This document shows, one piece after another, positions 1 through 64,000 of a stretch of 64,000 nt of DNA. The DNA lies in contig JBDQHL010000003.1 in NCBI GenBank assembly GCA_040264895.1, positions 72 through 64,071 on the forward strand. The letters are read 5' to 3'. The stretch is from Bacteroidota bacterium (GTDB lineage: Bacteria > Bacteroidota > Ignavibacteria > Kapaibacteriales > UBA2268). The translations under genes and the position numbers were made by a program. Positions within the stretch are counted from its first letter, which is position 1, and each line of letters starts with the position of its first letter. The notes below the pieces were generated by a model. It saw nothing but the letters and a program-made list of their open reading frames with translations, was not told where the DNA came from and searched no databases.

Positions 1-2604
1 TTCAACTTTATAGCAAATGAAGTGAACAAGCTAATACCTGAAGATCAGGATGTAGTAAAGGAGATAAAGCTACTGGAAGTTGACAAAATAGGAGAATACA
101 ACCCTATTGATGCTACCTTGAAAGTAAAAGTATCAGACTTTTCTTTCATAACAGCTTTTCTTGACGATATAAATTTAAGAATGAATACGGAGCTAAATTT
201 TCATTTATTTGCTGACAAAGAAGAAAGTTCATTATACATAAACAAGTTATTGGTTGAAGATTTTTACTACAACAAAGGTGAACAAACCATATCTACTAAT
301 AAGGTGGAAGCAGAAGGTGGACTATATATGAAAATACAAGACTCAATGTCTGTATTTTCTGACTTTGATTTGAAAGCCAATGCTGAAAATAGAATATCAA
401 TAAATAGCAATTCATTCAACTATCCACAAATTTCACTTGAATTCGATGGAGAACAATTTGATTTTACAGGTGCATCGGATATAAACAATCAGATTGATAT
501 TGCATTTGACGGAAGTACGAATATTATACCTGGTGGAATAAAATTAGGTTTTTCTCGATTAGATTTATCATACAAAGATGAATATACATTACAACTCAGT
601 GAAGATATTGATGCAAAATTTGTTGATGGTGGTTTTACAATAAACTCAATGGATTTAGAAAATCCCAATTCGGATGAAAAATTATTAATTAGTGGTGAGT
701 ACAACTCAAATAATGAGAAGTTTTCTGATTTTAGTTTTGTAATTAGTAGTCTCGATATTAAAGGGATAAAACCATTCCTACCAAGAAAAAACCAGGAACA
801 ATTTGAACAAATAGACGGTAAAATAGACTCACTTCAAATATTGATCAACGGTAGTGTTTCTAGCCCAGAGTTGGACTTTTTTGTCTCATCGAATGATATA
901 AAAGTCAATGAACAAATGGTTGGTGATATCAAAACAGAGCTAAAATACAGAAACAAAGACCTTAAGGGTAAATTGGTAATAGACCACTACAATGATGAGA
1001 AAGATTTTCCAGAATTAATAAAAGGGCAAATAAACTCATTGCCACTAGATCTATCATTTGTTGGCGTAGAAGATAGGTTCAATACTGGTAAGAATACAGA
1101 TATAGAGTTTGATATAGACTCCTTACCACTATCTATAGTTAGTCCTTTTATACCCTCTATTAGTTATCTGAAAGGTACTGGGAAGGGTAAATTGATGATT
1201 GATGGAACTTTGCCAGATGGACTTAACTTAAATGGAATTATTAGGTTCAATAATTCTTCATTCTTAGTAGATGCAACTAATGTTAGTTATAAAGCCAAAG
1301 GTGGATTGATTTTGAAAGAGAATACTGTCTTTTTAGAAGACGTAATTCTATATAATCAACAAGATGACTTGAGCAACGGAAGAGCTGAAGTATCTGGTAA
1401 AATTGAATTAGAGAATCTAGATATAAATAAACTCGATCTTGGGTTAAAAACAAATAGATTTTTAGTCATGAGAGATGAGACCCAAAAAGTAAAAAAGGAC
1501 TTATATGGCAGACTTATTATTTCAACTGAAGAGGATTCTCTGAGGTTTTGGGGCACATTACAAAAGCCAAATCTTGAAGGTTATGTAGCTTTAGAGTCAG
1601 CTAACTTGAAATTGCCAGATGAAGAAGAAATACAGTTAGTTAAATCAAAGTTCATTTATAGAAGAAAGGGAGACTTAATAACTGCGAGCTATGGTAGAGC
1701 CGATAGTGTTAAAGTGAAAAAAGTCGCAAAAGCGCAAGAAGTTCAAGAAAGTCTTATGGAGCTCCTAAATATTGATTTAGATTTAGAATTCAGAGGTAGA
1801 ACACTAGTAGATATGCAAATAAATCAATTCCTTAGAACAAGTGTAATTTTAGGAACCCCAATAAATGTCAAAAGTATTAGATACGTTAAAAAAAGAGATA
1901 ATAAAGAGGCGAAGCTATATGGAAGAATAATATTGAAAGAAGGAAGTAAGCTATCATTCTTTAAAACATTTGAGATAAGTGGTGATATAAATTTCCCAAC
2001 CGGCAATATATCAAACCCTCAGCTTGATCTAAAAGCAGAATATCAAGGCACAACTAAAGATTACAAACAATTCAATGTAGAAATATATGTTACTGGTACT
2101 AAAGACAACCCTATCCTGAGGTTTGAATATGATGTAGCAGGTGAATCTGGTTATGGTGATAAAGAGGAAAAATTATCAAATATTATAACACTACTCTTAA
2201 CTGGCAGTTCTTCTGACAGCAATAGAAATGGTAATGGAAATCAAGTTATTAATTTAGAGAGTAGCATAGCATCGGATATTTTGACTCGTCAAATTTCAAA
2301 AGAATTAGGTAAATTGGGTTTGAGTGCTCAAATAGACTTCGATGATAACTTTGAAGATGCAAGAGTTAAAATTGGTGGTGATATAGTTGGAGGAGCCAGA
2401 TGGTCATTTGGTGGTAATGTAAATGATATAAGCGGTTCGAGATTAGAGATTGAAATACCATTAGATGATTTTATTAATCTGACAGAAGAAGAATGGCTAA
2501 ACATACTGCTTAATTTTACATATGTAAATTCGCCGGAAACAATAAGGACAGATGAAAATCAAATTCACTGGGAAGGGAAATTAAAATTAGGTGGTAGCTG
2601 GTAA
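1..2604 (+). CDS. Large TamB/AsmA-like translocation-assembly-module protein, C-terminal 860+ aa; reading frame is open to the window start, so 5'-partial
   Basis: Frame is open from nt 1; long beta-rich repetitive sequence with a Gly-rich C-terminal segment reminiscent of DUF490/TamB. Assignment is by composition and architecture only. Confidence 0.4.
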   Translation, partial: FNFIANEVNKLIPEDQDVVKEIKLLEVDKIGEYNPIDATLKVKVSDFSFITAFLDDINLRMNTELNFHLFADKEESSLYINKLLVEDFYYNKGEQTISTNKVEAEGGLYMKIQDSMSVFSDFDLKANAENRISINSNSFNYPQISLEFDGEQFDFTGASDINNQIDIAFDGSTNIIPGGIKLGFSRLDLSYKDEYTLQLSEDIDAKFVDGGFTINSMDLENPNSDEKLLISGEYNSNNEKFSDFSFVISSLDIKGIKPFLPRKNQEQFEQIDGKIDSLQILINGSVSSPELDFFVSSNDIKVNEQMVGDIKTELKYRNKDLKGKLVIDHYNDEKDFPELIKGQINSLPLDLSFVGVEDRFNTGKNTDIEFDIDSLPLSIVSPFIPSISYLKGTGKGKLMIDGTLPDGLNLNGIIRFNNSSFLVDATNVSYKAKGGLILKENTVFLEDVILYNQQDDLSNGRAEVSGKIELENLDINKLDLGLKTNRFLVMRDETQKVKKDLYGRLIISTEEDSLRFWGTLQKPNLEGYVALESANLKLPDEEEIQLVKSKFIYRRKGDLITASYGRADSVKVKKVAKAQEVQESLMELLNIDLDLEFRGRTLVDMQINQFLRTSVILGTPINVKSIRYVKKRDNKEAKLYGRIILKEGSKLSFFKTFEISGDINFPTGNISNPQLDLKAEYQGTTKDYKQFNVEIYVTGTKDNPILRFEYDVAGESGYGDKEEKLSNIITLLLTGSSSDSNRNGNGNQVINLESSIASDILTRQISKELGKLGLSAQIDFDDNFEDARVKIGGDIVGGARWSFGGNVNDISGSRLEIEIPLDDFINLTEEEWLNILLNFTYVNSPETIRTDENQIHWEGKLKLGGSW

Positions 2605-2605
2605 T

Positions 2606-3550
2606 CTATAATTTTTCAGCTACTCTTAGCTTTGCACTTCGTGCTCTTTTGTTTCTTTTTATTTCCTCGTCAGAAGGAACTTGTGGTGACTTAGTTAGCA
2701 ACTTAATTACAGGCTCTATCGCAACATAGTTCCCATACACTTTCTCTTCATCGGTAATTGCATCTCTTCTTTTAGCTGCAAACTTTTTAAATACATCTTT
2801 TACTATTCTATCTTCTAGTGAGTGATAAGATAATATAACAATTCTTCCACCTTTTTCTAATTTTGGAATAATATTAGTTAGGGTATCTTGTAAAACCTTA
2901 AGCTCTGAATTAACTTCTATCCTAATCGCTTGGAAAACTCTTGAAAGAGATTTGAATTGTAGGTGAGTAGGTACGACATCTTCCACAATCTGACGCAGTT
3001 CATTGGTAGTAGAAAGGGAAGTAGCACGACGGACCTCGTCGATGCGTCGCGCTATCTTTCTGGAAAAGGGCTCTTCACCAAAATCTTTGAAAATTCTGAT
3101 TAGTTCTTCCTCTGTTGCTACATGCAACAAGTCCTTTGCAGTTCTTCCTTCAGTCCCAAACCTCATGTCAAGTTCGAAATCGAACCGGTAGCTTATCCCC
3201 CGACTGCTACCGTCTAACTGATTGGAAGATACACCTAAGTCTAGCAAAAGACCACTTATTGTCCCTTCTCTCTCCTTTATGCTGTATGCCTTATCGAAAC
3301 CTTCGTTCCGTAGTATTAACATACCATTTTCTAGCTCTGTAGAAAATCTTTTCTGACAGTGTGCTATTGCATCTGGGTCTTTGTCAAAGGAAATCAGAAG
3401 TCCCCCACTGTCTAATTTTTTCAAAATAGCTGATGTGTGCCCTCCACCTCCGAGAGTCCCATCTACATACATACCAGCTTTGTTAGCGACCAAATAGTCA
3501 ACACATTCGCTAAGTAGTACTGGGTCATGATAATCATATTCATTCCCCAT
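2606..3550 (-). CDS. rsmH: 16S rRNA (cytosine1402-N4)-methyltransferase RsmH (MraW)
   Basis: N-terminus 'YHDPVLLSECVDYL...DGTLGGGGHTSAIL' is the canonical RsmH SAM-binding motif; sits directly downstream of mraZ. Confidence 0.9.
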   Translation of the reverse strand: MGNEYDYHDPVLLSECVDYLVANKAGMYVDGTLGGGGHTSAILKKLDSGGLLISFDKDPDAIAHCQKRFSTELENGMLILRNEGFDKAYSIKEREGTISGLLLDLGVSSNQLDGSSRGISYRFDFELDMRFGTEGRTAKDLLHVATEEELIRIFKDFGEEPFSRKIARRIDEVRRATSLSTTNELRQIVEDVVPTHLQFKSLSRVFQAIRIEVNSELKVLQDTLTNIIPKLEKGGRIVILSYHSLEDRIVKDVFKKFAAKRRDAITDEEKVYGNYVAIEPVIKLLTKSPQVPSDEEIKRNKRARSAKLRVAEKL

Positions 3551-3560
3551 AGCTATTGCC

Positions 3561-4013
3561 TCATTCTTCTTTCTTTGTCATTACAAATTTTGCCACATCT
3601 TCGTAGCTTTCACCAAAGTTATTAATGCTTTCCTCAAATGTTTCTGGATTCCAAAATTCAATTTTGTCAACCATTCCCATTATTAATACTTTTTTCTCAA
3701 CCCCTGCAAACTCAATTAGTCGCTTGGGTAGTGAAATTCTGTTCTGAGAATCAAGACTAACCTCATCACTCCACATGAGTAATACTCTAAGGAAATATCT
3801 ATTCTTCTCATCATATTGATTTAGTGATTGTAGTTGTGTCTGGTACTTTTTCCACTCATCCATAGGGTAAGCTACTATACAGTTATCTGTTCCCCTTGTT
3901 ACTACAAAAGTGTCGTTTGATTCTGATGAAAGCATTTTTCGCATTTTTGCAGGGATATTCACTCGACCTTTCGAGTCTAAAGAATATGTTTCTTGACCTT
4001 GAAAAAATGACAC
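3561..4013 (-). CDS. mraZ: Transcriptional regulator MraZ
   Basis: About 150 aa, duplicated MraZ-type halves ('LDSKGRVNIPAKMR...'); immediately upstream of rsmH as in dcw clusters. Confidence 0.85.
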   Translation of the reverse strand: MSFFQGQETYSLDSKGRVNIPAKMRKMLSSESNDTFVVTRGTDNCIVAYPMDEWKKYQTQLQSLNQYDEKNRYFLRVLLMWSDEVSLDSQNRISLPKRLIEFAGVEKKVLIMGMVDKIEFWNPETFEESINNFGESYEDVAKFVMTKKEE

Positions 4014-4048
4014 TTTAACACCTTACTTTTTACAAACGTAGGTAATTT

Positions 4049-4078
4049 AACACACTTTCTACCACTTTCACCCACTTT
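4049..4078 (-). promoter_or_regulatory. Candidate MraZ operator: three direct repeats with 10-bp periodicity (minus-strand AAGTGGG / AAGTGGT / AAGTGTG), 35-65 nt upstream of the mraZ start
   Basis: Plus strand 'aacacactttctaccactttcacccacttt'. MraZ proteins autoregulate by binding GTGGG-like direct repeats spaced one helical turn apart in their own promoter. Confidence 0.4.
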
Positions 4079-4299
4079 GGTACTCGCAATTAATGAAAAA
4101 TATATTTAAGTACAAAACTTTATTTTATAAATTTTACTTTTAATTTCTAACAATCAGTGTTTTTCAGGATGTTGCGAAGAAATTATAAAAGAATTGAAGT
4201 TATCTAGAACAAGATATTACTCTTCTTCAAAGAACTCCTGTTCAGATTGTCTTAACGCTATTTTGAATGATAATGTATAATTGTGGTATAAAGTGGGGC

Positions 4300-4330
4300 A
4301 AAAAAAAAGCCGAGTGAATTACTCGGCTTC
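4300..4330 (-). terminator. Rho-independent terminator of the SDR gene (GCCGAGT...ACTCGGC hairpin followed by a T-run on the minus strand)
   Basis: Plus strand 'aaaaaaaaagccgagtgaattactcggcttc'; the reverse complement gives a stem-loop followed by T9. Confidence 0.6.
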
Positions 4331-4352
4331 GTGAAAATCTTTTATAAATTTT

Positions 4353-5207
4353 TTACAATTGTCCATGGGGAGGTTTTGGCTTACCTTCTTCATCTTCTAA
4401 CCAATCAAAATATTCGAACACGGCATCTCCACCATCAATTCTAATAATTTCACCAGTCATAAAGAGCAAATCAGGGTTACAGAGTGCTAGCACCAAAGCA
4501 GCAACATCTTTTGGAGTAGTTACCCTGCCCATTGGGTTTTGCATTTCAGCTAACTTAATCATACTTGGGAATCCAGGTATTTTACTAGCTGCAGGAGTAT
4601 TAGTAACTCCGGCAAAGATACAGTTGGCTGATATACCGTGAGGAGCTAACTCAATTGCTAGTTGTCTTGTGTATGATTCTATTGCAGCTTTTGCAGCTGA
4701 AACAGCACCATAATTTAACATTGCTTTACTTGAACCAACACTAGTAAATGACAATATTCTAGCATTATTAGAAAACAAACCTGCTTTGAATACATCTTGT
4801 GTCCAATAAACTAAACTATTAGCCATGACATCCATAGTCATTTCTAGTTGTTTTTTTGTTATCTGTGAGTCTTCGTGATCTGTAACTAAGTACTTCAAAG
4901 TACCAAACGCCAGAGAGTGTATTAACACATCTAATTGGTGTCCCTCAACTTTCTCAGCATTTTCAGCTATCGCCTCTACAACTGCTTTTCTGTTTTTGTC
5001 ATCGGCAGCGTTCTTATTAAAGAAGTGAACATCTACACCAATTTCAATTAATTCATCTCTGAACTCTTCAGCTTTCTTACGGTTTTGACCCAAATCCATA
5101 TGAACACCGTAGATATTGTAGCCATTCTCTGCTAATTTTCTGGCAGTAGCTTTCCCAAATCCACTTGATACGCCAAGTATCAAAGCATAAGGTTTTTTCG
5201 AACTCAT
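4353..5207 (-). CDS. SDR-family oxidoreductase, enoyl-ACP reductase-like (FabI/FabL-type Y-x-x-x-K region)
   Basis: 'LILGVSSGFGKATARKL' Rossmann motif; C-terminal half resembles the FabI substrate/NAD region ('SVGSSKAMLNYGAVSAAKAAIESYTRQLAIEL'). Confidence 0.55.
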   Translation of the reverse strand: MSSKKPYALILGVSSGFGKATARKLAENGYNIYGVHMDLGQNRKKAEEFRDELIEIGVDVHFFNKNAADDKNRKAVVEAIAENAEKVEGHQLDVLIHSLAFGTLKYLVTDHEDSQITKKQLEMTMDVMANSLVYWTQDVFKAGLFSNNARILSFTSVGSSKAMLNYGAVSAAKAAIESYTRQLAIELAPHGISANCIFAGVTNTPAASKIPGFPSMIKLAEMQNPMGRVTTPKDVAALVLALCNPDLLFMTGEIIRIDGGDAVFEYFDWLEDEEGKPKPPHGQL

Positions 5208-5330
5208 GATAGTACCCTTTTTAGAAGTATTGATTTTAATTTTTTTTAATTTAACAAAATTTTATTTCATATCTAAGAACCTTATCTTTGGATTAATAAA
5301 TATTTCTGAGAAATTTATCCTTTATACCAT

Positions 5331-6131
5331 ATGAGCAATATAAAACCACCCCGACCGGAGAAAAATTCTACCGAAAGTGAAAGATTTGAAAAATTTATGG
5401 AATTAGTTCGAATACTAAGACGTGAGTGTCCTTGGGATAAAAAGCAAACAAATGAATCAATCGCACACCTAACAATTGAAGAAAGTTATGAAATATTAGA
5501 TGCTATAGAACTAAATGATGACAAAGAGCTTGCAAAAGAATTAGGTGATGTTCTATTGCATGTATTACTACATAGCGTGATTGCAGAACAGAGAGAAGCA
5601 TTCAACATTTCGGATATCATAGAAGAAGTACATGAGAAAATGATACATCGACACCCACATGTTTTTGGTTCCGTTAAAGTAGAAAGTGATGAAGACGTAG
5701 TTCAAAACTGGGAAGCTTTAAAAAAGAAAGAAGGTAAAGTCTCGGCATTAGACGGAATCCCCAAAGGTCTACCCTCTCTTTTGAAAGCAGAGCGAATGCA
5801 ACATAAGGCATCTAAAGTTGGTTTTGACTGGGATGATAAAAATAAAGTCTGGGATAAAGTCTTCGAAGAGATTGAAGAATTAAAAGAAACACTAAATAAT
5901 AACTCTGCTAAAAGAAAAGAAGAAGAGTTTGGCGATGTGTTATTCTCACTAGTTAACACTGCTAGACACGAAGGAATAGTACCAGAAAAAGCACTAAATA
6001 GTACTAACAATAAATTCATCAGACGTTTTCAATACATAGAAGCAGAAGCAAAAAAGTCTGGAAAAGACTTGAATAATATGAGTTTAGATGAAATGGACAT
6101 ACTATGGGAGAAGTCCAAAACAAAGACATAA
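5331..6131 (+). CDS. mazG: Nucleoside triphosphate pyrophosphohydrolase MazG
   Basis: 'LRRECPWDKKQTNESIAHLTIEESYEILDAIE' and a second EExxE repeat, the typical tandem MazG domains. Confidence 0.85.
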   Translation: MSNIKPPRPEKNSTESERFEKFMELVRILRRECPWDKKQTNESIAHLTIEESYEILDAIELNDDKELAKELGDVLLHVLLHSVIAEQREAFNISDIIEEVHEKMIHRHPHVFGSVKVESDEDVVQNWEALKKKEGKVSALDGIPKGLPSLLKAERMQHKASKVGFDWDDKNKVWDKVFEEIEELKETLNNNSAKRKEEEFGDVLFSLVNTARHEGIVPEKALNSTNNKFIRRFQYIEAEAKKSGKDLNNMSLDEMDILWEKSKTKT

Positions 6132-6327
6132 TTCATTAGTTGTTTTTATTCCAAACATTGCTGTTGCAGTAGGAAAATTGCAAGCTATTGGGAAATCGTG
6201 GGTATATCTGCAAATTGGTTTTATGCTTTTGCTTGGTGTATTAATACTAATCTATTTTTTTGTAAAAGAAGGTAACCATGGACCTAACGAATATGGTCCT
6301 GACCCAAAAGGTGAAATAGCTTATTAA
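6088..6327 (+). pseudogene. Degenerate DUF805 (YhaH-like inner-membrane protein) remnant overlapping the mazG 3' end
   Basis: C-terminus '...LLLGVLILIYFFVKEGNHGPNEYGPDPKGE' is the DUF805 signature tail, but the N-terminal GRxxRxEYW/RRLHD motifs are mutated and about 35 aa of the TM region are missing. Confidence 0.4.
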
Positions 6328-6369
6328 AAAGCTAAGTGATGATACTAAGGGAATTAAGAGCTATAGAGT

Positions 6370-7434
6370 CTATTGATTTATTACATCAATAAGATTTTTG
6401 TAGCTCTTTTCTTTGTTGAAATTTTCTGCTATATGTTTGTAACCAGCCTTTCCATAGCTTTCTCTTAATTCTTTATTTTTAGTTAGTTTAACAATAGCAT
6501 TTTTTAATTCAAGTACATTGAAAGGGGTGATTAAAATACCAGTCTTATTATTATGGATTAACTCTGGGTTACTACTGATATCGAATCCAACTAAAGAAAG
6601 TTCATGCAACATTGCTTCCGCAATAGAATAACCAAAACCCTCATACTCTGAACTACATAAATAAATATCTAGTCCATTCATGAATTCATGTACATCATCA
6701 TAAAATCCTACTAACTTAATAAGATTGCCAAGTTGTTTTTCTTCAATTTCACCTCTTAATTCCTGTTCTAACTCTCCTTTACCAGCTATTTTTATTATTA
6801 CATCAGCATCTTCATTTTTTAGAAGTTCAGCGAGCTCAATAATGTAATTCAAACCTTTTTGCTTTGTTAAACGTGATGCATTACCAATGACAATTTTATT
6901 GCTATCATTCTGACCATTTTTATATTTCTTCACATCGACACTATTATAAACAATATGCTTCTTTGTTGTAATAGAATCTTCACTAATATCTTTAAAAAAT
7001 GCTTTTTTTGTTGCTTCCGAGTTGAATATTATATCTGTAACCAAAGCAGAATAGATAAACCTATTTGCGTTTGTCCACTTCACAGGTCTAGCAATTCCCC
7101 GTCTGTAAATTACTCTAATATTAAGTTTTTTGCATATCAATGCTATGGTCTTCAGATCTCTAGAGTCATTTACTATTACAACATCTATATTTCTTGATGT
7201 TAAATAGTTTGCTATTTTTTTATTTTTTATAAAATTAAAGTAAGTAAAAGGTGTTATATCTACTTCAAAATGATTAATTCCAGTCTTTGAAATTCTCTTT
7301 TTTAGCTCCCCCACTTCATTTAAAATAAAACTAATATCATAACCTATCGCTGAAAGAGCTTTCGCATTCTGAAAATGCCATTTTTCACCGCCCCCCCAGA
7401 ATTTAGTCGTGTTGACAAAGCAGATGCGTTTCAT
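6370..7434 (-). CDS. Glycosyltransferase family 4 (GT-B, EX7E motif)
   Basis: 'SSEYEGFGYSIAEAMLHELSLVGFDISSNPELI' is the GT4 retaining-transferase signature. Confidence 0.8.
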   Translation of the reverse strand: MKRICFVNTTKFWGGGEKWHFQNAKALSAIGYDISFILNEVGELKKRISKTGINHFEVDITPFTYFNFIKNKKIANYLTSRNIDVVIVNDSRDLKTIALICKKLNIRVIYRRGIARPVKWTNANRFIYSALVTDIIFNSEATKKAFFKDISEDSITTKKHIVYNSVDVKKYKNGQNDSNKIVIGNASRLTKQKGLNYIIELAELLKNEDADVIIKIAGKGELEQELRGEIEEKQLGNLIKLVGFYDDVHEFMNGLDIYLCSSEYEGFGYSIAEAMLHELSLVGFDISSNPELIHNNKTGILITPFNVLELKNAIVKLTKNKELRESYGKAGYKHIAENFNKEKSYKNLIDVINQ

Positions 7435-8204
7435 TTGCTTGCCTTGCTATTTAGCTGATACAATTTTAAATATTTTAGATACTTTGCATAGGCAGAGTTC
7501 TTAGCAACTACATAACCATAGAATCCATCTAAAAATCCAAGTCTAAGAATATAATCACGTATGAATTTGAAGAATGAGTTGAACAGTATTTTTGATATGC
7601 TACTCTTCATTCCTTTTGTTTGCATCGCCTCAGCGGCGATGGTTGTAAACTTTTGTATCTGCTCAATGTGTTGATCTATACTATCAATAGAGTAGTGAAG
7701 TAAATCACCTTCTAATTGCTTTATTTTAATATCTTCTGTTAACACAACTTTATCATGAGGGTTTGTTCCAGCCCAATTTCCAAGCTTTTTTTCCCATAAT
7801 CTAAGTTTAGTATCAGGATACCAACCTCCATGGTGTATCCACTTTCCGCAAAAGTTAGTTAACCTATTAAATTTATAGGCTTTATGGGTTGGGTTATTTT
7901 TAATGGTTAGGATTGAGTTTATTAACTCTTCAGAAAGCACCTCGTCTGCATCTAATGACAAAACGTAATCATAATTCGCTTTTTGTAGTGCAAAGTTTTT
8001 CTGCTCTATATAGCCTAAGAATTCTTGCTTTATTACTATGGCACCTTTCGATTCACATATTTCTACTGTTTTGTCAGTTGATAACGAATCTACAACAATT
8101 ATCTCATCAGCCACCGCTGATAAAGAGTCCAGGCACATACCTATCTTATCTTCTTCATTATAGGCTATAATAACTGCTGATAATTTCATAATAGGCTGCA
8201 ACAA
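7431..8204 (-). CDS. Glycosyltransferase family 2 (LPS-core/KdtX-like)
   Basis: 'LSAVIIAYNEEDKIGMCLDSL...DEIIVVDSLSTDKT' is the GT2 DxD-type N-terminus; overlaps GT4 by 4 nt. Confidence 0.8.
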   Translation of the reverse strand: MLQPIMKLSAVIIAYNEEDKIGMCLDSLSAVADEIIVVDSLSTDKTVEICESKGAIVIKQEFLGYIEQKNFALQKANYDYVLSLDADEVLSEELINSILTIKNNPTHKAYKFNRLTNFCGKWIHHGGWYPDTKLRLWEKKLGNWAGTNPHDKVVLTEDIKIKQLEGDLLHYSIDSIDQHIEQIQKFTTIAAEAMQTKGMKSSISKILFNSFFKFIRDYILRLGFLDGFYGYVVAKNSAYAKYLKYLKLYQLNSKASK

Positions 8205-8220
8205 TTATTGCAGTGTGAGT

Positions 8221-9618
8221 TTATTTTTTCTTTCGGTATTGTTGCACATCAATGTCATACTTTCGTATTTTATTATGCAATGTTTCTCGGCTAATATCAA
8301 GCTGAGCAGCAGACTTACTTACATTTCCTTTGCATCGGTCTAATGTTGATTCAATCTTACGCTTATCTACTTGTTGTAAATCTTCTTTTAGAGTTCTGTC
8401 AGACGAAAGAAAAGCTTCAGTTTTAGAATCAACAACGGGAGTAGATGAGTTTGATTTTAACATTTTGTGTACATCATTAACTTCTATTTCTTCACTCTTC
8501 ACAGTCTGTAATATCACTCTCACTAAACTCGCCAATTCTCTTACATTACCTTTCCAAAGCTGTTCAGCCATGAATTCGATTGCAGCAGGAGAAAAAACTT
8601 TGTTTTCGTTGAAGTTATCATTGTGAATCTTCAGATAATAGTCAACTATTACTGGTATGTCTTCTTTTCTTTCTCTTAGGGGTGGAATAAATATTTCGCA
8701 TTCACGCAATCTGTGATATAACGGCTCTCTAAAAGTTCCGTCTTTCATCTCTTGTACTAGATTTTTATCAGTAGCAGACACAATACGCACATCTACATCT
8801 TCGCTTTCTACTGAACCAACTTTACGAACTTGGCGTTCCTCGATTGGTATTAGCAAGTTACTTTGTAAATCAAGTGGCATATCACCTATCTCATCTAAAA
8901 ATAGTGTCCCTCTGTGAGCCTTATGAAAAAGCCCGCGCTTTGTTTCTGTTGCGCCTGAAAATGCACCTTTAATATGTCCAAATAATTCACTTTGGAACAA
9001 TTCTTTTGGGATATTAGGTATATCAACAGTGACTATAGAACTTTTTGTTCTTCTTGAAATAGCGTGTATTGCTTTTGCGACTAATTTTTTACCTGTTCCT
9101 GTCTCCCCTGTCACTAATATATTCAAGTCCGTTCTACCAAACCTAATTATCTGATCACCCAGTTCAACCATAGCAGGGCTATTACCAATAAGTCCGTGCA
9201 TTTTTAAGAAGTTTAAAATCTCTTTCGTTTCACCTTTAGCTTCAGCTTTACTTATAGCACTTTCTAAGACTTCCTTTATCTTATCTTTGCTAACAACACT
9301 TTTTTCTATGAAGTTAACGGCACCTAACTTAGTTGCTTTTACTGCTGTTTCAATTGAACCTTTCCCAGAGATCATAACAATGGGGATAGAAGGATATTTT
9401 TTTCGAGAATATTCTAAAATATCTAAGCCAGTCTTAGAAACAGATGGGCCAAATTCTATATCAAGTAATGCAAGAGCAATCTCTTTGTTGCCTTCATCTA
9501 AATTACTCATAGCTGTTTCTGGGTCATTGCACATGATTGTTTCGTAACCGAAACCCTGCACTATGTCAGAGACTGTTGAGCAAAAATCTGGATTATCGTC
9601 AGCTATTAAAACTTTCAT
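8221..9618 (-). CDS. Sigma-54-dependent response regulator (NtrC family: REC + AAA+ sigma-54 activator + Fis-type HTH)
   Basis: Receiver domain ('KVLIADDN', 'LLDIEF'), Walker A 'GETGTGKKLVAKAIH', 'GAFSGA' sigma-54 contact loop, C-terminal HTH 'SKSAAQLDISRETLHNKIRKY'. No sensor kinase in the window. Confidence 0.85.
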   Translation of the reverse strand: MKVLIADDNPDFCSTVSDIVQGFGYETIMCNDPETAMSNLDEGNKEIALALLDIEFGPSVSKTGLDILEYSRKKYPSIPIVMISGKGSIETAVKATKLGAVNFIEKSVVSKDKIKEVLESAISKAEAKGETKEILNFLKMHGLIGNSPAMVELGDQIIRFGRTDLNILVTGETGTGKKLVAKAIHAISRRTKSSIVTVDIPNIPKELFQSELFGHIKGAFSGATETKRGLFHKAHRGTLFLDEIGDMPLDLQSNLLIPIEERQVRKVGSVESEDVDVRIVSATDKNLVQEMKDGTFREPLYHRLRECEIFIPPLRERKEDIPVIVDYYLKIHNDNFNENKVFSPAAIEFMAEQLWKGNVRELASLVRVILQTVKSEEIEVNDVHKMLKSNSSTPVVDSKTEAFLSSDRTLKEDLQQVDKRKIESTLDRCKGNVSKSAAQLDISRETLHNKIRKYDIDVQQYRKKK

Positions 9619-9623
9619 CTAAA

Positions 9624-10085
9624 CTATTCTTCAAATTTTACTGGTGAAATAGTGTTCAATATACTAAAAACTTCTCTGTATTCCTTACTACCAATAGCTT
9701 TTAATTTATTATTCCAAAATCCATTTACAATTATATTGGTTTTAGGATTAGAATATCTGATGAACCTAACAGTATCAGCAGGCACATTCAGCTTCTGAAC
9801 CTCCATAATAGTATTCCAAAGCTTATCTGTCATATCACAATAGACAGAATCTGTTGCTTTTAGCAACGGTTCTCCCATTGTGCTATCACTTAGATCTGCT
9901 AAGTTATAGACTTTCATTTCAGTTGTAACGGCATAACCATGTATGACTTTATTATTTTTCATATCATAGTCGCCCCAACTAATTATAACCGAACGTCTTG
10001 ATTCAGTTACACATTTGCTATACTCAACTGATGAGCAGCCGAAAAGCGTCAAAAATATTACCGTTATTAATAATCTATTTAGCAT
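9624..10085 (-). CDS. Hypothetical lipoprotein (signal peptide + Cys lipobox 'LFGCSS')
   Basis: Lipobox right after the N-terminal signal peptide; wedged between gltX (11-nt overlap) and the sigma-54 regulator (5-nt gap). Confidence 0.5.
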   Translation of the reverse strand: MLNRLLITVIFLTLFGCSSVEYSKCVTESRRSVIISWGDYDMKNNKVIHGYAVTTEMKVYNLADLSDSTMGEPLLKATDSVYCDMTDKLWNTIMEVQKLNVPADTVRFIRYSNPKTNIIVNGFWNNKLKAIGSKEYREVFSILNTISPVKFEE

Positions 10086-11529
10086 TTTCTGATTCTAAAA
10101 AACTATTAATTCGGTTGAAACATTCTTCTCTACCTAATAATTCCATCGTTAATGTTAAACTAGCTCCAACTGGCTTACCAGTCAACATAAGTCTGAACGG
10201 GTTCATTACTTTCCCAAAACCAAGTCCAGAACTATCTACGTAATCTTTAACAACTTTGTGGATTGGCTCATCTGTCCAATCTTCTAATTTTTCTAACTCA
10301 TCAATAAGTGGCTTAACATTATCGTAAGTACCTTCTTTCCATTGTTTCGCCTTGTATTTTTCGTCGAACTCACGAATTGGGCCAAACATATAGTCACCAA
10401 ACTCAGGTATTTCTTCGACAAAGTTCACACGCTCACGAAGCAAACCGACAACTTGCTCAACGTAATCCTTATTCTCATATTTCCAACCTTCTTCATCAAG
10501 TTTAGGTATTAGCTTTTCAGCAAGTTCATCCAATGGCTTAGACTTTAAATATTCTGAGTTCATCCAAAGTAGCTTTCTTCTATCGAAAATAGCTCCACCT
10601 TTGTTTACTTTCTCTATGTTGAAACCAGCAATCAGCTCATCCATAGTATAAATCTCTCTTTCCCCACTTGGGTTCCATCCCAGTAGAGCGATGAAATTAG
10701 TAAATGCTTCTGCGAAATAACCATTTTGCTTAAAATCTTCTACAGCAACATCGCCGTGTCTTTTACTCAATTTCTGCTTGTTTTGATTCAAAAGTAAAGG
10801 TAAGTGAGCAAATTTTGGCATTTCCCAACCGAATGCTCTATAAAGCAATACGTGCTTAGGGACAGATGGCAACCACTCTTCCCCACGAATAACGTGAGTT
10901 ATTTTCATGAGATGGTCATCTACTATATTGGCTAAGTGGTAAGTTGGAAATCCATCAGATTTCAATAAAATTTGATCATCCACATCCTTACCATTTACAG
11001 TCACTTTACCACGTATCACATCCTCATACCTAATTTCTTCGTGAGGAACTTTTAATCTGATAACGTGGTCTTCACCTTGCTCTAACATTTCCTTAGTCTT
11101 TTCTTCGCCCAAAGTGTATTGACTTTTCATAGTCGAGCGGTCATACTTAGGAGCAACGCCAGCAGCCATTTGTCTTTCTCGCATAGCTGTCAGCTCTTCT
11201 GAAGTATCGAATGCATAGTAAGCTGAGCCATTGTCAATCAACTCTTTTGAATATTTTGAATACAAATCAAAACGTTCAGACTGAATATAAGGTCCATAAT
11301 CACCGCCCTGCTCTGGCCCCTCATCGAACTCAATTCCGCACCACTTAAGTGATTCTATTAAGTTTTTTTGCGAATCTTCCACAAACCTCGTTCTGTCTGT
11401 GTCCTCAATTCTTAGCACCATAGTGCCGCCAGTACTTTTGGCAAAAAGGTAATTATACAAAGCTGTTCTCAGCCCACCTACGTGAAGGTAGCCAGTTGGT
11501 GATGGAGCAAATCTTACTCTAGTTGACAT
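10075..11529 (-). CDS. gltX: Glutamate--tRNA ligase
   Basis: 'VRFAPSPTGYLHVGGLRTALYNYLFA' is the HIGH-region class I GluRS signature; 'KLSKRHG' matches the class I KMSKS motif. Confidence 0.9.
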   Translation of the reverse strand: MSTRVRFAPSPTGYLHVGGLRTALYNYLFAKSTGGTMVLRIEDTDRTRFVEDSQKNLIESLKWCGIEFDEGPEQGGDYGPYIQSERFDLYSKYSKELIDNGSAYYAFDTSEELTAMRERQMAAGVAPKYDRSTMKSQYTLGEEKTKEMLEQGEDHVIRLKVPHEEIRYEDVIRGKVTVNGKDVDDQILLKSDGFPTYHLANIVDDHLMKITHVIRGEEWLPSVPKHVLLYRAFGWEMPKFAHLPLLLNQNKQKLSKRHGDVAVEDFKQNGYFAEAFTNFIALLGWNPSGEREIYTMDELIAGFNIEKVNKGGAIFDRRKLLWMNSEYLKSKPLDELAEKLIPKLDEEGWKYENKDYVEQVVGLLRERVNFVEEIPEFGDYMFGPIREFDEKYKAKQWKEGTYDNVKPLIDELEKLEDWTDEPIHKVVKDYVDSSGLGFGKVMNPFRLMLTGKPVGASLTLTMELLGREECFNRINSFLESENAK

Positions 11530-11690
11530 CTTAAATTATTCCGTTTGATTTATTTATCTAATTTTTCGTATTTCTACTTTTTGTGTAATAACAAAGATAA
11601 TAAAAATCGGGGGAACATTTAAAACAACTTGTAGCACAGCGAAATCCTATTATATTTGCAAATATTACATAAGTTTAATAAAACATAATT

Positions 11691-12104
11691 TTGAATCTTG
11701 GCTGGGAAAAAGGAAAAACAGTGAATAAATTTCAAGTTTTAATCTGTAAGATGTACTTGGTAGTATATCTATATCATAAGGATTATAAGAGATTTTTGAT
11801 GGATAGGAAATCTTATTTTGAGGCTAGACTTGGTGTTTTATTTGCACTCAAATTTAGTTTTATTCTTTTGTTTTTCTATGAGTATATTACCCCAAATTCA
11901 ATTAGTGAATCTGAAGAAAATTTGATTTTATTTTTTTATATTCTGTCTGGATATTTCATAGTCGATAATATTGGTTCATACGCAAGAAAAAACTACGAAA
12001 AAGTCTCTTTAAACATATCACAAAAAGAAGTTAAAATAATTTACTACTCTTGGCATATTGCTTTAGTTGGATTTTTGATATTAGAAGAATTGTCATTAGA
12101 TTAA
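11691..12104 (+). CDS. Hypothetical small membrane protein (questionable; AT-rich, may be spurious)
   Basis: Only ORF in a roughly 1-kb divergent intergenic region; hydrophobic, low-complexity, non-ATG start. Confidence 0.2.
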   Translation: MNLGWEKGKTVNKFQVLICKMYLVVYLYHKDYKRFLMDRKSYFEARLGVLFALKFSFILLFFYEYITPNSISESEENLILFFYILSGYFIVDNIGSYARKNYEKVSLNISQKEVKIIYYSWHIALVGFLILEELSLD

Positions 12105-12529
12105 AATATTTAAGACTCTTTGTATATTTAGACATGGATTCTTCACTTTGTTCAGAATGACCATTTTTTTACATTTATCTACTACTACCTACACCTCTTC
12201 CAAACTATTCAGCAGCTCAATAGCATCTTGGTGGTCAGGATAGACTGCAACCACTTGCTGTAGATATTCCTTTCCTAAGTCATATTGTTCACTGCGAATC
12301 ATTATTTCGCCAATGCCGAATAGTGAATCTATGTTGAGCTTATTTATCTCAAGTGAGGCCTGATAGACCTTCAGTGCAGACTAATATTCACTCATCTCTT
12401 TTTCACAATTTATTATTTATTATAATTAAACAAATTACTCAAAAATTATGCCACCACCATCATTACGATATTAATTTTTATAATGCTATATTTGAATATT
12501 AATACAACAGAATTTGAATATAAATACTT

Positions 12530-13870
12530 ATGTCAAGAACAATAGTCGCATTAGCAACAGCTCCAGGGATTGCAGGATTGAATGTAGTGAGAATTTCAGG
12601 TGATAAAGCATTCGAAATTTCTGACAAATGCTTCAGTGGAAAAACTACCTTAAAAGAAGCTGAATCGCATACTATTCATTATGGTAGATTTTCTAGTTCT
12701 AATGAACTAATTGATACTGTAACAGCAAGTGTTTTCCGTGCTCCTAACTCCTACACAGGTGAAAACACGGTAGAGTTTGGTTGCCATGGTGGCAATGTTG
12801 TTGCTGGTCAAGTAGTTAATGCTCTATTAGATGCTGGTGCAGAATACCCTGAGCCAGGGGAATTTACCCGAACTGCATTTCTAAATGGCAAATTAGATCT
12901 GACACAAGTGGAAGCCGTGGCTGATATTATCCATTCTACTTCTGTTGCTGGTGCATTAACTTCAGCACGGCAGTTAGTGGGGCAATTTACCCAAAGATTA
13001 AAAGATCTAAGAAAAGAGCTTATCCGTACTGCTGGACTGTTGGAACTTGAACTCGACTTTTCAGAAGAAGAAATTGAATTAGTTGACAACAGCGAAGTCA
13101 AAAAAAGATTGGAAGAATCACTAAATTATTGCAATGATTTGGCTGACAAATACAGAGCTTCTGAAGTACTTCGTTCGGGTTATGTAGTCGCTGTTGTTGG
13201 TTTCCCAAACTCAGGTAAATCAACTCTATTCAACTCAATCCTGCAAAAAAACAGAGCAATAGTCAGCGAAATAGAAGGCACAACCCGCGACTATATAGAA
13301 GAAGACATTCTGCTCGGAGACATAAAAGTCAAGTTAATAGACACAGCTGGGTTGCGTGAGACAGAGGATATAATTGAAATAGAAGGTATAAAATTAGTCG
13401 AGTCTGTACTCGAACAAGCGAACTTAGTCCTTGTGCTCAACGATGCAAGCAATGGCACTGAAAGCTCTGATGAACTATTCAAATCACTTAAAGAAAGGTA
13501 CAGCAATTCACAATTTCTTCTAGTTCAGAATAAATCAGACTTAGTAGAATCCCTATCACCAAACAACATATATATATCAGCAAAAAATGGTAATGGCATA
13601 AATCACATTACCTCAATTATCAGAGAGAATGCAAAGAATAGTGCTGATAGAATTAATGATGTACTAATAAACAAAAGGCATGCTGACTTACTAAGAAAAG
13701 CAGCATCAGAAATCCAAAATGGTATAGATGCAATAGATTCGGATATGGAAAATGAAATTATATCAATAGACATCAGGAACGCCACATACACACTGGGTGA
13801 GATAACTGGCGATCAGTGGAACGAAGAAGTTTTAGCAGAAATTTTCTCTGGCTTCTGTATTGGGAAGTAA
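12530..13870 (+). CDS. mnmE: tRNA modification GTPase MnmE (TrmE)
   Basis: 'IVALATAPGIAGLNVVRISG' N-terminus, G-domain 'VVGFPNSGKSTLFN', C-terminal 'CIGK' tetrapeptide. Confidence 0.9.
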   Translation: MSRTIVALATAPGIAGLNVVRISGDKAFEISDKCFSGKTTLKEAESHTIHYGRFSSSNELIDTVTASVFRAPNSYTGENTVEFGCHGGNVVAGQVVNALLDAGAEYPEPGEFTRTAFLNGKLDLTQVEAVADIIHSTSVAGALTSARQLVGQFTQRLKDLRKELIRTAGLLELELDFSEEEIELVDNSEVKKRLEESLNYCNDLADKYRASEVLRSGYVVAVVGFPNSGKSTLFNSILQKNRAIVSEIEGTTRDYIEEDILLGDIKVKLIDTAGLRETEDIIEIEGIKLVESVLEQANLVLVLNDASNGTESSDELFKSLKERYSNSQFLLVQNKSDLVESLSPNNIYISAKNGNGINHITSIIRENAKNSADRINDVLINKRHADLLRKAASEIQNGIDAIDSDMENEIISIDIRNATYTLGEITGDQWNEEVLAEIFSGFCIGK

Positions 13871-13923
13871 TAATTTTTATATATTTGGAACTTTGTGATT
13901 AGCTTAAGTAGAAGAGGAAAAAG

Positions 13924-14979
13924 TTGGAAGTATCAAAAGACAGAATTAAACAGTTAGATGAAGGTGGGATGTATGACATACTCTCAGAATTCTACCATCA
14001 AATAGAAACTGGGCTGAATGCTGGACAATCAATTGACAAAAAACATTACGACTATGATAATATAGTCTTTTGTGGTATTGGTGGCTCAGCAATTTCGGGT
14101 GATATACTTGCAAGTTATTTAGATATTATTGGCTTCGATAAGCAAATATATGTCAATCGCGAATATACCCTCCCAAATTGGGTAAACGAAAGAACTTTAG
14201 TCTTGGTTAGCTCTTATTCTGGAAATACTGAGGAAACTCTATCTACTTATGAAGATGCTAATAACAGAACAAAAAATATTATATGTTACACAACTGGTGG
14301 CAAATTAGAAGAGCTTGCAAATAGTCGTCAGCACCAAGTAGTAGGTTTGCGTAAAGGAATGATGCCTCGCTGTGGGCTTGCTATGAGCTTCATTGCTGTG
14401 CTTAGCTCACTAGTTCATTTAGAACTGATCCCTAAGTCATTAGACGAAAGTATAGAACAAGCTATAAAAGACACTTATGCTAATCTGAAGAACAATTCGA
14501 AGACTCTATCAAATATCAATAGCAACAACGCAATCACCTTAGCCAAGAAGCTACATAAAAAGAAGACTGTGCTTTATGCAGGAAAGCTAATGTTCCCTGT
14601 TGCTAAGCGTTGGGCTGGACAGATACAAGAGAACGCAAAATCTCATGCTTATTTCAATCAGATTCCTGAGATGAATCACAATGAAATTAATTCTTGGGAT
14701 TACGAAGCAAACAATAAGGATTTGTGTATTGTAATACTCAAAGACAAATCAGAACACCCAAGAGTACAGAAAAGAGTGAAAATATTTACAGATTTGGTGA
14801 ACGAGAGAGCCACTACTTTTGGTTTCAGTTCAGATGGACGCTATGTACTAACTAGAATGTTCGAATTAATCTATTTCGGCGATTGGGTTAGTTATTATCT
14901 ATCTATTATTCGTGGTGTAGATCCCACCCCCATCCCTACAATCACTATATTGAAAAAGAAAATGGCAGAGAAAAGTTAG
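13924..14979 (+). CDS. Bifunctional phosphoglucose/phosphomannose isomerase family protein (SIS domain)
   Basis: 'FCGIGGSAISGDILASYL' SIS motif; length and layout match the archaeal-type PGI/PMI family. Confidence 0.65.
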   Translation: MEVSKDRIKQLDEGGMYDILSEFYHQIETGLNAGQSIDKKHYDYDNIVFCGIGGSAISGDILASYLDIIGFDKQIYVNREYTLPNWVNERTLVLVSSYSGNTEETLSTYEDANNRTKNIICYTTGGKLEELANSRQHQVVGLRKGMMPRCGLAMSFIAVLSSLVHLELIPKSLDESIEQAIKDTYANLKNNSKTLSNINSNNAITLAKKLHKKKTVLYAGKLMFPVAKRWAGQIQENAKSHAYFNQIPEMNHNEINSWDYEANNKDLCIVILKDKSEHPRVQKRVKIFTDLVNERATTFGFSSDGRYVLTRMFELIYFGDWVSYYLSIIRGVDPTPIPTITILKKKMAEKS

Positions 14980-15096
14980 TAATTAGATAACTTCATTTGT
15001 CAGCATATAATTTACTCATAAATACAATTTCGTATCAACGTAATAGTCAATACGAATGAAGATAATTTACGAAACAAAACAGAAGGAGAACTAATT

Positions 15097-15699
15097 ATGG
15101 CATTCGAACTACCAAAGCTACCTTATAGCTACGATGCTTTAGAACCACACATTGACGCAAAGACGATGGAAATACATCACTCAAAACATCATAATGGTTA
15201 TACAACAAAATTAAACAATGCAATAGAAGGTACTGAGTTAGCTAATGAATCTATAGAAAGCTTATTAGCAAACCATACTAGCAATTCTGCTGTCAGAAAT
15301 AATGGTGGTGGATTTTGGAACCACAGATTATTCTGGGAAGTAATGTCACCCAACGGTGGTGGTAACCCAACTGGCAAATTAGCAGAAGCAATTGATAATA
15401 AATTTGGTTCTTTTGACAATTTCAAAGATGAGTTTTCAAAAGCAGCTGCAACACAATTCGGTTCAGGTTGGGCATGGTTGTGTGTAGATGAAAATGGAGA
15501 ATTGAGTGTTTGCTCTACTCCAAATCAAGACAACCCACTTATGCCAGAGGTGTCTTGCTCAAGCACACCTATATTAGGTCTTGATGTTTGGGAACACGCT
15601 TATTACTTAAATTACCAAAACAGAAGACCAGATTACATATCAGCATTTTGGAATGTAGTGAACTGGGAAGAAGTAAACAGAAGATTTGAAAACAGCTAA
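15097..15699 (+). CDS. sod: Fe/Mn superoxide dismutase
   Basis: '[28 protein letters not shown]' and '[18 protein letters not shown]' are the Fe/Mn-SOD family hallmarks; AAGGAG RBS upstream. Confidence 0.9.
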
Positions 15700-15732
15700 T
15701 TAGCTAATTCAAACCATACGATTTTTATAAAG

Positions 15733-15760
15733 TCCAGCTAGAAATAGTTGGATTTTTTTT
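15733..15760 (+). terminator. Rho-independent terminator of sod (TCCAGCTA-gaaa-TAGTTGGA followed by T8)
   Basis: 8-bp stem with a GNRA-like loop followed by 'tttttttt'. Confidence 0.6.
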
Positions 15761-15809
15761 ATATTCCCTCTAAACATCTTGCATAATAAAATATAATTAT
15801 TAACTTTGT

Positions 15810-15825
15810 GTCGTATGTTTACGAC
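15810..15825 (+). promoter_or_regulatory. Candidate ArsR operator: inverted repeat GTCGTA-N4-TACGAC just upstream of arsR
   Basis: Perfect 6-bp inverted repeat arms; ArsR/SmtB repressors bind dyad sites overlapping their own promoter. Confidence 0.35.
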
Positions 15826-15844
15826 AATAGAACGAAAGAGCATT

Positions 15845-16174
15845 ATGATATCGAATAAATCAAAGCTGTTTTCAGCTGACGAGCAACAAGTCGCACACTT
15901 TGCGAAGGCCTTGTCCCATCCCGCACGCATAGCAATTCTTCGCTATTTGGCAGAAGCAAAGGTATGTATAACGGGCGATATAACAGACGCAATCCCATTG
16001 GGTAGAACTACTGTTTTGCAGCATCTGCAGGTGCTAAAAGATAGCAAGCTAATCACTGGCGATATTGATGGGAAGAAAGTGTGCTATTGTATAAACACTT
16101 CGGTTTATGATGATATGCGTAAGCTTTTCACTACTCTATTTTCGGATATAGATACAATTAATAATTGCTGTTAA
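15845..16174 (+). CDS. arsR: ArsR/SmtB-family metalloregulator (the ORF track starts at 15806 TTG; the ATG at 15845 is more likely)
   Basis: 'FAKALSHPARIAILRYL...TTVLQHLQVLKDSKLI' winged HTH; first gene of an ars cluster. Confidence 0.8.
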   Translation: MISNKSKLFSADEQQVAHFAKALSHPARIAILRYLAEAKVCITGDITDAIPLGRTTVLQHLQVLKDSKLITGDIDGKKVCYCINTSVYDDMRKLFTTLFSDIDTINNCC

Positions 16175-16197
16175 ACAAATACCCACGAGGTAATATT

Positions 16198-16638
16198 ATG
16201 AAAATGCACGTTAGTTTATATGTGGCAGATGCCGCAAGAACAAAGGAATTTTACGAGCTTTTCTTCAATCAAAAAGCAACTAAAGTAAAAGACGATTACG
16301 TAAAATTTGAACTTGACAAACCAGAATTAGTTATTAGCTTTTTAGAAAACAAAGACAGAGTACAATCGAACTTCGGGCATCTTGGCTTCGTAGCCGAATC
16401 GCTTGAAGTAGTGATGAACAGATTAGAAAATGCGAAAAGTAACAACTTAGATGTACTAGAAGAAATGGGTACTAATTGCTGCTATGCAAACCAAGACAAG
16501 TTTTGGGTGACAGACCCCGACGGTCACCAATGGGAGGTATATTCTTTCAACGAAGATGTAAAGTTCAACGACCCTAAGTATGCTAGTCAAGATGCAACGG
16601 CTTGCTGCACTCCTCAAGTACAACTTAATATCGGATAG
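16198..16638 (+). CDS. arsI: VOC/glyoxalase-fold protein with vicinal Cys pair, ArsI-like organoarsenical C-As lyase candidate (ORF track 16165..16638)
   Basis: Glyoxalase-like fold plus '[24 protein letters not shown]' (the vicinal Cys-Cys that binds trivalent organoarsenicals in ArsI) and a second C-terminal 'ACCTP' pair; position between arsR and acr3. Confidence 0.6.
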
Positions 16639-16639
16639 A

Positions 16640-17683
16640 ATGAAAAAGAAGCTAAGTTTCTTAGACAATTACTTAACGCTATGGATATTTATTGCCATGG
16701 CGTTAGGTTTATTATTGGGATATTTCTTCCCTAGCTTGCCCGACATTATCAACTCTATGGGCGACGGCACAACTAACATACCAATAGCTATTGGACTTAT
16801 TATAATGATGTATCCACCTTTGGCAAAAGTCAACTACAGACTTTTACCAAAAGTATTTCAAAATACAAAAATACTTTCTATATCACTATTACTCAACTGG
16901 GTTATTGGCCCTGTGCTGATGTTCGCATTAGCTTTAATCTTCCTGCAGGATTACCCTGAGTATATGGTAGGGCTTATTCTAATTGGGCTTGCTCGTTGTA
17001 TAGCAATGGTGCTTGTGTGGAACGATTTGGCAGAGGGTAGCAGTGAATACGGAGCAGGACTCGTAGCTCTGAACAGTATATTCCAAGTATTTGCCTATAG
17101 CTTCTACGCTTGGTTATTTATAACTGTACTGCCACCTTACTTCGGTTTCGAAGGAGCAATAGTGGATATATCGATTTCTGTGATCGCAGAAAGTGTTGCT
17201 ATATATCTGGGTATTCCCTTTGCACTTGGTATTCTGAGTAGAGTAGTTCTTGTAAAAATGAAAGGTGAAGATTGGTATAACAACAAGTTTATACCTGCTG
17301 TGTCACCACTAACCTTAATAGCATTGCTATTCACTATTGTAGTTATGTTCTCACTCAAAGGTGAGCTGATTGTAGAAATACCAATAGATGTACTAATAAT
17401 AGCCGTGCCACTAATCATCTACTTCACACTGATGTTCCTAGTCGGATTTTTCATTAGCAAGGCAGCTGGAGCGGACTATGACAAAAACGCTTCCATCGCA
17501 TTCACGGCAGCTGGCAATAACTTCGAATTGGCTATTGCTGTGGCAATAGCAGTCTTTGGTCTGAACTCTGGGCAGGCATTTGCAGGGGTAATTGGGCCAT
17601 TGGTCGAAGTACCAGCACTTATATTTTTAGTGAGGGTTTCGTTTTGGTTAAAAGATAAATATTATAGTAAAGAGGTAGCATAA
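16640..17683 (+). CDS. acr3: Arsenite efflux transporter, ACR3 family (ORF track 16580..17683; ATG at 16640 follows the arsI stop)
   Basis: Multi-TM protein with the ACR3/ArsB-like N-terminus '[25 protein letters not shown]'. Confidence 0.85.
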
Positions 17684-18090
17684 TGAAAGTATTAATTCTA
17701 TGTACGGGCAATTCGTGCCGTAGCCAAATGGCAGAGGGTTTATTCAGACACCACTTGCCAGAAAGCAGTGAGGTATATTCCGCTGGAATAGAAGCACACG
17801 GAGTAAACCCAAATGCAATTATTGCAATGGCAGAAATTGGAATAGATTTAGGAAGCCATAGTTCAAACAAAATAGAAGATTTACCAAACCAGAGTTATGA
17901 CTATGTAATAACGGTTTGTGACAACGCCGCTGAAAACTGCCCAATCCTCCCCGGCAACCACAAAACAATACATCACAGCTTTCCTGACCCAGCAAAAGCA
18001 ACTGGCACTGAGTCAGAGATAAAACGAGAATTTGCATCTGTCCGAGATATGATAGAAGAGTTTGTGAAGGATTTTGTGAGTAAATTGTAG
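17683..18090 (+). CDS. arsC: Arsenate reductase, LMW-PTP family (thioredoxin-coupled ArsC)
   Basis: 'KVLILCTGNSCRSQMAEG' CX5R P-loop of the LMW phosphatase-type ArsC; start overlaps the acr3 stop. Confidence 0.85.
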   Translation: MKVLILCTGNSCRSQMAEGLFRHHLPESSEVYSAGIEAHGVNPNAIIAMAEIGIDLGSHSSNKIEDLPNQSYDYVITVCDNAAENCPILPGNHKTIHHSFPDPAKATGTESEIKREFASVRDMIEEFVKDFVSKL

Positions 18091-18295
18091 TAACAACTTA
18101 TTTTTTATCAATTAAATGTTGTTTTATATTACAAGTCTCAATATTTGAAAAAATCTGTCATTCCTTGACTTCGTTTTTCTATTAGCCATAATAGCACATA
18201 AACTAACCTTTATTATTATTTATCGTTATCTGCTGATAAATCCTTATTTTTTTCTATTTTTGTGAAAGCAAATAATAAAATCAGAGTAAAAAAAC

Positions 18296-20128
18296 ATGTG
18301 CGGAATAGTAGGTTATATCGGTAAGCAAAAAGCATCACACATTTTGATAAATGGTCTAAAACGTATGGAATACAGAGGCTATGATTCAGCTGGTTGGGCT
18401 ATGATTGAAAATGAGAAACTAAACTTACTTAAAAATACTGGTAAAGTATCTCAACTAGACCGATTGACACCTCATGATATGATAAATTCTGATATAGGTA
18501 TTGCTCATACCCGTTGGGCCACTCACGGTTTTCCGAATCATCTGAACGCACACCCCCACTTGGATAACTCAGAAAATATTGCAGTAGTTCACAATGGAAT
18601 AATCGAAAACTACACACCACTAAAAACAAAGCTTGAAAAAGATGGTTATACATTTAGTTCTGATACAGATACCGAAGTATTAGCTGTATTCATTGGTGCG
18701 ATATATGAGAAAGTAAATGATTTGGAAAAAGCTGTAAGAATAGCGCTATCTGAAATAGATGGTACATTCGGTATAGCAGTACTTTCATCTTATGAACCCG
18801 AAAAAATTATATGTGCACGTCACGGCAGCCCAATGGTTTTGGGTATTGGTGACGGAGAGTATATAGTAGCTTCTGATGCGGCTGCAATAATACAACACAC
18901 AAACCAAGTAGTTTATCTTAACGATAACGAAATGGCGATAATCACTCGCGATGGATTTACTACAAAAACTATAGATAACGAAGACACTGAACACATAGTA
19001 GAAGAGATTAACTTCGATTTGGCTCAGATAGAGAAAAGTGGTTATGATCACTTTATGCTAAAAGAAATACATGAGCAATCAGAGACTGTATTCAACTCAT
19101 TTCGTGGGCGATTACTTGCAGATGTAGGTAATGTTAAATTAGGTGGGCTCAGTTCTGTTATGGACAAACTACGCAATACTAAGCGAATAATTATTACAGC
19201 ATGTGGTACTTCTTGGCACTCGGGTATAGTTGGTGAATACATGATAGAGAAACTGGCGCAAATTCCAGTAGAAGTAGAGTATGCATCCGAATTCAGGTAT
19301 CGTAATCCAATTATTGGTCCTGATGACATAGTTTTTGCAATTTCTCAATCTGGTGAAACTCTCGATACATTGGCAGCAATTAAAGAAGCAAAGCAAAAAG
19401 GTGCTACTGTAATAGGAATAGTCAACGTAGTTGGTTCTACTATCGCCAGAGAGACTGAAGCAGGAGTTTATATTCATGCAGGTCCAGAAATTGGTGTTGC
19501 TTCTACAAAAGCATTCACATCGCAAATAACTGTATTAGCATTAATAGCACTTATGTTAGGTAGAACTAGATATCTATCGCAGCCTGAAGGTCAAGCAATA
19601 GCAGAAGAAATGATGCTACTTCCTGAAAAAATACGTAAAGTATTGGCAGCAGAGAAAGAGATAAAAGAAATAGCTGAAAAGTATTACGAAAGCAAAAACT
19701 TCTTGTACTTAGGGCGTGGATTTAACTACCCACTTGCCCTAGAAGGTGCACTGAAATTGAAAGAAATATCGTACATACACGCAGAGGGCTATCCAGCTGC
19801 AGAAATGAAACACGGCCCAATAGCACTAATAGACGAGAATATGCCGGTTGTGTTCATAGCAACTAAGGATACTATATATGACAAGGTATTCTCAAATATA
19901 GAAGAAGTGAAAGCAAGAAAAGGAAAGATAATTGCCATAGCTACCGAAGGTGATGAAAGAATTAAGAAAGTTGCTGACCACGTAATCTATGTACCTGAAG
20001 TAATGCCTATGCTCAACCCAATACTGTCAGTTGTGCCATTGCAACTATTAGCTTACCACATAGCACTTAAATTAGAGTGTGATGTAGATCAACCAAGGAA
20101 CCTTGCTAAGAGCGTAACAGTGGAGTAA
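18296..20128 (+). CDS. glmS: Glutamine--fructose-6-phosphate aminotransferase
   Basis: N-terminal 'MCGIVGYIG' Ntn-amidotransferase Cys1, two SIS domains, C-terminal '...KSVTVE'. Confidence 0.9.
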   Translation: MCGIVGYIGKQKASHILINGLKRMEYRGYDSAGWAMIENEKLNLLKNTGKVSQLDRLTPHDMINSDIGIAHTRWATHGFPNHLNAHPHLDNSENIAVVHNGIIENYTPLKTKLEKDGYTFSSDTDTEVLAVFIGAIYEKVNDLEKAVRIALSEIDGTFGIAVLSSYEPEKIICARHGSPMVLGIGDGEYIVASDAAAIIQHTNQVVYLNDNEMAIITRDGFTTKTIDNEDTEHIVEEINFDLAQIEKSGYDHFMLKEIHEQSETVFNSFRGRLLADVGNVKLGGLSSVMDKLRNTKRIIITACGTSWHSGIVGEYMIEKLAQIPVEVEYASEFRYRNPIIGPDDIVFAISQSGETLDTLAAIKEAKQKGATVIGIVNVVGSTIARETEAGVYIHAGPEIGVASTKAFTSQITVLALIALMLGRTRYLSQPEGQAIAEEMMLLPEKIRKVLAAEKEIKEIAEKYYESKNFLYLGRGFNYPLALEGALKLKEISYIHAEGYPAAEMKHGPIALIDENMPVVFIATKDTIYDKVFSNIEEVKARKGKIIAIATEGDERIKKVADHVIYVPEVMPMLNPILSVVPLQLLAYHIALKLECDVDQPRNLAKSVTVE

Positions 20129-20170
20129 ATATTAGTAGATTTGTATGGTAATAGCTACCAAATTCTAGAA

Positions 20171-20210
20171 AAAAGGGTTCAGTTTAATTGAAAACTGAAC
20201 CTTTTTTTTA
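20171..20210. terminator. Bidirectional rho-independent terminator between glmS (+) and the S9 peptidase (-): GGTTCAGTTT...AAACTGAACC flanked by A/T runs
   Basis: 'aaaaaagggttcagtttaattgaaaactgaacctttttttt'. Confidence 0.65.
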
Positions 20211-20217
20211 TTCTATA

Positions 20218-22257
20218 TTAATTTTTCGTTTCGAGGATTTTCTCGTGTTCTAAATCATAAGGTGGCATTTCATCTATACCGTTGCCTTCCATTAGATAGA
20301 AGTCCATCCATCGCATTAGCCGTTTACCATAATCAAGCTGTGCTGCTGATTTTTTGTTACCATGACCTTCTCCTGGATAAAAGACCAATCGAACAGGTGT
20401 TTCAGTTCGTGTCTTAATATATCGATATAGTTCCATAGACTGACTTGGGTTTACGCGCGTGTCTTCTTTTCCGTGCATAATAAGAATTGGAGTCTTAGCT
20501 TTATCCGTATGATAGATTGGGCTACGCTCGAGCATCCATTGCCATTTATCCCATGGGTAGTTACGTGCGTGTACATTATACATTTCCATTGGAATATCTG
20601 TTGTTCCAAATTTTGATAACTGATTTGATATACCAACGAACATAACACTAGCAGCAAAGTGTTCACTCAGGGCTGTTGCAGCCCATGCTGAAGCATAGCC
20701 ACCATAAGACCCGCCAGTAATACCAACACGATCTTTGTCTATAAGACCAATTTTATCAAAATGAGTAATCGCATCAACCAGGTCATTGAACTCTGCTCCT
20801 GCATAATCAGCTTGACCCATTTTACTAAATTCTACACCACGACCAGTACTTCCTCGATAATTTGGGGAAAATACTACATAACCTTTGCTAGCTGCATATT
20901 TGATTGGATTTGAGTAACGATCTTTCCATTCATTTGAAATGTGGGCTTCAGGACCTCCATGAATCATCATAATCATAGGGTAACGCTTACCCTTACTATA
21001 ATCGTTAGGATAAATCAGTACACCGCCAATTTCTAAACCATCACGTGCTTCGTAAGTTACAGCAACTTGTTTAGGAAATTCAACACCAGATAGATCAATT
21101 GAATATGTAAGTCGCTTTACTGAGCCATCTATTATGCTTACTACCTCCTGAGGATGCGATGAACTACCCGAAATACTTATAATATTCTGTCCACCGTTAT
21201 CAATTGACAAACCCTTAACTACAGCAAGGTCTTGCTTCAGTAGTTGCTTATTTTCACTGTTTTTAGTATTTATTATACCTATTTCGCTGGTCATATTAAC
21301 TTGCCCAATATAAACTAGGCTATTATCATCAGTCCAATCAACATGACTCATGTGACCCATATAATTTTTAAGATATTCAGTTAGATTTCCATTGTCTGCG
21401 TTACCAACAAATAGTCTTCCAGCAGAAGGATCATTTATATCCTCAGCACCAATTATTGCTACTTTTTTGCCATCGGGAGACCAACTAGCCATTCCCAATT
21501 TACCCTCAGTTCTAAATGATTGCTTCAAACTTCCATTCAGGCCATAGATTTGATATTGAGAATTAGTATAATTATCATCAATCAATGGTGTGGGAGTTGT
21601 TCTAGTAAGAATTAAATTATTAGATGGACTAAATTGTAAAGACAAAAAGTTTTTATCAATATCAATTAACTCAGGTTCTAAATCATCTGAATTTAAGTCA
21701 ACTTTATATAGATGATTGAACTCATCTGACTCTTCATAAATTTCTGCTTTAAAGCCTTTTGATTTTAAAGACTCCTCATGCTTTAATTGAGAACTCTTGG
21801 CAATAAAAACCAAAGTATTACCCTGACTGTTGATACTGTAAGAACCAATATTGTTATCATGACTTACTAATCTTACAGACTCTCCCCCATCAACAGGAAT
21901 TCTATATATACTGCTATGTTTATCGTCATTTCGCTTAGCAGTGTAATAAATATATTGCCCTTTTGGCCCCCAACTGACATTTGAAATATTTACATTTCCA
22001 CTGATAAATTGGCGAGAATTTCCATCTAAGTCAGATATATGTAATTCAACATAATGACTCCCATCATCATCAATATATGGGATTCTGGGATTAACCAATG
22101 TATAGGCAACGTATTTCCCATTTGGAGATATTTCAGCTTGGCCTACATGGCTCAAGGTTACTGTTTCTTCAAGAGTAAGAGTCCTTGCCGTAGTTTGTGT
22201 AGTAGTAAATAATAAACTCACAAACAGAAGAGTAATCAATTTCATTAAGAGGTTCAT
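20218..22257 (-). CDS. S9-family serine peptidase (prolyl oligopeptidase/dipeptidyl-peptidase type) with N-terminal beta-propeller; secreted
   Basis: Signal peptide; catalytic 'GGSYGGYASAW' (GxSxGG), a C-terminal His in 'GEGHG'; propeller-like N-terminal half. Confidence 0.8.
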   Translation of the reverse strand: MNLLMKLITLLFVSLLFTTTQTTARTLTLEETVTLSHVGQAEISPNGKYVAYTLVNPRIPYIDDDGSHYVELHISDLDGNSRQFISGNVNISNVSWGPKGQYIYYTAKRNDDKHSSIYRIPVDGGESVRLVSHDNNIGSYSINSQGNTLVFIAKSSQLKHEESLKSKGFKAEIYEESDEFNHLYKVDLNSDDLEPELIDIDKNFLSLQFSPSNNLILTRTTPTPLIDDNYTNSQYQIYGLNGSLKQSFRTEGKLGMASWSPDGKKVAIIGAEDINDPSAGRLFVGNADNGNLTEYLKNYMGHMSHVDWTDDNSLVYIGQVNMTSEIGIINTKNSENKQLLKQDLAVVKGLSIDNGGQNIISISGSSSHPQEVVSIIDGSVKRLTYSIDLSGVEFPKQVAVTYEARDGLEIGGVLIYPNDYSKGKRYPMIMMIHGGPEAHISNEWKDRYSNPIKYAASKGYVVFSPNYRGSTGRGVEFSKMGQADYAGAEFNDLVDAITHFDKIGLIDKDRVGITGGSYGGYASAWAATALSEHFAASVMFVGISNQLSKFGTTDIPMEMYNVHARNYPWDKWQWMLERSPIYHTDKAKTPILIMHGKEDTRVNPSQSMELYRYIKTRTETPVRLVFYPGEGHGNKKSAAQLDYGKRLMRWMDFYLMEGNGIDEMPPYDLEHEKILETKN

Positions 22258-22653
22258 TGTGTTTCCTGTTTTTTTGAATGCTTATATTTTGTGATAATTG
22301 TAATGGAATTTTCTTTTTATCCGTCTGCGACGATACTTCTATTAGCTTAGTGCAATTTTAACAGAAGCTCCTCATTAGCATCACTTACACAAGTTATTAC
22401 TTGGTGAGCTAATTTGATTACCCGCCTATATTTTGTATTTTTGGGTTCAATAATTGTGGAGTATTTACTCTAATTATAATACAGAGTTTGAAAAAAGAAT
22501 ATGGAAAATAGAGTATATAAAGGTGGGTTAGATAGTAATATTAAATAATATAAATTGAATAATTAGATTGAGATAAAACTCCAATAAGCTCTTAAGACAA
22601 AGGATTGGAGTCTTTCAGCAATTATTAGAAAATATTAATTTCAAGAACAAAGA

Positions 22654-24105
22654 TTAATATTTTATGCAAACATTTTTTGGCTCTGTGAAAAAGTCCATAG
22701 CTTCAAATCCACCTTCGCGACCCATTCCACTGTCTTTTACACCACCGAATGGGGTTCTTAAGTCACGTAGAAGCCAACAATTCACCCAAACTATACCAGA
22801 ATGAAGTTGTTCAGCTACCCTATTAGCTCTACTAATATCTTGAGTCCAAACTGTAGCAGCTAATCCATACTTTACACTATTTGCGTATTCTAGCACCTCT
22901 TCTTCTGAGCTGAAGGGTTGTAATGTGACAACTGGACCAAATATTTCCTCTTGATTAGTACGGCAATTGTGTCCTAATCCCTCTATCACAGTAGGTTCAA
23001 TAAAGTACCCATTCTCACATCTTCCTTCTGGTCTAACAGCATTTCCACCAGCAAGCACTGTACCTCCCTCTTCTTTTGCTAACTCAACATATGATAGTAC
23101 TTTTTCTTGGTGGTCTTTAGAAACCACCGCACCCAAATTACTTGTCTCATCACTTGGATCACCAACTTTTAGCTTCTTTACCTTGGCTACGAAGTCATCT
23201 CGGAATTTTTCATAAATCGACTCGTGAATATAGATGCGAGACCCACAAAGACATATTTGTCCTTGGTTAGCAAAGGAAGACATAACACTTGTTCTCAAAG
23301 CATTGTCATAGTCACAATCGTCGAAAATAATATTAGGATTTTTTCCTCCAAGTTCAAGAGACATTTTCTTGAATTTTGGAGCTATTGTTCTTGCTATATG
23401 TTCTCCAGTCTTAGTTCCACCAGTGAACGAAATCGCCTTTATATCATCGTGGTCAACTATACTTTGACCTGCATTGGGACCATTCCCATGGACAATGTTT
23501 AACACTCCAGCTGGCAATCCAGCTTCTACACAAACTTCAGACAGCAAGTAAGCAGTCATTGGGGTAACCTCACTCGGCTTAGCTACTACAGTGTTACCTG
23601 TAGCGAGAGCAGGTGCAATCTTCCAAGTAAATAGATAGAGTGGTAGATTCCAAGGCGAAATACACCCAACAACACCCAATGGTTGTCGAAGTGTATAGTT
23701 AATAGCAGGCTTTTCTACCATATGGTGTGACTGACTTCCAAAGTGCATTGCCGCAGTAGCATAGAACTTAAAGTTAGATTTTGCTCTTGGTATATCTACA
23801 GCTTTCGCTAGCTTTAATGGTTTACCATTGTCTCTGCTTTCTGCTTCCACAAACTCGTAGAATCGTTTGTCTATTCCGTCCGCTATTTTCATTATATAAT
23901 CGTGGCGTGCCTCGTTCGATAATTTAGACCACATTGGAAATGCTGCTTTAGCAGCAGCAACTGCTTTGTTAACATCATCTTCATCAGAGTCGGGTATCTG
24001 TGAGTAAACTTCACCAACAGCTGGGTCATAGATATCTAAATAATTCTCATTAGCTGGGGCAATCAATTCGCCGTTTATATAATTTTTTAGTTTTAACATA
24101 TTCAT
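22654..24105 (-). CDS. NAD(P)-dependent aldehyde dehydrogenase
   Basis: 'ELGGKNPNIIF' (catalytic Glu), 'GQICLCGSRIY' (catalytic Cys), 'FTGGTKTG' NAD-binding. Confidence 0.85.
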   Translation of the reverse strand: MNMLKLKNYINGELIAPANENYLDIYDPAVGEVYSQIPDSDEDDVNKAVAAAKAAFPMWSKLSNEARHDYIMKIADGIDKRFYEFVEAESRDNGKPLKLAKAVDIPRAKSNFKFYATAAMHFGSQSHHMVEKPAINYTLRQPLGVVGCISPWNLPLYLFTWKIAPALATGNTVVAKPSEVTPMTAYLLSEVCVEAGLPAGVLNIVHGNGPNAGQSIVDHDDIKAISFTGGTKTGEHIARTIAPKFKKMSLELGGKNPNIIFDDCDYDNALRTSVMSSFANQGQICLCGSRIYIHESIYEKFRDDFVAKVKKLKVGDPSDETSNLGAVVSKDHQEKVLSYVELAKEEGGTVLAGGNAVRPEGRCENGYFIEPTVIEGLGHNCRTNQEEIFGPVVTLQPFSSEEEVLEYANSVKYGLAATVWTQDISRANRVAEQLHSGIVWVNCWLLRDLRTPFGGVKDSGMGREGGFEAMDFFTEPKNVCIKY

Positions 24106-24365
24106 TTCGTGGTTTTAATTTCAGTAGCAATTATACAAAAATACGAAATATAATGGGATTTAATTAAGTGATTAACCCATTATATGTTTTATTAAATATT
24201 TATTGATTTAAGAAATAGGATTTTTTTAAAAAATTACAATTCAGTAAATATTACTACTACACAAAAGCATGACAAACAGATAGCAAATTTAACGTTTGCA
24301 TCAGTGTATCCTCACTATATCACTAAGGTTGAGAAAAAAGGTAGAAAAATGGATAAAATATTAAG

Positions 24366-24402
24366 GACAAAATAAAAAGGTACCACCTATATGTAGTACC
24401 TT
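24366..24402 (-). terminator. Rho-independent terminator of ssb (AAGGTAC...GTACCTT hairpin plus T-run on the minus strand)
   Basis: 'aaataaaaaggtaccacctatatgtagtacctt'. Confidence 0.5.
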
Positions 24403-24423
24403 AAGAAACTTTTATTTTTTTCA

Positions 24424-24861
24424 TCATTCTCCGAAACGAGAATCAAAATCACTATCTAAATCGTCATCCGCTCCTGAAAAATTATCTTCAAAATCGGAAC
24501 TATCTTCGTTATTGCTTCTACCATTTTTTCTGTCTTCTAACACAAGCATATTGTCTGCTAATATTTCAACAACTTGTTTTCTATTTCCTTCGCTGTCTTC
24601 ATAGTTTCTTGTTTGCAACCTACCTTCTACATAGATTCTAGTACCCTTAGTTACTAGTTTATCTATTACTTTTGCTAGGCCTCGCCATGCGACTATAGTA
24701 TGCCAATCAGTATGTTCTTTTAGATTTCCTTCTCTATCCTTCCAAGATTCAGATGTAGCCATTCTAAACGAAGTGACCGGCACGCCACCAGGTGTTTCTT
24801 TAAGTTCAGGTTGCTTACCAACATTCCCAATCAACATTACCTTATTAAGTGTTCTAGACAT
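24424..24861 (-). CDS. ssb: Single-stranded DNA-binding protein
   Basis: OB-fold N-terminus 'VMLIGNVGKQPELKETPGG...' and acidic C-terminal tail '...DDDLDSDFDSRF'. Confidence 0.85.
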   Translation of the reverse strand: MSRTLNKVMLIGNVGKQPELKETPGGVPVTSFRMATSESWKDREGNLKEHTDWHTIVAWRGLAKVIDKLVTKGTRIYVEGRLQTRNYEDSEGNRKQVVEILADNMLVLEDRKNGRSNNEDSSDFEDNFSGADDDLDSDFDSRFGE

Positions 24862-24920
24862 TTATCTTCTCCCGAGCTATTATTTTTGATTTCAACTTTT
24901 ATCCTTTTCGATAGGATTTA

Positions 24921-24958
24921 ATATAAAATAAAAAATTCCATTTATCAAATGGAATTCC
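24921..24958 (-). terminator. Rho-independent terminator of the lipoprotein gene (perfect 10-bp stem AATTCCATTT/AAATGGAATT plus T-run on the minus strand)
   Basis: 'aaaataaaaaattccatttatcaaatggaatt'. Confidence 0.6.
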
Positions 24959-25105
24959 TTGTTAAAATTACAGTTTTAATTTGGGTCTAGCCTTCTATTT
25001 GGTTAAGACACATTTTAGTTTTCTGCCATTTCCATTAAAATATTGTCCTTTCAATTTTACTTATCGGTGAGTTTTCATAATACTTTAATGTTTTTTTCAT
25101 TTTTT

Positions 25106-25714
25106 TTACCATAAAGGCAAAGTTTCATATAATTCACTTACATCAAAACTATAGATTTCTATCTCTGCTCCTTCTTCGGTAGCAAACAATGTATACTCAG
25201 TTCCAGGTATATCAGTTTTATGTCTAATTATCGTATCACAATCTACTATCATAGTAGTATATTTTGCATCCTGAACTATTTGAAATTTCAATAATTCATC
25301 TACATTAATCTTCTTCTCTCTGTAACTATACAAGTATTTATCATTCTCATAAACATCAATCTTATCTGATTTGAATACTGCTTTTATACCTGCTTTCTTA
25401 CCATCTGCTAAGGGTGAAGTCCTTTCAACTACACTAAACTCAACTGACTTCACTGGCTTTAAGTAAAATGATTTTTTATATTGAGTTTCATCAAACATTC
25501 GAAGAGCAGTAACTGAGCTCTCTTCTATTCTTAGTGCATCGTCAGCAATCAAGTTAACCGTAAGTGGATTGTCAGCTCTGTAGCCAACTACAGCAGGAAA
25601 CATAACACTTCTAAACTTGTTCATCACAAATGTATCAGAGGCACATGAAGTGATTAATAACGATAATATAACTATTGTAATAGGTTTCATTAAATTATTG
25701 TAATTTAGTTGCAA
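25106..25714 (-). CDS. Hypothetical lipoprotein
   Basis: Signal peptide ending in the lipobox 'LLITSCAS'; no recognisable domain. Confidence 0.45.
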   Translation of the reverse strand: MQLNYNNLMKPITIVILSLLITSCASDTFVMNKFRSVMFPAVVGYRADNPLTVNLIADDALRIEESSVTALRMFDETQYKKSFYLKPVKSVEFSVVERTSPLADGKKAGIKAVFKSDKIDVYENDKYLYSYREKKINVDELLKFQIVQDAKYTTMIVDCDTIIRHKTDIPGTEYTLFATEEGAEIEIYSFDVSELYETLPLW

Positions 25715-25785
25715 GGTTAAATTTAGAAAAAATTTATTTCACTTTCAAAAAATTTCAATCTTCTTTAAACTATTTCAAAATATTT

Positions 25786-26958
25786 GTGTCTCAACTATAT
25801 GAAAAACTAATACTACTTATATTCACTACCTTACACTTATCCGCACGTGATTACTATTATCCACCAATAGATTCGGATGACTGGGAAACTACAAACATTA
25901 CTGATTTAGGTTGGGACACCGATGAGAAAGACGAGTTATCCAACTTCCTAGATACCACTGGCACAAAGGGCTTCATCATATTAGTCAATGGTAAGATAGC
26001 AATAGAAGAATATTTTAATGAATTTGATAAATCAAAATTTTGGTACTGGGCTTCGGCTGGAAAAACACTTACAGCAACTATGATTGGACTTTCCGAGCAA
26101 GATGGATTATTAGACATTGAAGAGCCAACTTCCAATTATTTAGGAAATGGCTGGACAAGCATGGACACTGAAAAAGAAACTAATATTAAGATAAGACACA
26201 ACCTATCTATGTCAACAGGATTGGATTATGATGTTGATAATCAAAATTGTATAGACCCCGAATGCCTTAACTATCTTTATGAACCAGGAACGCATTGGTT
26301 TTACTACAACACGCCTTACCGATTACTATTAGATGTGTTGGATTCAGTTTATGACAAAAGAATAAATCAAGTTACAAACCAGCTAATCGGTAACAAAATT
26401 GGTATGGGTGGATTTTGGTTAGATTATGTTCGCTGGGGAACAGCGAGAGATTTAGCAAGGTTTGGATTATTCGTAACATCTGGTGGGAAGTGGGAAGATA
26501 GATTAGAACTTAATTCTGATTATTTTTTCGATATGATAAACACTTCGCAAGAGATGAATAAATCTTATGGTTATTTGTGGTGGCTCAATGGTAAGGAAAG
26601 TTATAGGTTACCAACTTTAAACTTAGAATTTCAAGGACAACTTGTACCCTCAGCACCCAGTGATATGTATGCAGCATTGGGTAAAAATGACCAGAAAATT
26701 TATGTAGTACCCTCACTTAACATGACAGTAGTAAGAATAGGTGATAGTGCTGGAAAGTTAATGTTAGCTTCTTCATCATATGATACTCAGCTTTGGACAA
26801 TGATAATGAATATGATGCCTACAACAAGTATAGAACTGAAGGAAAACGATTTGTTTATTTACCCAAATCCAGTAAAGGATGTACTTAAAATAAAGTCTAT
26901 TGAGAAATTTGATAAAGTTCTAATTTACAATGCATTAGGAAAAAAGTATCTGAATTAG
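25786..26958 (+). CDS. Secreted serine hydrolase (beta-lactamase/transpeptidase fold) with a T9SS C-terminal sorting domain interrupted by a frameshift; the CTD continues in the -1 frame to 27068
   Basis: 'WASAGKTLT' SxxK motif. The tail 'LFIYPNPVKDVLKIK...LIYNALGKK' is a T9SS CTD start, and the remainder '(V)SELDFSNNINLGSLPNGYYIIELINHNSTSKRFRFMKAE*' is encoded in another frame right after an A6 run at 26940-26945. Confidence 0.6.
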   Translation: MSQLYEKLILLIFTTLHLSARDYYYPPIDSDDWETTNITDLGWDTDEKDELSNFLDTTGTKGFIILVNGKIAIEEYFNEFDKSKFWYWASAGKTLTATMIGLSEQDGLLDIEEPTSNYLGNGWTSMDTEKETNIKIRHNLSMSTGLDYDVDNQNCIDPECLNYLYEPGTHWFYYNTPYRLLLDVLDSVYDKRINQVTNQLIGNKIGMGGFWLDYVRWGTARDLARFGLFVTSGGKWEDRLELNSDYFFDMINTSQEMNKSYGYLWWLNGKESYRLPTLNLEFQGQLVPSAPSDMYAALGKNDQKIYVVPSLNMTVVRIGDSAGKLMLASSSYDTQLWTMIMNMMPTTSIELKENDLFIYPNPVKDVLKIKSIEKFDKVLIYNALGKKYLN

Positions 26959-27255
26959 ATTTTAGTAATAATATAAATCTTGGATCCTTACCTAATGGAT
27001 ATTACATAATAGAACTTATTAATCACAATAGTACAAGTAAAAGATTTAGGTTTATGAAGGCAGAGTAGAAATAAACAAATTTTACTTTTTGAATGATAAA
27101 AAAGAAATTTAACTTTCGAAATTACCAAACTACTAACATCCTCTGATTATACTTTATTCCGATAGATTTCTGAGAATTTCTATGCCAAATTCATTTTTTT
27201 AATTTAGCTTTGACATCCAAGCAAACCCTTTTTACACCACTTCATTGACAATTAT

Positions 27256-27289
27256 AAAAAAAACCAACTCTGCCAGAAGACAAAGTTGG
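27256..27289 (-). terminator. Orphan strong rho-independent terminator (CCAACT...AGTTGG hairpin plus T8 on the minus strand) with no upstream minus-strand CDS
   Basis: 'aaaaaaaaccaactctgccagaagacaaagttgg'; only a weak T-tract on the plus strand. Confidence 0.5.
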
Positions 27290-27666
27290 TTCTTATCAAA
27301 TAATAGTTATATGAACTATACCGCTCTTACTACTGTAGTAGCTGCAAGAAGGCTTGTGGATTCTGGTTCGCTTGCGAAAGCGAAGTCAGTGATGTTTGCT
27401 GTAAGAACTGAGCTTTGATTAGTCACAAGGGGTGTGTCAAAAAATAAATTGATGCCAGAGGAAACCCAGCTCTCTATTATTATTCTTTGCTTGTACTTTA
27501 CAGTTATATCAGTACGTACAAAACAATTTTAACAAGATTTATTTACCATTTATTATCAGTAAAATTAAAATTTCTGCTCTAAAATAAGTAATTTTGGATG
27601 TGTTAATTATGCCTCATAAAATAGGATAATATTCAACACAGCTTTTTTTTTGGTTAATATTATACA

Positions 27667-28272
27667 ATGACTACAAGCAGCAATAATAATAATAGAATAA
27701 TAAAACCAGAGGTACTTCTTCAAGCTTATAAGCAAGGTTATTTTCCTATGGCTGATAGCAAAGAAGGAGACATCTATTGGCATTGCCCTGACCCAAGAGC
27801 AATTATACTACTCAATAACACCAAAAAGCCTAGATCACTCAGAAAAAATGAAGAAAAGAATACGTTTGAATACAGAGTCAATACTAACTTCAAAGAAGTA
27901 ATAACCAAATGTTCTGACAGAGATGACACTTGGATTTCTGAGGAAATCATAGAAACTTATGTAAAGCTTCACAATCTTGGTTCCGCACATTCTGTAGAAA
28001 CTTATATGGACAATCAATTGGTGGGAGGCCTTTACGGGGTAGCAATTGGTGGTGCATTTTTTGGAGAATCTATGTTCAACACTAAGACTGACGCAGCAAA
28101 GGGTGCCTTTTACTATCTAATTGATTTACTCAAAAAGAAGAACTTTTTGCTTCTTGATACTCAATATATAAATCCGTTTACAAAGCAACTTGGAGCTATT
28201 GAAACTAGCTTTATGGATTATTCAAAAAAGTTAATAAAAGCTATAAACTTTGCCACAAGTTTTGTAGATTAG
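27667..28272 (+). CDS. aat: Leucyl/phenylalanyl-tRNA--protein transferase
   Basis: 'QAYKQGYFPMADS...IYWHCPDPRAIIL' and 'VGGLYGVAIGGAFFGESMF' are the conserved Aat motifs. Confidence 0.85.
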   Translation: MTTSSNNNNRIIKPEVLLQAYKQGYFPMADSKEGDIYWHCPDPRAIILLNNTKKPRSLRKNEEKNTFEYRVNTNFKEVITKCSDRDDTWISEEIIETYVKLHNLGSAHSVETYMDNQLVGGLYGVAIGGAFFGESMFNTKTDAAKGAFYYLIDLLKKKNFLLLDTQYINPFTKQLGAIETSFMDYSKKLIKAINFATSFVD

Positions 28273-28275
28273 ATT

Positions 28276-30087
28276 ATGAGAATACTAACTATATTATTCA
28301 TATTAATATTTTTATCTTCTTGCAGGCCCCATATCAACAAAAAAAATGATATAGATTGCGAGGTTCCAATAGTAGAATGTGAACAATCCTCTTGGACAGG
28401 CTCACCACTTGACACCTCATATTACAACAGTGGTAAAAACTTTTATTACAGTATAAAACAAGTTGAAGGTCTAAATACTTCAGATCAAGAATATTCTATA
28501 TTTCTCTCAGATTTAATTCATCCACAGAGTAATAAAAAAATAAACCTTGCTACCATAGGTGAAGAACTTGGCCAAAGAACATATTTAATAGAAAGAAGTT
28601 TAGATATTAAAACTAAAACAAAAAGATATGACAGTTTTAAAAAAGTTTTAGATATTAAAGGAGATAGCCCAGGGCACATCGGTTTTCCTACATTAGTCGA
28701 CAATGAAAGGATTGTAATAGCTTCAACTTTCGCTTCTGATCAAACCTCAGAAACTAAAATAAATGGTTACTACGAGATAATACCAATAGAAGAATCAATA
28801 GGCCAATCTCGATTATATGACGTTAAAAAAGGTAATGAAAAACAGATTGAAACTGATATAACACACAAATACAGTCATTTGATCTGGGAGTCTCATCCAA
28901 GTTTTGACATGGAGAATAATATATTATTCTTTGCTTCAGACAGGGAGAATGGATACGGCGGGGTCGATTTGTGGTATATGCTATTTGAGGATGAAGAATG
29001 GATAGGTCCGTATAATTGTGGTATGAATGTTAACACACCTTGTGATGACATTACACCCTTTCCTGACCCAAAAGGTAAAAGACTTTATTTTAGTTCAGCT
29101 GCTCATAATAGTGTTGGTGGCTATGACTTGTTTTACATTGATTATAAATTAGAGGTCACTAACTCTAAAAAGTCAGTAGTGTTTGACAGTGAAATATATA
29201 ATGTTGGTGCACCAATTAATACTGTAGCTGATGAGATTTCTCCATTCTTCAAAGACAACCCAGATAACTATTTTTACTATAGTTCTGACCAAGATGGTGA
29301 TTTTGATATATTTGTAAAGCAAAAAGTCTTCAAAAAAGGAACAGATAAATTTAACAGTGAAAATAAGGAAGAAATAGTTGAAAACACTGAAGTAGTTATT
29401 CCCACTGACTCAGTTGATATCAACCCTATGTTTAAATTGGAGGGAGTAGTAACTGATAAAAGAACTCAGGAGCCAATAAAGGATGTAGATGTTTCAGTAA
29501 CTAAAGAAAAAGAAACTACCCCCTACAAGAAAACTAAAACGGATAATGAGGGAAAGTATAAATTTGAACTTGAGAAAGGCCCTGAGTATAATGTGAAAAT
29601 AGAGGATGACACACTCTTCTACGAACAATACACAGTGAAAGTAGACAAGAATAACAAGTCAAATTCGGTAGTCCGAGATATATCAATGGATATTGTTAAA
29701 ACTGTTCGGATTAACTTTGAATATGACAAGTCAGATGAACCTTATGATTATATTTTGGACTCATTAGGAAATCAACAGAATATAACCTGGCAAAATGCCA
29801 TTGACAATCTTTCTAATGATATTAAAGGTTCGCAATCTGTAATAGAAGAAGTAATTATAACAGGTCATACAGATCCAGTTGCAAGTGCATCGTATAATAA
29901 AAATTTAGGCCAGAAAAGGGCAGAGTTTGTTGTTTCTCAGTTAGTAAAACGTGGAATACCTATTTACCTATTAAAAGCAAAAAGTAAAGGTGAGACACAA
30001 AAGCTAGAAAAATTTGAGAACGAGAATACTAAACAATACCATAAGCGTTTAAGAAGAGTTATATTAGAAAAAGTATTTATAAAATGA
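28276..30087 (+). CDS. OmpA-family lipoprotein with PD40/TolB-like repeats and a C-terminal OmpA peptidoglycan-binding domain
   Basis: Lipobox 'LSSC'; 'YYSSDQDGDFDIFV' PD40-type repeats; C-terminal 'ITGHTDPVASASYNKNLGQKRAEFV' OmpA-like motif. Confidence 0.7.
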   Translation: MRILTILFILIFLSSCRPHINKKNDIDCEVPIVECEQSSWTGSPLDTSYYNSGKNFYYSIKQVEGLNTSDQEYSIFLSDLIHPQSNKKINLATIGEELGQRTYLIERSLDIKTKTKRYDSFKKVLDIKGDSPGHIGFPTLVDNERIVIASTFASDQTSETKINGYYEIIPIEESIGQSRLYDVKKGNEKQIETDITHKYSHLIWESHPSFDMENNILFFASDRENGYGGVDLWYMLFEDEEWIGPYNCGMNVNTPCDDITPFPDPKGKRLYFSSAAHNSVGGYDLFYIDYKLEVTNSKKSVVFDSEIYNVGAPINTVADEISPFFKDNPDNYFYYSSDQDGDFDIFVKQKVFKKGTDKFNSENKEEIVENTEVVIPTDSVDINPMFKLEGVVTDKRTQEPIKDVDVSVTKEKETTPYKKTKTDNEGKYKFELEKGPEYNVKIEDDTLFYEQYTVKVDKNNKSNSVVRDISMDIVKTVRINFEYDKSDEPYDYILDSLGNQQNITWQNAIDNLSNDIKGSQSVIEEVIITGHTDPVASASYNKNLGQKRAEFVVSQLVKRGIPIYLLKAKSKGETQKLEKFENENTKQYHKRLRRVILEKVFIK

Positions 30088-32234
30088 CACCAAGAATATT
30101 TCTCATATTATTAATTTCCATCACGGTTGTAGTAACTGCTGGGGTCAGTATTTACTTTTACTCTGTTATTTCTACAGGTTTGCCATCATTAGAGCAATTA
30201 GAAAATCCAGAACAGATGTACGCTAGCCAAGTTATAAGTAGTGACGATGAAGTAGTAGATAACTTCTTCATGCAAAGAAGAGTTAATTTGAAATTAGAAG
30301 AAATGCCAAAATCGGCCATAGATGCATTAATTTCAACTGAAGATAGGAAGTTTTATTCTCATTGGGGAATAGATTTAGATAGACTTGTAAAAGCGGTAAT
30401 CAAAAAATCTTTAAACCCGTTCAAAAGAGCAGAGGGTGCCTCAACCATTACTCAACAACTAGCTAGAAATTTATTCCTAGACCTTTCTCGTAATATAGAC
30501 AGAAAGATAAGAGAAGCTGCCGTTACAGTAAAGATTGAAGACACTTATACAAAAAATGAAATCTTAGAAATGTATTTGAATACTGTAAATTTTGGTAGAG
30601 GGGCCTATGGTATAAGTGTTGCAGCTAGAACTTTCTTTGATAAAAAAGCTGATGACCTGACAATTGCAGAGTCGGCTTACTTGATTGGCTTACTAAAAGC
30701 ACCTTCTCGGTATGACGTAAGGTCTGACTATGATAGAGCATTAAGAAGAAGAAATCTGATTTTATCGATGATGCAATCACAAGGTAAAATTACTTATGAA
30801 GAGTATCAACTAGCATTAGAAACACCTATAGAGGTAAGAGAAGGAACTGCAGTGAGCGCTTCGGAATCAAATCTTGCTCCACATTATGTTGAATCAATAC
30901 GAAGAGAATACTCTCCATTCTTAAAAGATAAAGACTATGACTTATACAGAGATGGTCTTATAATTTACACAACTTTGAATAAGAAGATTCAAGAATATGC
31001 CAATAGCGTGGTAGAAAATCATATAAAAGCATATCAACAAAAATTTGATAAAAAATGGAATTGGAATAAAAACAAAAAGTTAGAATCAGAAATTATCTCG
31101 AAAGCTATAAGAAAGCATCCAGAATATAAATCTTCTCCTAAAAGTAAAAGGGAAGAAGTTGCTATAAAGTTGAAAAAAAATAAGAACTTTATTGATTCTG
31201 TTAAGAATGAAAAAACAACTATCCAAATAGGAATGGTAGTGATTGACCCTGTATCTGGAGCAATATTAGCTATGGTTGGAGCTTCACCTAAGTTCATGGA
31301 GGACAACAGCCACGCTAAGCACTCTTTGAACCACATTACTCAAATTAGGAGACAACCAGGCTCATCTATGAAGCCTTTTGTCTATTCTATGTCTTTAAAA
31401 TCGGGACTTTACCCAACAGATTCTATAGTATGTGGGCCATTTGTTTATACTGACCCACACACTGAAGAAGTATGGGCGCCACGTTCAGGGACTAATGATT
31501 GCCCTGATAGTACATATAAAATGACTGTAGCTACGGCACTGAAAAAATCTGTAAATTCAGTTGCTGCAAGATTAATAACTGAACATACTAACCCAGATGA
31601 AGTTAAAAATTTGTTACAAAAAGCTGGTATATCTACCCCGATAGACGCAGTTCCTGCATTGGCATTAGGAGCAGGTGGTGAAGTTATACCAATGCAACAT
31701 ATTTCTGCATTCTCTATTTTTGCGAACGATGGTTATAGGGTTGAGCCATTCTATGTAAATAGAATTGAAGACAGAAACGGTAATCTTGTTTTTAGAAAGA
31801 AAAGAACAAATAAAATCTACGATGTTTTAGACAAAGAAATTGCACACGAAATGACTATAATGATGCAAGACGTTGTTAACACTGGAACCGCTGCTAGAGT
31901 GAGAAGATACTTCCGTGATGTAGAAGCAGCTGGAAAAACAGGAACTACAAACGATAATTCAGATGCATGGTTTATTGGTTACACACCACAGTTAATTTGT
32001 GGGATATGGGTTGGGTTTGATGATCAGAGAATAAACTTTAACCCAATTGGATATGATGGTCAAGGTGGTCGTGTAGCTGGTCCAATATGGGGTATGTTAA
32101 TGGATAGTATATACACAGATGAAAGCCTACCCTACAAGCAAAAATCATTCGGATATAAAACAAGATTAGAATTAGACTCACTATTGAGCTTGAGAAGACA
32201 AGTTGGTGAGTATTTCGACATTATGAATAACTAG
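30084..32234 (+). CDS. Class A penicillin-binding protein (PBP1A family: GT51 transglycosylase + transpeptidase)
   Basis: GT51 motifs 'EDRKFYSHWGID' and 'GASTITQQLARN'; transpeptidase 'SGTND' and 'KTGTTND'. Confidence 0.85.
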   Translation: MTPRIFLILLISITVVVTAGVSIYFYSVISTGLPSLEQLENPEQMYASQVISSDDEVVDNFFMQRRVNLKLEEMPKSAIDALISTEDRKFYSHWGIDLDRLVKAVIKKSLNPFKRAEGASTITQQLARNLFLDLSRNIDRKIREAAVTVKIEDTYTKNEILEMYLNTVNFGRGAYGISVAARTFFDKKADDLTIAESAYLIGLLKAPSRYDVRSDYDRALRRRNLILSMMQSQGKITYEEYQLALETPIEVREGTAVSASESNLAPHYVESIRREYSPFLKDKDYDLYRDGLIIYTTLNKKIQEYANSVVENHIKAYQQKFDKKWNWNKNKKLESEIISKAIRKHPEYKSSPKSKREEVAIKLKKNKNFIDSVKNEKTTIQIGMVVIDPVSGAILAMVGASPKFMEDNSHAKHSLNHITQIRRQPGSSMKPFVYSMSLKSGLYPTDSIVCGPFVYTDPHTEEVWAPRSGTNDCPDSTYKMTVATALKKSVNSVAARLITEHTNPDEVKNLLQKAGISTPIDAVPALALGAGGEVIPMQHISAFSIFANDGYRVEPFYVNRIEDRNGNLVFRKKRTNKIYDVLDKEIAHEMTIMMQDVVNTGTAARVRRYFRDVEAAGKTGTTNDNSDAWFIGYTPQLICGIWVGFDDQRINFNPIGYDGQGGRVAGPIWGMLMDSIYTDESLPYKQKSFGYKTRLELDSLLSLRRQVGEYFDIMNN

Positions 32235-32238
32235 TAAC

Positions 32239-32895
32239 ATGAAAAAAGAATACGAATATATAAATGGTAGCAATAAAGAAGTAGGCACGATATACTGTAT
32301 TGGAAGAAACTATGCCGAGCATGCAAAAGAATTAGGAAATGAAGTACCTACTGAACCAGTAGTTTTTATAAAACCTCCTAATTCTTACACCTCTTCAGGT
32401 AGTAAAGTAGCAATACCAAATTACTCTGAATTAATGCATCACGAAGTTGAGGTCGTATTTGTTTTAGGTAAGGACACAATGGGAGTTTCCCCCTCCGAAT
32501 CATTAGAATATGTAGATGGCGTAGCAGTAGGAATTGATTTCACTCTGAGGGATGTCCAAAATAAAATAAAAGAAAAAGGTTTACCATGGTCTATGGCTAA
32601 AAGCTTTATGGGTTCAGCTCCTATATCTCCTATAGTCGATATTAAAGATATTAGTAATGTAGATGATATCGAATTCCAAATAGCTAAAAATGGAATAACA
32701 ACACAAAAAGGCAACACTAAGAATATGATTAATGATATTAGGCAAATTATTGCCCATATATCAAAAGTATTTGGGTTGAGAAAAGGTGATTGTATCTTCA
32801 CAGGGACGCCTAAAGGTGTTGGTCCAGTTGAACCAGGTGACAAACTAATTGCAACTTTAGCTAACAAAGTCAAATTAGAAATAGAAATAGAGTAA
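32239..32895 (+). CDS. Fumarylacetoacetate hydrolase (FAH) family protein
   Basis: 'IYCIGRNYAEHAKELG...PVVFIKP' and 'HHEVEVVFVLGKD' are typical FAH-family segments. Confidence 0.75.
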   Translation: MKKEYEYINGSNKEVGTIYCIGRNYAEHAKELGNEVPTEPVVFIKPPNSYTSSGSKVAIPNYSELMHHEVEVVFVLGKDTMGVSPSESLEYVDGVAVGIDFTLRDVQNKIKEKGLPWSMAKSFMGSAPISPIVDIKDISNVDDIEFQIAKNGITTQKGNTKNMINDIRQIIAHISKVFGLRKGDCIFTGTPKGVGPVEPGDKLIATLANKVKLEIEIE

Positions 32896-32899
32896 GGAT

Positions 32900-34291
32900 A
32901 TGAAGACAAGAATACTATTAATACTTTTGGTTACTTTAGTTGTACAGTCATGTAGTTTCACAATTACTCGTGAGGAAGAAGACTTATATACGGTAGTCAA
33001 CAAAGATACTGTAGAGACACATTTCATCAAAAATGCTCCCGGTAATGTTGATAGAGGTGTAGTTCACCCATCCACAAAGGAAATTCTTAGAGAAAGAGAT
33101 ATAGCTAAGTATGATAGCACTGTTAACCGCTTTTATCCTGACTTTATTCGTTTAGGTTTGTTCGAAGGAATGGGTTTTATAGGTGGCGATACAGACTTTT
33201 CACTCAATAGTGGTTTATTGGGTATTCACCCTAATGCTGATTTACTATATGAAAGTAGCAGAGGTGGAGGAAGTGGAAGTATATTCACAGGTGGAATTTA
33301 TCGAATAGGGATTTACGAAAATAGACTACGTTGGTTCCGTGATGCTCCAGATTGGACTTGGGGAGTACATGGTTTTGAAGCTATAGTACCAGATGCAAGA
33401 GCTGAGAATAGTCTAACTTCAATGTTGACTCCATACATAAGAAAGAGATTTTATTTCAGAGATGATATACCTTACTTATCAGCTACTATAGCTGTTGGGC
33501 TTGGTTACTACCCTTCACAGTATATTAATGTTTCTGGTTCACTTGATCTTGGGTCAATTGGAGGGTTAAACCTAAGGGCTTATGTAGGAATGGCTTCTGG
33601 TTACAATTCTGCTACGACACCACAAATATCAAATAACGACTTTGCTGAAGAAGGTATTTTTAGTACACTCCCCTATGCTGGACTAAGTGTATCTGTACTT
33701 GATTTTGTTAATCGTGTACCCGAGTTGTACACCGAGTGGAAAGACCACGAGCATTCATCGTGGAATATTGGAATTGCAGAGCTAACAGTAGTTAATACAA
33801 ACTCTGAGTACTCATATTTTGGGAGTGAGACTGAGCCATCTGATTCACCAATTAGTGGAATGATATTCAAATTCGCTAATGCAAATGTCGCTATACCTAT
33901 TGAAGATAATTATAACTTTTACGCAGGTACTTCGCTAATATCAATGTATTTATTGGGTCAGAATGGTAATGGGATTGGAATTCTACCAATTCGAATTGGG
34001 TACTGGCACCAGTTAATGCAAGATGAGTTGAGTGTTGATCCATATGCCGAATTTGGTTATTACCCATCCAGCTACTACGATGTTGGAGTAAAGTTAAGAC
34101 TAAGGTTTAGTGAAAGATATAGTGTTGCTCTTAATGGAGGATATATTTCTGGTAGAACTTTAGGCGGTATTAATAGCGAAACCTTAGATTTCTTAGGTGA
34201 TGCAGATAGCTTCAGTGGATATTATATTGGACTTAGTTTTGGACTTGGCGATAGAATTTTCTTCCCAGAAGAATTAAGATATGATGACTAA
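32900..34291 (+). CDS. Hypothetical lipoprotein, Gly/Tyr-rich (probable outer-membrane beta-barrel)
   Basis: Signal peptide plus 'VVQSC' lipobox; Gly/Tyr/Ser-rich alternating pattern; no recognised domain. Confidence 0.45.
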   Translation: MKTRILLILLVTLVVQSCSFTITREEEDLYTVVNKDTVETHFIKNAPGNVDRGVVHPSTKEILRERDIAKYDSTVNRFYPDFIRLGLFEGMGFIGGDTDFSLNSGLLGIHPNADLLYESSRGGGSGSIFTGGIYRIGIYENRLRWFRDAPDWTWGVHGFEAIVPDARAENSLTSMLTPYIRKRFYFRDDIPYLSATIAVGLGYYPSQYINVSGSLDLGSIGGLNLRAYVGMASGYNSATTPQISNNDFAEEGIFSTLPYAGLSVSVLDFVNRVPELYTEWKDHEHSSWNIGIAELTVVNTNSEYSYFGSETEPSDSPISGMIFKFANANVAIPIEDNYNFYAGTSLISMYLLGQNGNGIGILPIRIGYWHQLMQDELSVDPYAEFGYYPSSYYDVGVKLRLRFSERYSVALNGGYISGRTLGGINSETLDFLGDADSFSGYYIGLSFGLGDRIFFPEELRYDD

Positions 34292-34471
34292 TTAAAAAAA
34301 CTCTATTGAGCAAGGCTATGTATTATAGGGCTTAATAGTCAAGATAATGATTTTTGATCTTCTTTAGTTTATGTATGATGATGAAAATATAACCTATTAC
34401 ACCACAATTTACCTTACTCATTCGTAACTTACCAACTTACAATAAACCGAAAACAAAAATAATATATCTTT

Positions 34472-35881
34472 ATGAGTAAAAAGAAAAAGAAGAATATTGA
34501 GCTGAAAATTGAATCAATTGGATTTGAAGGCAAAGCTATAGCTAGACACAATGACAAAGTTCACTTCATAAAAAAAGTGGTCCCGGGCGATTTGGTTGAA
34601 GCTTATGTAAAAAGAAAAAGAAAAAGCTACAATGAAGCTGGTTTAGTAAGAGTAATTGAAGAAAGTGAAGATAGAGTTGAGCCACGTTGTGATTACTTTG
34701 ATGATTGTGGTGGTTGTAGTTGGCAAAATATGCCCTACTCTGACCAATTAGCTTGGAAAAAACAACATGTAATTGATGCCTTTCAACGAATAGGAAAAAT
34801 AGAAACAGAAGTATTTGATGTTCTACCATCGCCAGAAGATTTTCACTACAGAAATAAAATGGATTTCACATTCAGTGCAAAAAGATGGGTAACAAGAAAA
34901 GAAATTGAAACTGAAGATGAGATAGAAAATAAAGAGTTTGCCCTAGGCTTGCACTCCCCTGGCTCTTTCGAAAAAGCATTAGATATAAAAAAATGCCATA
35001 TTCATCCTGAAGTAGGGAATGAGATTCTTTCAATAGTTAGAAATTTTGCTTTAGAAAATAATATTTCAGCATTTGACAAACGAGATAAAACTGGATACCT
35101 CAGAGAGTTAATCACACGTTACAGTGGAAGTAGTAATACCATTATGATAATTCTTACTACTAATGCAAGTGATGATGAGCACGATAAACTTATAGATGAG
35201 CTGGCAGCACTTATAGATGAAAAACTAGAAGAAAAAATCAACTTCATACATGCAATAAACTCTGGACCATCGCCAGTAGCAATAGAATCAAGCAGATTAA
35301 TTATTGGAAGAGAATATTTGATAGACAAGATATTAGGAGTAGATTTCAAGGTCTCTCCATTCTCATTCTTCCAAACAAATAGGATACAACTAAATAATTT
35401 TGTCTGTAAAATATTAGAATCAGCAAGCCTGAATGAAAATATGACTGTTTGGGATTTATATTGTGGTACTGGCTCCATTGCTCTTCCTGCAGCAAAGAGA
35501 GTAAATAAGGTATATGGTTTAGAATTAGTTGAATCTTCAATTAATGATGCAAAGCAAAATGCAATTATGAACGGACTTGACAACACAGACTTTCAGGTAG
35601 CTGATTTGCATGCTAAGCAAACTCCTGAACTTCTGGATAAATTATCCGAGCCAGACTTAATCTTTATCGATCCACCGAGAGCTGGTATGCACAAAAATCT
35701 AATCAACCATTTGTTAGAAATAAATGCTCCTAAGTTAATATATGTTAGTTGCAATCCATCGACTCAGGCAAGAGATTGTGAGTTATTAAAAGAAGGATAC
35801 AAGGTAGTAAGTGTTCAACCAGTTGATATGTTTCCACAGACTTATCACATAGAGTCAATTGCAATATTAGAAAGGATTTAG
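34472..35881 (+). CDS. rlmD: 23S rRNA (uracil-5)-methyltransferase RlmD/RumA (TRAM + 4Fe-4S + SAM methyltransferase)
   Basis: TRAM N-terminus; 'CDYFDDCGGCSWQ' Fe-S cluster Cys set; 'DLYCGTGSIAL' motif I; 'YVSCNPSTQARD' nucleophile Cys region. Confidence 0.85.
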   Translation: MSKKKKKNIELKIESIGFEGKAIARHNDKVHFIKKVVPGDLVEAYVKRKRKSYNEAGLVRVIEESEDRVEPRCDYFDDCGGCSWQNMPYSDQLAWKKQHVIDAFQRIGKIETEVFDVLPSPEDFHYRNKMDFTFSAKRWVTRKEIETEDEIENKEFALGLHSPGSFEKALDIKKCHIHPEVGNEILSIVRNFALENNISAFDKRDKTGYLRELITRYSGSSNTIMIILTTNASDDEHDKLIDELAALIDEKLEEKINFIHAINSGPSPVAIESSRLIIGREYLIDKILGVDFKVSPFSFFQTNRIQLNNFVCKILESASLNENMTVWDLYCGTGSIALPAAKRVNKVYGLELVESSINDAKQNAIMNGLDNTDFQVADLHAKQTPELLDKLSEPDLIFIDPPRAGMHKNLINHLLEINAPKLIYVSCNPSTQARDCELLKEGYKVVSVQPVDMFPQTYHIESIAILERI

Positions 35882-35900
35882 TAACTTTTAACCTATATGT

Positions 35901-36581
35901 TTGTCTGTTATTATGAGTGATAAAATGATAAAATACAATGTAAACGAAATATTTTACTCCATACAGGGTGAAGGAAGCAGAGCAGGGTTGCCTTGTGTAT
36001 TTGTTAGGATGCAAGGTTGTTTGCTGCGTTGTACTTGGTGCGATACGCCTTACGCTTTAGATAGAAAGCAAACTGAAACGCTAATGAGCATTGAAGAAAT
36101 CTTAAAGGAAGTAGATAGTCACAACTGTAAGTTCTTGATGTTAACCGGTGGAGAGCCTTTAGAACAAAAAAATATTAGTGAATTAGTTGATGCAGCCATA
36201 GATAGAGGTATGGAAGTAGTAATAGAAACAAATGGGCAGCAAGACATAGGAAAGGTTTCTAACAAAGCAGTAAAAATATTAGATTTAAAATGTCCTGGTT
36301 CTGCTATGCACAAGAAGAATAATTACTCTAATATTGAAAAATTAGACGATAAAGATGAAGTGAAGTTTGTAATAAAAGATAGAAACGACTATGACTGGTC
36401 AATTAAGAAATGCGAAGAATATCAGCTATTTGATAGAGTCTCTGAAGTTTTAATGTCACCAGTATTCGGTGAAATTGAGCCAGTAGATTTGGCAAATTGG
36501 ATATTAAAGGATAGCCTTCCAGTTAGAATGCAAATGCAACTTCACAAATATATTTGGGAACCAGCAACCAGAGGCGTGTAG
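35901..36581 (+). CDS. queE: 7-carboxy-7-deazaguanine synthase QueE (radical SAM)
   Basis: 'IFYSIQGEGSRAGLPCVFVRMQGCLLRCTWCDTPYA' is the QueE radical-SAM cluster motif. Confidence 0.85.
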   Translation: MSVIMSDKMIKYNVNEIFYSIQGEGSRAGLPCVFVRMQGCLLRCTWCDTPYALDRKQTETLMSIEEILKEVDSHNCKFLMLTGGEPLEQKNISELVDAAIDRGMEVVIETNGQQDIGKVSNKAVKILDLKCPGSAMHKKNNYSNIEKLDDKDEVKFVIKDRNDYDWSIKKCEEYQLFDRVSEVLMSPVFGEIEPVDLANWILKDSLPVRMQMQLHKYIWEPATRGV

Positions 36582-38011
36582 TGCGATTAAAAACAGCTAC
36601 AATTTTAATATTTTTGACAACTATTCAACTAGTAAGTCAAGAACACTTTGTTGAAAGAAGAAGTTCAGTTGGTGAGATAGGTTTCATATTGAACAATTTA
36701 GGTCAAGTTGGATATAGCAGTGAACTAAATCAATCAAGATTTGTCTGGCCTAAAGGAAGTGATGCGCAATATATTTATGGTGCTGGATTAGCAATATTCA
36801 CGAAGCTCCCAAATGGTGAAAATAGAAATTTCTACACTTATCACCCTAACACATCCAAGAGCGATTTTACTATTGGTTCTTATGCTGACACTTCCGAACC
36901 AACCGAAAGCAAATACAGAGTTTACAATTCAAATGATTATGATATATACTCTGGAATTGCAAAAGAAGAGTTCATGAATGAATTCAGATGGCCAGTGTGG
37001 GTTGGAAATAATAAATTTGAAAAAATATATGGGAATTATATTATTAAAAATTCCGAAAGGACCCGTACCATATCTAGACCCGAAATAAGAAGTGAAGAAG
37101 ATATGGTTACTATCGCAAAAATAGACGCCAGCTATCCGATTGAGAAAATTCCAAATCCAAAAGAATCCGGAGATCTCAGAATAGATGTTGAGACCAAAAC
37201 ATATACATTAGAAAACTTACCAAATGTGCTTTTTATAACTTGGATCGTTCACAACAGAGGTACAAAAATTTTAGACAGTGTCTCTATTGCCCCTATAGTA
37301 GATATTGACATAACTAGAGCAAGCCAAAGATTCAAAGGTGTAGATAATGACATAATGTTACTTCCTGAAGATGATTCTTATGCAGTATTCGCAACCGAAG
37401 TGGATGAAACTGAAAAAGGGGAAGAGTTTCAATATATGGTAATTGACAATGACTACAAAATTGATATTGAATATAATGAAAATCAAAATTTATCTAGGCT
37501 AAATTATGGTGTATATAATCTAGGTTTAGAAACTGATTATAGTTTTTTTCAAATGGAAGATTATATTCAACCTGATTCAGTAAAAAAAATAACGGGTGAG
37601 ATTAAAGTGTTTTCACCTTCCCACAGATTTAATTTATTAGCAGGGAAAAAAGTAGTTCTGACCTTACAGATTTTGATGTTCCCAGCTAATGATGACTACC
37701 CTGAATTCCCTAAGCAAGGTATTGAAAATTTAGGTCAGGTTTTAGATAACAATTGGATTGAATTTTACAGAGAAGTAAGAACTAATGTTGATATTACTGA
37801 AATCCGAGAGTTAGACTTATTCCCAAACCCTGCTAGAAACTTCATAAATATTGACAGCAAATACAAGGCTGATTTAGTTGAAATTATATCTTTAGAAGGG
37901 AAAGTTGTAAAAACTTCAAAAGGGTTAGATAGTATAGATATCACCTCCCTTCAGTCTGGTGTATATATCTTAAGAATTGGTGAGATGAGTAGGAAATTTA
38001 TAGTGGAGTGA
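36581..38011 (+). CDS. Secreted hypothetical protein with a T9SS C-terminal sorting domain (ORF track starts at TTG 36554; GTG 36581 gives a clean signal peptide)
   Basis: Starting at GTG 36581 (read as Met) gives N-terminus '(M)RLKTATILIFLTTIQLVSQ', a clean signal peptide; C-terminus 'LDLFPNPARNFINID...GVYILRIGEMSRKFIVE' is a canonical T9SS CTD. Confidence 0.55.
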   Translation: MRLKTATILIFLTTIQLVSQEHFVERRSSVGEIGFILNNLGQVGYSSELNQSRFVWPKGSDAQYIYGAGLAIFTKLPNGENRNFYTYHPNTSKSDFTIGSYADTSEPTESKYRVYNSNDYDIYSGIAKEEFMNEFRWPVWVGNNKFEKIYGNYIIKNSERTRTISRPEIRSEEDMVTIAKIDASYPIEKIPNPKESGDLRIDVETKTYTLENLPNVLFITWIVHNRGTKILDSVSIAPIVDIDITRASQRFKGVDNDIMLLPEDDSYAVFATEVDETEKGEEFQYMVIDNDYKIDIEYNENQNLSRLNYGVYNLGLETDYSFFQMEDYIQPDSVKKITGEIKVFSPSHRFNLLAGKKVVLTLQILMFPANDDYPEFPKQGIENLGQVLDNNWIEFYREVRTNVDITEIRELDLFPNPARNFINIDSKYKADLVEIISLEGKVVKTSKGLDSIDITSLQSGVYILRIGEMSRKFIVE

Positions 38012-38069
38012 GGAATTGACCTCATCCTAACTATTGAATCTTAAAAATCAATTTTTTACAGAACTGAAT

Positions 38070-38747
38070 CTAGTCTTGTTTAATAAATTTGTTTCTGATA
38101 AACTTTTGATTATTAGTTATAACTTCAATAATATACATCCCTTTGGACAAGGATTTAATGTCAAAAGATTGAATCGAAGTATAATTTCCGTTACCACTTA
38201 ATATTGAGTTCCCATCAATATCATAAATTACATATCTACTAATATTTACATTCTCTTCAAGTGAAATAGTAATTCTATTTTTCGTTGGGTTAGGATATAA
38301 GCTATATTGAGATTTAGCTAACATTTCTACATTGGATATTCTAGTATCAAAAGTTTGTTCAGTTCGGTATTCGAATTTACATTCAACAAAGTCTTTGTCC
38401 CCGTATCCAAGACCAAGTGAGTCAATGTATGTAGTATTTGCATCAAGCTCTGTTGGGTCAAATTGAATATTAACTATCACTTCACTATCTTCAGAAATCA
38501 CCATTCCTGGTGACCAGGTTTCTGGTTCATAACCAACTATACTTAATCCTTGTTCTTCATTTTTTAATTCTACCCTAGTAATATATAATGGGGTATCCTC
38601 TGAAGGATTTCTAATAGTATCTTGCATAGTAACTGCTGAGTCAGTCATATAAATACTACCGAATTCATTTCTACTAGCTACATCAATTTCTGTAGGTGAG
38701 TAGCTAATAGTAATAGAGGTATCGTTATCAGAATCATCTTTAAACAT
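38070..38747 (-). pseudogene. 5'-truncated T9SS cargo remnant: has a C-terminal T9SS sorting domain but no start codon or signal peptide (frame open to 38864 without Met/GTG/TTG)
   Basis: C-terminus 'YSLYPNPTKNRITISL...GMYIIEVITNNQKFIRNKF' is a T9SS CTD; N-terminus 'MFKDDSDND...' has no signal peptide; upstream in-frame extension lacks any start codon. Confidence 0.45.
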
Positions 38748-38785
38748 AATTGTAGCACTAGCTGGTTGTGTTTTGTCTACAACTG

Positions 38786-39298
38786 TTAGCCACCATGATA
38801 ATGTTCTTTGTTCACCAGGTATAAAGTTAGTATCATTAGTACATGGTGTAGTGCGAACATTTGCTCAGCTCCAATTTTCTGACCTAATTGAGCTATAACA
38901 TATATTAGTAACGCTATACCTAATAGTACTGGCACATCTGTGTAAATTAAGTCATGATTACCGTTCATCTGCCACTCTAATCCACCCCAAACTAACAATC
39001 CAGCCATAAGCATAGCTATTGAGCCATAAGCGAATGCAAACAGAGTCCAAACACTTGATTTAGGGCTATATAACCCCCTAATCAAAGTTCCCTTTTCGTG
39101 TTCTTCTAACATCAAACTTAGTTCTGGCGACCAATAATGATTATCTTTTTCAGCTATTCGTATTTTTACCATTGCTTTAGCTACAGTGCCACCAAACTCA
39201 TCGGTAGAATCAATTAATTTTTGGAAATGTACTCTGTGTTCTTCTAAAGTTCCAGAGCTTATCTTTTTGAACCGAGGTCTTAATTTGAAACTACTCAT
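38786..39298 (-). CDS. Hypothetical small membrane protein (two predicted TM helices)
   Basis: Hydrophobic segments 'VWTLFAFAYGSIAMLMAGLLVWGGL' and 'VPVLLGIALLIYVIAQLG'. Confidence 0.35.
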   Translation of the reverse strand: MSSFKLRPRFKKISSGTLEEHRVHFQKLIDSTDEFGGTVAKAMVKIRIAEKDNHYWSPELSLMLEEHEKGTLIRGLYSPKSSVWTLFAFAYGSIAMLMAGLLVWGGLEWQMNGNHDLIYTDVPVLLGIALLIYVIAQLGQKIGAEQMFALHHVLMILTLYLVNKEHYHGG

Positions 39299-39313
39299 AG
39301 ACTACCTGCTGAT

Positions 39314-40237
39314 TTAATCAATTATCGCTTTTTTGATAAAGCCATTGTTCCTTTTTAGCTTATTTTTAGCTTCTTGCTTATCACAATTAGTCAAGTTCAT
39401 AACAATTGCAGTTTTTACATGGTTTCCACTGTCATTTAGAAGCTTGGTTGCATTGTCATAACTAACATCACATATACTCATAATTATCTTTTTTGAACGC
39501 TCTATCAGCTTCGAATTAGATTGCTTCAAATCGACCATTACATTACCATAAGTCTTCCCCATTCTAATCATAGCGGCTGAGGTAAGCATATTGAGTACCA
39601 TTTTCTGAGCAGTCCCAGATTTCATTCTCGTGGAACCTGCAACAACTTCTGGGCCTACATCTGGAGAAATTACTATATCAGGTTTTACTGACAATGATTT
39701 TATTTTATCATGTCCGGCAGTAGTTACCAACATAGTCAAGCTTCCTATCTCGTTTGCTTTTTGCAGAGCACCCAACACGTATGGTGTTCTGCCTGAGGCG
39801 GCTAATCCACAAGCAATATCATTTGCATTAAGACCGGCTTCTAATACCTCGTTAACACCATTTTGTGGGTCATCTTCTGCCCCCTCTTGGGCAACAAACA
39901 TCGCCTGCTTGCCACCTGCTATTTTGCCTTGAACTAATTCGTGTTCTGTTCCAAATGTTGGCGGACATTCAGACGCGTCTAATATTCCTAACCGGCCAGA
40001 AGTACCTGCACCGAAGTAGAACAAGCGACCACCTTTCTGAAATCTTTCAACTATTCCATCTAATGCTTTTACAATATTATCAATCTCTTCTTCTACAGCA
40101 TCAGCAATTTTTTTGTCTTCAGAGTTGATTATTTCTACAATAGTCTTAGTATCTGAAATATCAATATCCATTGAATTAGGATTTAGCTGTTCAGTAGATA
40201 GGGAGCTAATTTCTTTGAATAATTCAGATTCAGGCAT
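39314..40237 (-). CDS. murQ: N-acetylmuramic acid 6-phosphate etherase MurQ (SIS domain)
   Basis: 'RLFYFGAGTSGRLGILDASECPPTFG' is the MurQ signature. Confidence 0.85.
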   Translation of the reverse strand: MPESELFKEISSLSTEQLNPNSMDIDISDTKTIVEIINSEDKKIADAVEEEIDNIVKALDGIVERFQKGGRLFYFGAGTSGRLGILDASECPPTFGTEHELVQGKIAGGKQAMFVAQEGAEDDPQNGVNEVLEAGLNANDIACGLAASGRTPYVLGALQKANEIGSLTMLVTTAGHDKIKSLSVKPDIVISPDVGPEVVAGSTRMKSGTAQKMVLNMLTSAAMIRMGKTYGNVMVDLKQSNSKLIERSKKIIMSICDVSYDNATKLLNDSGNHVKTAIVMNLTNCDKQEAKNKLKRNNGFIKKAIID

Positions 40238-40770
40238 TATTGATAATCAATTGTATTTATTTCTACATTATTGTTTTGCATTTCATTGACCACTGATTCA
40301 TAATCAGAATTAATTTCGCCAGATTTTAACCCATTTATAATATATGGCTCGCTTATAATTACAGTCCTAAAACTATAATCGAAAGGAGGAAATACTACAC
40401 CATCTGGGTGTGTGTCAAAATATTCGATTCTTACTTTCTCAAAACTATAATTAGGAACTAACTCAATCGAATAAGTAATTCCATTTTCATCAGTATAAAC
40501 TTGTGTTTGAGGTAGCTCTACGTAGTTTGGGTCTAATTCAGTACCAATATTCAAATATGTTAGAAAGTAACCATAGTCTAATATATTATAGTTAATCTCA
40601 GGTGCATTGATTTCGGCGAAGTACCCTGGTGCATCTTGGTACTCACTCCAACTAAATTCATCCAACGTATAAACAAATGTAGTATAATCAGATTTGTAGC
40701 TTGTTACTCTATCATCGCTACAAGAGCTAAGTGTTATTAAAGCAACTATAGTAAGTAATAGGTATTTCAT
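40237..40770 (-). CDS. Hypothetical lipoprotein
   Basis: Signal peptide plus 'LSSCSDD' lipobox; stop overlaps the murQ start. Confidence 0.45.
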   Translation of the reverse strand: MKYLLLTIVALITLSSCSDDRVTSYKSDYTTFVYTLDEFSWSEYQDAPGYFAEINAPEINYNILDYGYFLTYLNIGTELDPNYVELPQTQVYTDENGITYSIELVPNYSFEKVRIEYFDTHPDGVVFPPFDYSFRTVIISEPYIINGLKSGEINSDYESVVNEMQNNNVEINTIDYQ

Positions 40771-41168
40771 AATTCTATCCTTTATTATTATACAATATAA
40801 TAAATGAAACGATGAAAATAGAATAAGGTTCTATTTAAATTAATTTTAAGAAATTCTAAGAATAATATCTACTTAATTAATACACTTGAACTTATTAATT
40901 TCAGTAGCTATTTCGGTATTACTCTTCTTGTTTTTCATTAATAGAGTTTCGATGAAAAAGGACTCCTAATGGCGTTAAGCCACAATATTATTATGCCTTA
41001 GGAAATAAAAATACAATTACTATTTGCTACACTCGTTTTTATTCTATATTTTAGAATTGCAGCATAATTCGACAAATCCAAAATGGATAAAACTACGTAA
41101 GTGTAATTGTGGAAAATTGAAAGTGCCTATAATGATTGGTGTGGATAATTCTCCCTTGCAATCAATAG

Positions 41169-41187
41169 GCAATTAATCTTTAATTGC
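41169..41187 (+). promoter_or_regulatory. Perfect 8-bp inverted repeat GCAATTAA-N3-TTAATTGC in the 560-nt nrdJ leader (candidate operator)
   Basis: Seen directly in the sequence; about 150 nt upstream of the nrdJ ATG. Confidence 0.25.
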
Positions 41188-41332
41188 ATCCACTTAGTTG
41201 TAATATTATTAAAAACTATAAATTGCCGAATTAGCCATTTATTCAAAAGTGAGAAACAGGTAAGTTTGTGATATCCCCGTGTTATGCTAAGTATAATCAA
41301 GTAGTTATTAATTTATTTTCAGGTGCCTCGAC

Positions 41333-44300
41333 ATGAAATTTTCTAGATATTTAACAAAAGAAGACAGTAGCGTATATGACTTGTTCAAATACACACATCG
41401 TGCGTCTTCAATAAAAAATCCAGATGGCTCTGCAGTTTTCGATATGAAAAATGTAGAAGTCCCTACAGGTTGGTCTCAGATGGCCACAGATATATTAGCC
41501 CAAAAATACTTTAGAAAAGCTGGTGTACCTCAGTTCGATGAAGACGGAAAGAAATTATTAGATGAAAATGGCGACCAGGTAACTGGCACTGAAAACTCTG
41601 TGAAGCAAGTTGTTCACCGTTTGGCTGGCACTTGGAGGCATTGGGGCGAGCAATATAACTACTTTGATACTAAAAAAGACGCTGAAATATTTTATGAAGA
41701 AGCTGCCTACATGCTTCTTAATCAATCGGCTGCACCAAACTCACCACAGTGGTTCAACACAGGTCTTAACTTCGCTTATGGCATAACTGGCAACAAGCAA
41801 GGTCACTACTATGTGAACCCAGATTCAGGTAAGATAGAAAAGTCGAAAGATGCATACACTAGACCTCAACCCCACGCATGTTTTATTCAGTCTGTTAGCG
41901 ATGACATGCTCAACGAAGGTGGTATATTTGATCTAATTACTCGCGAAGCAAGAATATTCAAATTTGGTAGCGGTACTGGATCAAATTTCTCACAAATAAG
42001 AAGTAGCGAAGAACCATTATCAGGAGGGGGGGTATCTTCTGGAATGATGAGCTTCTTGAAAATATTTGATAAAGCCGCAGGGGCAATCAAATCAGGTGGT
42101 ACTACAAGGCGTGCAGCAAAGATGGTAGTGGTTGATATTGATCACCCAGATGTAGAGGAATTTATAGAGTGGAAAGCGAAGGAAGAAGAAAAAGTTGCAG
42201 CATTAGTAACTGGTTCTAAGATAAATAAGGTTTTCTTGTCAGCGATCATGGAAGAGGCAATTACTAACGGTGCTGATGTAGAAAACAATAATGTATTGAA
42301 AGATTTAGTTAAGCGTGCTGTTCACCGTGGTGTTCCACTTAACTATATCGATAGAGTTCTTGATTTAGTAAAACAGGGATTCACTTCTATTGATATAGAA
42401 GAGTATGACACTCACTACGAGAGCGAAGCTTACAACACAGTTAGTGGTCAAAACGCTAATAACTCTGTCCGTGTTACTAACGACTTTATGAAAGCTGTGG
42501 AAGCTGACGAAGAGTGGGAACTGAAGTGGAGAACTGATGAAAAACGCACAAGAAGACTAAGAGCAAGAGACCTATGGAACAAGATTAACTTATCAGCTTG
42601 GAAATCGGCTGACCCAGGTTTGCAGTATGATACTACTATTAACGAGTGGCACACTTGCCCAGAGTCAGGCAGAATTAATGCTTCTAATCCTTGTTCAGAG
42701 TATATGTTCTTAGACGATACTGCTTGTAACTTGGCGAGTTTGAACTTAATGAAGTTCTACAACGAAGAGACAAGCGAGTTTGATATAGAAGGTTACAAAC
42801 ACGCAATTAGAGTTTGGACTGTAATATTAGAAATCTCTGTGCTAATGGCACAGTTTCCATCGAAGAAAGTAGCTGACTTGAGCTATAAATTCAGAACATT
42901 GGGTCTTGGATATGCAAACATTGGTACTTTACTAATGGTGAATGGTATTCCTTACGATTCGCAAGAGGCGTTGGCTTGGACAGGTGCTCTGACTTCTATC
43001 TTATGTGGTCAGGCATACACAACTTCATCTGAAATGGCGAAAGAACTTGGTACTTTCCCAGAATATGATTTGAACTCTAAGCACATGCTAAAAGTTATCC
43101 GTAACCACAGAAGAGCTTCTTATAATGTTAAGACTTCAGAATACGAAGGCCTAACAATCAGACCTCAAGGTATAGATACAAGATTCTGTCCACAAGATAT
43201 GTTAGTAGCGGCAAGAGAAGTGTGGGACAACGCACTAGAAATGGGTGAAAACCACGGTTACAGAAATGCACAAGTAACAGTTATTGCTCCTACTGGAACT
43301 ATTGGTCTGGTAATGGATTGTGATACTACTGGTATCGAACCAGACTTTGCAGTTGTAAAATACAAAAAATTAGCTGGTGGTGGATACTTCAAGATTGTAA
43401 ATCAATCAGTAAGAAAAGCATTAGTTAAGCTAGGTTACACTGAAACAGAAATAGAAGAAATTGTAAAGTACAGTAAAGGTCATGGTACTTTGGTAGGTTG
43501 CCCAGCAATCAACAAAGCTACTTTGATGGAAAAAGGATTTACTGAAGAGAAATTGAAATTAGTTGAAGACCAATTAGACGACGTGTTTGATATTAAGTTT
43601 GCATTCAACAAATGGACATTGGGCGAAGACTTTATGATGAAGTTGGGTCTTAGTGACGAAGAAATTGCCGACTCAAATCTGAACATATTAGGTGCTATTG
43701 GCTTCACGGCTGAAGAGATAGAAGAAGCAAACGACTATATATGTGGTACAATGATGATAGAAGGTGCACCGCACCTAAAAGAAGAACACCTACCAATATT
43801 CGACTGTGCTAATAAGTGCGGTAAGAAAGGTGAGAGATCAATTTCTTACATGGGTCACGTTAAGATGATGGCAGCGGCTCAACCGTTCATCTCTGGTGCT
43901 ATCTCTAAGACTGTGAATATGTCTGGTGACGCATCTGTAAATAATATAAGCGAAGTGCACATGAAGTCATGGAAACTGATGTTGAAAGCAATTGCTCTTT
44001 ACAGAGATGGCTCTAAACTTTCACAACCATTGAACTCAGCTAACTATGACGATATGGACGAAGTAGTTCTATTAGGTGATGAGACTTCGCTTGATGAAAC
44101 ACTTGGTGCTAAAGAACTACACGAACACAGAGAAGGCAAATTGGTTCGCCAATCTCAAAGATACAAACTGCCTAAGAGAAGAAAAGGTATAATCAGAGAA
44201 GCTACAGTTGGTGGGCACAAGATATTCTTAAGAACTGGTGAGTACGAAGATGGCCAATTGGGTGAAATCTTCATAGATATGTACAAAGAAGGTGCTGCTT

Positions 44301-44851
44301 ACCGTGGAATGCTTAACAGCTTCGCAATCTTGGCTTCCAAAGCATTACAATATGGTGTGCCATTGGAAGAGCTTGTTGATACATTCACTTTCACTAGGTT
44401 CGAACCAGCTGGCATGGTACAAGGTCACGAAGCGATTAAGAACTCTACATCTATCTTAGATTATGTATTCCGTACTCTTGGTTATGACTACTTGCAGAGA
44501 AATGACTTAGTACATGTGTTCGACAATGATGCAGAAAAAACTGAACTGAACACTGATGCTGCTGCGCAATTGCAAGATATTGAAGCAAGGGGCAACGACG
44601 GTAATGAAGGCGATCAGCCAGATGAAAAAGATATTGCAAAAAACAGATTAGACAGCCATTCTACTTTGAAGCTGAAAGCAGTAACAACTAACACTAAAAG
44701 TGGTGGTAACGCAAGAACTGCTGAGCTAAAAGAAGCAATGAGCTTGGGCTACACAGGTGAGATGTGCTCTACTTGTAGCTCATCGCGAGTGAAGCGCAAC
44801 GGTAGCTGTACGGTCTGCGAGGACTGCGGCACAACGAGCGGCTGCTCGTAA
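41333..44851 (+). CDS. nrdJ: Adenosylcobalamin-dependent (class II) ribonucleotide reductase NrdJ, long form with a C-terminal Cys-rich Zn-ribbon tail
   Basis: '[22 protein letters not shown]' class II active-site region; C-terminus '[27 protein letters not shown]'. Confidence 0.9.
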
Positions 44852-44871
44852 GAGTTTTGATGATAATTATA

Positions 44872-44905
44872 ATCCCTGTTCTGAAAAGAATGGGGATTTT
44901 TTTTT
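44872..44905 (+). terminator. Rho-independent terminator of nrdJ (11-bp stem, GAAA loop, T9)
   Basis: 'atccctgttctgaaaagaatggggattttttttt'. Confidence 0.7.
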
Positions 44906-45210
44906 GGGTGAGCGAAAAATTGTCGTCGGAACTGTCCTCCGCTGCGTGTGAAGCCAAAGGCATTAGCGGAGGTGTCTTTTGCTAAAAAGCAAAAGACGGA
45001 GGTGGACGAAGAGCTGTCATTGCGAGAAATATCAGTTTACTGATATTTTGTGGCAATCTATCTTGTTCAAAGCAGACAGCCGCGCTACGCTCGCTGTGAC
45101 ATTTTATTCCTCCTCAGTCAGAAACAAGTTTCTGCCAGCTCCTCCAGAGGAGTAGAAGAGCTCAGACATAAACAATACGCCTCTACGATAAAATAAAACA
45201 AGCCCGACTA

Positions 45211-45513
45211 TTATAATTCTAACTTGTTCTTGTCTTTTCTATTAGAGAAAAAGGAGAGTATAATTATTTCATCATCTTTTACAGTATAATACATTGTATT
45301 ATATTTTAATATTACAGCTCTTCTTATGTGAGGTAGTTCCTGACTTGATAGATAAAGCTCTAGTTTGTCAGCAATTAAAGTAAGTATATGTTCTAGTTTT
45401 TGAACTAATCGACGAATGACTGAATCGGGGAAACTCTTTTCTAAATAGGAAATAGTATCTTCTAGTTCTGCCTTAGCATTATTTGTCCAGCTGACTTTAT
45501 AACCATTTTTCAT
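45211..45513 (-). CDS. Type II toxin-antitoxin system RelE/ParE-family toxin
   Basis: 100-aa basic protein with a RelE/ParE-like profile; 17-nt overlap with the upstream small acidic partner gene. Confidence 0.7.
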   Translation of the reverse strand: MKNGYKVSWTNNAKAELEDTISYLEKSFPDSVIRRLVQKLEHILTLIADKLELYLSSQELPHIRRAVILKYNTMYYTVKDDEIIILSFFSNRKDKNKLEL

Positions 45514-45730
45514 ACAACTTCTTTACTTCTGAGTTAGAAATAGTATTATTATTGTCCAAATCGTTTAAGCCCTTTTTGATAGAAGTCTTTTCGGACTCGG
45601 AAATTTCACTCCACCAGTCGCTGTCTAACTTATTGCGTAAGGCAAGTAAATCAGAGATAATACTTTCATCTTTCAATGAGGCTAACCATTGAATCAATTC
45701 GACTTTTGAGTTTGATAGATTGTTATTCAT
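45497..45730 (-). CDS. Putative antitoxin / addiction-module component paired with the RelE/ParE toxin
   Basis: 77-aa acidic protein immediately upstream of the toxin gene and overlapping it, the classic TA arrangement. Confidence 0.5.
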   Translation of the reverse strand: MNNNLSNSKVELIQWLASLKDESIISDLLALRNKLDSDWWSEISESEKTSIKKGLNDLDNNNTISNSEVKKLYEKWL

Positions 45731-45869
45731 AATATTATATATTCATACATTACAAAACAGTTGTAGTCCAATATAACGAATAGGGATCTAAATACTTTAT
45801 TCTATTCACAATACTTTTCATTTAATTACTTATATTCTAATAGCTGAACACCATCAAACCCAAAACTAA

Positions 45870-47294
45870 ATGAGAATATTACTAACAGGAGCAACAGGAT
45901 ATATAGGCAAAAGATTGCTACCCCTGTTAGTAGAAGATGGGCACCATGTAGTTTGTTGCGTAAGAGATAAAACTCGATTCAACTACCCAGACTCGTTAGA
46001 AGAAAACATATCAATCGTTGAGATTGATTTGTTAGAAGAAAAGTCACTCTCAGCAATTCCCAACGATATTGATGTTGCTTTTTACCTAGTCCACTCTATG
46101 TCATCTTTTGACAATTACAAAGAACTGGAGAAGCAATCAGCGCAAAACTTTAGAAATAGATTAAGCAATACAAATGTAGAACAAGTAATCTACCTAAGCG
46201 GTATAACAAATGAATCTGAACTATCAGAACACCTGCAATCAAGGAAAAATGTTGAAGATGAATTAGAAAAAGGTGATTATAATTTTACTTGTTTGCGAGC
46301 TGGGATTATAGTTGGTTCAGGAAGTGCCTCGTTTGAAATAATTCGTGATTTGGTTGAAAAGCTTTTTATTATGATAGCACCAAAATGGCTACAAACTCGC
46401 TGTCAACCCATTGGTATATCGGATGTACTTACTTTTTTAAAGAAGTCAATAGGACAAAAAGAAACCTATAATAGAAATTTTGACATTGGTTGTTATGATA
46501 TACTAACTTATGAAGAGATGCTTTTGCAATTTGCCGAAGTTCGTAATCTGAATAGAACTATCATTACAGTACCTCTGATGACTCCACGCCTTTCATCTTA
46601 TTGGTTATACTTTGTAACATCCACCTCATACAAATTAGCTCGTTCACTAGTTGATAGCATGAAAGTGGAAGTAGTTTGCAGAAACCATGATATTAATAAA
46701 ATACTGAATGTAGAACCAATATCTTTCAAAGAGGCCATCCAAAATGCGTTTAAACGAATAGAAGACAACAATATAGTTTCTAGCTGGAAAGACTCATTTG
46801 CAAGTAGTGGCATTGATTTCAACATTACGGAATTCATAAAAGTGCCAGAACACGGAACGTTTACAGATGTGAAGACTTTTGATATAGATGATAGAGAAAG
46901 AGTAACTCAGAATGTATGGCAAATAGGTGGAGATAATGGCTGGTACTATGGTAATTGGCTATGGGAGATACGTGGTTTGATGGATAAATTTGCTGGAGGT
47001 GTTGGTCTAAGAAGAGGTAGAACAAGCCCCAATTCCCTATCTGCAGGCGATGCTTTAGATTTTTGGCGTGTCCTTTATGCTAATAAAAAAGAAGGTAGGC
47101 TTTTACTATTCGCAGAAATGAAATTGCCAGGTGAAGCATGGCTAGAATTCAAAGTTGATGATAATAAAATTACACAAACAGCTACATTCAGACCACTGGG
47201 TTTAATTGGTAGAATGTATTGGTATTCAGTATTGCCTTTCCATGGATTTATATTCAAAGGGATGTTGAGTAACATTAAAGACAGGAAAGATTAA
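45870..47294 (+). CDS. NAD(P)H-binding atypical SDR (NmrA-like) fused to a DUF2867-like C-terminal domain
   Basis: 'MRILLTGATGYIGKRLL' Rossmann N-terminus; long C-terminal extension. Confidence 0.6.
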   Translation: MRILLTGATGYIGKRLLPLLVEDGHHVVCCVRDKTRFNYPDSLEENISIVEIDLLEEKSLSAIPNDIDVAFYLVHSMSSFDNYKELEKQSAQNFRNRLSNTNVEQVIYLSGITNESELSEHLQSRKNVEDELEKGDYNFTCLRAGIIVGSGSASFEIIRDLVEKLFIMIAPKWLQTRCQPIGISDVLTFLKKSIGQKETYNRNFDIGCYDILTYEEMLLQFAEVRNLNRTIITVPLMTPRLSSYWLYFVTSTSYKLARSLVDSMKVEVVCRNHDINKILNVEPISFKEAIQNAFKRIEDNNIVSSWKDSFASSGIDFNITEFIKVPEHGTFTDVKTFDIDDRERVTQNVWQIGGDNGWYYGNWLWEIRGLMDKFAGGVGLRRGRTSPNSLSAGDALDFWRVLYANKKEGRLLLFAEMKLPGEAWLEFKVDDNKITQTATFRPLGLIGRMYWYSVLPFHGFIFKGMLSNIKDRKD

Positions 47295-47417
47295 ATCTCT
47301 AAATTCTAATTTATTATTAAAATTATTCCTTATATTTGTTCATCTCTCTTAGTTCTTTTTACCTCTCTCATTTTTTATAAAATTAACAAGCTGAAAAATT
47401 GCTTAATCATTATAAAA

Positions 47418-48485
47418 ATGAATAACCTCCACAGAATAATACATATTGATATGGATGCGTTTTTTGCATCAGTTGAACAAAGGAACAACCCTAAACTAAG
47501 AGGCAAGGCAATAGCTGTGGGTGGTGGCCACCGAGGAGTTGTGTCAGCAGCTAGCTATGAAGCAAGAAAATTTGGCGTACGTTCTGCCATGCCATCTCAT
47601 CAAGCCAGAAAGCTATGCCCACATATTATTTTTGTTCGGGGGAACTATCAGGCTTATAAAGAGGCTTCTGATAGAGTAATGAAAGTTCTTAAATCCTACA
47701 CAAATAAGATTCAGCAGGTTTCTATAGATGAAGCATACATTGATGTCACTGATTACAAACCAAATGAGATGACAGCAAAAGAGATAGCTATAGAGATAAG
47801 AAGAAGAATAAAAAAAGAGGTAAACCTAACTGCATCAGCAGGCATTTCATTTAATAAATTCTTAGCCAAAGTTGCTTCTGATTGCAACAAGCCAGACGGA
47901 TATTATGTTATCCATCCAAATAAAGCAGACAAATTTGTTGCTCAGCTGGAAGTTGAAAAGATACCAGGTGTTGGCAAAGTGAATAAAGAAAAATTAAACT
48001 CTAAGGGGATGTATATTGGTAAAGATATATTAGATAAAGGAAAGGTCTATATGGCTCTAAACTTCGGAAAGATGGGAGTATACCTTCATGACCAAGTCAC
48101 TTTTAAGTACTTTAGCCCAGTTGTGAGCAAAAGACTAAGAAAATCAATTGGCAGGGAGAGAACATTTGCAGACAATATAGATGACCACCACGAAATGCTA
48201 AGCAAGCTTTATGAGATTTCTAAAAAAGTAGCAAGTGATATGGAGAAAAAAAAGTTATCAGGTAGAACAGTGACTTTAAAAATAAAGTATCATAATTTTG
48301 TAATCAAGACAAGAAGCAGAACACTCAATGATTATATTTCCTCAAGTAATGAGATCTATGGAATTATTTCAGAATTACTTATGATTCCAAATTATCCTGA
48401 AGAGCCGGTTAGACTGCTAGGAATACAGATATCAAACTTAGATAATATAAAACCAAGCAGCTCACAACTGCACATAGAGTTTTAA
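47418..48485 (+). CDS. dinB: DNA polymerase IV (Y-family)
   Basis: 'IIHIDMDAFFASVEQ' and 'SIDEAYIDVT' are the Y-family catalytic motifs. Confidence 0.9.
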   Translation: MNNLHRIIHIDMDAFFASVEQRNNPKLRGKAIAVGGGHRGVVSAASYEARKFGVRSAMPSHQARKLCPHIIFVRGNYQAYKEASDRVMKVLKSYTNKIQQVSIDEAYIDVTDYKPNEMTAKEIAIEIRRRIKKEVNLTASAGISFNKFLAKVASDCNKPDGYYVIHPNKADKFVAQLEVEKIPGVGKVNKEKLNSKGMYIGKDILDKGKVYMALNFGKMGVYLHDQVTFKYFSPVVSKRLRKSIGRERTFADNIDDHHEMLSKLYEISKKVASDMEKKKLSGRTVTLKIKYHNFVIKTRSRTLNDYISSSNEIYGIISELLMIPNYPEEPVRLLGIQISNLDNIKPSSSQLHIEF

Positions 48486-48495
48486 ATTATATTTA

Positions 48496-48536
48496 AAAAC
48501 AGCTTAGTTATTTAGATTGGCTAAGCTGTTTTTTTA
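48496..48536 (+). terminator. Rho-independent terminator of dinB (AACAGCTTAG...CTAAGCTGTT plus T-run)
   Basis: 'aaaaacagcttagttatttagattggctaagctgttttttt'. Confidence 0.7.
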
Positions 48537-48682
48537 TTAGCATTTATAAATATCTGATTCTATTATTCTTTTGAGAAACCAACACATCATCACAAAAAAA
48601 GTCAATTTATTGTAATTAGTTTCGTTCTTAGTTAAATTGTGAAATTGAATTAAATACATTAACAAATTAATAAACAACTTAG

Positions 48683-49342
48683 ATGAATTTAATATTTTTA
48701 GGCCCTCCGGGAGCTGGTAAAGGAACACAAGCAAAAAAAATATGTGAAAAGTATGACCTAACGCAAATAGCGACTGGTGATATACTTCGCGAACATTTGA
48801 AAAATGAAACTGGACTTGGTAAAAAGGCAAAAGAATTCATTAACGCTGGTAACTTAGTTCCCAATGATATCATAATAGACATGATGAGGTACGAAATTGA
48901 AAAAGCTCGTGGGAACAGCAGTGGAATACTATTAGATGGGTTCCCTCGGACTATTGCTCAAGCTGAAGCATTGGATGAGTTAATGAGCGACTTGAATGAT
49001 AAAATCAATCTAGCTATTGTTCTGAATGTTCCTAATAGTGAACTTATGGAAAGGTTAACAGGTAGAAGAGTCTGCCCTAAGTGTGGTACTTCTTATCACG
49101 CTAAGTTCAATCCTCCTGTAAATGATGGTATATGTGACAATGACGGTGAAGAGTTAATCCAAAGAAAAGACGACAATGAGGAAACTGTTAGTAATAGATT
49201 AAAAGTTTATGAAGAACAGACCAAGCCAATAATTGAATACTATACAAAACAAGATATAGAGCACAATATAGATGGTGTAGGTTCGGTTAATGATATATTT
49301 AATAAAGTTAGTGAAGCAATTAACAACACTGTAAGCAGCTAA
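48683..49342 (+). CDS. adk: Adenylate kinase (long form with Zn-binding LID)
   Basis: 'LIFLGPPGAGKGTQA' P-loop; LID 'CPKCGTSYH...'. Confidence 0.9.
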   Translation: MNLIFLGPPGAGKGTQAKKICEKYDLTQIATGDILREHLKNETGLGKKAKEFINAGNLVPNDIIIDMMRYEIEKARGNSSGILLDGFPRTIAQAEALDELMSDLNDKINLAIVLNVPNSELMERLTGRRVCPKCGTSYHAKFNPPVNDGICDNDGEELIQRKDDNEETVSNRLKVYEEQTKPIIEYYTKQDIEHNIDGVGSVNDIFNKVSEAINNTVSS

Positions 49343-49346
49343 TATA

Positions 49347-50501
49347 TTGGCAAATAAAGAAAAAATATCGTGTCTTTACTGTCAGTCTGAAAATGTTATA
49401 AAACATGGTAAGACTAGATCAGGCGACCCTAGGCTAAGGTGCAAGGATTGCTCCAAAACTTGGGTAAAAGGTATAGTTATACATAATAAACCAGATATTA
49501 GTACAGTTGCTGAATCATATTTACTTGGTCACTCTGTTCGTGATTTAGTCCCTTTTTATAAGAGCTCACCACATAGAATAAATACAAAAATTAGAAACTA
49601 CCTTTCCAAAACTCAGAGCTGGGAGGACTTTTTAGATAAAAGTTCGGAAGTTAGAAACGCTGATGTGGTTTACTTGCAAGGAATTCGTTTCAATTGCTCT
49701 TATAATTCACCTGAAAATAATGAAATGTATATAGCATTTGCCATAGAAGGACTATCATCGAACATTATTGGGTTTGAAATTGCTGAGGACAACACTGAAT
49801 TAGTCTGGTCAAATTTAATTGACAGATTGAAAAACAGAGGCTATAAAGTAAATACATTCCTAACTAGAGATATAAAAGCAATAGAAAAACCAGTAAATCG
49901 CAATTTTGAATCTGCAAAAATAAAGCTTTACCTGCATAAGCTAAACAGAGACAAAGAAATGGAGCACAAATGCTGTCTACTAGAGAAGAAAACTCTGAGA
50001 GATAAGCTAATAGATGATGCTCTAAAATTTTACTCTAAACTAGATAATCAATCATACTCTTCTTACTTAAAGAACAGATTTGATATGGATTTGAAATCAT
50101 GCATTAATAAGGATTGTGACAGATTCTTTGAATGTATGATGAAGAACTGTGGTAAAGAATCGGATGCTAGACTTGAACAATTGCTCGAGGATTTTAATGA
50201 GCGATTTGGGAAATTTCACGCATTAAAAACAAATCCTTACCCAATTGTCAACGCTTGGGTGGGGCTTCATATGCTTAGACCAATGGAATGTGGATTTACA
50301 CGCTATTCACTTTACAACCAAGTTCCTTGTAAATGCTCTTTCAGTTGTTTTGCTAGTAACCACAATGAAGAGCAGTGCGAATTTATACCTAATGAAAGAC
50401 AACTAAACAGCTTTGCTAACGAAGTCACAATCAGAGCTCTACACTTACCTATAGAATCGACTGTACGTGGAAGATTCAAACTACAGTTAAAGAATCTATA
50501 A
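49347..50501 (+). CDS. IS1/IS1595-superfamily transposase-like protein: InsA-type zinc ribbon + HTH N-terminus, catalytically degenerate DDE-like core, Cys-rich C-terminus; TTG start 4 nt after the adk stop; no IS terminal repeats
   Basis: 'CLYCQSENVIKHGKTRSGDPRLRCKDCSKTW' matches the IS1 InsA zinc-finger pattern C-x2-C...NGK-S/T-x2-G-x-QR...C-x2-C-x-KTW. The following segment aligns with the IS1 InsB/IS1595 DDE core, but the D/E positions read Y/L/Q. Confidence 0.5.
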   Translation: MANKEKISCLYCQSENVIKHGKTRSGDPRLRCKDCSKTWVKGIVIHNKPDISTVAESYLLGHSVRDLVPFYKSSPHRINTKIRNYLSKTQSWEDFLDKSSEVRNADVVYLQGIRFNCSYNSPENNEMYIAFAIEGLSSNIIGFEIAEDNTELVWSNLIDRLKNRGYKVNTFLTRDIKAIEKPVNRNFESAKIKLYLHKLNRDKEMEHKCCLLEKKTLRDKLIDDALKFYSKLDNQSYSSYLKNRFDMDLKSCINKDCDRFFECMMKNCGKESDARLEQLLEDFNERFGKFHALKTNPYPIVNAWVGLHMLRPMECGFTRYSLYNQVPCKCSFSCFASNHNEEQCEFIPNERQLNSFANEVTIRALHLPIESTVRGRFKLQLKNL

Positions 50502-50711
50502 GCTTGATTTAATTCTCATCTTACAATCTATAAAATTAATATCTCTTAGATAAATAATATACTGCATATTGATATTAAGATTACAAGTGAAATTCATTTA
50601 AATCGATATTTTATTTGAATTATAATTAGTTGTTTATTAAATTAATTCCTTGTATGAATCAAAAAATAGATAAAAAAGATATTATTATCCTCATATCTAT
50701 TATTTTTTAAT

Positions 50712-51185
50712 ATGGCATTATTATCTAAATCATGTGTTTACGGCATAAGAGCCTCAATTTATATAGCTTCGGAAGCGGTAGATAACTATATATCTATTAG
50801 TAAAGTTGCAAAAGATCTGAATTTATCAGCTCACTTTCTCACAAAAATATTGCAACAGCTCACTAATGAAGGTCTTCTACTTTCGCACAAAGGTCCAAAA
50901 GGTGGAGTAAAATTTTCACAGGACACTAAAAATATTTCGTTGTTTGAGATAATTTCAGCAATAGATGGAATGAGCTTATTTGACGAATGTGCTTTGGGGT
51001 TAGAGGGATGTGGCATTTACAAACCCTGCCCACTTCACGACACCTGGACTGTCCACCGCAAAAACCTGAAAGAATTATTCGAGCAAGAGAGCTTAGCTGA
51101 CCTGGCCAAAAACGTAAAAAGTGCCGGTCTTAGGTTACGAACACTAAACCAAGAAGAACTACTTAACATGAAGAATAAAGGATAA
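50712..51185 (+). CDS. Rrf2-family transcriptional regulator with IscR-like cluster ligands (C-x6-C-x5-C-x2-H)
   Basis: N-terminal wHTH 'YGIRASIYIA...ISKVAKDLNLSAHFLTKILQQL'; 'DECALGLEGCGIYKPCPLH'. Confidence 0.8.
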   Translation: MALLSKSCVYGIRASIYIASEAVDNYISISKVAKDLNLSAHFLTKILQQLTNEGLLLSHKGPKGGVKFSQDTKNISLFEIISAIDGMSLFDECALGLEGCGIYKPCPLHDTWTVHRKNLKELFEQESLADLAKNVKSAGLRLRTLNQEELLNMKNKG

Positions 51186-51217
51186 AAAAAAACCGAGCCA
51201 CCTAGCTCGGTTTTTTC
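51185..51217. terminator. Bidirectional rho-independent terminator between the Rrf2 gene (+) and yceI (-): CCGAGC...GCTCGG with A8/T6 flanks
   Basis: 'aaaaaaaaccgagccacctagctcggtttttt'. Confidence 0.65.
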
Positions 51218-51243
51218 ATATTCAATCTCTGCTTACCAGTTGC

Positions 51244-51831
51244 TTACTTGTTAGCAACCAAATGCAAAGTCATTGTAAATTCATCGTAAATCAGTTTATC
51301 ACCAAGTGCTTCTATATCGAAAAAACTTTTAGATCTAAATTTAACATCGTAATCTGATCTATCTAAAGTAATAGTTGCTACTGCAGTCATTGAATCTCCA
51401 CTTGCAGATAGCTCTGCTGGAAATGAAACTTTTTTAGTTATACCTTTTATCATCATGGTGCCGTGTACCATAGTCTGACCAGAAACAGTTTTAACTTCTG
51501 TTATCTCAAATTTTGCTTCTGGGTATTTCTCAACAGAGAAGAAATCATCAGACTTTAAGTGGTTTTCAAGTTTTGCTCTATAACCTTCATCTTCAATATC
51601 AGTATTCATGATAGAAGTCATATCTATTACAAATTCACCTTCAGTTAATTTACCATCAGAATAGTCTACACTGCCAGACTTAACACTTACATATCCGTCA
51701 TGCTCACCAGTTACTTTTTCAGCGTGCCATTTCAGTTTAGTTTTTTCTGTGTCTACTTCGTACTCAGCTGCAGTTACATTAGCCATAGCAAATAAACCAA
51801 GTGCAATTGTAGTTATAATCAATTTGTACAT
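51244..51831 (-). CDS. YceI-family periplasmic protein
   Basis: Signal peptide plus the YceI-like beta-barrel pattern ('KLKWHAEKVTGEHDGYVSVKSG...'). Confidence 0.75.
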   Translation of the reverse strand: MYKLIITTIALGLFAMANVTAAEYEVDTEKTKLKWHAEKVTGEHDGYVSVKSGSVDYSDGKLTEGEFVIDMTSIMNTDIEDEGYRAKLENHLKSDDFFSVEKYPEAKFEITEVKTVSGQTMVHGTMMIKGITKKVSFPAELSASGDSMTAVATITLDRSDYDVKFRSKSFFDIEALGDKLIYDEFTMTLHLVANK

Positions 51832-51861
51832 TTTAAAACTCCATATAATATTAAAATAAAT

Positions 51862-52320
51862 TTATTCTTCTAGATTTCTACTTATTTCCCAAAGTACTTT
51901 ATTACATATTTCTAATTCTTTCTTATTAACCCCTTCTAGTGCTTGTTTTCTTGTTTTAAGACCAAGCTCTATTGAAGTTTTTTCCAAATCCTTACCAGCT
52001 TTAGTTAGGTAAATTTTGTTGCAACGTTTATCATCTTTATTAACTCTTCGCTCAATAAGTCCCTTTTGTTCAAGGTTATTCAAAAGCCTAGTAATTCCAG
52101 GTTTATCCTTGTGAGTTGCTTTGGCTATATCCAACTGAGTCAAGCCTTGTGTAGACCACAACTGCTTTAGTATACCGTATTGCTCAGATGTTATCTTGTT
52201 GCCCGCAATCCTTAAGTTATTGCTCAAAGTTCTATTAACAGCTCTGTATGCTATGCCGGTGAGACAACCGATAGAATTATCAGATATATTGTCATTTTTA
52301 GTTGTCATAACAACTATCAC
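51862..52320 (-). CDS. MarR-family transcriptional regulator
   Basis: 'ITSEQYGILKQLWSTQGLTQLDIAKATHKDKPGITRLLNNLEQKGLIERRVNKDDKR' is the MarR wHTH. Confidence 0.8.
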   Translation of the reverse strand: MIVVMTTKNDNISDNSIGCLTGIAYRAVNRTLSNNLRIAGNKITSEQYGILKQLWSTQGLTQLDIAKATHKDKPGITRLLNNLEQKGLIERRVNKDDKRCNKIYLTKAGKDLEKTSIELGLKTRKQALEGVNKKELEICNKVLWEISRNLEE

Positions 52321-52375
52321 GTTTCTTAATAAATTCTATTGTAATATTATTACATACTAAATCTAATAATATTAA

Positions 52376-53467
52376 TTACAAAAATGGATAGTCGGTATAT
52401 CCCTTGCTACCGCCTTTGTAAAAGGTGCGGACACTCCAATCATTTAGTTCGGCATCAACTTCTATTCGCTTCACTAAATCCGGGTTCGCGATTATCAATT
52501 TACCAAATGCAACCATATCAGCGTTTTCATTCTGAAGTGTTCTTTCTGCTTCTTCTATATCATAACCACTATTAGTTATTAGTGTTCCATTGTAGATTTT
52601 ACGGAAGTGTGGAGTCACCTCTCTATCTTGCAGATATTTTTCTTGGGGGACGTAAGTCTTTCCTGGAGGAGCATAAGGTTCCATAATATGTAAATAGGAA
52701 AGGTCATATTTGTTCAATTCTCCCACCAAATAGCTGAAAGTTTCTACAGGAGTTTCGTCAATCATACCATTAAAAGTACCACTTGGAGACAATCTGATAG
52801 CCGTTCTTTCACTACCTATACTCTCCGATACAGCTTTCACAACTTCAAGTGCAAACCGGCATCTATTTTCAATACTACCACCATATTTATCTGTTCTGTC
52901 GTTAGAACCAGAGCATATAAACTGATCTATAAGGTAGCCGTTAGCTCCATGTATTTCTACCCCATCAAATCCAGCCTTTATTGCGTTATTAGCGGCATTA
53001 ACATAGTCTTGAATAGTAGATTCAATATCTTCTAAAGTTAGCGGACGTGGATCAACTTTTGGTTTCAACCCATCGTATGTGTACACAGTACCACCTGAGT
53101 TTATGTTAGATGCAGAAACAGGCAATTCACCATCATGAAAATCTGGGTGTGATGATCTACCTGTGTGCCATAATTGTAAGTAGAAATGGCCTCCTTTTTC
53201 TTTGACTGCCTTAGTTACTGGCTTCCAAGATTCGACATGTTCATCAGACCAAATGCCAGGTGTGTTCATATACCCTACTGCTATTGGTGATATATTTGTA
53301 GCTTCAGTAACTATTAGACCAGTACTTGCCCTTTGTGAGTAATATTCTGCCATCAGTTCATTCGCTAAGCCACTTCTGTCTGAACGGCAGCGAGTAAGAG
53401 GTGCCATTGCAACTCTGTTTGGTATGTCTGTATTCCCCAATTTTATTGGAGTAAGCAATTTTTTCAT
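52376..53467 (-). CDS. Old Yellow Enzyme-family NADH:flavin oxidoreductase (alkene reductase, NemA-like)
   Basis: 'PNRVAMAPLTRCRS' and 'HGANGYLIDQF' are OYE signatures. Confidence 0.85.
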   Translation of the reverse strand: MKKLLTPIKLGNTDIPNRVAMAPLTRCRSDRSGLANELMAEYYSQRASTGLIVTEATNISPIAVGYMNTPGIWSDEHVESWKPVTKAVKEKGGHFYLQLWHTGRSSHPDFHDGELPVSASNINSGGTVYTYDGLKPKVDPRPLTLEDIESTIQDYVNAANNAIKAGFDGVEIHGANGYLIDQFICSGSNDRTDKYGGSIENRCRFALEVVKAVSESIGSERTAIRLSPSGTFNGMIDETPVETFSYLVGELNKYDLSYLHIMEPYAPPGKTYVPQEKYLQDREVTPHFRKIYNGTLITNSGYDIEEAERTLQNENADMVAFGKLIIANPDLVKRIEVDAELNDWSVRTFYKGGSKGYTDYPFL

Positions 53468-53482
53468 ATAATTTTATTCCGT

Positions 53483-53883
53483 TTATTCAGGTAAACAGTT
53501 TCCTGGCTCTGACATCCAAGGATGAACTTCTGCTTTCAGTCTACCAGCTTTTATGGCTGGGTCTGTTGCACAGAGTTGTTTCACCTCTTCTTGACTTTCG
53601 GCATCAAAGATGAAAATTCCCTAATCTCAGAATTGTTCAATAATGGACCAGCAATTACAATCTTACCTAACTCTGCAAGACGAGAAATATTGTTTAAGTG
53701 TGCTTCTTGTAGCTTCATTGCTTCTTGTTTTGGTTGCTATCTGCTCTCACCTTTCTTTAATAATACAAGATAGTAAGTCTTCAATCCATACTGCGCTGCT
53801 GGATCATCTTCTGATTTAAGTGAGTAGTAACTTACAGAAGTAGTTATCAGTATTACGAGTACAGTTAATATGCTCTTTTTCAT
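53483..53883 (-). pseudogene. YciI-like (Dabb-fold) protein gene disrupted by two frameshifts
   Basis: Minus-strand pieces in three frames: 'MKKSILTVLVILITTSVS...YYLVLLKKGESR*', '...QEAMKLQEAHLNNISRLAELGKIVIAGPLLNNSEIR', 'GIFIFDAESQEEVKQLCATDPAIKAGRLKAEVHPWMSEPGN*'. Together they form a complete YciI-like protein. Confidence 0.55.
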
Positions 53884-54032
53884 AGTTAACCACTATAATA
53901 TATGTTAGTTGATAGATTTTTAAAATTTTTTTTTAATTAATTAACAAAACAACTATTCTATTTGGCCGTTATTATCCTCGATAGTTATTTAATTGTAATA
54001 TACATTTTATATTTAAACAAGAGTAAAATACA

Positions 54033-54632
54033 ATGTCATTTGTTAAGGTAATGCAAGAACGATATACGACAAAAGTTTACAACCCAAATAAAAAAATTGA
54101 TGCGAAAGATATCAATGAGTTACAAGAAGTACTACTTCTTACACCCTCATCAATAAATAGTCAACCGTGGAAGTTTACTTTTGTAAGAGACCAAGAACTA
54201 AAAGAAAAATTATCCCTAGAATCCTTTTCTAATTCTCAAAAAGTAATTGATTGTGATACCGTTGTAGTATTTAGTCGAATTGACAATCTTGATTTATTTG
54301 AGCAACAGATTCAAGAAGAAGTTTCTCAAGGTGCCGCAAATTATTATCGAGAATTTATTAAAACCAAAAATGATGAAGAAATAAAAACTTGGGTATCAAA
54401 ACAAGTTTACTTATCAATGGGTGTTTTCCTCAGTGCTTGTGCAAGCATGGGTATAGACGCTACACCAATGGAAGGAATAAACCCTAATGGTTATGATAGA
54501 ACATTAGAACAAGACAATTATGCAACTTTAGCTATTGTAGCTATTGGATACAGAGATGAAAATGATTTCAACCAGCCTAACAAAATTCCCAAATCTAGAA
54601 TAGATGCGAATAAAATTCTGGTGTCTTTATAA
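54033..54632 (+). CDS. Nitroreductase-family protein (oxygen-insensitive NAD(P)H nitroreductase-like)
   Basis: 'RYTTKVYNP...LTPSSINSQPWKFTFV' is the nitroreductase N-terminal signature. Confidence 0.8.
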   Translation: MSFVKVMQERYTTKVYNPNKKIDAKDINELQEVLLLTPSSINSQPWKFTFVRDQELKEKLSLESFSNSQKVIDCDTVVVFSRIDNLDLFEQQIQEEVSQGAANYYREFIKTKNDEEIKTWVSKQVYLSMGVFLSACASMGIDATPMEGINPNGYDRTLEQDNYATLAIVAIGYRDENDFNQPNKIPKSRIDANKILVSL

Positions 54633-54844
54633 TAGTAAGATAAATATGAGGAAGTGCAGAGCTGAACATAAATTGGGGGTGCTCAGCTCTGACTAATCGA
54701 ATTATAACATTCGTGTTTTTTAAAACTCTCGATTGAGTTATGACTAATAAGAACACTACAATTACGATGCCAAAAAAAATTAAAATAAATTCTTATTTTT
54801 GTAGTCTTAAACCAAATGAAATTAAAAGTAATTAGGAATATAAA

Positions 54845-56506
54845 ATGACTAATATGAGAACGGTAAAAGTCCCAAGAGGTACCGACCTAACTTGTAAAAA
54901 CTGGCAATTGGAAGCAGCTTACAGAATGATTCACCACAATTTGGATCCCGAAAATGCCGAAAAACCAGAAGAGTTAATAGTATATGGTGGCTTAGGAAAA
55001 GCAGCCCGAAATTGGGAAAGTTTTGATGCTATCACTAGCACATTAAAAAATATGGACATTGACGAGACTTTGTTAGTTCAATCTGGTAAGCCAGTTGGGG
55101 TGGCTAAAACTCACACAACTGCACCAAGAGTAGTAATAGCAAACTCAAACTTAGTCCCGAACTGGGCAAATTGGGAACACTTCCGTGAGCTTGACAAACA
55201 GGGCCTTATGATGTACGGACAAATGACTGCTGGTAGCTGGATTTATATCGGAACTCAGGGCATTGTTCAAGGAACTTACGAGACATTTGCTGAGTGTGCT
55301 AGACAACATTTTGGTGGCACTCTAGCAGGTAGATTCCTACTTACTGGCGGTATGGGCGGAATGGGTGGAGCTCAACCACTTGCGGCTAAGTTTGCTGGTG
55401 CTGCTTCGATAACAGTTGAGATTGACGAGAAGAGAATAGACAAACGAATACACGATGGCTATTGTGATGTGAAAGTTGATAGCTTGGACGAAGCTCTAAG
55501 AATAATGGAAGAAGCTAAACAAAATAAAGAAGCCAAATCTATTGGACTAATTGGCAACACAGCAGAGATATTACCTGAACTTCTTAATAGAGAAATTATC
55601 CCAGATATAGTAACTGACCAGACTTCAGCACACGACCCTCTGAATGGGTATTACCCTGCTGGGTACTTAATGGAAGAAGGTGATAAACTTAGAGTTGAAA
55701 ACCCAGACAAATATTTAGAAGAAGTTTACAAATCAATTGCAAAGCACGTTGAAACAATGGTAGAATTCCAGAAGCGTGGTTCGGTAGTGTTTGATTATGG
55801 AAATAATATCCGAGGCATAGCTCAAGATAAGGGTGGCTATAAAGATGCATTCTCATTCAAAGGATTTGTTCCAGAATATATAAGACCACTTTTCTGTGAT
55901 GGTAAAGGACCTTTCCGTTGGGTAGCACTATCTGGCAACCCTGACGATATAGCAGTAACAGATGAAGCAATTAAGAATCTATTCCCTAATGACGAACCAA
56001 TGCACAGATGGATAGACAACGCGGCAGCCAACATTGGCTACCAAGCTCTGCCTTCTCGTATCTGTTGGTTGGGCTATGGCGATAGAAAAAAAGCAGGTCT
56101 ATTATTCAACGAATTAGTTGCATCTGGCAAAGTATCTGCACCAATAGCTATTGGTCGTGACCACTTAGATTGTGGCTCTGTTGCTTCCCCATACAGAGAA
56201 ACAGAAGGAATGAAAGATGGCTCTGATGCAGTTTCCGATTGGGTATTCTTGAACTTTGCTCTTAATTCAATTGGTGGTGCTACTTGGGTATCACTTCACC
56301 ACGGTGGTGGTGTTGGTATGGGGCTATCACAACACGCTGGAATGGTAGTAGTCGCTGACGGAACTGCCGAAGCAAAAGGAAGATTAGAAAGAGTACTAAC
56401 TTATGACCCACTAATGGGAATACTTAGACACACAGATGCTGGATACGACAGAGCGAGACAAAACGCTAAAGATCACAATATATTAATCCCAATGGATAGA
56501 AAATGA
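54845..56506 (+). CDS. hutU: Urocanate hydratase
   Basis: '[11 protein letters not shown]' NAD-binding loop and overall HutU profile. Confidence 0.9.
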
Positions 56507-56643
56507 AAGCAATAGTAATAGGTGCAACTGGCACAATAGGAAAAGGAATAGTAAATAGAGACGATGCCTCACCGCTTACAGACATATTTGGTGGTGGTGA
56601 TTTGGGTGGATTAGCAGACAAAGTTGGTGGCTTTTTTAACTAA
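56503..56643 (+). pseudogene. Remnant of an SDR/NmrA-type gene: the first 17 codons '[17 protein letters not shown]' are intact, then sense is lost
   Basis: ATG overlaps the hutU stop (ATGA); the Rossmann N-terminus is followed by a Gly-rich nonsense tail and a stop after 46 codons. Confidence 0.25.
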
Positions 56644-56771
56644 AGTGTAACTTGTCAGCTAATAGACAAAAAAAAGTCAGACTTTATACAATTATACTAA
56701 TTTATATCACGTCTTAAAAATTGTACTGAGAAGTACAACCCCTATATTTCATAGGTCCTCCTGTTGAAACG

Positions 56772-56803
56772 CATCCCGAGCTTAGGTTCGGGATGTTTTT
56801 TTT
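56772..56803 (+). terminator. Rho-independent terminator (CATCCCGA...TCGGGATG plus T8), about 270 nt downstream of hutU
   Basis: 'catcccgagcttaggttcgggatgtttttttt'. Confidence 0.6.
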
Positions 56804-56860
56804 ACCCCACCCAAATGTAACCGATATCAATTATTAAGATTAGTTTTTGTAAATTGCGTA

Positions 56861-57031
56861 ATGGGCAAGTATATTCTCAGTTACATCGGCTCTGAACAGG
56901 ATTTAGAAAAAGCAAAATATAATTTTGACAAAGCACTCAATGGAGTAACTTTTGAGCTTTTGGAAGATTATGGAAATTCTGACTTAGAACGTCATTATTA
57001 TAAGGATAAATATTTCCCTCTAAAAAAATGA
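56861..57031 (+). CDS. Hypothetical 56-aa small protein (low confidence)
   Basis: ATG-initiated ORF 'MGKYILSYIGSEQDLEKAKYNFDKALNGVTFELLEDYGNSDLERHYYKDKYFPLKK' in an otherwise empty 300-nt gap. Confidence 0.2.
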   Translation: MGKYILSYIGSEQDLEKAKYNFDKALNGVTFELLEDYGNSDLERHYYKDKYFPLKK

Positions 57032-57121
57032 ATTGGAAGGTGCCCTGAAAAAAAGGAATAGAGTTATTAGCTCAAAAAAAATAAAGGGACAAAAATAACA
57101 ATCAAGATACCTATTTAGACT

Positions 57122-57733
57122 ATGGCAAATATATTTGAATTTGATGGCTATAAACCAGTTATTGATGAATCAGCTTACATACACCCAAATGCAACTGTAA
57201 CAGGCAATGTCGTAATTGGGAAGGACGTTTACATTGGTCCTGGTGCAGCTATTCGTGGTGACTGGGGTGGCATAATTATAAAAGATGGATGCAACGTTCA
57301 AGAAAACTGTACTATTCATATGTTTCCAGGTGTTACTGTAGTTTTAGAAGAATCTGCACATATAGGCCACGGTGCAATTATCCACGGAGCTCATATTGGT
57401 AAAAATAGCTTAATCGGTATGAATGCAGTTATTATGGACAACGCCGAAGTAGGCAATGGGTGTGTAGTTGGTGCACTTTGTTTTGTTCCTGCAGGAATGG
57501 AAATACCAAATAGGAAAGTTGTAGTCGGCAACCCTGCTAAAATTGTAAAAGATGTTTCTGACGAAATGTTACACTGGAAAACAGAAGGCACTAAACTATA
57601 TCAACAGTTGCCTAATGATTTAAGAAGCACTCTTAATCCATGTGAACCATTGAGAGAAATGCCAAAGGATAGTAAGGTTCAAGAAAACAAATACAAGACT
57701 TGGAAAGAAGAAAAGAAAAAGAAGGATAAATAA
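57122..57733 (+). CDS. Gamma-class carbonic anhydrase / hexapeptide-repeat (LbH) family protein with a Lys-rich tail
   Basis: Left-handed beta-helix repeats with His ligands ('CTIHMFPGV...HIGHGAIIHGAHIG'). Confidence 0.75.
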   Translation: MANIFEFDGYKPVIDESAYIHPNATVTGNVVIGKDVYIGPGAAIRGDWGGIIIKDGCNVQENCTIHMFPGVTVVLEESAHIGHGAIIHGAHIGKNSLIGMNAVIMDNAEVGNGCVVGALCFVPAGMEIPNRKVVVGNPAKIVKDVSDEMLHWKTEGTKLYQQLPNDLRSTLNPCEPLREMPKDSKVQENKYKTWKEEKKKKDK

Positions 57734-58332
57734 TGGTAAACTCACCTGTAGCACTAATTATATTTTTATCAACTTTAGTAATCACCCTATATGTGATGTA
57801 TAAAAAACAGTCATTATATAGTAAACTTGTTCTGAGTCCATATGCTGTTAAACACAACAACGAATGGTACAGATTTCTAACAAGTGGCTTTATCCATGCT
57901 GACCTAATGCATATGGGTTTCAATATGCTTACATTCTACTTTTTTGCATTCAGATACGAAGCAATAACAAGTGGGCTACAATTTATAATAGTGTACATAG
58001 GTTCAATGATTTTAGCAGACGTGGTTACTTATATCAGAAACAAGGATAACCCTCGCTATGCAGCACTTGGTGCTTCAGGAGCAATTTCTGGGTTGCTCTT
58101 CAGCTTCATCCTCTATGATCCATCTATGAGTCTGTATATTATGTTTGTACCAATACCTATACCAGCTCCTATATTTGCTGTTTTGTATTTGGTCTATTGT
58201 TGGTATGCTGATAGACAATCAGCTGATAATGTTAACCATAATGCACACTTATGGGGTGCTGTTGCAGGCCTAACAATTACACTTTTATTAGACCCATCTA
58301 CTTTTATGGGCTTTATCCAATATATATTTTAA
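57733..58332 (+). CDS. Rhomboid-family intramembrane serine protease
   Basis: 'GASGAISGLLF' (GxSG) and 'AHLWGAVAGL' (catalytic His) in TM helices. Confidence 0.8.
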   Translation: MVNSPVALIIFLSTLVITLYVMYKKQSLYSKLVLSPYAVKHNNEWYRFLTSGFIHADLMHMGFNMLTFYFFAFRYEAITSGLQFIIVYIGSMILADVVTYIRNKDNPRYAALGASGAISGLLFSFILYDPSMSLYIMFVPIPIPAPIFAVLYLVYCWYADRQSADNVNHNAHLWGAVAGLTITLLLDPSTFMGFIQYIF

Positions 58333-58343
58333 TAAAAATTAGA

Positions 58344-61300
58344 TTAGAAGTCATAACCCAGAGAGAAAAGATATTGCGGTACAGACCAATTATCATAGGT
58401 TTTAGACCAAGCTATATCTATTTTTAATGGAAGACCTAAAACATAAGTTCGTATTCCTAAACCTGATGAAATCATTAAATCATCGTATTCTTTTCTAAAG
58501 CTAAGTGGGTCGACTATATTTGTTGGATTAAAATTATCATCCCAAGCAGCGCCTACATCTAAGAATACAGCCCCCATCACACCTTGTATAAGTATTGGCA
58601 AAGGTCCTGCTATCAGAGCAGTAAGCATAGGGAAACGAAACTCTGCGTTCGTCAAAAAGTATTTACTACCATTATTTGCTGCAATTGAAAAACCACGCAT
58701 TGGGTATTTGAAGTTCATAAAAGCAAAATCTTCAGGTTCATTGAATGGTAATCGGCCATTTCTGAAACTTCTGTTTAGCCAGTTATCAGTACCACCCAAG
58801 TAGAACTGTTGTGCATCATCACCAAAGCTTGCTCCACTAGTAAATTTGAAAGCAAAGCCTATAAAGTCCGATAATGGATGATAAGTTCTTATATCGGTCT
58901 CAAAAGTAAAGAACTCCAACCCATCACTAAATATGTTGGGGCTACCAGTTACTGTGAAATTATATCTTGTACCATCTCTCGGACCATATAACCCGAAAAG
59001 TACATCATCGTGAACATATTTGAATTCTGGGACTATCAGGGTACGAGTAACAGAAGGCTCTCCTGCATTTACTATATCAGTTCTTGACAAGTTGTACCAA
59101 GTCATATTGAGCTCTGCCCTATTGAATAAATCGAAAGGATACTGAGCAGAAATAGCACCACCATAACTTCTGAATCGAAGCACAGCCCCACCCAAACCAG
59201 TCGATGTAAATCCTGCATTATGAAAACCAGAGAACTGGTAATCAATAATACCTGGTAAGTAGCTATAAGCGCCATAGAAATTACTGTTTCGTAAGTCTAT
59301 TAGTAAGTTTGCTTGAAAAAAGAGTTGGTGATTCCCCAACTCATCACTAAATAGCATCTGGGTACTACCTTGAGCACCAAAGAATGTACTGTATCCTGGG
59401 TTTGCAAGAATAATATCTGGTGAAAATTTAAGTTTATAGTCTTTTATTCTAAAGTTCTCATCATACTCTTCATCTTCACCATTATTAACTATTTGTACTT
59501 TTTGATTAGGCTTTACTATCTCTTGATTTTCGAAATCAATATTGAAATCACCATAACTAATAAGTTGGTCATCTTTCTTGTTACTGACAGTATCAATTTT
59601 CTTATTATTAATTTCTCTTATTAAGCTATCCCTTTTGGCTTGTGTTCTTTTGTAGTCTGTTAGTGGTAAGATTTCCTCCTCAAGTTCTATATCAAATGGG
59701 TAATCAATAGAAAATATGTCATATCCACCATCAATCTGAGTTCCAAATAAAACTTTGCTATCATCTCTATCCAAAGAAAGTTGAGTAATACCTTGTAATG
59801 AATTAGTAAGAGGTCTGCTTTTACGAGAATTTAAATCAAGAGAGTAGATATTACCTATACCGTTTTTATCAGAGATATAGAGTATTTTACTTTCATCTGA
59901 AGACACTGCTACAGAAGTTTTTCTATTATCTACGTCATCTGTTAATCTTTCAACTTTAGATGAACTGATATCAATTCTATAAATATCATTCTTACCATAA
60001 TTGTAGTCCCACATTTCCATATCATCAGGACCAATATTTGTAGCTGTCCTGCTTCCTCTATCTGAAATGAAATAGATACTTTCGGAATTTGGGGCCCAAG
60101 CTGGTAGCTCATCAGTAAATAAATCATTAGTCAGATTCTTTAACTCTTCTGATTCCAAATCATAAGTATATATATCACTCTTTTCGTCATCAGTTGCAAT
60201 GAATGCTAATTGCTCTCCATTGGGTGACCAAGTAACAGATGAAATTGATTTCAATCCCCAAGTCAACTTATCATAAGCTCCAGTTTCTACATCAGTTATA
60301 AAGACTGCATCTTGCCCACCAGATTTAGCAGAAATAGCTATTTTATTTCCATCTGGATTCCAAGATATACCGGGTGTAAGCATATTCAAATCTTCAAAAT
60401 CTTGTGTTCTAAAACTCGACACTAATGGCCTAATGCTTTTCATATCATCCAAATCCTCCATAACAGCTACTACGAAAACTCCACCTTGCTCAGAGATGAA
60501 CGCCATTTGATCTCCATCTGGTGAAATAGCTGGAGCTGAGTTATAGAAATTACCTAGTTTTTTTCTTTTCGTTATTCTGTCAGCAATTTCAGGTAGTGCT
60601 TTGAATTTTTCTAAGTCTGGCCAATAAATTCTCTTTATGTCACGTTCCCACATCTCATTGAACTCTTCTAAAGACATATCGAAGCTACTTTTGAAAGCAA
60701 CTTCAAGGTTTTTGTGTATGTTTAAACGGTTGATAAAGTCTGCTACTTTTTCTTTCCCATATTTATCAGCTACATACCAATAGAATGTCTGCCCTACTCT
60801 ATACTGCGCATATCCGCTAATTCTTTGTAACTCTGGTAGGCTCTCACTAATTGCAACATCCCTCATGAATATATCAGTTTGGGTATCCATACCGTCATTA
60901 CTAAGGTATTCGCACAGACCCTCATTGAGCCAACCTGGGATGAAATACCCTTGGTTTCTCAAAGATGATTGCAAAGTACCACCGTGGAACATATCATTAA
61001 GAACACCGTGAACCAGCTCGTGGTGGACAACATGTCTGAATTGCTCATAGTCCCCTTGGTATGGAACTACTATTCTATTCTTGAATAGCTGAGTAACACC
61101 ACCCACATTTTCTGAAAGGAATGAGTTGATAATATTATTTTGCTGAAATTGATTGTGAGAATTGAAAACGATGAAAGATATCCTCATTTTCATATTATAT
61201 TTCAGATTACTCTCTATAGATTGCAATGCCCTTTCTGCTTCAACTGCAGTGAACTTTGCTAAGTATTCGCCACCTTGGTGAAAATAAATATCGAAGTGCT

Positions 61301-61424
61301 TAGTTTCAATGAATTTCCATTCGAATTCTTGGTATTGAACTCTATTCTTTCCGAACTGGGAATACACACTGGCAGTTGAGAGTAAAGCAATTGAAAGTAT
61401 TATAAAGCTTTTTATAAATTTCAT
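58344..61424 (-). CDS. 1026-aa outer-membrane protein with unusual architecture: signal peptide, HExxH Zn-metallopeptidase-like domain, multiple PD40/TolB-like propeller repeats, C-terminal Omp85 (bacterial surface antigen) beta-barrel
   Basis: 'VVHHELVHGVLNDMFHGG...NEGLCEY' (HExxH plus downstream Glu); repeats such as 'WSPNGEQLAFIATDDEKSDIYTYDL'; C-terminal 'YPMRGFS...NAEFRFPM' resembles Omp85 RGF/ExRFP motifs; terminal aromatic '...LGYDF'. Confidence 0.6.
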   Translation of the reverse strand: MKFIKSFIILSIALLSTASVYSQFGKNRVQYQEFEWKFIETKHFDIYFHQGGEYLAKFTAVEAERALQSIESNLKYNMKMRISFIVFNSHNQFQQNNIINSFLSENVGGVTQLFKNRIVVPYQGDYEQFRHVVHHELVHGVLNDMFHGGTLQSSLRNQGYFIPGWLNEGLCEYLSNDGMDTQTDIFMRDVAISESLPELQRISGYAQYRVGQTFYWYVADKYGKEKVADFINRLNIHKNLEVAFKSSFDMSLEEFNEMWERDIKRIYWPDLEKFKALPEIADRITKRKKLGNFYNSAPAISPDGDQMAFISEQGGVFVVAVMEDLDDMKSIRPLVSSFRTQDFEDLNMLTPGISWNPDGNKIAISAKSGGQDAVFITDVETGAYDKLTWGLKSISSVTWSPNGEQLAFIATDDEKSDIYTYDLESEELKNLTNDLFTDELPAWAPNSESIYFISDRGSRTATNIGPDDMEMWDYNYGKNDIYRIDISSSKVERLTDDVDNRKTSVAVSSDESKILYISDKNGIGNIYSLDLNSRKSRPLTNSLQGITQLSLDRDDSKVLFGTQIDGGYDIFSIDYPFDIELEEEILPLTDYKRTQAKRDSLIREINNKKIDTVSNKKDDQLISYGDFNIDFENQEIVKPNQKVQIVNNGEDEEYDENFRIKDYKLKFSPDIILANPGYSTFFGAQGSTQMLFSDELGNHQLFFQANLLIDLRNSNFYGAYSYLPGIIDYQFSGFHNAGFTSTGLGGAVLRFRSYGGAISAQYPFDLFNRAELNMTWYNLSRTDIVNAGEPSVTRTLIVPEFKYVHDDVLFGLYGPRDGTRYNFTVTGSPNIFSDGLEFFTFETDIRTYHPLSDFIGFAFKFTSGASFGDDAQQFYLGGTDNWLNRSFRNGRLPFNEPEDFAFMNFKYPMRGFSIAANNGSKYFLTNAEFRFPMLTALIAGPLPILIQGVMGAVFLDVGAAWDDNFNPTNIVDPLSFRKEYDDLMISSGLGIRTYVLGLPLKIDIAWSKTYDNWSVPQYLFSLGYDF

Positions 61425-61753
61425 ATTCTAATTGTATTTTTCAAATTTTATAAAGTTAACGAAAAATGTCCGTAAACCTTTTCTATATAAAACGAAATAT
61501 ACCCAATTGGTTACAAATATCGAAGATTAATAGAGTGTAAAAAGGCTTAAATCTAAATAAAAGTATTTGAGATTTGATGTATTTAGCCAAAAATGTTAAA
61601 ATTTATCTTGTATATCAGAGTATGCAAGTAGCTTGCCAAAAAACTATTCATCCTAACTTTTACATAGAGAAAAAGACTGATTACATACACTTCTTATTAC
61701 GTTCAATATTTCTTAACTTTGATTTTCTTTTAATACACAATTACTAATCAAAT

Positions 61754-62515
61754 GTGAATAAATTAATATTATTATTCAGCCTCACTAGCATAACTATTGC
61801 TCAAGTAAATACAGAGGCAATTCGTAATAGTAGCATAAAAAATGGATTTAGGTCTAAAATTGATTTGCTATTTGGGCTAAATGCAGGAAACTCAGAATAT
61901 ATTAGTGGTGAAGCAAATTTGAGAATGGACTATATAGGAGTAAATTACCGTACATTCATAGCTGGTCAAATTGCTTATAAAGAAGGTAACGAAGAAGTAA
62001 TAAGCAATAAAGGGTTCTTACATGGTAGATTTATTTACGAACTAAGTGAGCTCTTCGAACCAGAGCTGTTTTTACAAAAAGAATACAACGAGTTTGTATT
62101 GATAGCTGACAGAAACTTAGCCGGTGGTGGTATCAGATGGTCAATATTTGATAATGACTTTGTTGCTGACTCGTCACGGGAATTTGATTTATTTCTAGGT
62201 GTGGGAGCTATGTATGAAATGGAAGAAATAAATCAGAATCCCACTGCGGTAACAGAAATTTTACGCTCAACCAATTATTTAACTTTACTATGGAAGCCAA
62301 GTGAAAATTTTTTGTTAAATTCGGTAACTTACTTTCAGGTAGATGTAAATAGATTAGCTGACCATAGGGTTTTGAATGACACAAACTTGAATTTTAAAAT
62401 AACTGAGTCAGTCAAATTTGTATTTTCATTGAGTTACAGATACGATAGCGAACCCCCTGGGAGTATAAAACCATATGATTTGGAATTAAAAAATGGGATA
62501 ACCTTTGAATTATAA
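61754..62515 (+). CDS. DUF481-like outer-membrane beta-barrel protein
   Basis: Signal peptide, alternating beta-strand pattern, C-terminal '...GITFEL'. Confidence 0.55.
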   Translation: MNKLILLFSLTSITIAQVNTEAIRNSSIKNGFRSKIDLLFGLNAGNSEYISGEANLRMDYIGVNYRTFIAGQIAYKEGNEEVISNKGFLHGRFIYELSELFEPELFLQKEYNEFVLIADRNLAGGGIRWSIFDNDFVADSSREFDLFLGVGAMYEMEEINQNPTAVTEILRSTNYLTLLWKPSENFLLNSVTYFQVDVNRLADHRVLNDTNLNFKITESVKFVFSLSYRYDSEPPGSIKPYDLELKNGITFEL

Positions 62516-63107
62516 ATGGAAGATAATAGCGCTTTTGTTTATTGCATTTTGTCTTTCTTCTTGTGACAAAGAAGAGTCGAATATCGAATATACAAAGCAA
62601 ATAGAAGAGTACAGAGCAAATGTAATTGACTTTTTTCTCAACTCTCAAGATTCACCATTAGTAGATATGATGGAGAAATCTGAGCCTATATACTATGCTC
62701 CAAAAGAAAAGTATAGAGTTGAGGCATATTTAGAACAATTTGACAATCAGGACACATTAGAAATGCTTACAACTCAGAGCGATGTTAGAAAAATGGTTCG
62801 TTATGGCGAGTTACAATTTAAATTAGATGATCAAAAATATACATTGAATGCATACATTAATGTTGAGCACCCTGAGAGCTTTTTTGTTCCATTCCACGAC
62901 AAAACAAATGGCAAAGAAACATATGAAGCAGGTAGATATATAGATATAGAAAGAACAGATAAGACTCAATATATTTTAGATTTTAACTTAGCTTACAACC
63001 CTTATTGCTATTACAATCCAAAGTATTCTTGTCCGATTGTACCAGAAGAAAATATATTAAACACAAAAATAGAAGCAGGCGAAAAGGCAGACAATGAAAA
63101 ACATTAG
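62505..63107 (+). CDS. DUF1684-like lipoprotein
   Basis: Lipobox 'CLSSC'; 'LAYNPYCYYNPKYSCPIVPEEN' matches the DUF1684 conserved Cys-containing motif. Confidence 0.55.
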   Translation: MNYKWKIIALLFIAFCLSSCDKEESNIEYTKQIEEYRANVIDFFLNSQDSPLVDMMEKSEPIYYAPKEKYRVEAYLEQFDNQDTLEMLTTQSDVRKMVRYGELQFKLDDQKYTLNAYINVEHPESFFVPFHDKTNGKETYEAGRYIDIERTDKTQYILDFNLAYNPYCYYNPKYSCPIVPEENILNTKIEAGEKADNEKH

Positions 63108-63711
63108 AATTATCTTAGTAGTATTGTTGATAGTGGGTTTTAACTCATGTATCATAGTTAAAAAAGACGGCAAAGAACAAAGGGACGCAATTGTTAAGCT
63201 TAGCCCAAAGCCTATAGTACCTATGCAAGAGGAAACAATAAGATCTGAAGCAGGAGATATGATTGTCTCAATTCCCGAAGGTTGGTTCTTTGTAGATATG
63301 GATAATAAACTTTCAGCAGAAACTATCGCCATAGCTACTAACCCAGAATACAATTTAACTGCAGTATTCAAAAGGATATTACCTTCTAATACATTAGAAT
63401 TAAATTACAAAAACGAAAAATTAAAAGGTGTAGCAGAGTATAGCTACAAGCAAAAAGCTAATACTACTAATGGTAAGTGTCAGTTAACATCAGATTATGG
63501 TGATATAATAGCTGGCAATATATCCTTTGGTAGCTACACTTACTCAAATACTGGCGGTACTTTGACAGCAAGAACAGCAGTGCTAAAAACTGACATAGAT
63601 AATTACTATGAGTTCACGCTTATACCAACAGACATAAATGGTATGTCATACCCAACGGAAATTGAGCAAGAAAACATATTCAAATCAATATTAGCTACAT
63701 TAAAGTATTAA
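63094..63711 (+). CDS. Hypothetical lipoprotein
   Basis: Signal peptide plus 'GFNSC' lipobox; no recognisable domain. Confidence 0.4.
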   Translation: MKNIRIILVVLLIVGFNSCIIVKKDGKEQRDAIVKLSPKPIVPMQEETIRSEAGDMIVSIPEGWFFVDMDNKLSAETIAIATNPEYNLTAVFKRILPSNTLELNYKNEKLKGVAEYSYKQKANTTNGKCQLTSDYGDIIAGNISFGSYTYSNTGGTLTARTAVLKTDIDNYYEFTLIPTDINGMSYPTEIEQENIFKSILATLKY

Positions 63712-63712
63712 T

Positions 63713-64000
63713 ATGGAAATATCAAAAGACACACAAAACGTAGTAGGTACAGTAGACAGTTTTACAGAGAAATCATTACTTAAGAAAAATGACTTCTCGC
63801 TACTAGTAGAACTTTCAGCAACATTTAATCAAATAGAAGCCTTTAATCAAGCTGTATTCAATGGTACTGCATTCTTTAAGCTTTCCAAAAAGCTGAATAA
63901 AATAGACCCAAATGATGAGACCGCAGCTAACTTTAAGAAAGAATTTGAGTCCTATTTGGAAATATTTAAATCAAATATAATAACTATTTCCGAAGGGTTA
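63713..64000 (+). CDS. Hypothetical protein, 3'-partial (runs off the window end)
   Basis: ATG-initiated frame open to nt 64000. Confidence 0.3.
   Translation, partial: MEISKDTQNVVGTVDSFTEKSLLKKNDFSLLVELSATFNQIEAFNQAVFNGTAFFKLSKKLNKIDPNDETAANFKKEFESYLEIFKSNIITISEGL

Follow-up and report, generated by a model that had tools for sequence, protein, structure and literature searches.

We found that the open reading frame (ORF) at 25786..26958 (+) of the window, by which we mean the whole 64,000-nucleotide stretch of DNA analysed here, carries two independent one-base deficits in runs of A and is probably a recent, fixed pseudogene of a T9SS cargo gene for a PF00144 serine hydrolase. In the proposed course of events, the ancestor would have encoded a 423-aa protein made up of a Sec signal peptide, a PF00144 (class-C beta-lactamase-related) domain and a type-A C-terminal sorting domain (CTD). 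One deletion, in the A-run at 25802-25806 right after the start codon, would have put the ancestral ATG out of frame, where it reads MKN*. The other, in the A-run at 26940-26945, would have cut off the last ~40 CTD residues, which carry the outer-membrane export signal. Any product translated from the GTG at 25786 would then reach the periplasm at best, and would be without T9SS recognition, export and surface anchoring. The feature is real and ordinary, and the kind of event is already known. It offers a small, clean example of the apparently recent loss of a T9SS cargo gene in an Ignavibacteriota/Chlorobiota-like lineage, with little import beyond annotation: the locus is better labelled a frameshifted pseudogene with two lesions than a 390-aa 'serine hydrolase', the label given by the gene callers of several collections.

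Interruption of the sorting domain

As it stands, the ORF (25786..26958, +) encodes 390 aa from GTG 25786, comprising the PF00144 domain and the first ~30 CTD residues, and ends in ...LIYNALGKKYLN (...GKKYLN). The zero-frame codons across the homopolymer, an A6 at 26940-26945, are GGA (26938) AAA AAG TAT CTG AAT TAG (26956-58). In the -1 frame, reading from 26946 yields VSELDFSNNINLGSLPNGYYIIELINHNSTSKRFRFMKAE*, which terminates at 27068 (123 nt). This tract (26946..27068, +; VSELDF...RFRFMKAE*) was identified as the orphaned second half of a T9SS type-A CTD by translation, by a profile split test and by ortholog alignment. The tail aligns with the CTDs of orthologs and is still open and recognisable. 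When DNA comparison with orthologs was extended to the lesion itself (the A6 run plus the following G, 26940..26946, +), the window was one base short of the ancestral frame; at this site, GGA AAT AAA GTC is found in the nearest ortholog.

When one A is added to the run at 26940-26945, a continuous 423-aa protein results. In this repaired protein, Pfam Por_Secre_tail (PF18962) matches residues 354-415, across the junction (E = 1.7e-11, 44.7 bits), and NCBIfam TIGR04183, 'T9SS type A sorting domain', matches residues 354-421, also across the junction (38.8 bits; cutoff 23). For the split test, we ran the PF18962 profile on the encoded end, on the out-of-frame tail and on both joined, with a cutoff of 27 bits. 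The truncated, encoded end covers profile positions 1-32 of 75 at 22.1 bits, under the cutoff, and the 390-aa product therefore has no complete CTD above the family cutoff of this profile (22.1 vs 27 bits). The out-of-frame tail covers positions 44-72 of 75 at 18.3 bits, and the joined pieces cover positions 1-72 of 75 at 49.2 bits. The reconstruction of the CTD by joining is far above chance.

These results agree with the core of the preliminary description, which had read the locus as a T9SS-cargo serine hydrolase with a broken CTD: a PF00144 domain and a type-A CTD are present, with a one-base deficit between the CTD halves. Its statements that the ORF stops at 26958 with the other CTD half in another frame, and that an added A (A6 to A7) restores the domain, are borne out by the translation and split test and by the PF18962 and TIGR04183 matches across the junction, respectively. 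It had also proposed a comparison with orthologs, which might have ended naturally without a CTD; we found that the orthologs have full CTDs, indicating that the truncation is a lesion and not the native architecture.

Like T9SS type-A cargo (e.g. P. gingivalis RgpB), the ancestral protein had a signal peptide, an enzyme domain and a ~70-residue C-terminal beta-sandwich sorting domain. Unlike in such cargo, the CTD encoded here stops at about model position 32 of 75; with the C-terminal signal strands in another frame, the protein made would not be competent cargo. In P. gingivalis, cargo whose CTD is shortened by its last residues stays trapped in the periplasm, the export signal being located within the last ~22 residues (PMC4804311). 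With its last ~40 residues lost, the product of this gene would be no T9SS substrate, even if it were made from the GTG and exported by Sec.

A second lesion at the start codon

A second one-base loss, at the start of the gene, is a lesion that the preliminary description did not have. In a DNA alignment with three ortholog loci (L005, L006 and L008), the window ATG at 25799 matches the ortholog ATG base for base and a gap follows directly after ATGAAAA, such that the A5 run at 25802..25806 (+) is missing one base relative to all of these orthologs. Where the orthologs read ATGAAAACAYTAATA or ATGAAAAAACTTATA, the window reads ATGAAAA-ACTAATA; the longer aligned starts are ATGAAAA-ACTAATACTAC in the window, ATGAAAACACTAATACTAC in L006 and ATGAAAAAACTTATACTAC in L008. 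The ancestral start is now a dead 3-codon ORF (25799..25810, +; ATG AAA AAC TAA, or MKN*). When one base is added to the A5 run, the frame reads MKKLILLIFTTLHLSA/RD (the slash marks the cleavage-like site), a signal peptide resembling the MK[TK]LI... of the orthologs.

The close orthologs all begin with MK[TK]LI..., as compared to (M/V)SQLYEKLI... in the window ORF, and none of the aligned orthologs has a start upstream of the ancestral ATG like the window's GTG (MSQLYE). This GTG (25786) is in frame, 13 nt upstream of the old ATG. The N-terminus that it initiates has a hydrophobic core and an LSA/RD cleavage-like site, but an atypical n-region (MSQLYEK, with no net positive charge). DNA alignment further shows two upstream non-coding motifs on the + strand that are shared with the orthologous loci, TTAAACYATT at 25765-25774 and TTGTGTC at 25784-25790, and these are conserved though the proteins of the loci are only ~60-70% identical. 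The region 25765-25790 is probably a promoter or operator. GTG 25786 sits inside the conserved non-coding TTGTGTC, which makes its use as a start doubtful.

Apart from the two lesions, the gene shows little change. Across 120 sequences, the window protein has two unique deviations at columns conserved at 97% or more, both conservative, and all catalytic and invariant residues are kept. Because the coding sequence is otherwise pristine and the tail is still open, the inactivation is likely to be recent. The same absence of decay in the catalytic domain is a counterpoint to the pseudogene reading, and, going by its in-frame GTG N-terminus, a periplasmic CTD-less enzyme could still be made. We therefore weighed the possibility that the gene is still functional, with a start at GTG 25786, Sec export and a CTD-less periplasmic serine hydrolase as product, which would be a change of compartment and not a loss. 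The fully intact catalytic domain with all its invariant residues favors this possibility, as do the hydrophobic h-region and LSA/RD site that the in-frame GTG leaves and the known periplasmic retention of CTD-truncated cargo (PMC4804311). However, the GTG lies within a non-coding motif conserved in orthologs and may be neither transcribed nor used, there is no net positive charge in the new n-region MSQLYEK, and the 30-residue CTD stump (three of seven strands) would probably not fold and would likely be a target of periplasmic proteases. Moreover, no close ortholog (P0002-P0030, 46-71% identity) lacks the CTD domain. Taken together, we consider a functional, re-targeted enzyme unlikely, and inactivation remains the preferred reading.

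Possible sequencing error, phase variation or recoding at the A6 run

The preliminary description had offered two explanations for the break, a sequencing error at a homopolymer or a slipped-strand ON/OFF switch, and neither was borne out. If the first were correct, the true genome would carry an intact gene, with an A6 at 25802 and an A7 at 26940. In its favor, each lesion is the lack of a single base in an A-run, and such errors are classic for some platforms. Against an error, the A6 DNA is identical in at least three separate assemblies, two from ENA and one from JGI: ENA ERZ27296340 (k141_168118, a MEGAHIT-style name; 622 kb), ENA ERZ27296361 (4.4 kb, also with a MEGAHIT-style k141_ name) and JGI 3300066022 (a 2.25-Mb contig) each match the window at 100% identity across the gene and its flanking DNA. 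NCBI (on a 1.33-Mb contig), ENA, Logan and JGI all have a record of the same 390-aa protein. In the 7.2 kb common to the window and the JGI contig, every homopolymer is identical. An exact tandem duplication of 228 bp (76 aa), absent from the window, sits in a downstream gene of the JGI contig, indicating that this contig is a separate assembly; the assemblies are separate, while the ENA and JGI samples may share one study or habitat.

The rest of the window also speaks against an error. We found that 28 other window ORFs are complete in domain architecture by Pfam or NCBIfam scan, for example glmS (1-610 vs a 601-position model), NrdJ (full length) and urocanase (with all three domains), and 312 A/T runs of five or more fall within the 52 other window ORFs that reach 100 aa or more. 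No intact version of the gene was found in a ~15-billion protein collection. Two lesions in one gene, with none evident elsewhere, do not look like uniform homopolymer error and fit relaxed selection on one gene. With the same A6 in separate assemblies and the other ORFs intact, we regard a homopolymer error as very improbable.

Overlapping same-strand ORFs (15806/16165/16580, 35901/36554 and 61754/62505/63094) were considered as further frameshifted genes and rejected: seven of the eight match different families (63094..63711 matches none), and thus none looks like a fragment of its neighbor. A chance control based on the openness of alternative frames past the stops of other ORFs was uninformative, as it was inflated by overlapping downstream genes.

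In the second explanation, toggling of the run at 26940-26945 between A6 and A7 would turn export and surface attachment OFF and ON. Homopolymer contingency loci undergo slipped-strand phase variation in surface genes of Neisseria, Campylobacter and Helicobacter. As in those loci, the gene is for a surface or secreted product and its frameshift falls in a mononucleotide run; adding one base brings back the frame, and the out-of-frame tail is intact. In contrast to contingency loci, the tract here is six A's, common in an AT-rich genome, only one state is observed, and there is a second, unrelated frameshift. For a contingency tract, an A6 is too short and too common: in the window there are 60 A6 and 42 T6 runs (102 of exactly six) and 53 longer ones, up to 9. 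All assembled sequences and the protein collection hold only the OFF allele. Four hypothetical repaired proteins were looked up exactly in the ~15-billion-sequence protein collection and none was present, and a DNA pattern for the A6 site with a variable run of 5-8 nt gave zero matches in the JGI metagenome contigs scanned. In addition, the nearest ortholog has AAT AAA at the site, indicating that a long A-run has not been maintained in the lineage, and the start frameshift would need to toggle in step. The second independent one-base loss, at the ancestral ATG, is a signature of decay and not of regulation. A switch is thus extremely improbable, with an ordinary A6, only the OFF allele seen and a second frameshift at the start.

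A further alternative is programmed -1 ribosomal frameshifting of the dnaX type, by which the gene would give a short periplasmic and a full-length T9SS-exported product. The zero frame reads GG A_AAA_AAG (26940-26946), with AAA (26941) and AAG (26944) in frame, and a -1 slip gives exactly ...GKKVSELDF.... A_AAA_AAG is the dnaX slippery sequence (PMC9307594, PMC5389563), and the site thus resembles a dnaX-type site in its identical heptamer, its correct register and its full-length -1 product. Unlike a dnaX-type site, it is without a downstream hairpin or pseudoknot and without ortholog conservation, and the heptamer is a side effect of the deletion: one base lost from GGA AAN AAA GTA automatically leaves GGA AAA AAG TA. 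No downstream stimulatory structure was found: the MFE is -13.4 kcal/mol vs -11.3 on average for shuffled sequences (z = -0.80), 46 of 200 of which fold equally well. The motif is not avoided in the window, where intact genes contain eight other in-frame A_AAA_AAG sites. The orthologs are all single contiguous ORFs without a frameshift, and the start-codon lesion argues for a dead gene.

Programmed recoding at A_AAA_AAG is therefore not supported, and we give it almost no weight, although trace unprogrammed -1 read-through is plausible. A single-base deletion in a Lys-Lys codon pair automatically yields the classic -1 slippery heptamer, and since such deletions create it, pseudogenes of this kind may be slightly leaky. 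There is only the slightest chance that the locus is live, with the heptamer (and possibly slippage in the 5' A-run) producing a minor full-length, T9SS-exported form and a major periplasm-retained form. If true, one gene would supply the same hydrolase to two compartments via recoding within its secretion signal.

The gene family and its surroundings

The match of the protein to the PF00144 beta-lactamase-family serine hydrolases scores 56.2 bits (cutoff 27), and S86-A-G-K89 (S-x-x-K) and Y169 with N171 (Y-x-N) are invariant in an alignment of about 17-20 sequences. Class-C beta-lactamase-related hydrolases of this family share both motifs, S-x-x-K (here SAGK) and Y-x-N. In contrast to the characterised PF00144 enzymes, to which its similarity is only distant, the copy in the window is frameshifted twice. 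The nearest solved structures, 4GB7 (6-aminohexanoate-dimer hydrolase) and 8RLJ (a class-C-related hydrolase), are distant (E = 2e-7 over ~70 residues). JGI names family members 'CubicO group peptidase (beta-lactamase class C family)'.

The family is a large one: 7,956 of the 8,000 candidates scored were matches. Beyond the window's own protein, identity in a 5.8-billion-cluster database reaches no more than 70-71%. All 119 listed relatives besides the window's own protein are contiguous ORFs; relatives P0002-P0027 (51-71% identity) are 413-425 aa long, with the close ones at 422-424 aa, and nearly all have PF18962, and a few more distant listed relatives lack the CTD domain. The named relatives come from Chlorobiota and Ignavibacteriae MAGs, and the host probably belongs to this lineage as well. 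A search of GTDB representative genomes for relatives returned one unrelated Lacibacter match at 24% identity.

Upstream of the hydrolase gene lies a divergent lipoprotein-like gene (25106..25714, -), which is 80% identical to its counterpart beside the hydrolase in L006 and 69% identical to that in L005. This shared divergent neighbor supports true orthology of the L005 and L006 loci, and since the lipoprotein gene is kept beside the hydrolase gene in the orthologous loci, it may be a functional partner. The lipoprotein has the lipobox LLITSC and matches no Pfam or NCBIfam family; other callers use an internal ATG, which gives 194 aa. In L005 and L006, the two closest relatives, the hydrolase-lipoprotein pair sits amid flagellin, FliS, FliD and OMP beta-barrel genes, and in the window (22654-28272) it sits between SSB/aldehyde dehydrogenase and aat. 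Judging from this gene order, either the pair has evidently moved or its surroundings have been rearranged.

The 228-bp segment that is duplicated in the JGI contig corresponds to window 29310-29537, within the ORF 28276..30087, and to positions 6525-6981 of L003; it is single-copy in the window and in the ENA contig L001. The gene that contains it is of the PD40/CarboxypepD_reg/OmpA family and encodes 679 aa in the JGI contig vs 603 aa. The two forms reflect either a true in-frame polymorphism in domain copy number or the collapse of a repeat during short-read assembly.

Scans of 28 window ORFs turned up no T9SS core gene. In a further candidate T9SS cargo of the window, 36554..38011 (+), the sole domain recognised is an intact Por_Secre_tail (45.6 bits). 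With its listed TTG start, this ORF would overlap the preceding radical-SAM ORF by 28 nt; the true start probably lies further downstream. Neighboring genes with an intact CTD are also present in the ortholog locus L006, and these intact CTDs are indirect signs that the host may encode a T9SS. Two other ORFs had no family match, 32900..34291 (+; 463 aa) in Pfam and NCBIfam and 63094..63711 (+; 205 aa) in Pfam. Scans of the whole window found no Rfam match and no tRNA. On the 3' side of the orphaned CTD is a ~600-nt intergenic stretch (27069-27666), in which one gene caller puts a 35-aa ORF, and at 27259-27294 there is a strong 16-bp hairpin between A-runs and T-runs that resembles a bidirectional terminator.

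Follow-up and report, generated by a model that had tools for sequence, protein, structure and literature searches.

A locus in the 64-kb stretch of DNA analysed here (the window) raises the question of what a gene that reads as a transposase is doing directly behind the adenylate kinase gene. The first gene of the pair is adk (48683..49342, + strand), which encodes an adenylate kinase of 219 aa (PF00406, E 1e-53, plus ADK_lid). The second, here called X (49347..50501, + strand; 384 aa), starts with TTG 4 nt (TATA) past the adk stop codon at 49340-49342; the preliminary description had placed it so, and its coordinates are confirmed. TTG is taken as the start codon because it is the only in-frame start that retains C9, the invariant first Cys of the zinc ribbon, and the X orthologues start at the equal position (ATG in loci L003-L009, TTG in L011). 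Gaps of 1-9 nt between the two genes within the clade make translational coupling of X to adk plausible. Relatives of X carry the GenBank/PGAP label "IS1 family transposase", and our analysis describes X as a domesticated derivative of an IS256/Mutator-like transposase.

The N-terminus contains the InsA-type zinc ribbon and helix-turn-helix (HTH) that had been read from the sequence earlier. The four-Cys zinc ribbon (49362..49466, + strand; aa 6-40; C9, C12, C32 and C35; PF03811, NF050000/NF048018) scores above the gathering score of the Pfam model Zn_ribbon_InsA (PF03811; E 1e-6, 28.8 bits, cut-off 26.1) and above the cut-off of the NCBIfam model IS1_IS1595_Zn (NF050000; E 1.7e-9, 38.1 bits, cut-off 28), and a ribbon of this type was found in 23/23 family members. 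Three of the four Cys columns show no substitution in the 87 sequences, one of which does not have these three columns, and the C32 column shows a single Ser substitution. The ribbon is followed by a predicted HTH-like helical DNA-binding region (49494..49646, + strand; aa 50-100) with SPxRxNxKIR and WE..LD motifs, in which AF2 places helices at residues 51-59, 64-71, 75-87 and 92-99 with pLDDT above 90. A model built from 13 close homologues only was unusable (pLDDT 47); a usable one was obtained after distant members had been added. The HTH-like region aligns with the N-terminus of P0088, a Zn-ribbon IS256-like transposase (hhalign, 99% probability), which is the closest intact transposase and is known from a sole contig of 1.9 kb that ends at the gene. 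The three best-conserved segments of X are the zinc ribbon, the HTH-like region and residues 271-312: the mean top-residue frequency over the 87 sequences is 0.66-0.67 for the zinc ribbon and HTH and 0.68 for the 271-312 segment, whereas the core, the insertion domain and the C-terminus reach 0.46-0.56.

The body of the protein had been likened to the InsB/IS1595 DDE core, and this part of the description does not hold. The DDE_Tnp_IS1 core (PF03400) matched 0/23 family members, whereas Transposase_mut (PF00872) matches 16/23; in X itself the latter match covers residues 119-192 only, at 24.3 bits. The top structural match of the X model is the ISCth4 transposase (Foldseek, 329 alignment columns, most of the length of X). 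Hits to solved structures from a profile search with X were mostly matches to C2H2 zinc-finger linkers and were judged spurious. The ancestor of X is an IS256/Mutator-type transposase with an IS1/IS1595-like N-terminal zinc ribbon. IS1 InsA and InsAB' and IS1595 have, like X, a four-Cys zinc ribbon and then a helical DNA-binding region (PF03811, NF050000); unlike IS1, X has no insA/insB frameshift arrangement, its body is IS256-like and it does not lie within an IS. Compared with IS256, X adds the N-terminal ribbon and a clade-specific C-terminal extension.

The RNase H-like former catalytic core (49656..49931, + strand; aa 104-195) has the strand order b1-b2-b3-a1-b4-a2-b5 in the AF2 model. 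The catalytic residues of ISCth4 TnpA (PDB 6xg8/6xgx) are D175/D241/E348 (PMC7780238). In X the first Asp is replaced: a phmmer alignment to 6xg8 puts Q111 (49677-49679) opposite D175 of ISCth4, the position is V/I/Y/L elsewhere in the family, and strand b1 has no conserved acidic residue across the 87 sequences. The second Asp position is taken in the same alignment by D175 of X (49869-49871), with a shift of one residue between this method and hhalign with P0088. An Asp here is confined to the 14 clade-A (adk-linked) sequences of the 87, so that most of the family has lost it. The CxxH motif of IS256 transposases has also gone from X, which has Y195...H197/K198 and no Cys at this place, and residues 195, 197 and 198 differ by clade. 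The preliminary description had read dead sites at YLQ and TRD; YLQ does stand at the first Asp position and contains no Asp, but TRD keeps the second Asp, in clade A only. Its wider claim that X is catalytically dead is upheld by the alignment to the IS256 transposase, on which there is no full DDE triad. Having lost the first catalytic Asp and the CxxH motif, X would no longer be able to cut or join DNA, and clade-A proteins, which keep D175 and E277, may retain some metal binding.

An alpha-helical insertion domain follows the core (49932..50156, + strand; aa 196-270; AF2 helices 196-268); that of ISCth4 consists of four helices (PMC7780238). Next come the E277 helix (E277 at 50175-50177) and, in alignment A2, the motif RFEKFH.LK.DP.PI(V)N.W (together 50157..50282, + strand). 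Position 277 is E/D in 86/87 sequences and R275 is present in 82/87. By its place after the insertion domain, and not by a residue-level structural alignment, E277 is probably the counterpart of E348 of ISCth4. The C-terminal region (50283..50498, + strand; aa 313-384) contains C315, C328, C330, C334 and C344, which are invariant in clade A and replaced by I/V/T/N/L in other clades, these having Cys sets of their own; pLDDT drops in this region and lies below 50 past residue 372. The last 150 aa had been called a novel Cys-rich domain. This fits the final ~70 aa, for which IS256-type transposases have no counterpart, but residues ~196-310 are the insertion domain and the former catalytic-Glu helix.

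X is an immobile host gene, fixed in conserved neighbourhoods and held under purifying selection. The position behind adk, which had been noted in the single sequence, recurs across relatives: in 20 loci the gene immediately 5' of the X orthologue is adk, even where identity falls to 34-50%, whereas other neighbours vary. It is directly upstream in all close relatives of X (50-91% identity), and the exact X protein occurs on 9 contigs, with adk upstream wherever upstream sequence exists. The gene following X does encode a regulator, of the Rrf2 type (PF02082, E 3e-26), as described before, but only the closest relatives share this neighbour. There is one X locus per species genome (10 MAGs), and no second copy was found within the 64-kb window. 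Among 5.8 billion proteins there were 15 close homologues, all of ~384 aa, and the 384-aa frame is intact in all close relatives except those truncated by contig ends. Alignment A1 of X has 130 invariant columns, and dN/dS is 0.01-0.03, similar to that of adk, with dN at 0.04-0.2 and dS saturated.

The flanks of X agree with the earlier statement that terminal inverted repeats (TIRs) and target duplications are missing: a search found none that were credible, only short AT-rich repeats at chance level. IS256-family ends have TIRs with a subterminal TGTAAA (PMC7780238), and neither these nor target duplications of 8-9 bp flank X. In contrast to IS256, X exists as one copy with positional orthologues and is subject to strong purifying selection, and the view of X as a transposase-derived host gene and not an insertion sequence is thereby borne out. 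A weak inverted repeat around adk and X together (48664-48692 / 50615-50643, 76% over 29 nt, AT-rich) was dismissed as a chance match because in locus L012 the next gene begins 12 nt past X. A PADLOC search for defence systems gave no match.

The region upstream of adk contains a putative Bacteroidota-type promoter for both genes (48610..48639, + strand). The promoter consensus of Bacteroides is TTTG / TAnnTTTG, and by this consensus a TTG at 48610-48612 and TTAAATTG at 48632-48639, 19 nt apart, are the putative -33 and -7 elements. Alignment A3 (12 sequences) shows no variation in the columns ATTGTA.TT and CTT..TTAA(A/T)TTG. A scan for sigma-70 promoters and terminators gave nothing above shuffled sequences, and Rfam and tRNA scans of the 64-kb window found nothing.

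A DNA box, AACACATCATCACAAAA (48581..48597, + strand; consensus AACAYA-N4-8-ACRAAA), lies about 13 nt 5' of the -33-like TTG and is the candidate operator of X. The pattern AACACAT-N4-5-ACAAAA has one match in 64 kb, before adk, where 0.02 are expected, and the relaxed pattern returns the identical single hit. The box is kept upstream of adk in 11/12 clade-A loci despite saturated synonymous sites. In other clades it precedes sat, yeiH/dsrAB, macro-dsrMK or X, and at the sat, yeiH/dsrA and macro-dsrMK promoters, as at adk, it stands upstream of the -33 element. Of 27 loci with one box each, 26 have it beside X, and it tracks the target promoter on either side of X, as in L075 and L088. The box is statistically associated with X: it was present in 19/87 intergenic regions next to X and in 0/164 control intergenic regions that add up to the same length (p = 4e-10), a Fisher test that overstates independence because the loci are phylogenetically related. 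About five different types of downstream gene give independent support. Only about half of the non-redundant loci have a detectable box; it is missing before adk in L017 and L001 and close to X in L103 and L104. It could be bound by a factor other than X. An apparent palindrome, TGTTGCAACA, that emerged from k-mer enrichment was not supported and was dropped, since the enrichment traced to the GC-AACAYA half of the box.

A full HMMER scan and a metagenome scan uncovered a wider family of X, with proteins of ~370-390 aa in ~25 further clusters at 50% identity. All named records in it are MAGs of the Kapabacteria group. The contig search relied on clade-A-specific peptide patterns, and the taxonomy of the other clades consequently rests on named records (a few in GenBank under Candidatus Kapabacteria), on a neighbour with a T9SS sorting domain, and on the gene order sat-aprBA-hyp-hyp, described for Ca. 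Thermonerobacter. The clades have their own fixed neighbours. In one clade this is adk; the neighbourhoods of others run PAS kinase, receiver-GcvH, X, sat-aprBA; or qmoAB, X, sat-aprBA; or X, (yeiH), dsrABD. The dsrA, dsrB, aprA and aprB neighbours were confirmed at the NCBIfam equivalog level, sat scores above the curated thresholds of the subfamily and domain models for sulfate adenylyltransferase, and further neighbours include QmoA/B-like, DsrK/M-like and HmcC genes. In the sister lineages, histidine kinase and response regulator-GcvH pairs often lie directly upstream of X, and the receiver protein has no DNA-binding output. Homologues of sat, apr, dsr and qmo were not found within the 64-kb window, and a tie to sulfur metabolism may therefore not hold for the adk-linked copy described here.

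Taken together with the immobility of X, these observations lead us to consider it probable that this IS256/Mutator-type derivative is now a transcription factor that binds the box and controls adk and itself. X would have kept the DNA-recognition module (zinc ribbon and HTH) and the overall fold of the transposase, and would be co-transcribed with adk from the promoter ~40-75 nt upstream of adk. As a sequence-specific factor it would bind AACACAT-N4-5-ACAAAA immediately 5' of the -33 element and, bound there, would control the synthesis of Adk and X; the position of the box upstream of that element suggests activation. We infer the binding of the box, the direction of regulation, the sensed signal and co-translation with adk. 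APS reductase releases AMP, which Adk recycles, and this would connect adenylate with sulfate activation. Sister lineages of X lie beside sat-aprBA, qmoAB, dsrABD and dsrMK, with the same box before those operons. These sulfate-operon neighbours and the common box make the family resemble a set of lineage-specific regulators of adenylate and sulfate-activation energy metabolism.

A further-reaching form of this proposal is possible, and we put it forward tentatively. One IS256-like transposase would have given rise to a whole set of Kapabacteria transcription factors, with an operator derived from the TIR and with autoregulation of adk-X as the ancestral state. Duplicates would have become master switches of dissimilatory sulfate reduction, wired to the PAS kinase / receiver-GcvH pairs and switching sat-aprBA, qmoAB, yeiH-dsrABD and macro-dsrMK.

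Rather unlikely, in our view, is that X is a dead domesticated transposase with some role other than that of a promoter-specific factor: a nucleoid or architectural protein, a partner in recombination or repair, or a protein acting on or together with adenylate kinase, with the box being the site of another regulator or a lineage-specific up-element. The link between box and X is an association, and the box is missing in about half of the loci, some of them adk-linked. The conserved E277/R275 and RFEKFH..DP.P.N.W also point to a function of the former catalytic region beyond simple DNA binding. The DNA-recognition module is, however, among the best-conserved parts of X, and X is the sole gene common to the promoters that bear the box (adk, sat, yeiH/dsrA, macro-dsrMK and X). 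At one occurrence per 64 kb or per locus, the box is not frequent enough to be a general feature of promoters, and the kinase and receiver-GcvH pairs directly 5' of X, which themselves have no DNA-binding output, argue in the same direction.

The zinc ribbon and HTH are also those of IS1 InsA, which represses by binding the ends of the IS, and X might similarly silence related mobile elements instead of regulating host genes. Read on the opposite strand, the box includes TTGTAAT, which is similar to the TGTAAA of IS256-family ends (PMC7780238); in the window this box occurs just once, before adk. Boxes lie in the promoters of host operons and not at element ends, the neighbours are conserved host genes, and there are no related IS copies in the window or in 104 loci, all of which make such a role improbable.

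We consider it very improbable that X is the transposase of an active or recently active IS1- or IS256-family insertion sequence behind adk. The PGAP name of its relatives, the zinc-ribbon and partial transposase profile matches, and the presence of D175 and E277 in clade A would fit such an element. X nevertheless falls far under the cut-offs of the full-length models (34.3 bits against 100 for transpos_IS1, NF033558; 35.2 bits against 150 for transpos_IS256, NF033543), it has neither the first catalytic Asp, the CxxH motif, TIRs nor target duplications, and it is conserved like adk in a single context, with positional orthology across species to 50% identity. That X is a decaying, functionless remnant carried passively in the adk transcription unit is hardly credible, as the intact frames, the low dN/dS and the invariant columns of A1 outweigh the lost catalytic residues and the lack of a known function.

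The reading of X as a domesticated regulator has its nearest parallel in the plant FHY3/FAR1 (FRS) transcription factors, which derive from Mutator-like elements (MULE), the eukaryotic counterpart of IS256, and so share an ancestor at the superfamily level (PMC13306707). Both have an N-terminal zinc-binding domain, an inactivated transposase core and a C-terminal Cys region, and both are immobile. FHY3/FAR1 bind boxes in host promoters, as X is predicted to do. X differs in being an independent bacterial domestication with an InsA-like ribbon and not the C2H2 finger of FAR1, in giving no hit to the SWIM domain, and in its proposed targets, which are operons of energy metabolism. Among bacteria, the TldR proteins, nuclease-dead repressors resembling TnpB, likewise represent a transposon nuclease turned into a transcription factor for neighbouring host genes (bioRxiv 10.1101/2023.11.30.569447). 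Their fold is unrelated (RuvC/TnpB, RNA-guided), whereas X is of the DDE type and no guide RNA was seen with it (no Rfam hit in the window).

Transcription factors domesticated from DDE transposases are well documented in eukaryotes, FHY3/FAR1 among them, and hardly so in bacteria; a 2022 review of the recruitment of mobile elements in prokaryotes leaves DDE transposases unmentioned. X is a clean, deep and lineage-wide bacterial example, with a testable candidate operator and a plausible physiological logic. Under the label "IS1 family transposase" such genes would be discarded in counts of mobile elements or in reconstructions of the sulfur-cycle regulon of Kapabacteria. If the regulatory role is true, X would offer a first handle on the control of sulfate respiration beyond the classical models of Desulfobacterota and Firmicutes. 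If a whole set of factors did arise from one transposase, the family would be a bacterial counterpart of FHY3/FAR1 and the first proposed regulator of sulfate respiration in the phylum.

X, the 384-aa product of the forward-strand ORF at 49347-50501, starts with TTG 4 nt past the stop codon of adk, the adenylate kinase gene (48683-49342, forward strand). No other in-frame start takes in the first zinc-ribbon Cys (C9), and orthologues start at the equivalent alignment position, mostly with ATG but in L011 likewise with TTG, so the start proposed in the preliminary description is borne out. Neither terminal inverted repeats nor target duplications were found in the flanks, as had also been described, and a copy search found no second X in the 64-kb window. 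Upstream of adk, a perfect 13-nt hairpin (AAAAACAGCTTAG / CTAAGCTGTTTTT, 48495-48533) separates dinB (47418-48485) from the adk promoter; it probably terminates dinB transcription and bounds the adk-X unit upstream. The regulator gene reported downstream of X is present and is of the Rrf2 type, but beyond L011 and L012, which are the closest relatives, it is not retained and therefore lies outside the unit. It belongs to a small stress-type cluster (50712-53467) of Rrf2 (+), YceI (-), MarR (-) and Old-Yellow-Enzyme flavin oxidoreductase (-) genes. In locus L098 (4150-5049) an identical X protein is followed by a gene other than Rrf2 (compare 50502-51185), which indicates strain-level rearrangement directly downstream of the adk-X pair.

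The N-terminus of X matches Pfam Zn_ribbon_InsA as well as NCBIfam IS1_IS1595_Zn and IS256_N_4Cys at scores above their curated thresholds, in agreement with the IS1 InsA-type zinc ribbon recognised earlier. Beyond this ribbon X is not IS1-like, and the earlier assignment of its body to IS1 did not stand: DDE_Tnp_IS1 matched none of 23 family members, whereas a short Transposase_mut (IS256/Mutator) match was found in X itself and in 16 of the 23, and a MULE match in three. A confident AlphaFold model (pLDDT 87, pTM 0.83), built from a diverse 23-sequence alignment, shows the N-terminal zinc ribbon, an HTH-like region of four helices (aa 50-100), an RNase H-like core ordered b1-b2-b3-a1-b4-a2-b5 (aa 104-195), an all-helical insertion (aa 196-270) and an additional helical region C-terminal to it. 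By descent X is nearest to IS256/Mutator transposases, to which a zinc ribbon of the IS1/IS1595 type has been added. It should be filed under neither family, because it fails on catalytic motifs, ends, copy number and full-length NCBIfam transposase models, where it falls far under the cut-offs (IS256, 35 versus 150; IS1, 34 versus 100). The supposedly novel Cys-rich last 150 aa are mostly accounted for by the insertion domain and the helix of the former Glu; the final ~70 residues are the only part without a counterpart, and each clade has its own cysteines there. In clade A, the adk-linked sequences, the C-terminus has a CxCx3Cx4H spacing (aa 328-339, window 50328-50365, CKCSFSCFASNH) which recalls the SWIM zinc fingers of MuDR-type transposases, and this segment has no Pfam match. 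These cysteines are missing from the other clades, which have different ones, such as CC at 210-211 and a C-terminal Cx6C.

The catalytic residues of ISCth4, an IS256-family transposase of known structure (6xg8), are D175, D241 and E348, plus C262/H265 (PMC7780238). In the sequence alignment of X with ISCth4 (PDB numbering +3), the first Asp position is Q111 in X and the second is D175. The earlier reading of a dead triad (YLQ/TRD) was thus right for the first Asp, but TRD keeps an Asp at the second position. With hhalign the second Asp falls one residue earlier, a shift that leaves the family-level conclusion on catalytic loss unchanged. Across 87 family sequences, acidic residues are conserved in no column of strand b1 (0-7%), only the 14 sequences of the adk-linked clade have the second Asp, with Gly or Ser elsewhere, and the Cys of the CxxH motif is missing. 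The presumed Glu position, E277 (50175-50177), is acidic in 86 of the 87, and R275 (50169-50171), two residues ahead, is kept in 82. This conservation points to some retained role for the E277/R275 helix, though both Asp are lost in most of the family.

A metagenome scan yielded 80 further X loci, whose neighbouring ORFs were clustered, identified with Pfam and NCBIfam, and mapped on a neighbour-joining tree of X. Each clade has its fixed gene contexts. Clade A (adk > X) includes the window and deep branches at 34-38% identity (L047/50, L051/74, L022/24, L023), and the order DUF3078 < adk > X common to some of these suggests that the adk linkage is old. A more distant, 41%-identity homologue from a Candidatus Kapaibacterium sp. 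MAG (L013, 8001-8900) has no adk within 8 kb upstream, so either the linkage is not universal in the group or this gene is a paralogue. Clade B has the order PAS histidine kinase > receiver-GcvH response regulator > X > sat-aprB-aprA-hyp-hyp, as well as various housekeeping contexts; clade C has qmoA-qmoB-like > X > sat-aprBA; and clade D has X > (YeiH-family transporter) > dsrA-dsrB-dsrD, while the opposite flank has macro-dsrM-dsrK or hmcB/C-like genes. In these loci dsrA, dsrB, aprA and aprB score above NCBIfam equivalog cut-offs, and sat above those curated for sulfate adenylyltransferase models at subfamily and domain level. A paper on Ca. Thermonerobacter, a sulfate-reducing Kapabacterium, gives the same sat-aprBA-hyp-hyp order and does not mention the gene upstream (PMC6338057). 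As there are no sat, apr or dsr genes in the 64-kb window, the sulfur connection is shown in the relatives and not in the window's organism. The biochemical basis of the connection is well established: Sat converts ATP to APS, AprBA releases AMP, and Adk converts AMP and ATP to two ADP.

In distant X clades, the response regulator and PAS histidine kinase lie directly 5' of X in L014 (3311-5909), L019 (3-1443), L020 (574-1359), L026 (4839-5624), L044 and L082 (568-951); the output of the regulator is a GcvH-like (lipoyl/biotinyl-type) domain in place of a DNA-binding domain. This receiver-GcvH fusion is unusual and may act as a signalling partner for X. A Macro-domain gene (ADP-ribose-binding or -processing) always lies between X and dsrM-dsrK (L057, L062, L065, L067, L071, L075, L092), and a YeiH-family putative sulfate exporter is often ahead of dsrA in the dsr-clade loci; both are uncommon companions of dsr operons. 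Two tandem tRNA-like sequences occur ~50-300 nt behind X in one clade-B sublineage (L029, L037, L042, L043).

K-mer enrichment in intergenic regions adjoining X identified a conserved element, AACACAT-N4-5-ACAAAA (the box). Its single occurrence in the window (48581-48597; 0.02 expected) is ~13 nt 5' of a TTG and 36 nt 5' of TTAAATTG, both invariant in the clade alignment; as putative promoter elements these fit the Bacteroides-type -33/-7 consensus. Each of 27 fetched loci contains the exact pattern a single time, and in 26 it adjoins X. The gene that follows the box is adk in clade A, sat in L019, yeiH or dsrA in clade D, macro-dsrMK in L088 and, in several clade-B loci, X itself. The box tracks the target promoter even on the opposite strand at the other side of X (L071, L075, L077, L088). 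A downstream layout of ~11 nt, TTG, ~19 nt and TA..TTT is common to these sites. Among non-redundant but kin-related loci, the strict form was found in 19 of 87 X-adjacent regions versus 0 of 164 other intergenic regions of equal total length (p = 4e-10), and a loose form in 28 versus 1. The box is kept in 11 of 12 clade-A adk upstream regions despite saturated synonymous sites, and is undetectable in about half of the loci (e.g. L017, L001, L103, L104).

X is somewhat more probably a box-binding transcription factor than not. X and adk would share one transcript from the boxed promoter. Translation of X would begin at the TTG next to the adk stop, possibly by re-initiation, and X would bind the box via its zinc ribbon and HTH, tuning adk and itself; the position of the box upstream of -33 would favour activation. 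The dead core, insertion domain and clade-specific Cys-rich tail may serve oligomerisation or sensing of a signal, candidates for which include adenylates, sulfur species or the redox state. The adjoining kinase and output-less receiver suggest that clade-B X may form the DNA-binding end of a phosphorelay. A domesticated X in a non-regulatory role, with the box bound by something else, is a distinctly less probable reading. An InsA-like silencer of related elements is very unlikely; no such elements were seen in the window or in any of the 104 loci.

Only 15 close homologues of X were found among 5.8 billion proteins, and those free of contig truncation are all 384-387 aa long and 50-90% identical to X. 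Searching 1.84 billion representatives exhaustively with HMMER added ~25 further 50%-identity clusters of equal length, beyond which there were zinc-ribbon matches only, plus a few true transposases at E ~1e-5. A collection of species-representative genomes has 10 MAGs with the gene, each with a single copy; their labels are Candidatus Kapaibacterium, Ignavibacteriota, Chlorobiota or Bacteroidota, and named GenBank records in the more distant clusters are 'Candidatus Kapabacteria bacterium'. The exact window protein is found on nine contigs from different samples, with adk upstream wherever upstream sequence exists. The adk linkage also holds in relatives, where adk is immediately 5' of X (L001-L012, L017), with 1-9 nt between the two genes in the core clade and 16 nt for L001/L002, while genes further out vary. 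Nonsynonymous divergence of X is 0.04-0.2 with synonymous sites saturated, and dN/dS, where computable, is 0.01-0.03, equal to that of adk. X is thus very probably a domesticated, immobile, catalytically inactive transposase derivative, and the earlier view that it is not an insertion sequence holds. That X is an active IS is highly improbable given the lack of terminal repeats, the single context of the exact protein, selection like that on adk and the lost catalytic residues; a neutral remnant, contradicted by the same evidence, is less credible still.

The family is annotated in GenBank as 'IS1 family transposase' or hypothetical, and no description of it was found in the literature searched. 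DDE transposases are not mentioned in a 2022 review of mobile-element recruitment in prokaryotes. In proposed function X resembles plant FHY3/FAR1, transcription factors of MULE origin that combine an N-terminal zinc finger with a dead core (PMC13306707), and TldR, nuclease-dead TnpB-derived bacterial repressors (10.1101/2023.11.30.569447). X is a bacterial domesticated DDE transposase, probably acting as a regulator, and its tie to adenylate and sulfate-respiration operons is unexpected and testable.

What the first reader, a model, noticed from the sequence alone, without database searches (positions are those of the whole stretch)
58344..61424. Omp85-family outer-membrane protein with a protease-like domain and PD40 propellers where POTRA domains would be
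The C-terminal roughly 350 aa carry Omp85/bacterial-surface-antigen hallmarks (YPMRGFS, NAEFRFPM, terminal aromatic ...LGYDF). The periplasmic portion begins with an HExxH(+E) zinc-peptidase-like domain (VVHHELVHG...NEGLCEY), followed by six or more PD40/TolB-type beta-propeller repeats. POTRA-Omp85 (BamA/TamA) is the norm. A protease-like domain and propellers fused to an Omp85 barrel suggests a self-contained substrate-capture or processing and insertion/secretion machine. Bacteroidota Tam systems are poorly characterised, and the TamB-like giant gene at the other end of the window is noteworthy in that context.
Basis: partly seen in the sequence, partly recalled or inferred. Interest (0 to 1): 0.6.

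Follow-up and report, generated by a model that had tools for sequence, protein, structure and literature searches.

The report
Peptidase-propeller Omp85 outer-membrane protein, already catalogued
This gene encodes a 1026-residue outer-membrane protein that joins a zinc-protease-like domain and a six-bladed propeller to a BamA-type barrel; it is real and widely conserved, but it belongs to the 'WD40-Omp85' subfamily catalogued in 2014, whose function has never been tested.

Summary
ORF 58344..61424 (-) encodes:
- a signal peptide;
- a gluzincin-type metallopeptidase domain (Pfam Peptidase_MA_2 above its cut-off; HELVH135-139 plus E168/E172);
- a six-bladed PD40/TolB-type propeller;
- an ~85-aa, largely disordered tether with no POTRA;
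- a 16-stranded Omp85 barrel carrying the L6 RGF and beta13 FxDxG motifs.

The zinc-site and barrel motifs are invariant in 79 orthologs (40-94% identity) and nearly so in 110 full-length representatives at 28-45% identity. The peptidase-domain family has about 5,300 clusters.

The architecture is not new. Heinz & Lithgow (2014) defined a 'WD40-Omp85' subfamily. Their Table S3 records the same three template classes: BamA/TamA, TolB and aminopeptidase/collagenase. A 2024 paper restates 'WD40 and peptidase domains'. I found no experimental work.

The TamB gene in the window is 56 kb away on the opposite strand. A TamB - RNase R - target gene order exists only in the Ignavibacteria clade.

Best reading: an outer-membrane-anchored, periplasm-facing, propeller-gated zinc peptidase. 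The anatomy is secure; the envelope quality-control role is inferred. It is a new member of a known but uncharacterised kind, of modest interest.

The parts
58344..61424 (-). Complete ORF, 1026 aa plus TAA stop (58344-58346). The gene stands alone between a convergent rhomboid gene and a divergent DUF481 gene.
61359..61424 (-). Sec signal peptide, aa 1-22 (MKFIKSFIILSIALLSTASVYS). It contains no Cys, so this is not a lipoprotein.
   Evidence: Read directly from the sequence; modelled as a helix at aa 2-17 with low pLDDT at 15-25.
61332..61358 (-). Conserved mature N-terminus QFGKNRVQY (aa 23-31). It is highly conserved but modelled with low confidence, and its role is unexplained.
   Evidence: In representatives at 28-45% identity, F24 is kept in 101/111, G25 in 109/111 and N27 in 106/111; pLDDT is low.
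60570..61337 (-). Gluzincin-type (clan MA) metallopeptidase-like domain, aa ~30-285.
   Evidence: Pfam Peptidase_MA_2 at 39.5 bits, above the GA of 32.4; the Foldseek top 50 are all M9/M1 gluzincins.
61008..61022 (-). HELVH (aa 135-139): two zinc-binding His and the catalytic Glu.
   Evidence: Invariant in 119 homologs and in 79 loci; H135 111/111, E136 109/111 and H139 109/111 in distant representatives.
60906..60926 (-). NEGLCEY (aa 167-173). E168 is the probable third zinc ligand, matching the 'WLNEG' motif of M1 enzymes; E172 is also invariant.
   Evidence: E168 109/111 and E172 111/111 in distant representatives. The assignment as ligand rests on analogy with M1/M9 enzymes (my own knowledge).
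59700..60542 (-). Six-bladed PD40/TolB/tricorn-type beta-propeller, aa ~295-575.
   Evidence: PD40 E 1e-18; TolB hits; 23 strands in the AF2 model; Tricorn_N/Tricorn_2nd Pfam hits on an ortholog.
59445..59699 (-). Tether, aa 576-660: helix 590-607, then a disordered stretch at 608-651. Its length varies across orthologs. There is no POTRA. A short semi-conserved YGDFxIDF motif sits at aa 624-631 (59532-59555).
   Evidence: pLDDT ~34 for aa 610-650; length 81-143 aa across 79 orthologs, with Y624 at 87% and G625 at 82%.
58347..59444 (-). Omp85-type 16-stranded beta-barrel, aa 661-1026.
   Evidence: 16 long strands in the AF2 DSSP; Foldseek to BamA/TamA barrels; the profile finds only BamA/Omp85 in the PDB; TIGR03303 E 1.8e-8.
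58686..58706 (-). Loop L6 motif YPMRGFS (aa 907-913), the Omp85 (V/I)RG(F/Y) hallmark.
   Evidence: R910 and G911 are invariant in 79 loci and kept in 107/111 distant representatives.
58551..58565 (-). Strand beta13 motif FLDVG (aa 954-958), the Omp85 (F/G)xDxG hallmark.
   Evidence: F954, D956 and G958 are invariant in 79 loci; 107, 106 and 101 of 111 in distant representatives. It aligns to BamA 'FFWDMG'.
58347..58364 (-). C-terminal SLGYDF (aa 1021-1026): a terminal aromatic beta-signal, with Gly at -4 in the position of the BamA beta16 Gly.
   Evidence: Gly at -4 in 119/119, 74/79 and 103/111 sequences; terminal aromatic in 101/111.

Best explanation
The gene encodes a member of the 'WD40-Omp85' subfamily of the Omp85 superfamily: an outer-membrane-anchored, periplasm-facing, propeller-gated zinc metallopeptidase.

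Shown here:
- A cleavable signal peptide with no lipobox.
- A gluzincin-fold domain whose HExxH+E zinc site is conserved down to about 28% identity.
- A six-bladed TolB/tricorn-type propeller.
- A length-variable, largely disordered tether of 81-143 aa without POTRA.
- A 16-stranded Omp85 barrel that keeps the L6 RGF / beta13 FxDxG lock and a beta16 glycine.

Inferred:
- After Sec export, BAM inserts the barrel into the outer membrane through its C-terminal aromatic signal.
- In all solved Omp85 barrels strand beta1 starts at the periplasmic face, and here L6 falls at the expected position. So the ~65-kDa peptidase-propeller module should hang in the periplasm on the flexible tether.
- The propeller acts as a binding platform or size filter, as in tricorn protease and S9 peptidases, admitting only unfolded chains or peptides to the zinc site, where E136 activates water.
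- The most likely job is processing or removal of unfolded or mis-assembled envelope proteins close to the outer membrane. This would be functionally analogous to the BAM-associated protease BepA. The barrel would serve mainly as the anchor and possibly as a docking edge for beta-strand substrates.

My sub-confidences: family identity and anatomy ~0.95; active protease ~0.75; periplasmic orientation ~0.75; quality-control or processing role ~0.3.
For: Anatomy.

Omp85 membership:
- The profile of the C-terminus hits only BamA/Omp85 chains in the PDB, 41 of 41.
- 13 of 22 orthologous barrels hit PF01103, and 22 of 22 hit TIGR03303.
- Foldseek aligns the model to BamA/TamA barrels with TM 0.60-0.65.
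- The RGF and FxDxG motifs are invariant.

Active site under purifying selection:
- H135, E136, H139, E168, E172 and Y208 are invariant in 119 and 79 sequences.
- They are kept in 109-111 of 111 full-length representatives at 28-45% identity.

Fusion conserved:
- 110 of the 149 best representatives retrieved are at least 900 aa long.
- The nine most divergent still show PD40 (9/9), Peptidase_MA_2 at E<=1e-3 (7/9) and Omp85 above GA (5/9).
- At least 594 species genomes carry a relative.

Tether: disordered in the model, variable in length and poorly conserved.

Prior cataloguing with the same templates: PMC4104836 main text and Tables S2/S3 and PMC11358297.

Propeller-as-filter analogy: the orthologs hit Tricorn_N/Tricorn_2nd and DPPIV_N.
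Against: - No experiment exists for any member.
- Orientation is argued from Omp85 topology, not measured.
- The N-terminal profile finds no solved structure by sequence. The fold matches are moderate (TMq 0.45-0.59, E ~1e-3 to 1e-4).
- There is no conserved gene neighbourhood to hint at substrates or partners.
- The barrel's conserved gate-like features (beta16 Gly, L6 lock) suggest it may do more than anchor.
- The strongly conserved, unmodelled N-terminal FGKNKVQY motif is not explained by this picture.
Confidence: 0.6

Rival explanations
1. Self-exported surface protease, a type Vd-like or 'inverse' autotransport. The long tether threads through the Omp85 barrel, and the peptidase-propeller module is displayed on the cell surface, where it degrades external proteins for nutrition.
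For: - Some Omp85-superfamily barrels do translocate polypeptides; Heinz & Lithgow discuss FhaC and PlpD.
- The tether is disordered, 81-143 aa long and poorly conserved, which is long enough to cross a barrel.
- The proteins are almost free of cysteine, with a median of 1-2 per protein and a single Cys in the query. As far as I recall, this is typical of autotransporter passengers.
- The closest folds include secreted M9 collagenases.
Against: - There is no POTRA, whereas PlpD and FhaC retain POTRA domains (PMC4104836 Table S2).
- Strand beta1 of Omp85 barrels starts in the periplasm.
- A ~65-kDa propeller plus helical domain is an unusual passenger.
- TolB-type PD40 propellers are typically periplasmic.
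- The organism has a T9SS for surface proteins: a Por_Secre_tail protein lies at 36554..38011.
- No helix-in-pore could be verified.
Confidence: 0.15
2. An outer-membrane-protein assembly scaffold, the 'BamA-BamB fusion' proposed by Heinz & Lithgow. The propeller would recruit BAM partners or substrates and the barrel would take part in insertion. The peptidase-like domain would act as a chaperone or binding module rather than as an enzyme.
For: - This is the interpretation offered in PMC4104836.
- The barrel keeps the L6/beta13 lock and the beta16 Gly in the BamA position.
- BamA is the best-matching curated model.
Against: - The propeller has six blades and is TolB/tricorn-like, not the eight-bladed BamB type.
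- POTRA domains, which BamA needs to function, are absent.
- The catalytic Glu and all zinc ligands are conserved at ~30% identity, which a non-enzymatic module would not require.
- The TIGR03303 score is 33 bits against a cut-off of 297.
Confidence: 0.1
3. The outer-membrane partner of TamB, a TAM-like module. The barrel would dock the giant TamB bridge in lineages that have no tamA/tamL next to tamB.
For: - In 18 of 80 related loci, all of the Ignavibacteria type, the gene order is TamB - RNase R - target on one strand.
- In the I. album-type contig no other Omp85 gene flanks TamB.
- In the window's own genome TamB (1519 aa) also has no adjacent Omp85 gene.
- There are weak hits to the TamL model: E 1.8e-5 for the window barrel, and 8 of 22 orthologs.
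Against: - The synteny is confined to one clade, so it probably reflects a single event. It is interrupted by RNase R and by a 160-bp gap.
- In the window the two genes are 56 kb apart on opposite strands.
- No neighbour is conserved family-wide.
- As far as I know, TamA binds TamB through POTRA, which is missing here.
- Orphan TamB proteins are known to work with BamA (PMC5582053).
Confidence: 0.08

Closest known systems
WD40-Omp85 ('WD40-like') subfamily of the Omp85/TpsB superfamily (Heinz & Lithgow 2014, Front Microbiol 5:370, PMC4104836)
   Same: It has the same three modules in the same order. Their Table S2 lists PF01103 plus one to five PF07676 (PD40) domains. Their Table S3 gives, for nearly every member, BamA 4k3b or TamA 4c00 for the barrel, TolB 2w8b/2ivz for the propeller, and an 'aminopeptidase' template (1z5h F3, 3qnf ERAP1, 4kxd, 4ar1/4ar9 collagenase). 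These are the same template families my models hit. No POTRA column is filled for that cluster.
   Different: The window protein comes from a Kapaibacterium-type lineage that was probably not sampled in 2014. I could not retrieve the UniProt sequences, so I could not repeat their clustering formally. The paper's main text discusses only the WD40 part and proposes a BamA-BamB analogy. It does not analyse the zinc site.
BamA / TamA (canonical POTRA-Omp85 insertases)
   Same: A 16-stranded barrel with the L6 RG(F/Y) motif, the beta13 FxDxG motif and a C-terminal Gly-x-x-aromatic. These are the best curated model (TIGR03303) and the best solved-structure matches.
   Different: It has no POTRA domains at all. 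The score is far below the BamA equivalog cut-off (33 against 297 bits). A ~600-aa enzyme-like module sits in place of the POTRA arm.
TolB and the tricorn/S9-peptidase PD40 propellers
   Same: A six-bladed PD40 propeller. TolB is the best sequence and fold match, and orthologs hit Tricorn_N/Tricorn_2nd and DPPIV_N. In tricorn and S9 enzymes the propeller gates access to a peptidase site, which is the working model adopted here.
   Different: It is not TolB: 121 bits against the 343 cut-off, and the TolB N-terminal domain is missing. The attached peptidase is a zinc gluzincin, not a serine hydrolase.
Gluzincin metallopeptidases (clan MA(E)): M9 collagenases ColG/ColH/ColT and M1 aminopeptidases (F3, ERAP1, LTA4H); Pfam Peptidase_MA_2
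   Same: HExxH plus a downstream Glu in an (N/E)EGxxE context. The fold matches cover ~265-280 columns, and Pfam PF13485 scores above its gathering cut-off. The His-to-Glu spacing of 29 residues is nearer to M9 than to the x18 of M1, as far as I recall.
   Different: Sequence identity is only 10-16%. The profile finds no solved structure by sequence. The accessory domains of M1 and M9 enzymes are missing. Activity and specificity are unknown.
BepA-BAM (E. coli periplasmic HExxH protease that docks on BAM and degrades stalled OMPs): a functional analogy only
   Same: A zinc HExxH protease held next to an Omp85 barrel at the inner face of the outer membrane. Here the link would be covalent rather than an association.
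   Different: BepA is an M48 enzyme with a TPR domain and is not homologous to this protein. The analogy comes from my own knowledge and was not tested here.
PlpD / type Vd secretion (patatin-Omp85)
   Same: An Omp85 barrel carrying a non-POTRA enzyme domain at its N-terminus (PMC4104836).
   Different: PlpD keeps a POTRA domain and exports a patatin lipase. Here there is neither POTRA nor patatin.

Membership tests
Omp85 superfamily | C-terminal 16-stranded beta-barrel of the BamA/TamA fold | tested here: met
   The AF2 model (pLDDT 84.8) has 16 long strands between aa 668 and 1022. Foldseek to BamA/TamA barrels gives E ~1e-11 and TM 0.60-0.65 on barrel-only chains. This rests on a model, not a solved structure.
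Omp85 superfamily | Loop L6 (V/I)RG(F/Y) motif | tested here: met
   PMRGF at aa 908-912. R910 and G911 are invariant in 79 orthologs and kept in 107/111 distant representatives.
Omp85 superfamily | Strand beta13 (F/G)xDxG motif | tested here: met
   FLDVG at aa 954-958, invariant in 79 orthologs. It aligns to BamA FFWDMG in the profile hits.
Omp85 superfamily | Significant match to the Pfam PF01103 profile | tested here: inconclusive
   The window sequence has no PF01103 hit, even alone at E<=10. However, 13 of 22 orthologous barrels hit it (best 3.5e-15), 5 of 9 distant representatives score above GA, the window barrel hits TIGR03303 at E 1.8e-8, and the family profile hits only Omp85 chains in the PDB.
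BamA (TIGR03303 equivalog) / TamA | One to five N-terminal POTRA domains | tested here: not met
   No PF07244 hit. None of the 120 homologs carries PF07244. Residues 576-660 are modelled as one helix plus disorder.
BamA (TIGR03303 equivalog) / TamA | Score above the curated equivalog cut-off | tested here: not met
   33.3 bits against 297.
TamL (lipoprotein Omp85 of Bacteroidota/Chlorobiota) | Lipoprotein signal (lipobox Cys), POTRA domains, and a score above NF052279's cut-off | tested here: not met
   The signal peptide has no Cys. There is no POTRA. The score is 20-23 bits against 400.
WD40-Omp85 subfamily (Heinz & Lithgow 2014) | Omp85 barrel preceded by PD40/WD40-like repeats whose best template is TolB | tested here: met
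   compared with Tables S2/S3 of PMC4104836.
WD40-Omp85 subfamily (Heinz & Lithgow 2014) | Additional N-terminal aminopeptidase/collagenase-like domain (the 'best aminopeptidase hit' column of Table S3) | tested here: met
   The Foldseek hits 4ar9, 4ar1, 1z1w (F3) and 3qnf belong to the same template set as their Table S3.
WD40-Omp85 subfamily (Heinz & Lithgow 2014) | Falls in their sequence-similarity (CLANS) cluster together with the listed UniProt members | not testable with these tools
   UniProt sequences could not be fetched. Exact look-ups returned no UniProt accessions, and AFDB50 was unavailable.
Gluzincin metallopeptidase (clan MA(E); Pfam Peptidase_MA_2) | HExxH motif plus a third, downstream Glu ligand | tested here: met
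   H135-E-L-V-H139 with E168 (NEG) and E172. They are invariant or kept in at least 109/111 sequences.
Gluzincin metallopeptidase (clan MA(E); Pfam Peptidase_MA_2) | Profile score above the curated cut-off, and a thermolysin-like/gluzincin fold | tested here: met
   PF13485 at 39.5 bits against GA 32.4. The top 50 Foldseek hits are all gluzincins.
Gluzincin metallopeptidase (clan MA(E); Pfam Peptidase_MA_2) | Zinc binding and peptide-bond hydrolysis | not testable with these tools
   This needs biochemistry.
TolB (TIGR02800 equivalog) | Score above the cut-off, and the TolB N-terminal alpha/beta domain | tested here: not met
   121 bits against 343. Only the propeller part of the profile (positions ~194-302) is matched.
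Type Vd autotransporter (PlpD-like) | Patatin passenger plus POTRA plus Omp85 barrel | tested here: not met
   No PF01734 and no PF07244 hit.

The most novel reading that the evidence does not exclude
The protein could be an all-in-one outer-membrane quality-control station. Its Omp85 barrel keeps the L6 lock and the beta16 glycine of a gating barrel. It would capture stalled or orphan beta-barrel precursors by strand pairing at its seam. Its tethered, propeller-gated zinc peptidase would then destroy them. This would be a covalent equivalent of BamA + BamB + BepA. In Ignavibacteria it might also work alongside the neighbouring TamB.
Probability: 0.12. Interest if true: 0.7.

Novelty: new member of a known kind. 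Interest (0 to 1): 0.3.

Why it matters
The WD40-Omp85 subfamily is large. The peptidase-domain profile finds about 5,300 clusters at 50% identity, 1,104 of them at E<=1e-30, and at least 594 species genomes carry close relatives. It is strongly conserved, yet I found no experimental work on it in the searchable literature.

This analysis adds several points to the 2014 catalogue entry:
- The zinc site is under strict purifying selection down to ~28% identity, so the domain is very probably a working protease rather than a relic.
- The fold is M9/M1-like.
- The propeller has six blades and is tricorn/TolB-like.
- The connection to the barrel is a variable, disordered tether.
- The barrel keeps features linked to function in BamA.

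Together these give a concrete, testable hypothesis for a family that could represent an unrecognised route of envelope protein turnover in Bacteroidota and related phyla. It does not open a new category. For the scan it should rank as a correctly read but already catalogued architecture.

Tried and rejected
- **Direct Pfam PF01103 match.** Negative for the whole protein and for the isolated C-terminus at E<=10. Resolved through orthologs, profiles and structure.
- **N-terminal profile against the PDB.** An hmmsearch of the N-terminal domain profile gave 0 hits, so only the fold comparison links it to solved gluzincins.
- **Conserved operon or partner.** ORF clustering over 80 loci found no neighbour shared by more than 18 loci. 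The recurring ones are TamB and RNase R in one clade, plus unrelated two-component, SDR, RNase III and DctP genes.
- **TamB linkage within the window.** Rejected: the genes are 56 kb apart on opposite strands. TamB in the source genome has no adjacent Omp85 gene either.
- **Promoter/terminator scan of 58000-62000.** Uninformative in this AT-rich sequence: 28 promoter-like sites against 17 expected, and no terminator at the gene's end.
- **Literature searches for functional data on the subfamily.** Nothing beyond the 2014 catalogue and later citations.
- **Considered and rejected.** Chance HExxH (rejected on conservation, Pfam score and fold); a non-Omp85 porin (rejected); an assembly or fusion artefact (rejected, because the fusion recurs in hundreds of genomes).

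Full report
**The observation.** The ORF is exactly as described: 58344..61424 on the minus strand, 1026 aa. Every quoted motif is present: HELVH at 135, NEGLCEY at 167, YPMRGFS at 907, NAEFRFPM at 926 and the terminal LGYDF. The N-terminus is a typical Sec signal peptide without a cysteine, so the protein is not a lipoprotein. The gene stands alone. A rhomboid-family gene converges on its 3' end, and a DUF481 gene diverges from its 329-bp upstream region.

**The peptidase domain.**
- Pfam Peptidase_MA_2 matches aa 66-263 over nearly its whole length, at 39.5 bits against a gathering cut-off of 32.4.
- A profile of 22 orthologous N-terminal domains finds nothing in the PDB by sequence.
- An AF2 model of aa 23-290 (pLDDT 83.5, pTM 0.82) gives only gluzincin metallopeptidases among its 50 best Foldseek matches. 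These are the peptidase domains of the M9 collagenases ColT, ColG and ColH, and M1 enzymes such as tricorn-interacting factor F3, ERAP1/2, IRAP, LTA4H and aminopeptidase N (TMq 0.45-0.59).
- H135, E136, H139, E168, E172 and Y208 are invariant in 119 full-length homologs and in 79 orthologs from related genomes at 40-94% identity.
- They are retained in 109-111 of 111 sequences in an alignment of the query with 110 full-length cluster representatives that are only 28-45% identical to it.
- The 'WLNEG' context of E168 resembles the third-ligand motif of M1 enzymes. That comparison comes from my own knowledge.

The HExxH is therefore not coincidental, and the site looks functional.

**The propeller.**
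- PD40 repeats score E 1e-18.
- TolB is the best curated family but far below its cut-off, at 121 against 343 bits. It is also the best PDB sequence match.
- In the full-length AF2 model (pLDDT 84.8, pTM 0.81), aa 296-574 hold 23 strands in six groups. That is a six-bladed propeller, as in TolB. Foldseek matches TolB at E 4e-13.
- Newer Pfam families recorded for orthologs are Tricorn_N and Tricorn_2nd.

**The barrel and what precedes it.**
- The window sequence itself does not reach Pfam PF01103, even when the C-terminus is searched alone. This was the one soft spot in the finding. Several results resolve it, as follows.
- The isolated C-terminus hits the BamA model TIGR03303 at E 1.8e-8, as do 22 of 22 orthologs.
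- 13 of 22 orthologous C-termini hit PF01103, the best at 3.5e-15.
- A profile of the region finds only BamA or other Omp85 chains in the PDB, 41 of 41 hits.
- The model aligns over about 400-430 columns to BamA and TamA barrels, with TM 0.60-0.65 on barrel-only chains.
- The model has 16 long strands. The long loop carrying PMRGF (the L6 RG(F/Y) hallmark) falls between strands 11 and 12, and FLDVG (the (F/G)xDxG hallmark) lies on strand 13. Both motifs are invariant in the orthologs and nearly so in distant representatives.
- The C-terminus S-(L/I)-G-x-(D/E)-aromatic has a glycine four residues from the end in 103 of 111 distant representatives. As I recall, that is the position of the beta16 kink glycine in E. 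coli BamA.
- Between propeller and barrel (aa 576-660) the model shows one helix and a disordered stretch. This region ranges from 81 to 143 aa among orthologs and is poorly conserved apart from a short YG-containing motif.
- There is no POTRA signal in the query or in any of the 120 listed homologs.

**Distribution.**
- The protein search returned 880 relatives, and the best 120 are all full length.
- A scan of one genome per species found at least 594 genomes with a relative. The best 80 are Kapaibacterium/Kapabacteria and Ignavibacteria assemblies, including ones labelled Ignavibacterium album and Melioribacter roseus. The closest is a 'Chlorobiota' MAG at 94% identity.
- NCBI taxonomy now places Kapaibacterium in Bacteroidota.
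- The exact window protein is already in public collections, named 'Tol biopolymer transport system component', on a 2.25-Mb contig.
- An exhaustive profile search with the peptidase domain found 5,281 clusters at 50% identity with E<=1e-3, and 1,104 with E<=1e-30. Of the 149 best representatives retrieved, 110 are at least 900 aa long.
- The nine most divergent of these still carry PD40 (9/9), Peptidase_MA_2 (7/9 at E<=1e-3) and Omp85 (5/9 above the gathering score).

**What is already known.** Heinz & Lithgow (2014, PMC4104836) divided the Omp85/TpsB superfamily into subfamilies and described a 'WD40-Omp85' cluster with a TolB-like propeller. They likened it to a BamA-BamB fusion.
- Their Table S2 lists PF01103 with up to five PF07676 domains for the 'WD40-like' cluster.
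- Their Table S3 gives, for about a hundred members, a BamA/TamA template for the barrel and a TolB template for the propeller. A column headed 'best aminopeptidase hit' lists 1z5h, 3qnf, 4kxd and 4ar1/4ar9. My models hit the same template families.
- Several accessions in that list look, from memory of UniProt accession ranges, like Ignavibacterium and Melioribacter entries. I could not verify this.
- The subfamily is cited by name in 2016 (PMC5582053).
- It is summarised in 2024 as having 'divergent WD40 and peptidase domains' (PMC11358297).
- I found no experimental study of any member.

So the architecture is a known, uncharacterised kind, and the window holds a new member of it.

**The TamB question.**
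- The window's TamB-domain ORF (22..2604, truncated at the window edge) is 56 kb from the target, on the other strand.
- Across 80 related loci no neighbour is shared by more than 18.
- Those 18 loci are of the Ignavibacteria type. They show TamB, then RNase R, then the target on one strand.
- In the I. album-type contig nothing Omp85-like flanks TamB.
- In the window's own genome the complete TamB (1519 aa) also has no adjacent Omp85 gene.
- This is clade-level synteny interrupted by an unrelated gene, so it is only a weak hint. Orphan TamB proteins are known to work with BamA.

**How it most likely works.**

Shown:
- a secreted protein with an Omp85 barrel, a flexible tether, a six-bladed propeller and a gluzincin domain with a conserved zinc site.

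Inferred:
- The barrel is inserted by BAM.
- Omp85 barrels begin at the periplasmic face and L6 sits where expected, so the N-terminal module hangs in the periplasm.
- The propeller binds or filters unfolded chains, as in tricorn and S9 peptidases.
- The zinc site cleaves them.
- The likely role is processing or clearance of unfolded envelope proteins near the outer membrane, by analogy with BepA at BAM.

I give the anatomy and family assignment about 0.95, an active protease about 0.75, the periplasmic orientation about 0.75, and the quality-control role about 0.3.

Rivals:
- surface display by self-export (0.15);
- a non-catalytic BamA-BamB-like assembly scaffold (0.10);
- a TamB partner (0.08).

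**Unexplained.**
- The mature N-terminus (A/S)|QFGKNKVQY is among the best conserved stretches of the protein, yet it is modelled with low confidence.
- The predicted periplasmic turn at aa 936-944 (AGPxPIL) behaves the same way.
- Either could be a docking peptide for the barrel, for the active site or for a partner.

**Verdict.** This is a new member of a known kind, and interest is modest (0.3).

Noticed in passing
window 22..2604 (+); loci L083/L084 10947-15506: A TamB-domain ORF is cut off by the window's start. In the source genome it is 1519 aa (DUF748, TamB_N, TamB). It has no TamA/TamL/Omp85 gene beside it; its neighbours are rsmH/mraZ on one side and pyruvate kinase on the other.
   Followed up: yes
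loci L033, L034, L038-L040, L047-L049, L052, L056, L061, L067, L068, L070, L071, L078, L080; L081 3057-13156: In Ignavibacteria-type genomes the order TamB, RNase R, peptidase-PD40-Omp85 gene is conserved on one strand. The targets are 49-90% identical to each other. In L081 the genes upstream of TamB are a PfkB kinase and a CTP_transf_like gene, which look like HldE-type heptose genes.
   Followed up: partly
window 61332..61358 (aa 23-31 of the target): The mature N-terminus QFGKNRVQY is highly conserved, even at ~30% identity, but is modelled with low confidence. In close homologs the first residue after the signal peptide is Gln in 118 of 119. This fits the Bacteroidota 'Q-rule' of pyroglutamate N-termini, as far as I recall.
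   Followed up: partly
window 58593..58619 (aa 936-944 of the target): The predicted periplasmic turn between barrel strands 12 and 13 (LIAGPLPIL) has pLDDT below 50, yet A939, G940 and P943 are nearly invariant. It could be a partner-binding or lumen-lining segment.
   Followed up: no
window 28276..30087 (+) and 30084..32234 (+): A 603-aa protein with PD40, CarboxypepD_reg and a C-terminal OmpA domain overlaps the start of a class A penicillin-binding protein (transglycosylase plus transpeptidase). This is a second PD40 envelope protein in the window.
   Followed up: no
window 20218..22257 (-): An S9 prolyl-oligopeptidase-family serine peptidase with a DPPIV_N/PD40 propeller. It is a classical propeller-gated peptidase, encoded in the same window.
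   Followed up: no
window 36554..38011 (+): A 485-aa protein with a Por_Secre_tail (T9SS C-terminal sorting) domain, so the organism probably has a type IX secretion system for surface proteins.
   Followed up: no
window 41333..44851 (+): A class II (B12-dependent) ribonucleotide reductase of 1172 aa with a C-terminal TSCPD domain. The barrel domain is matched in two stretches, so an insertion is possible.
   Followed up: no
window 61754..62515 (+), 62505..63107 (+), 57733..58332 (+): The immediate neighbours of the target are a DUF481 protein (divergent), a DUF1684 protein and a rhomboid-family protein (convergent, with stop codons 11 bp apart). None of them appears in the recurring neighbour clusters of the 80 related loci.
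   Followed up: partly
protein P0196 (519 aa): One representative has the peptidase domain and ends with the barrel's C-terminal motif (…YWSLGLDF), but it is only 519 aa long. It may be a propeller-less variant or an assembly artefact.
   Followed up: no
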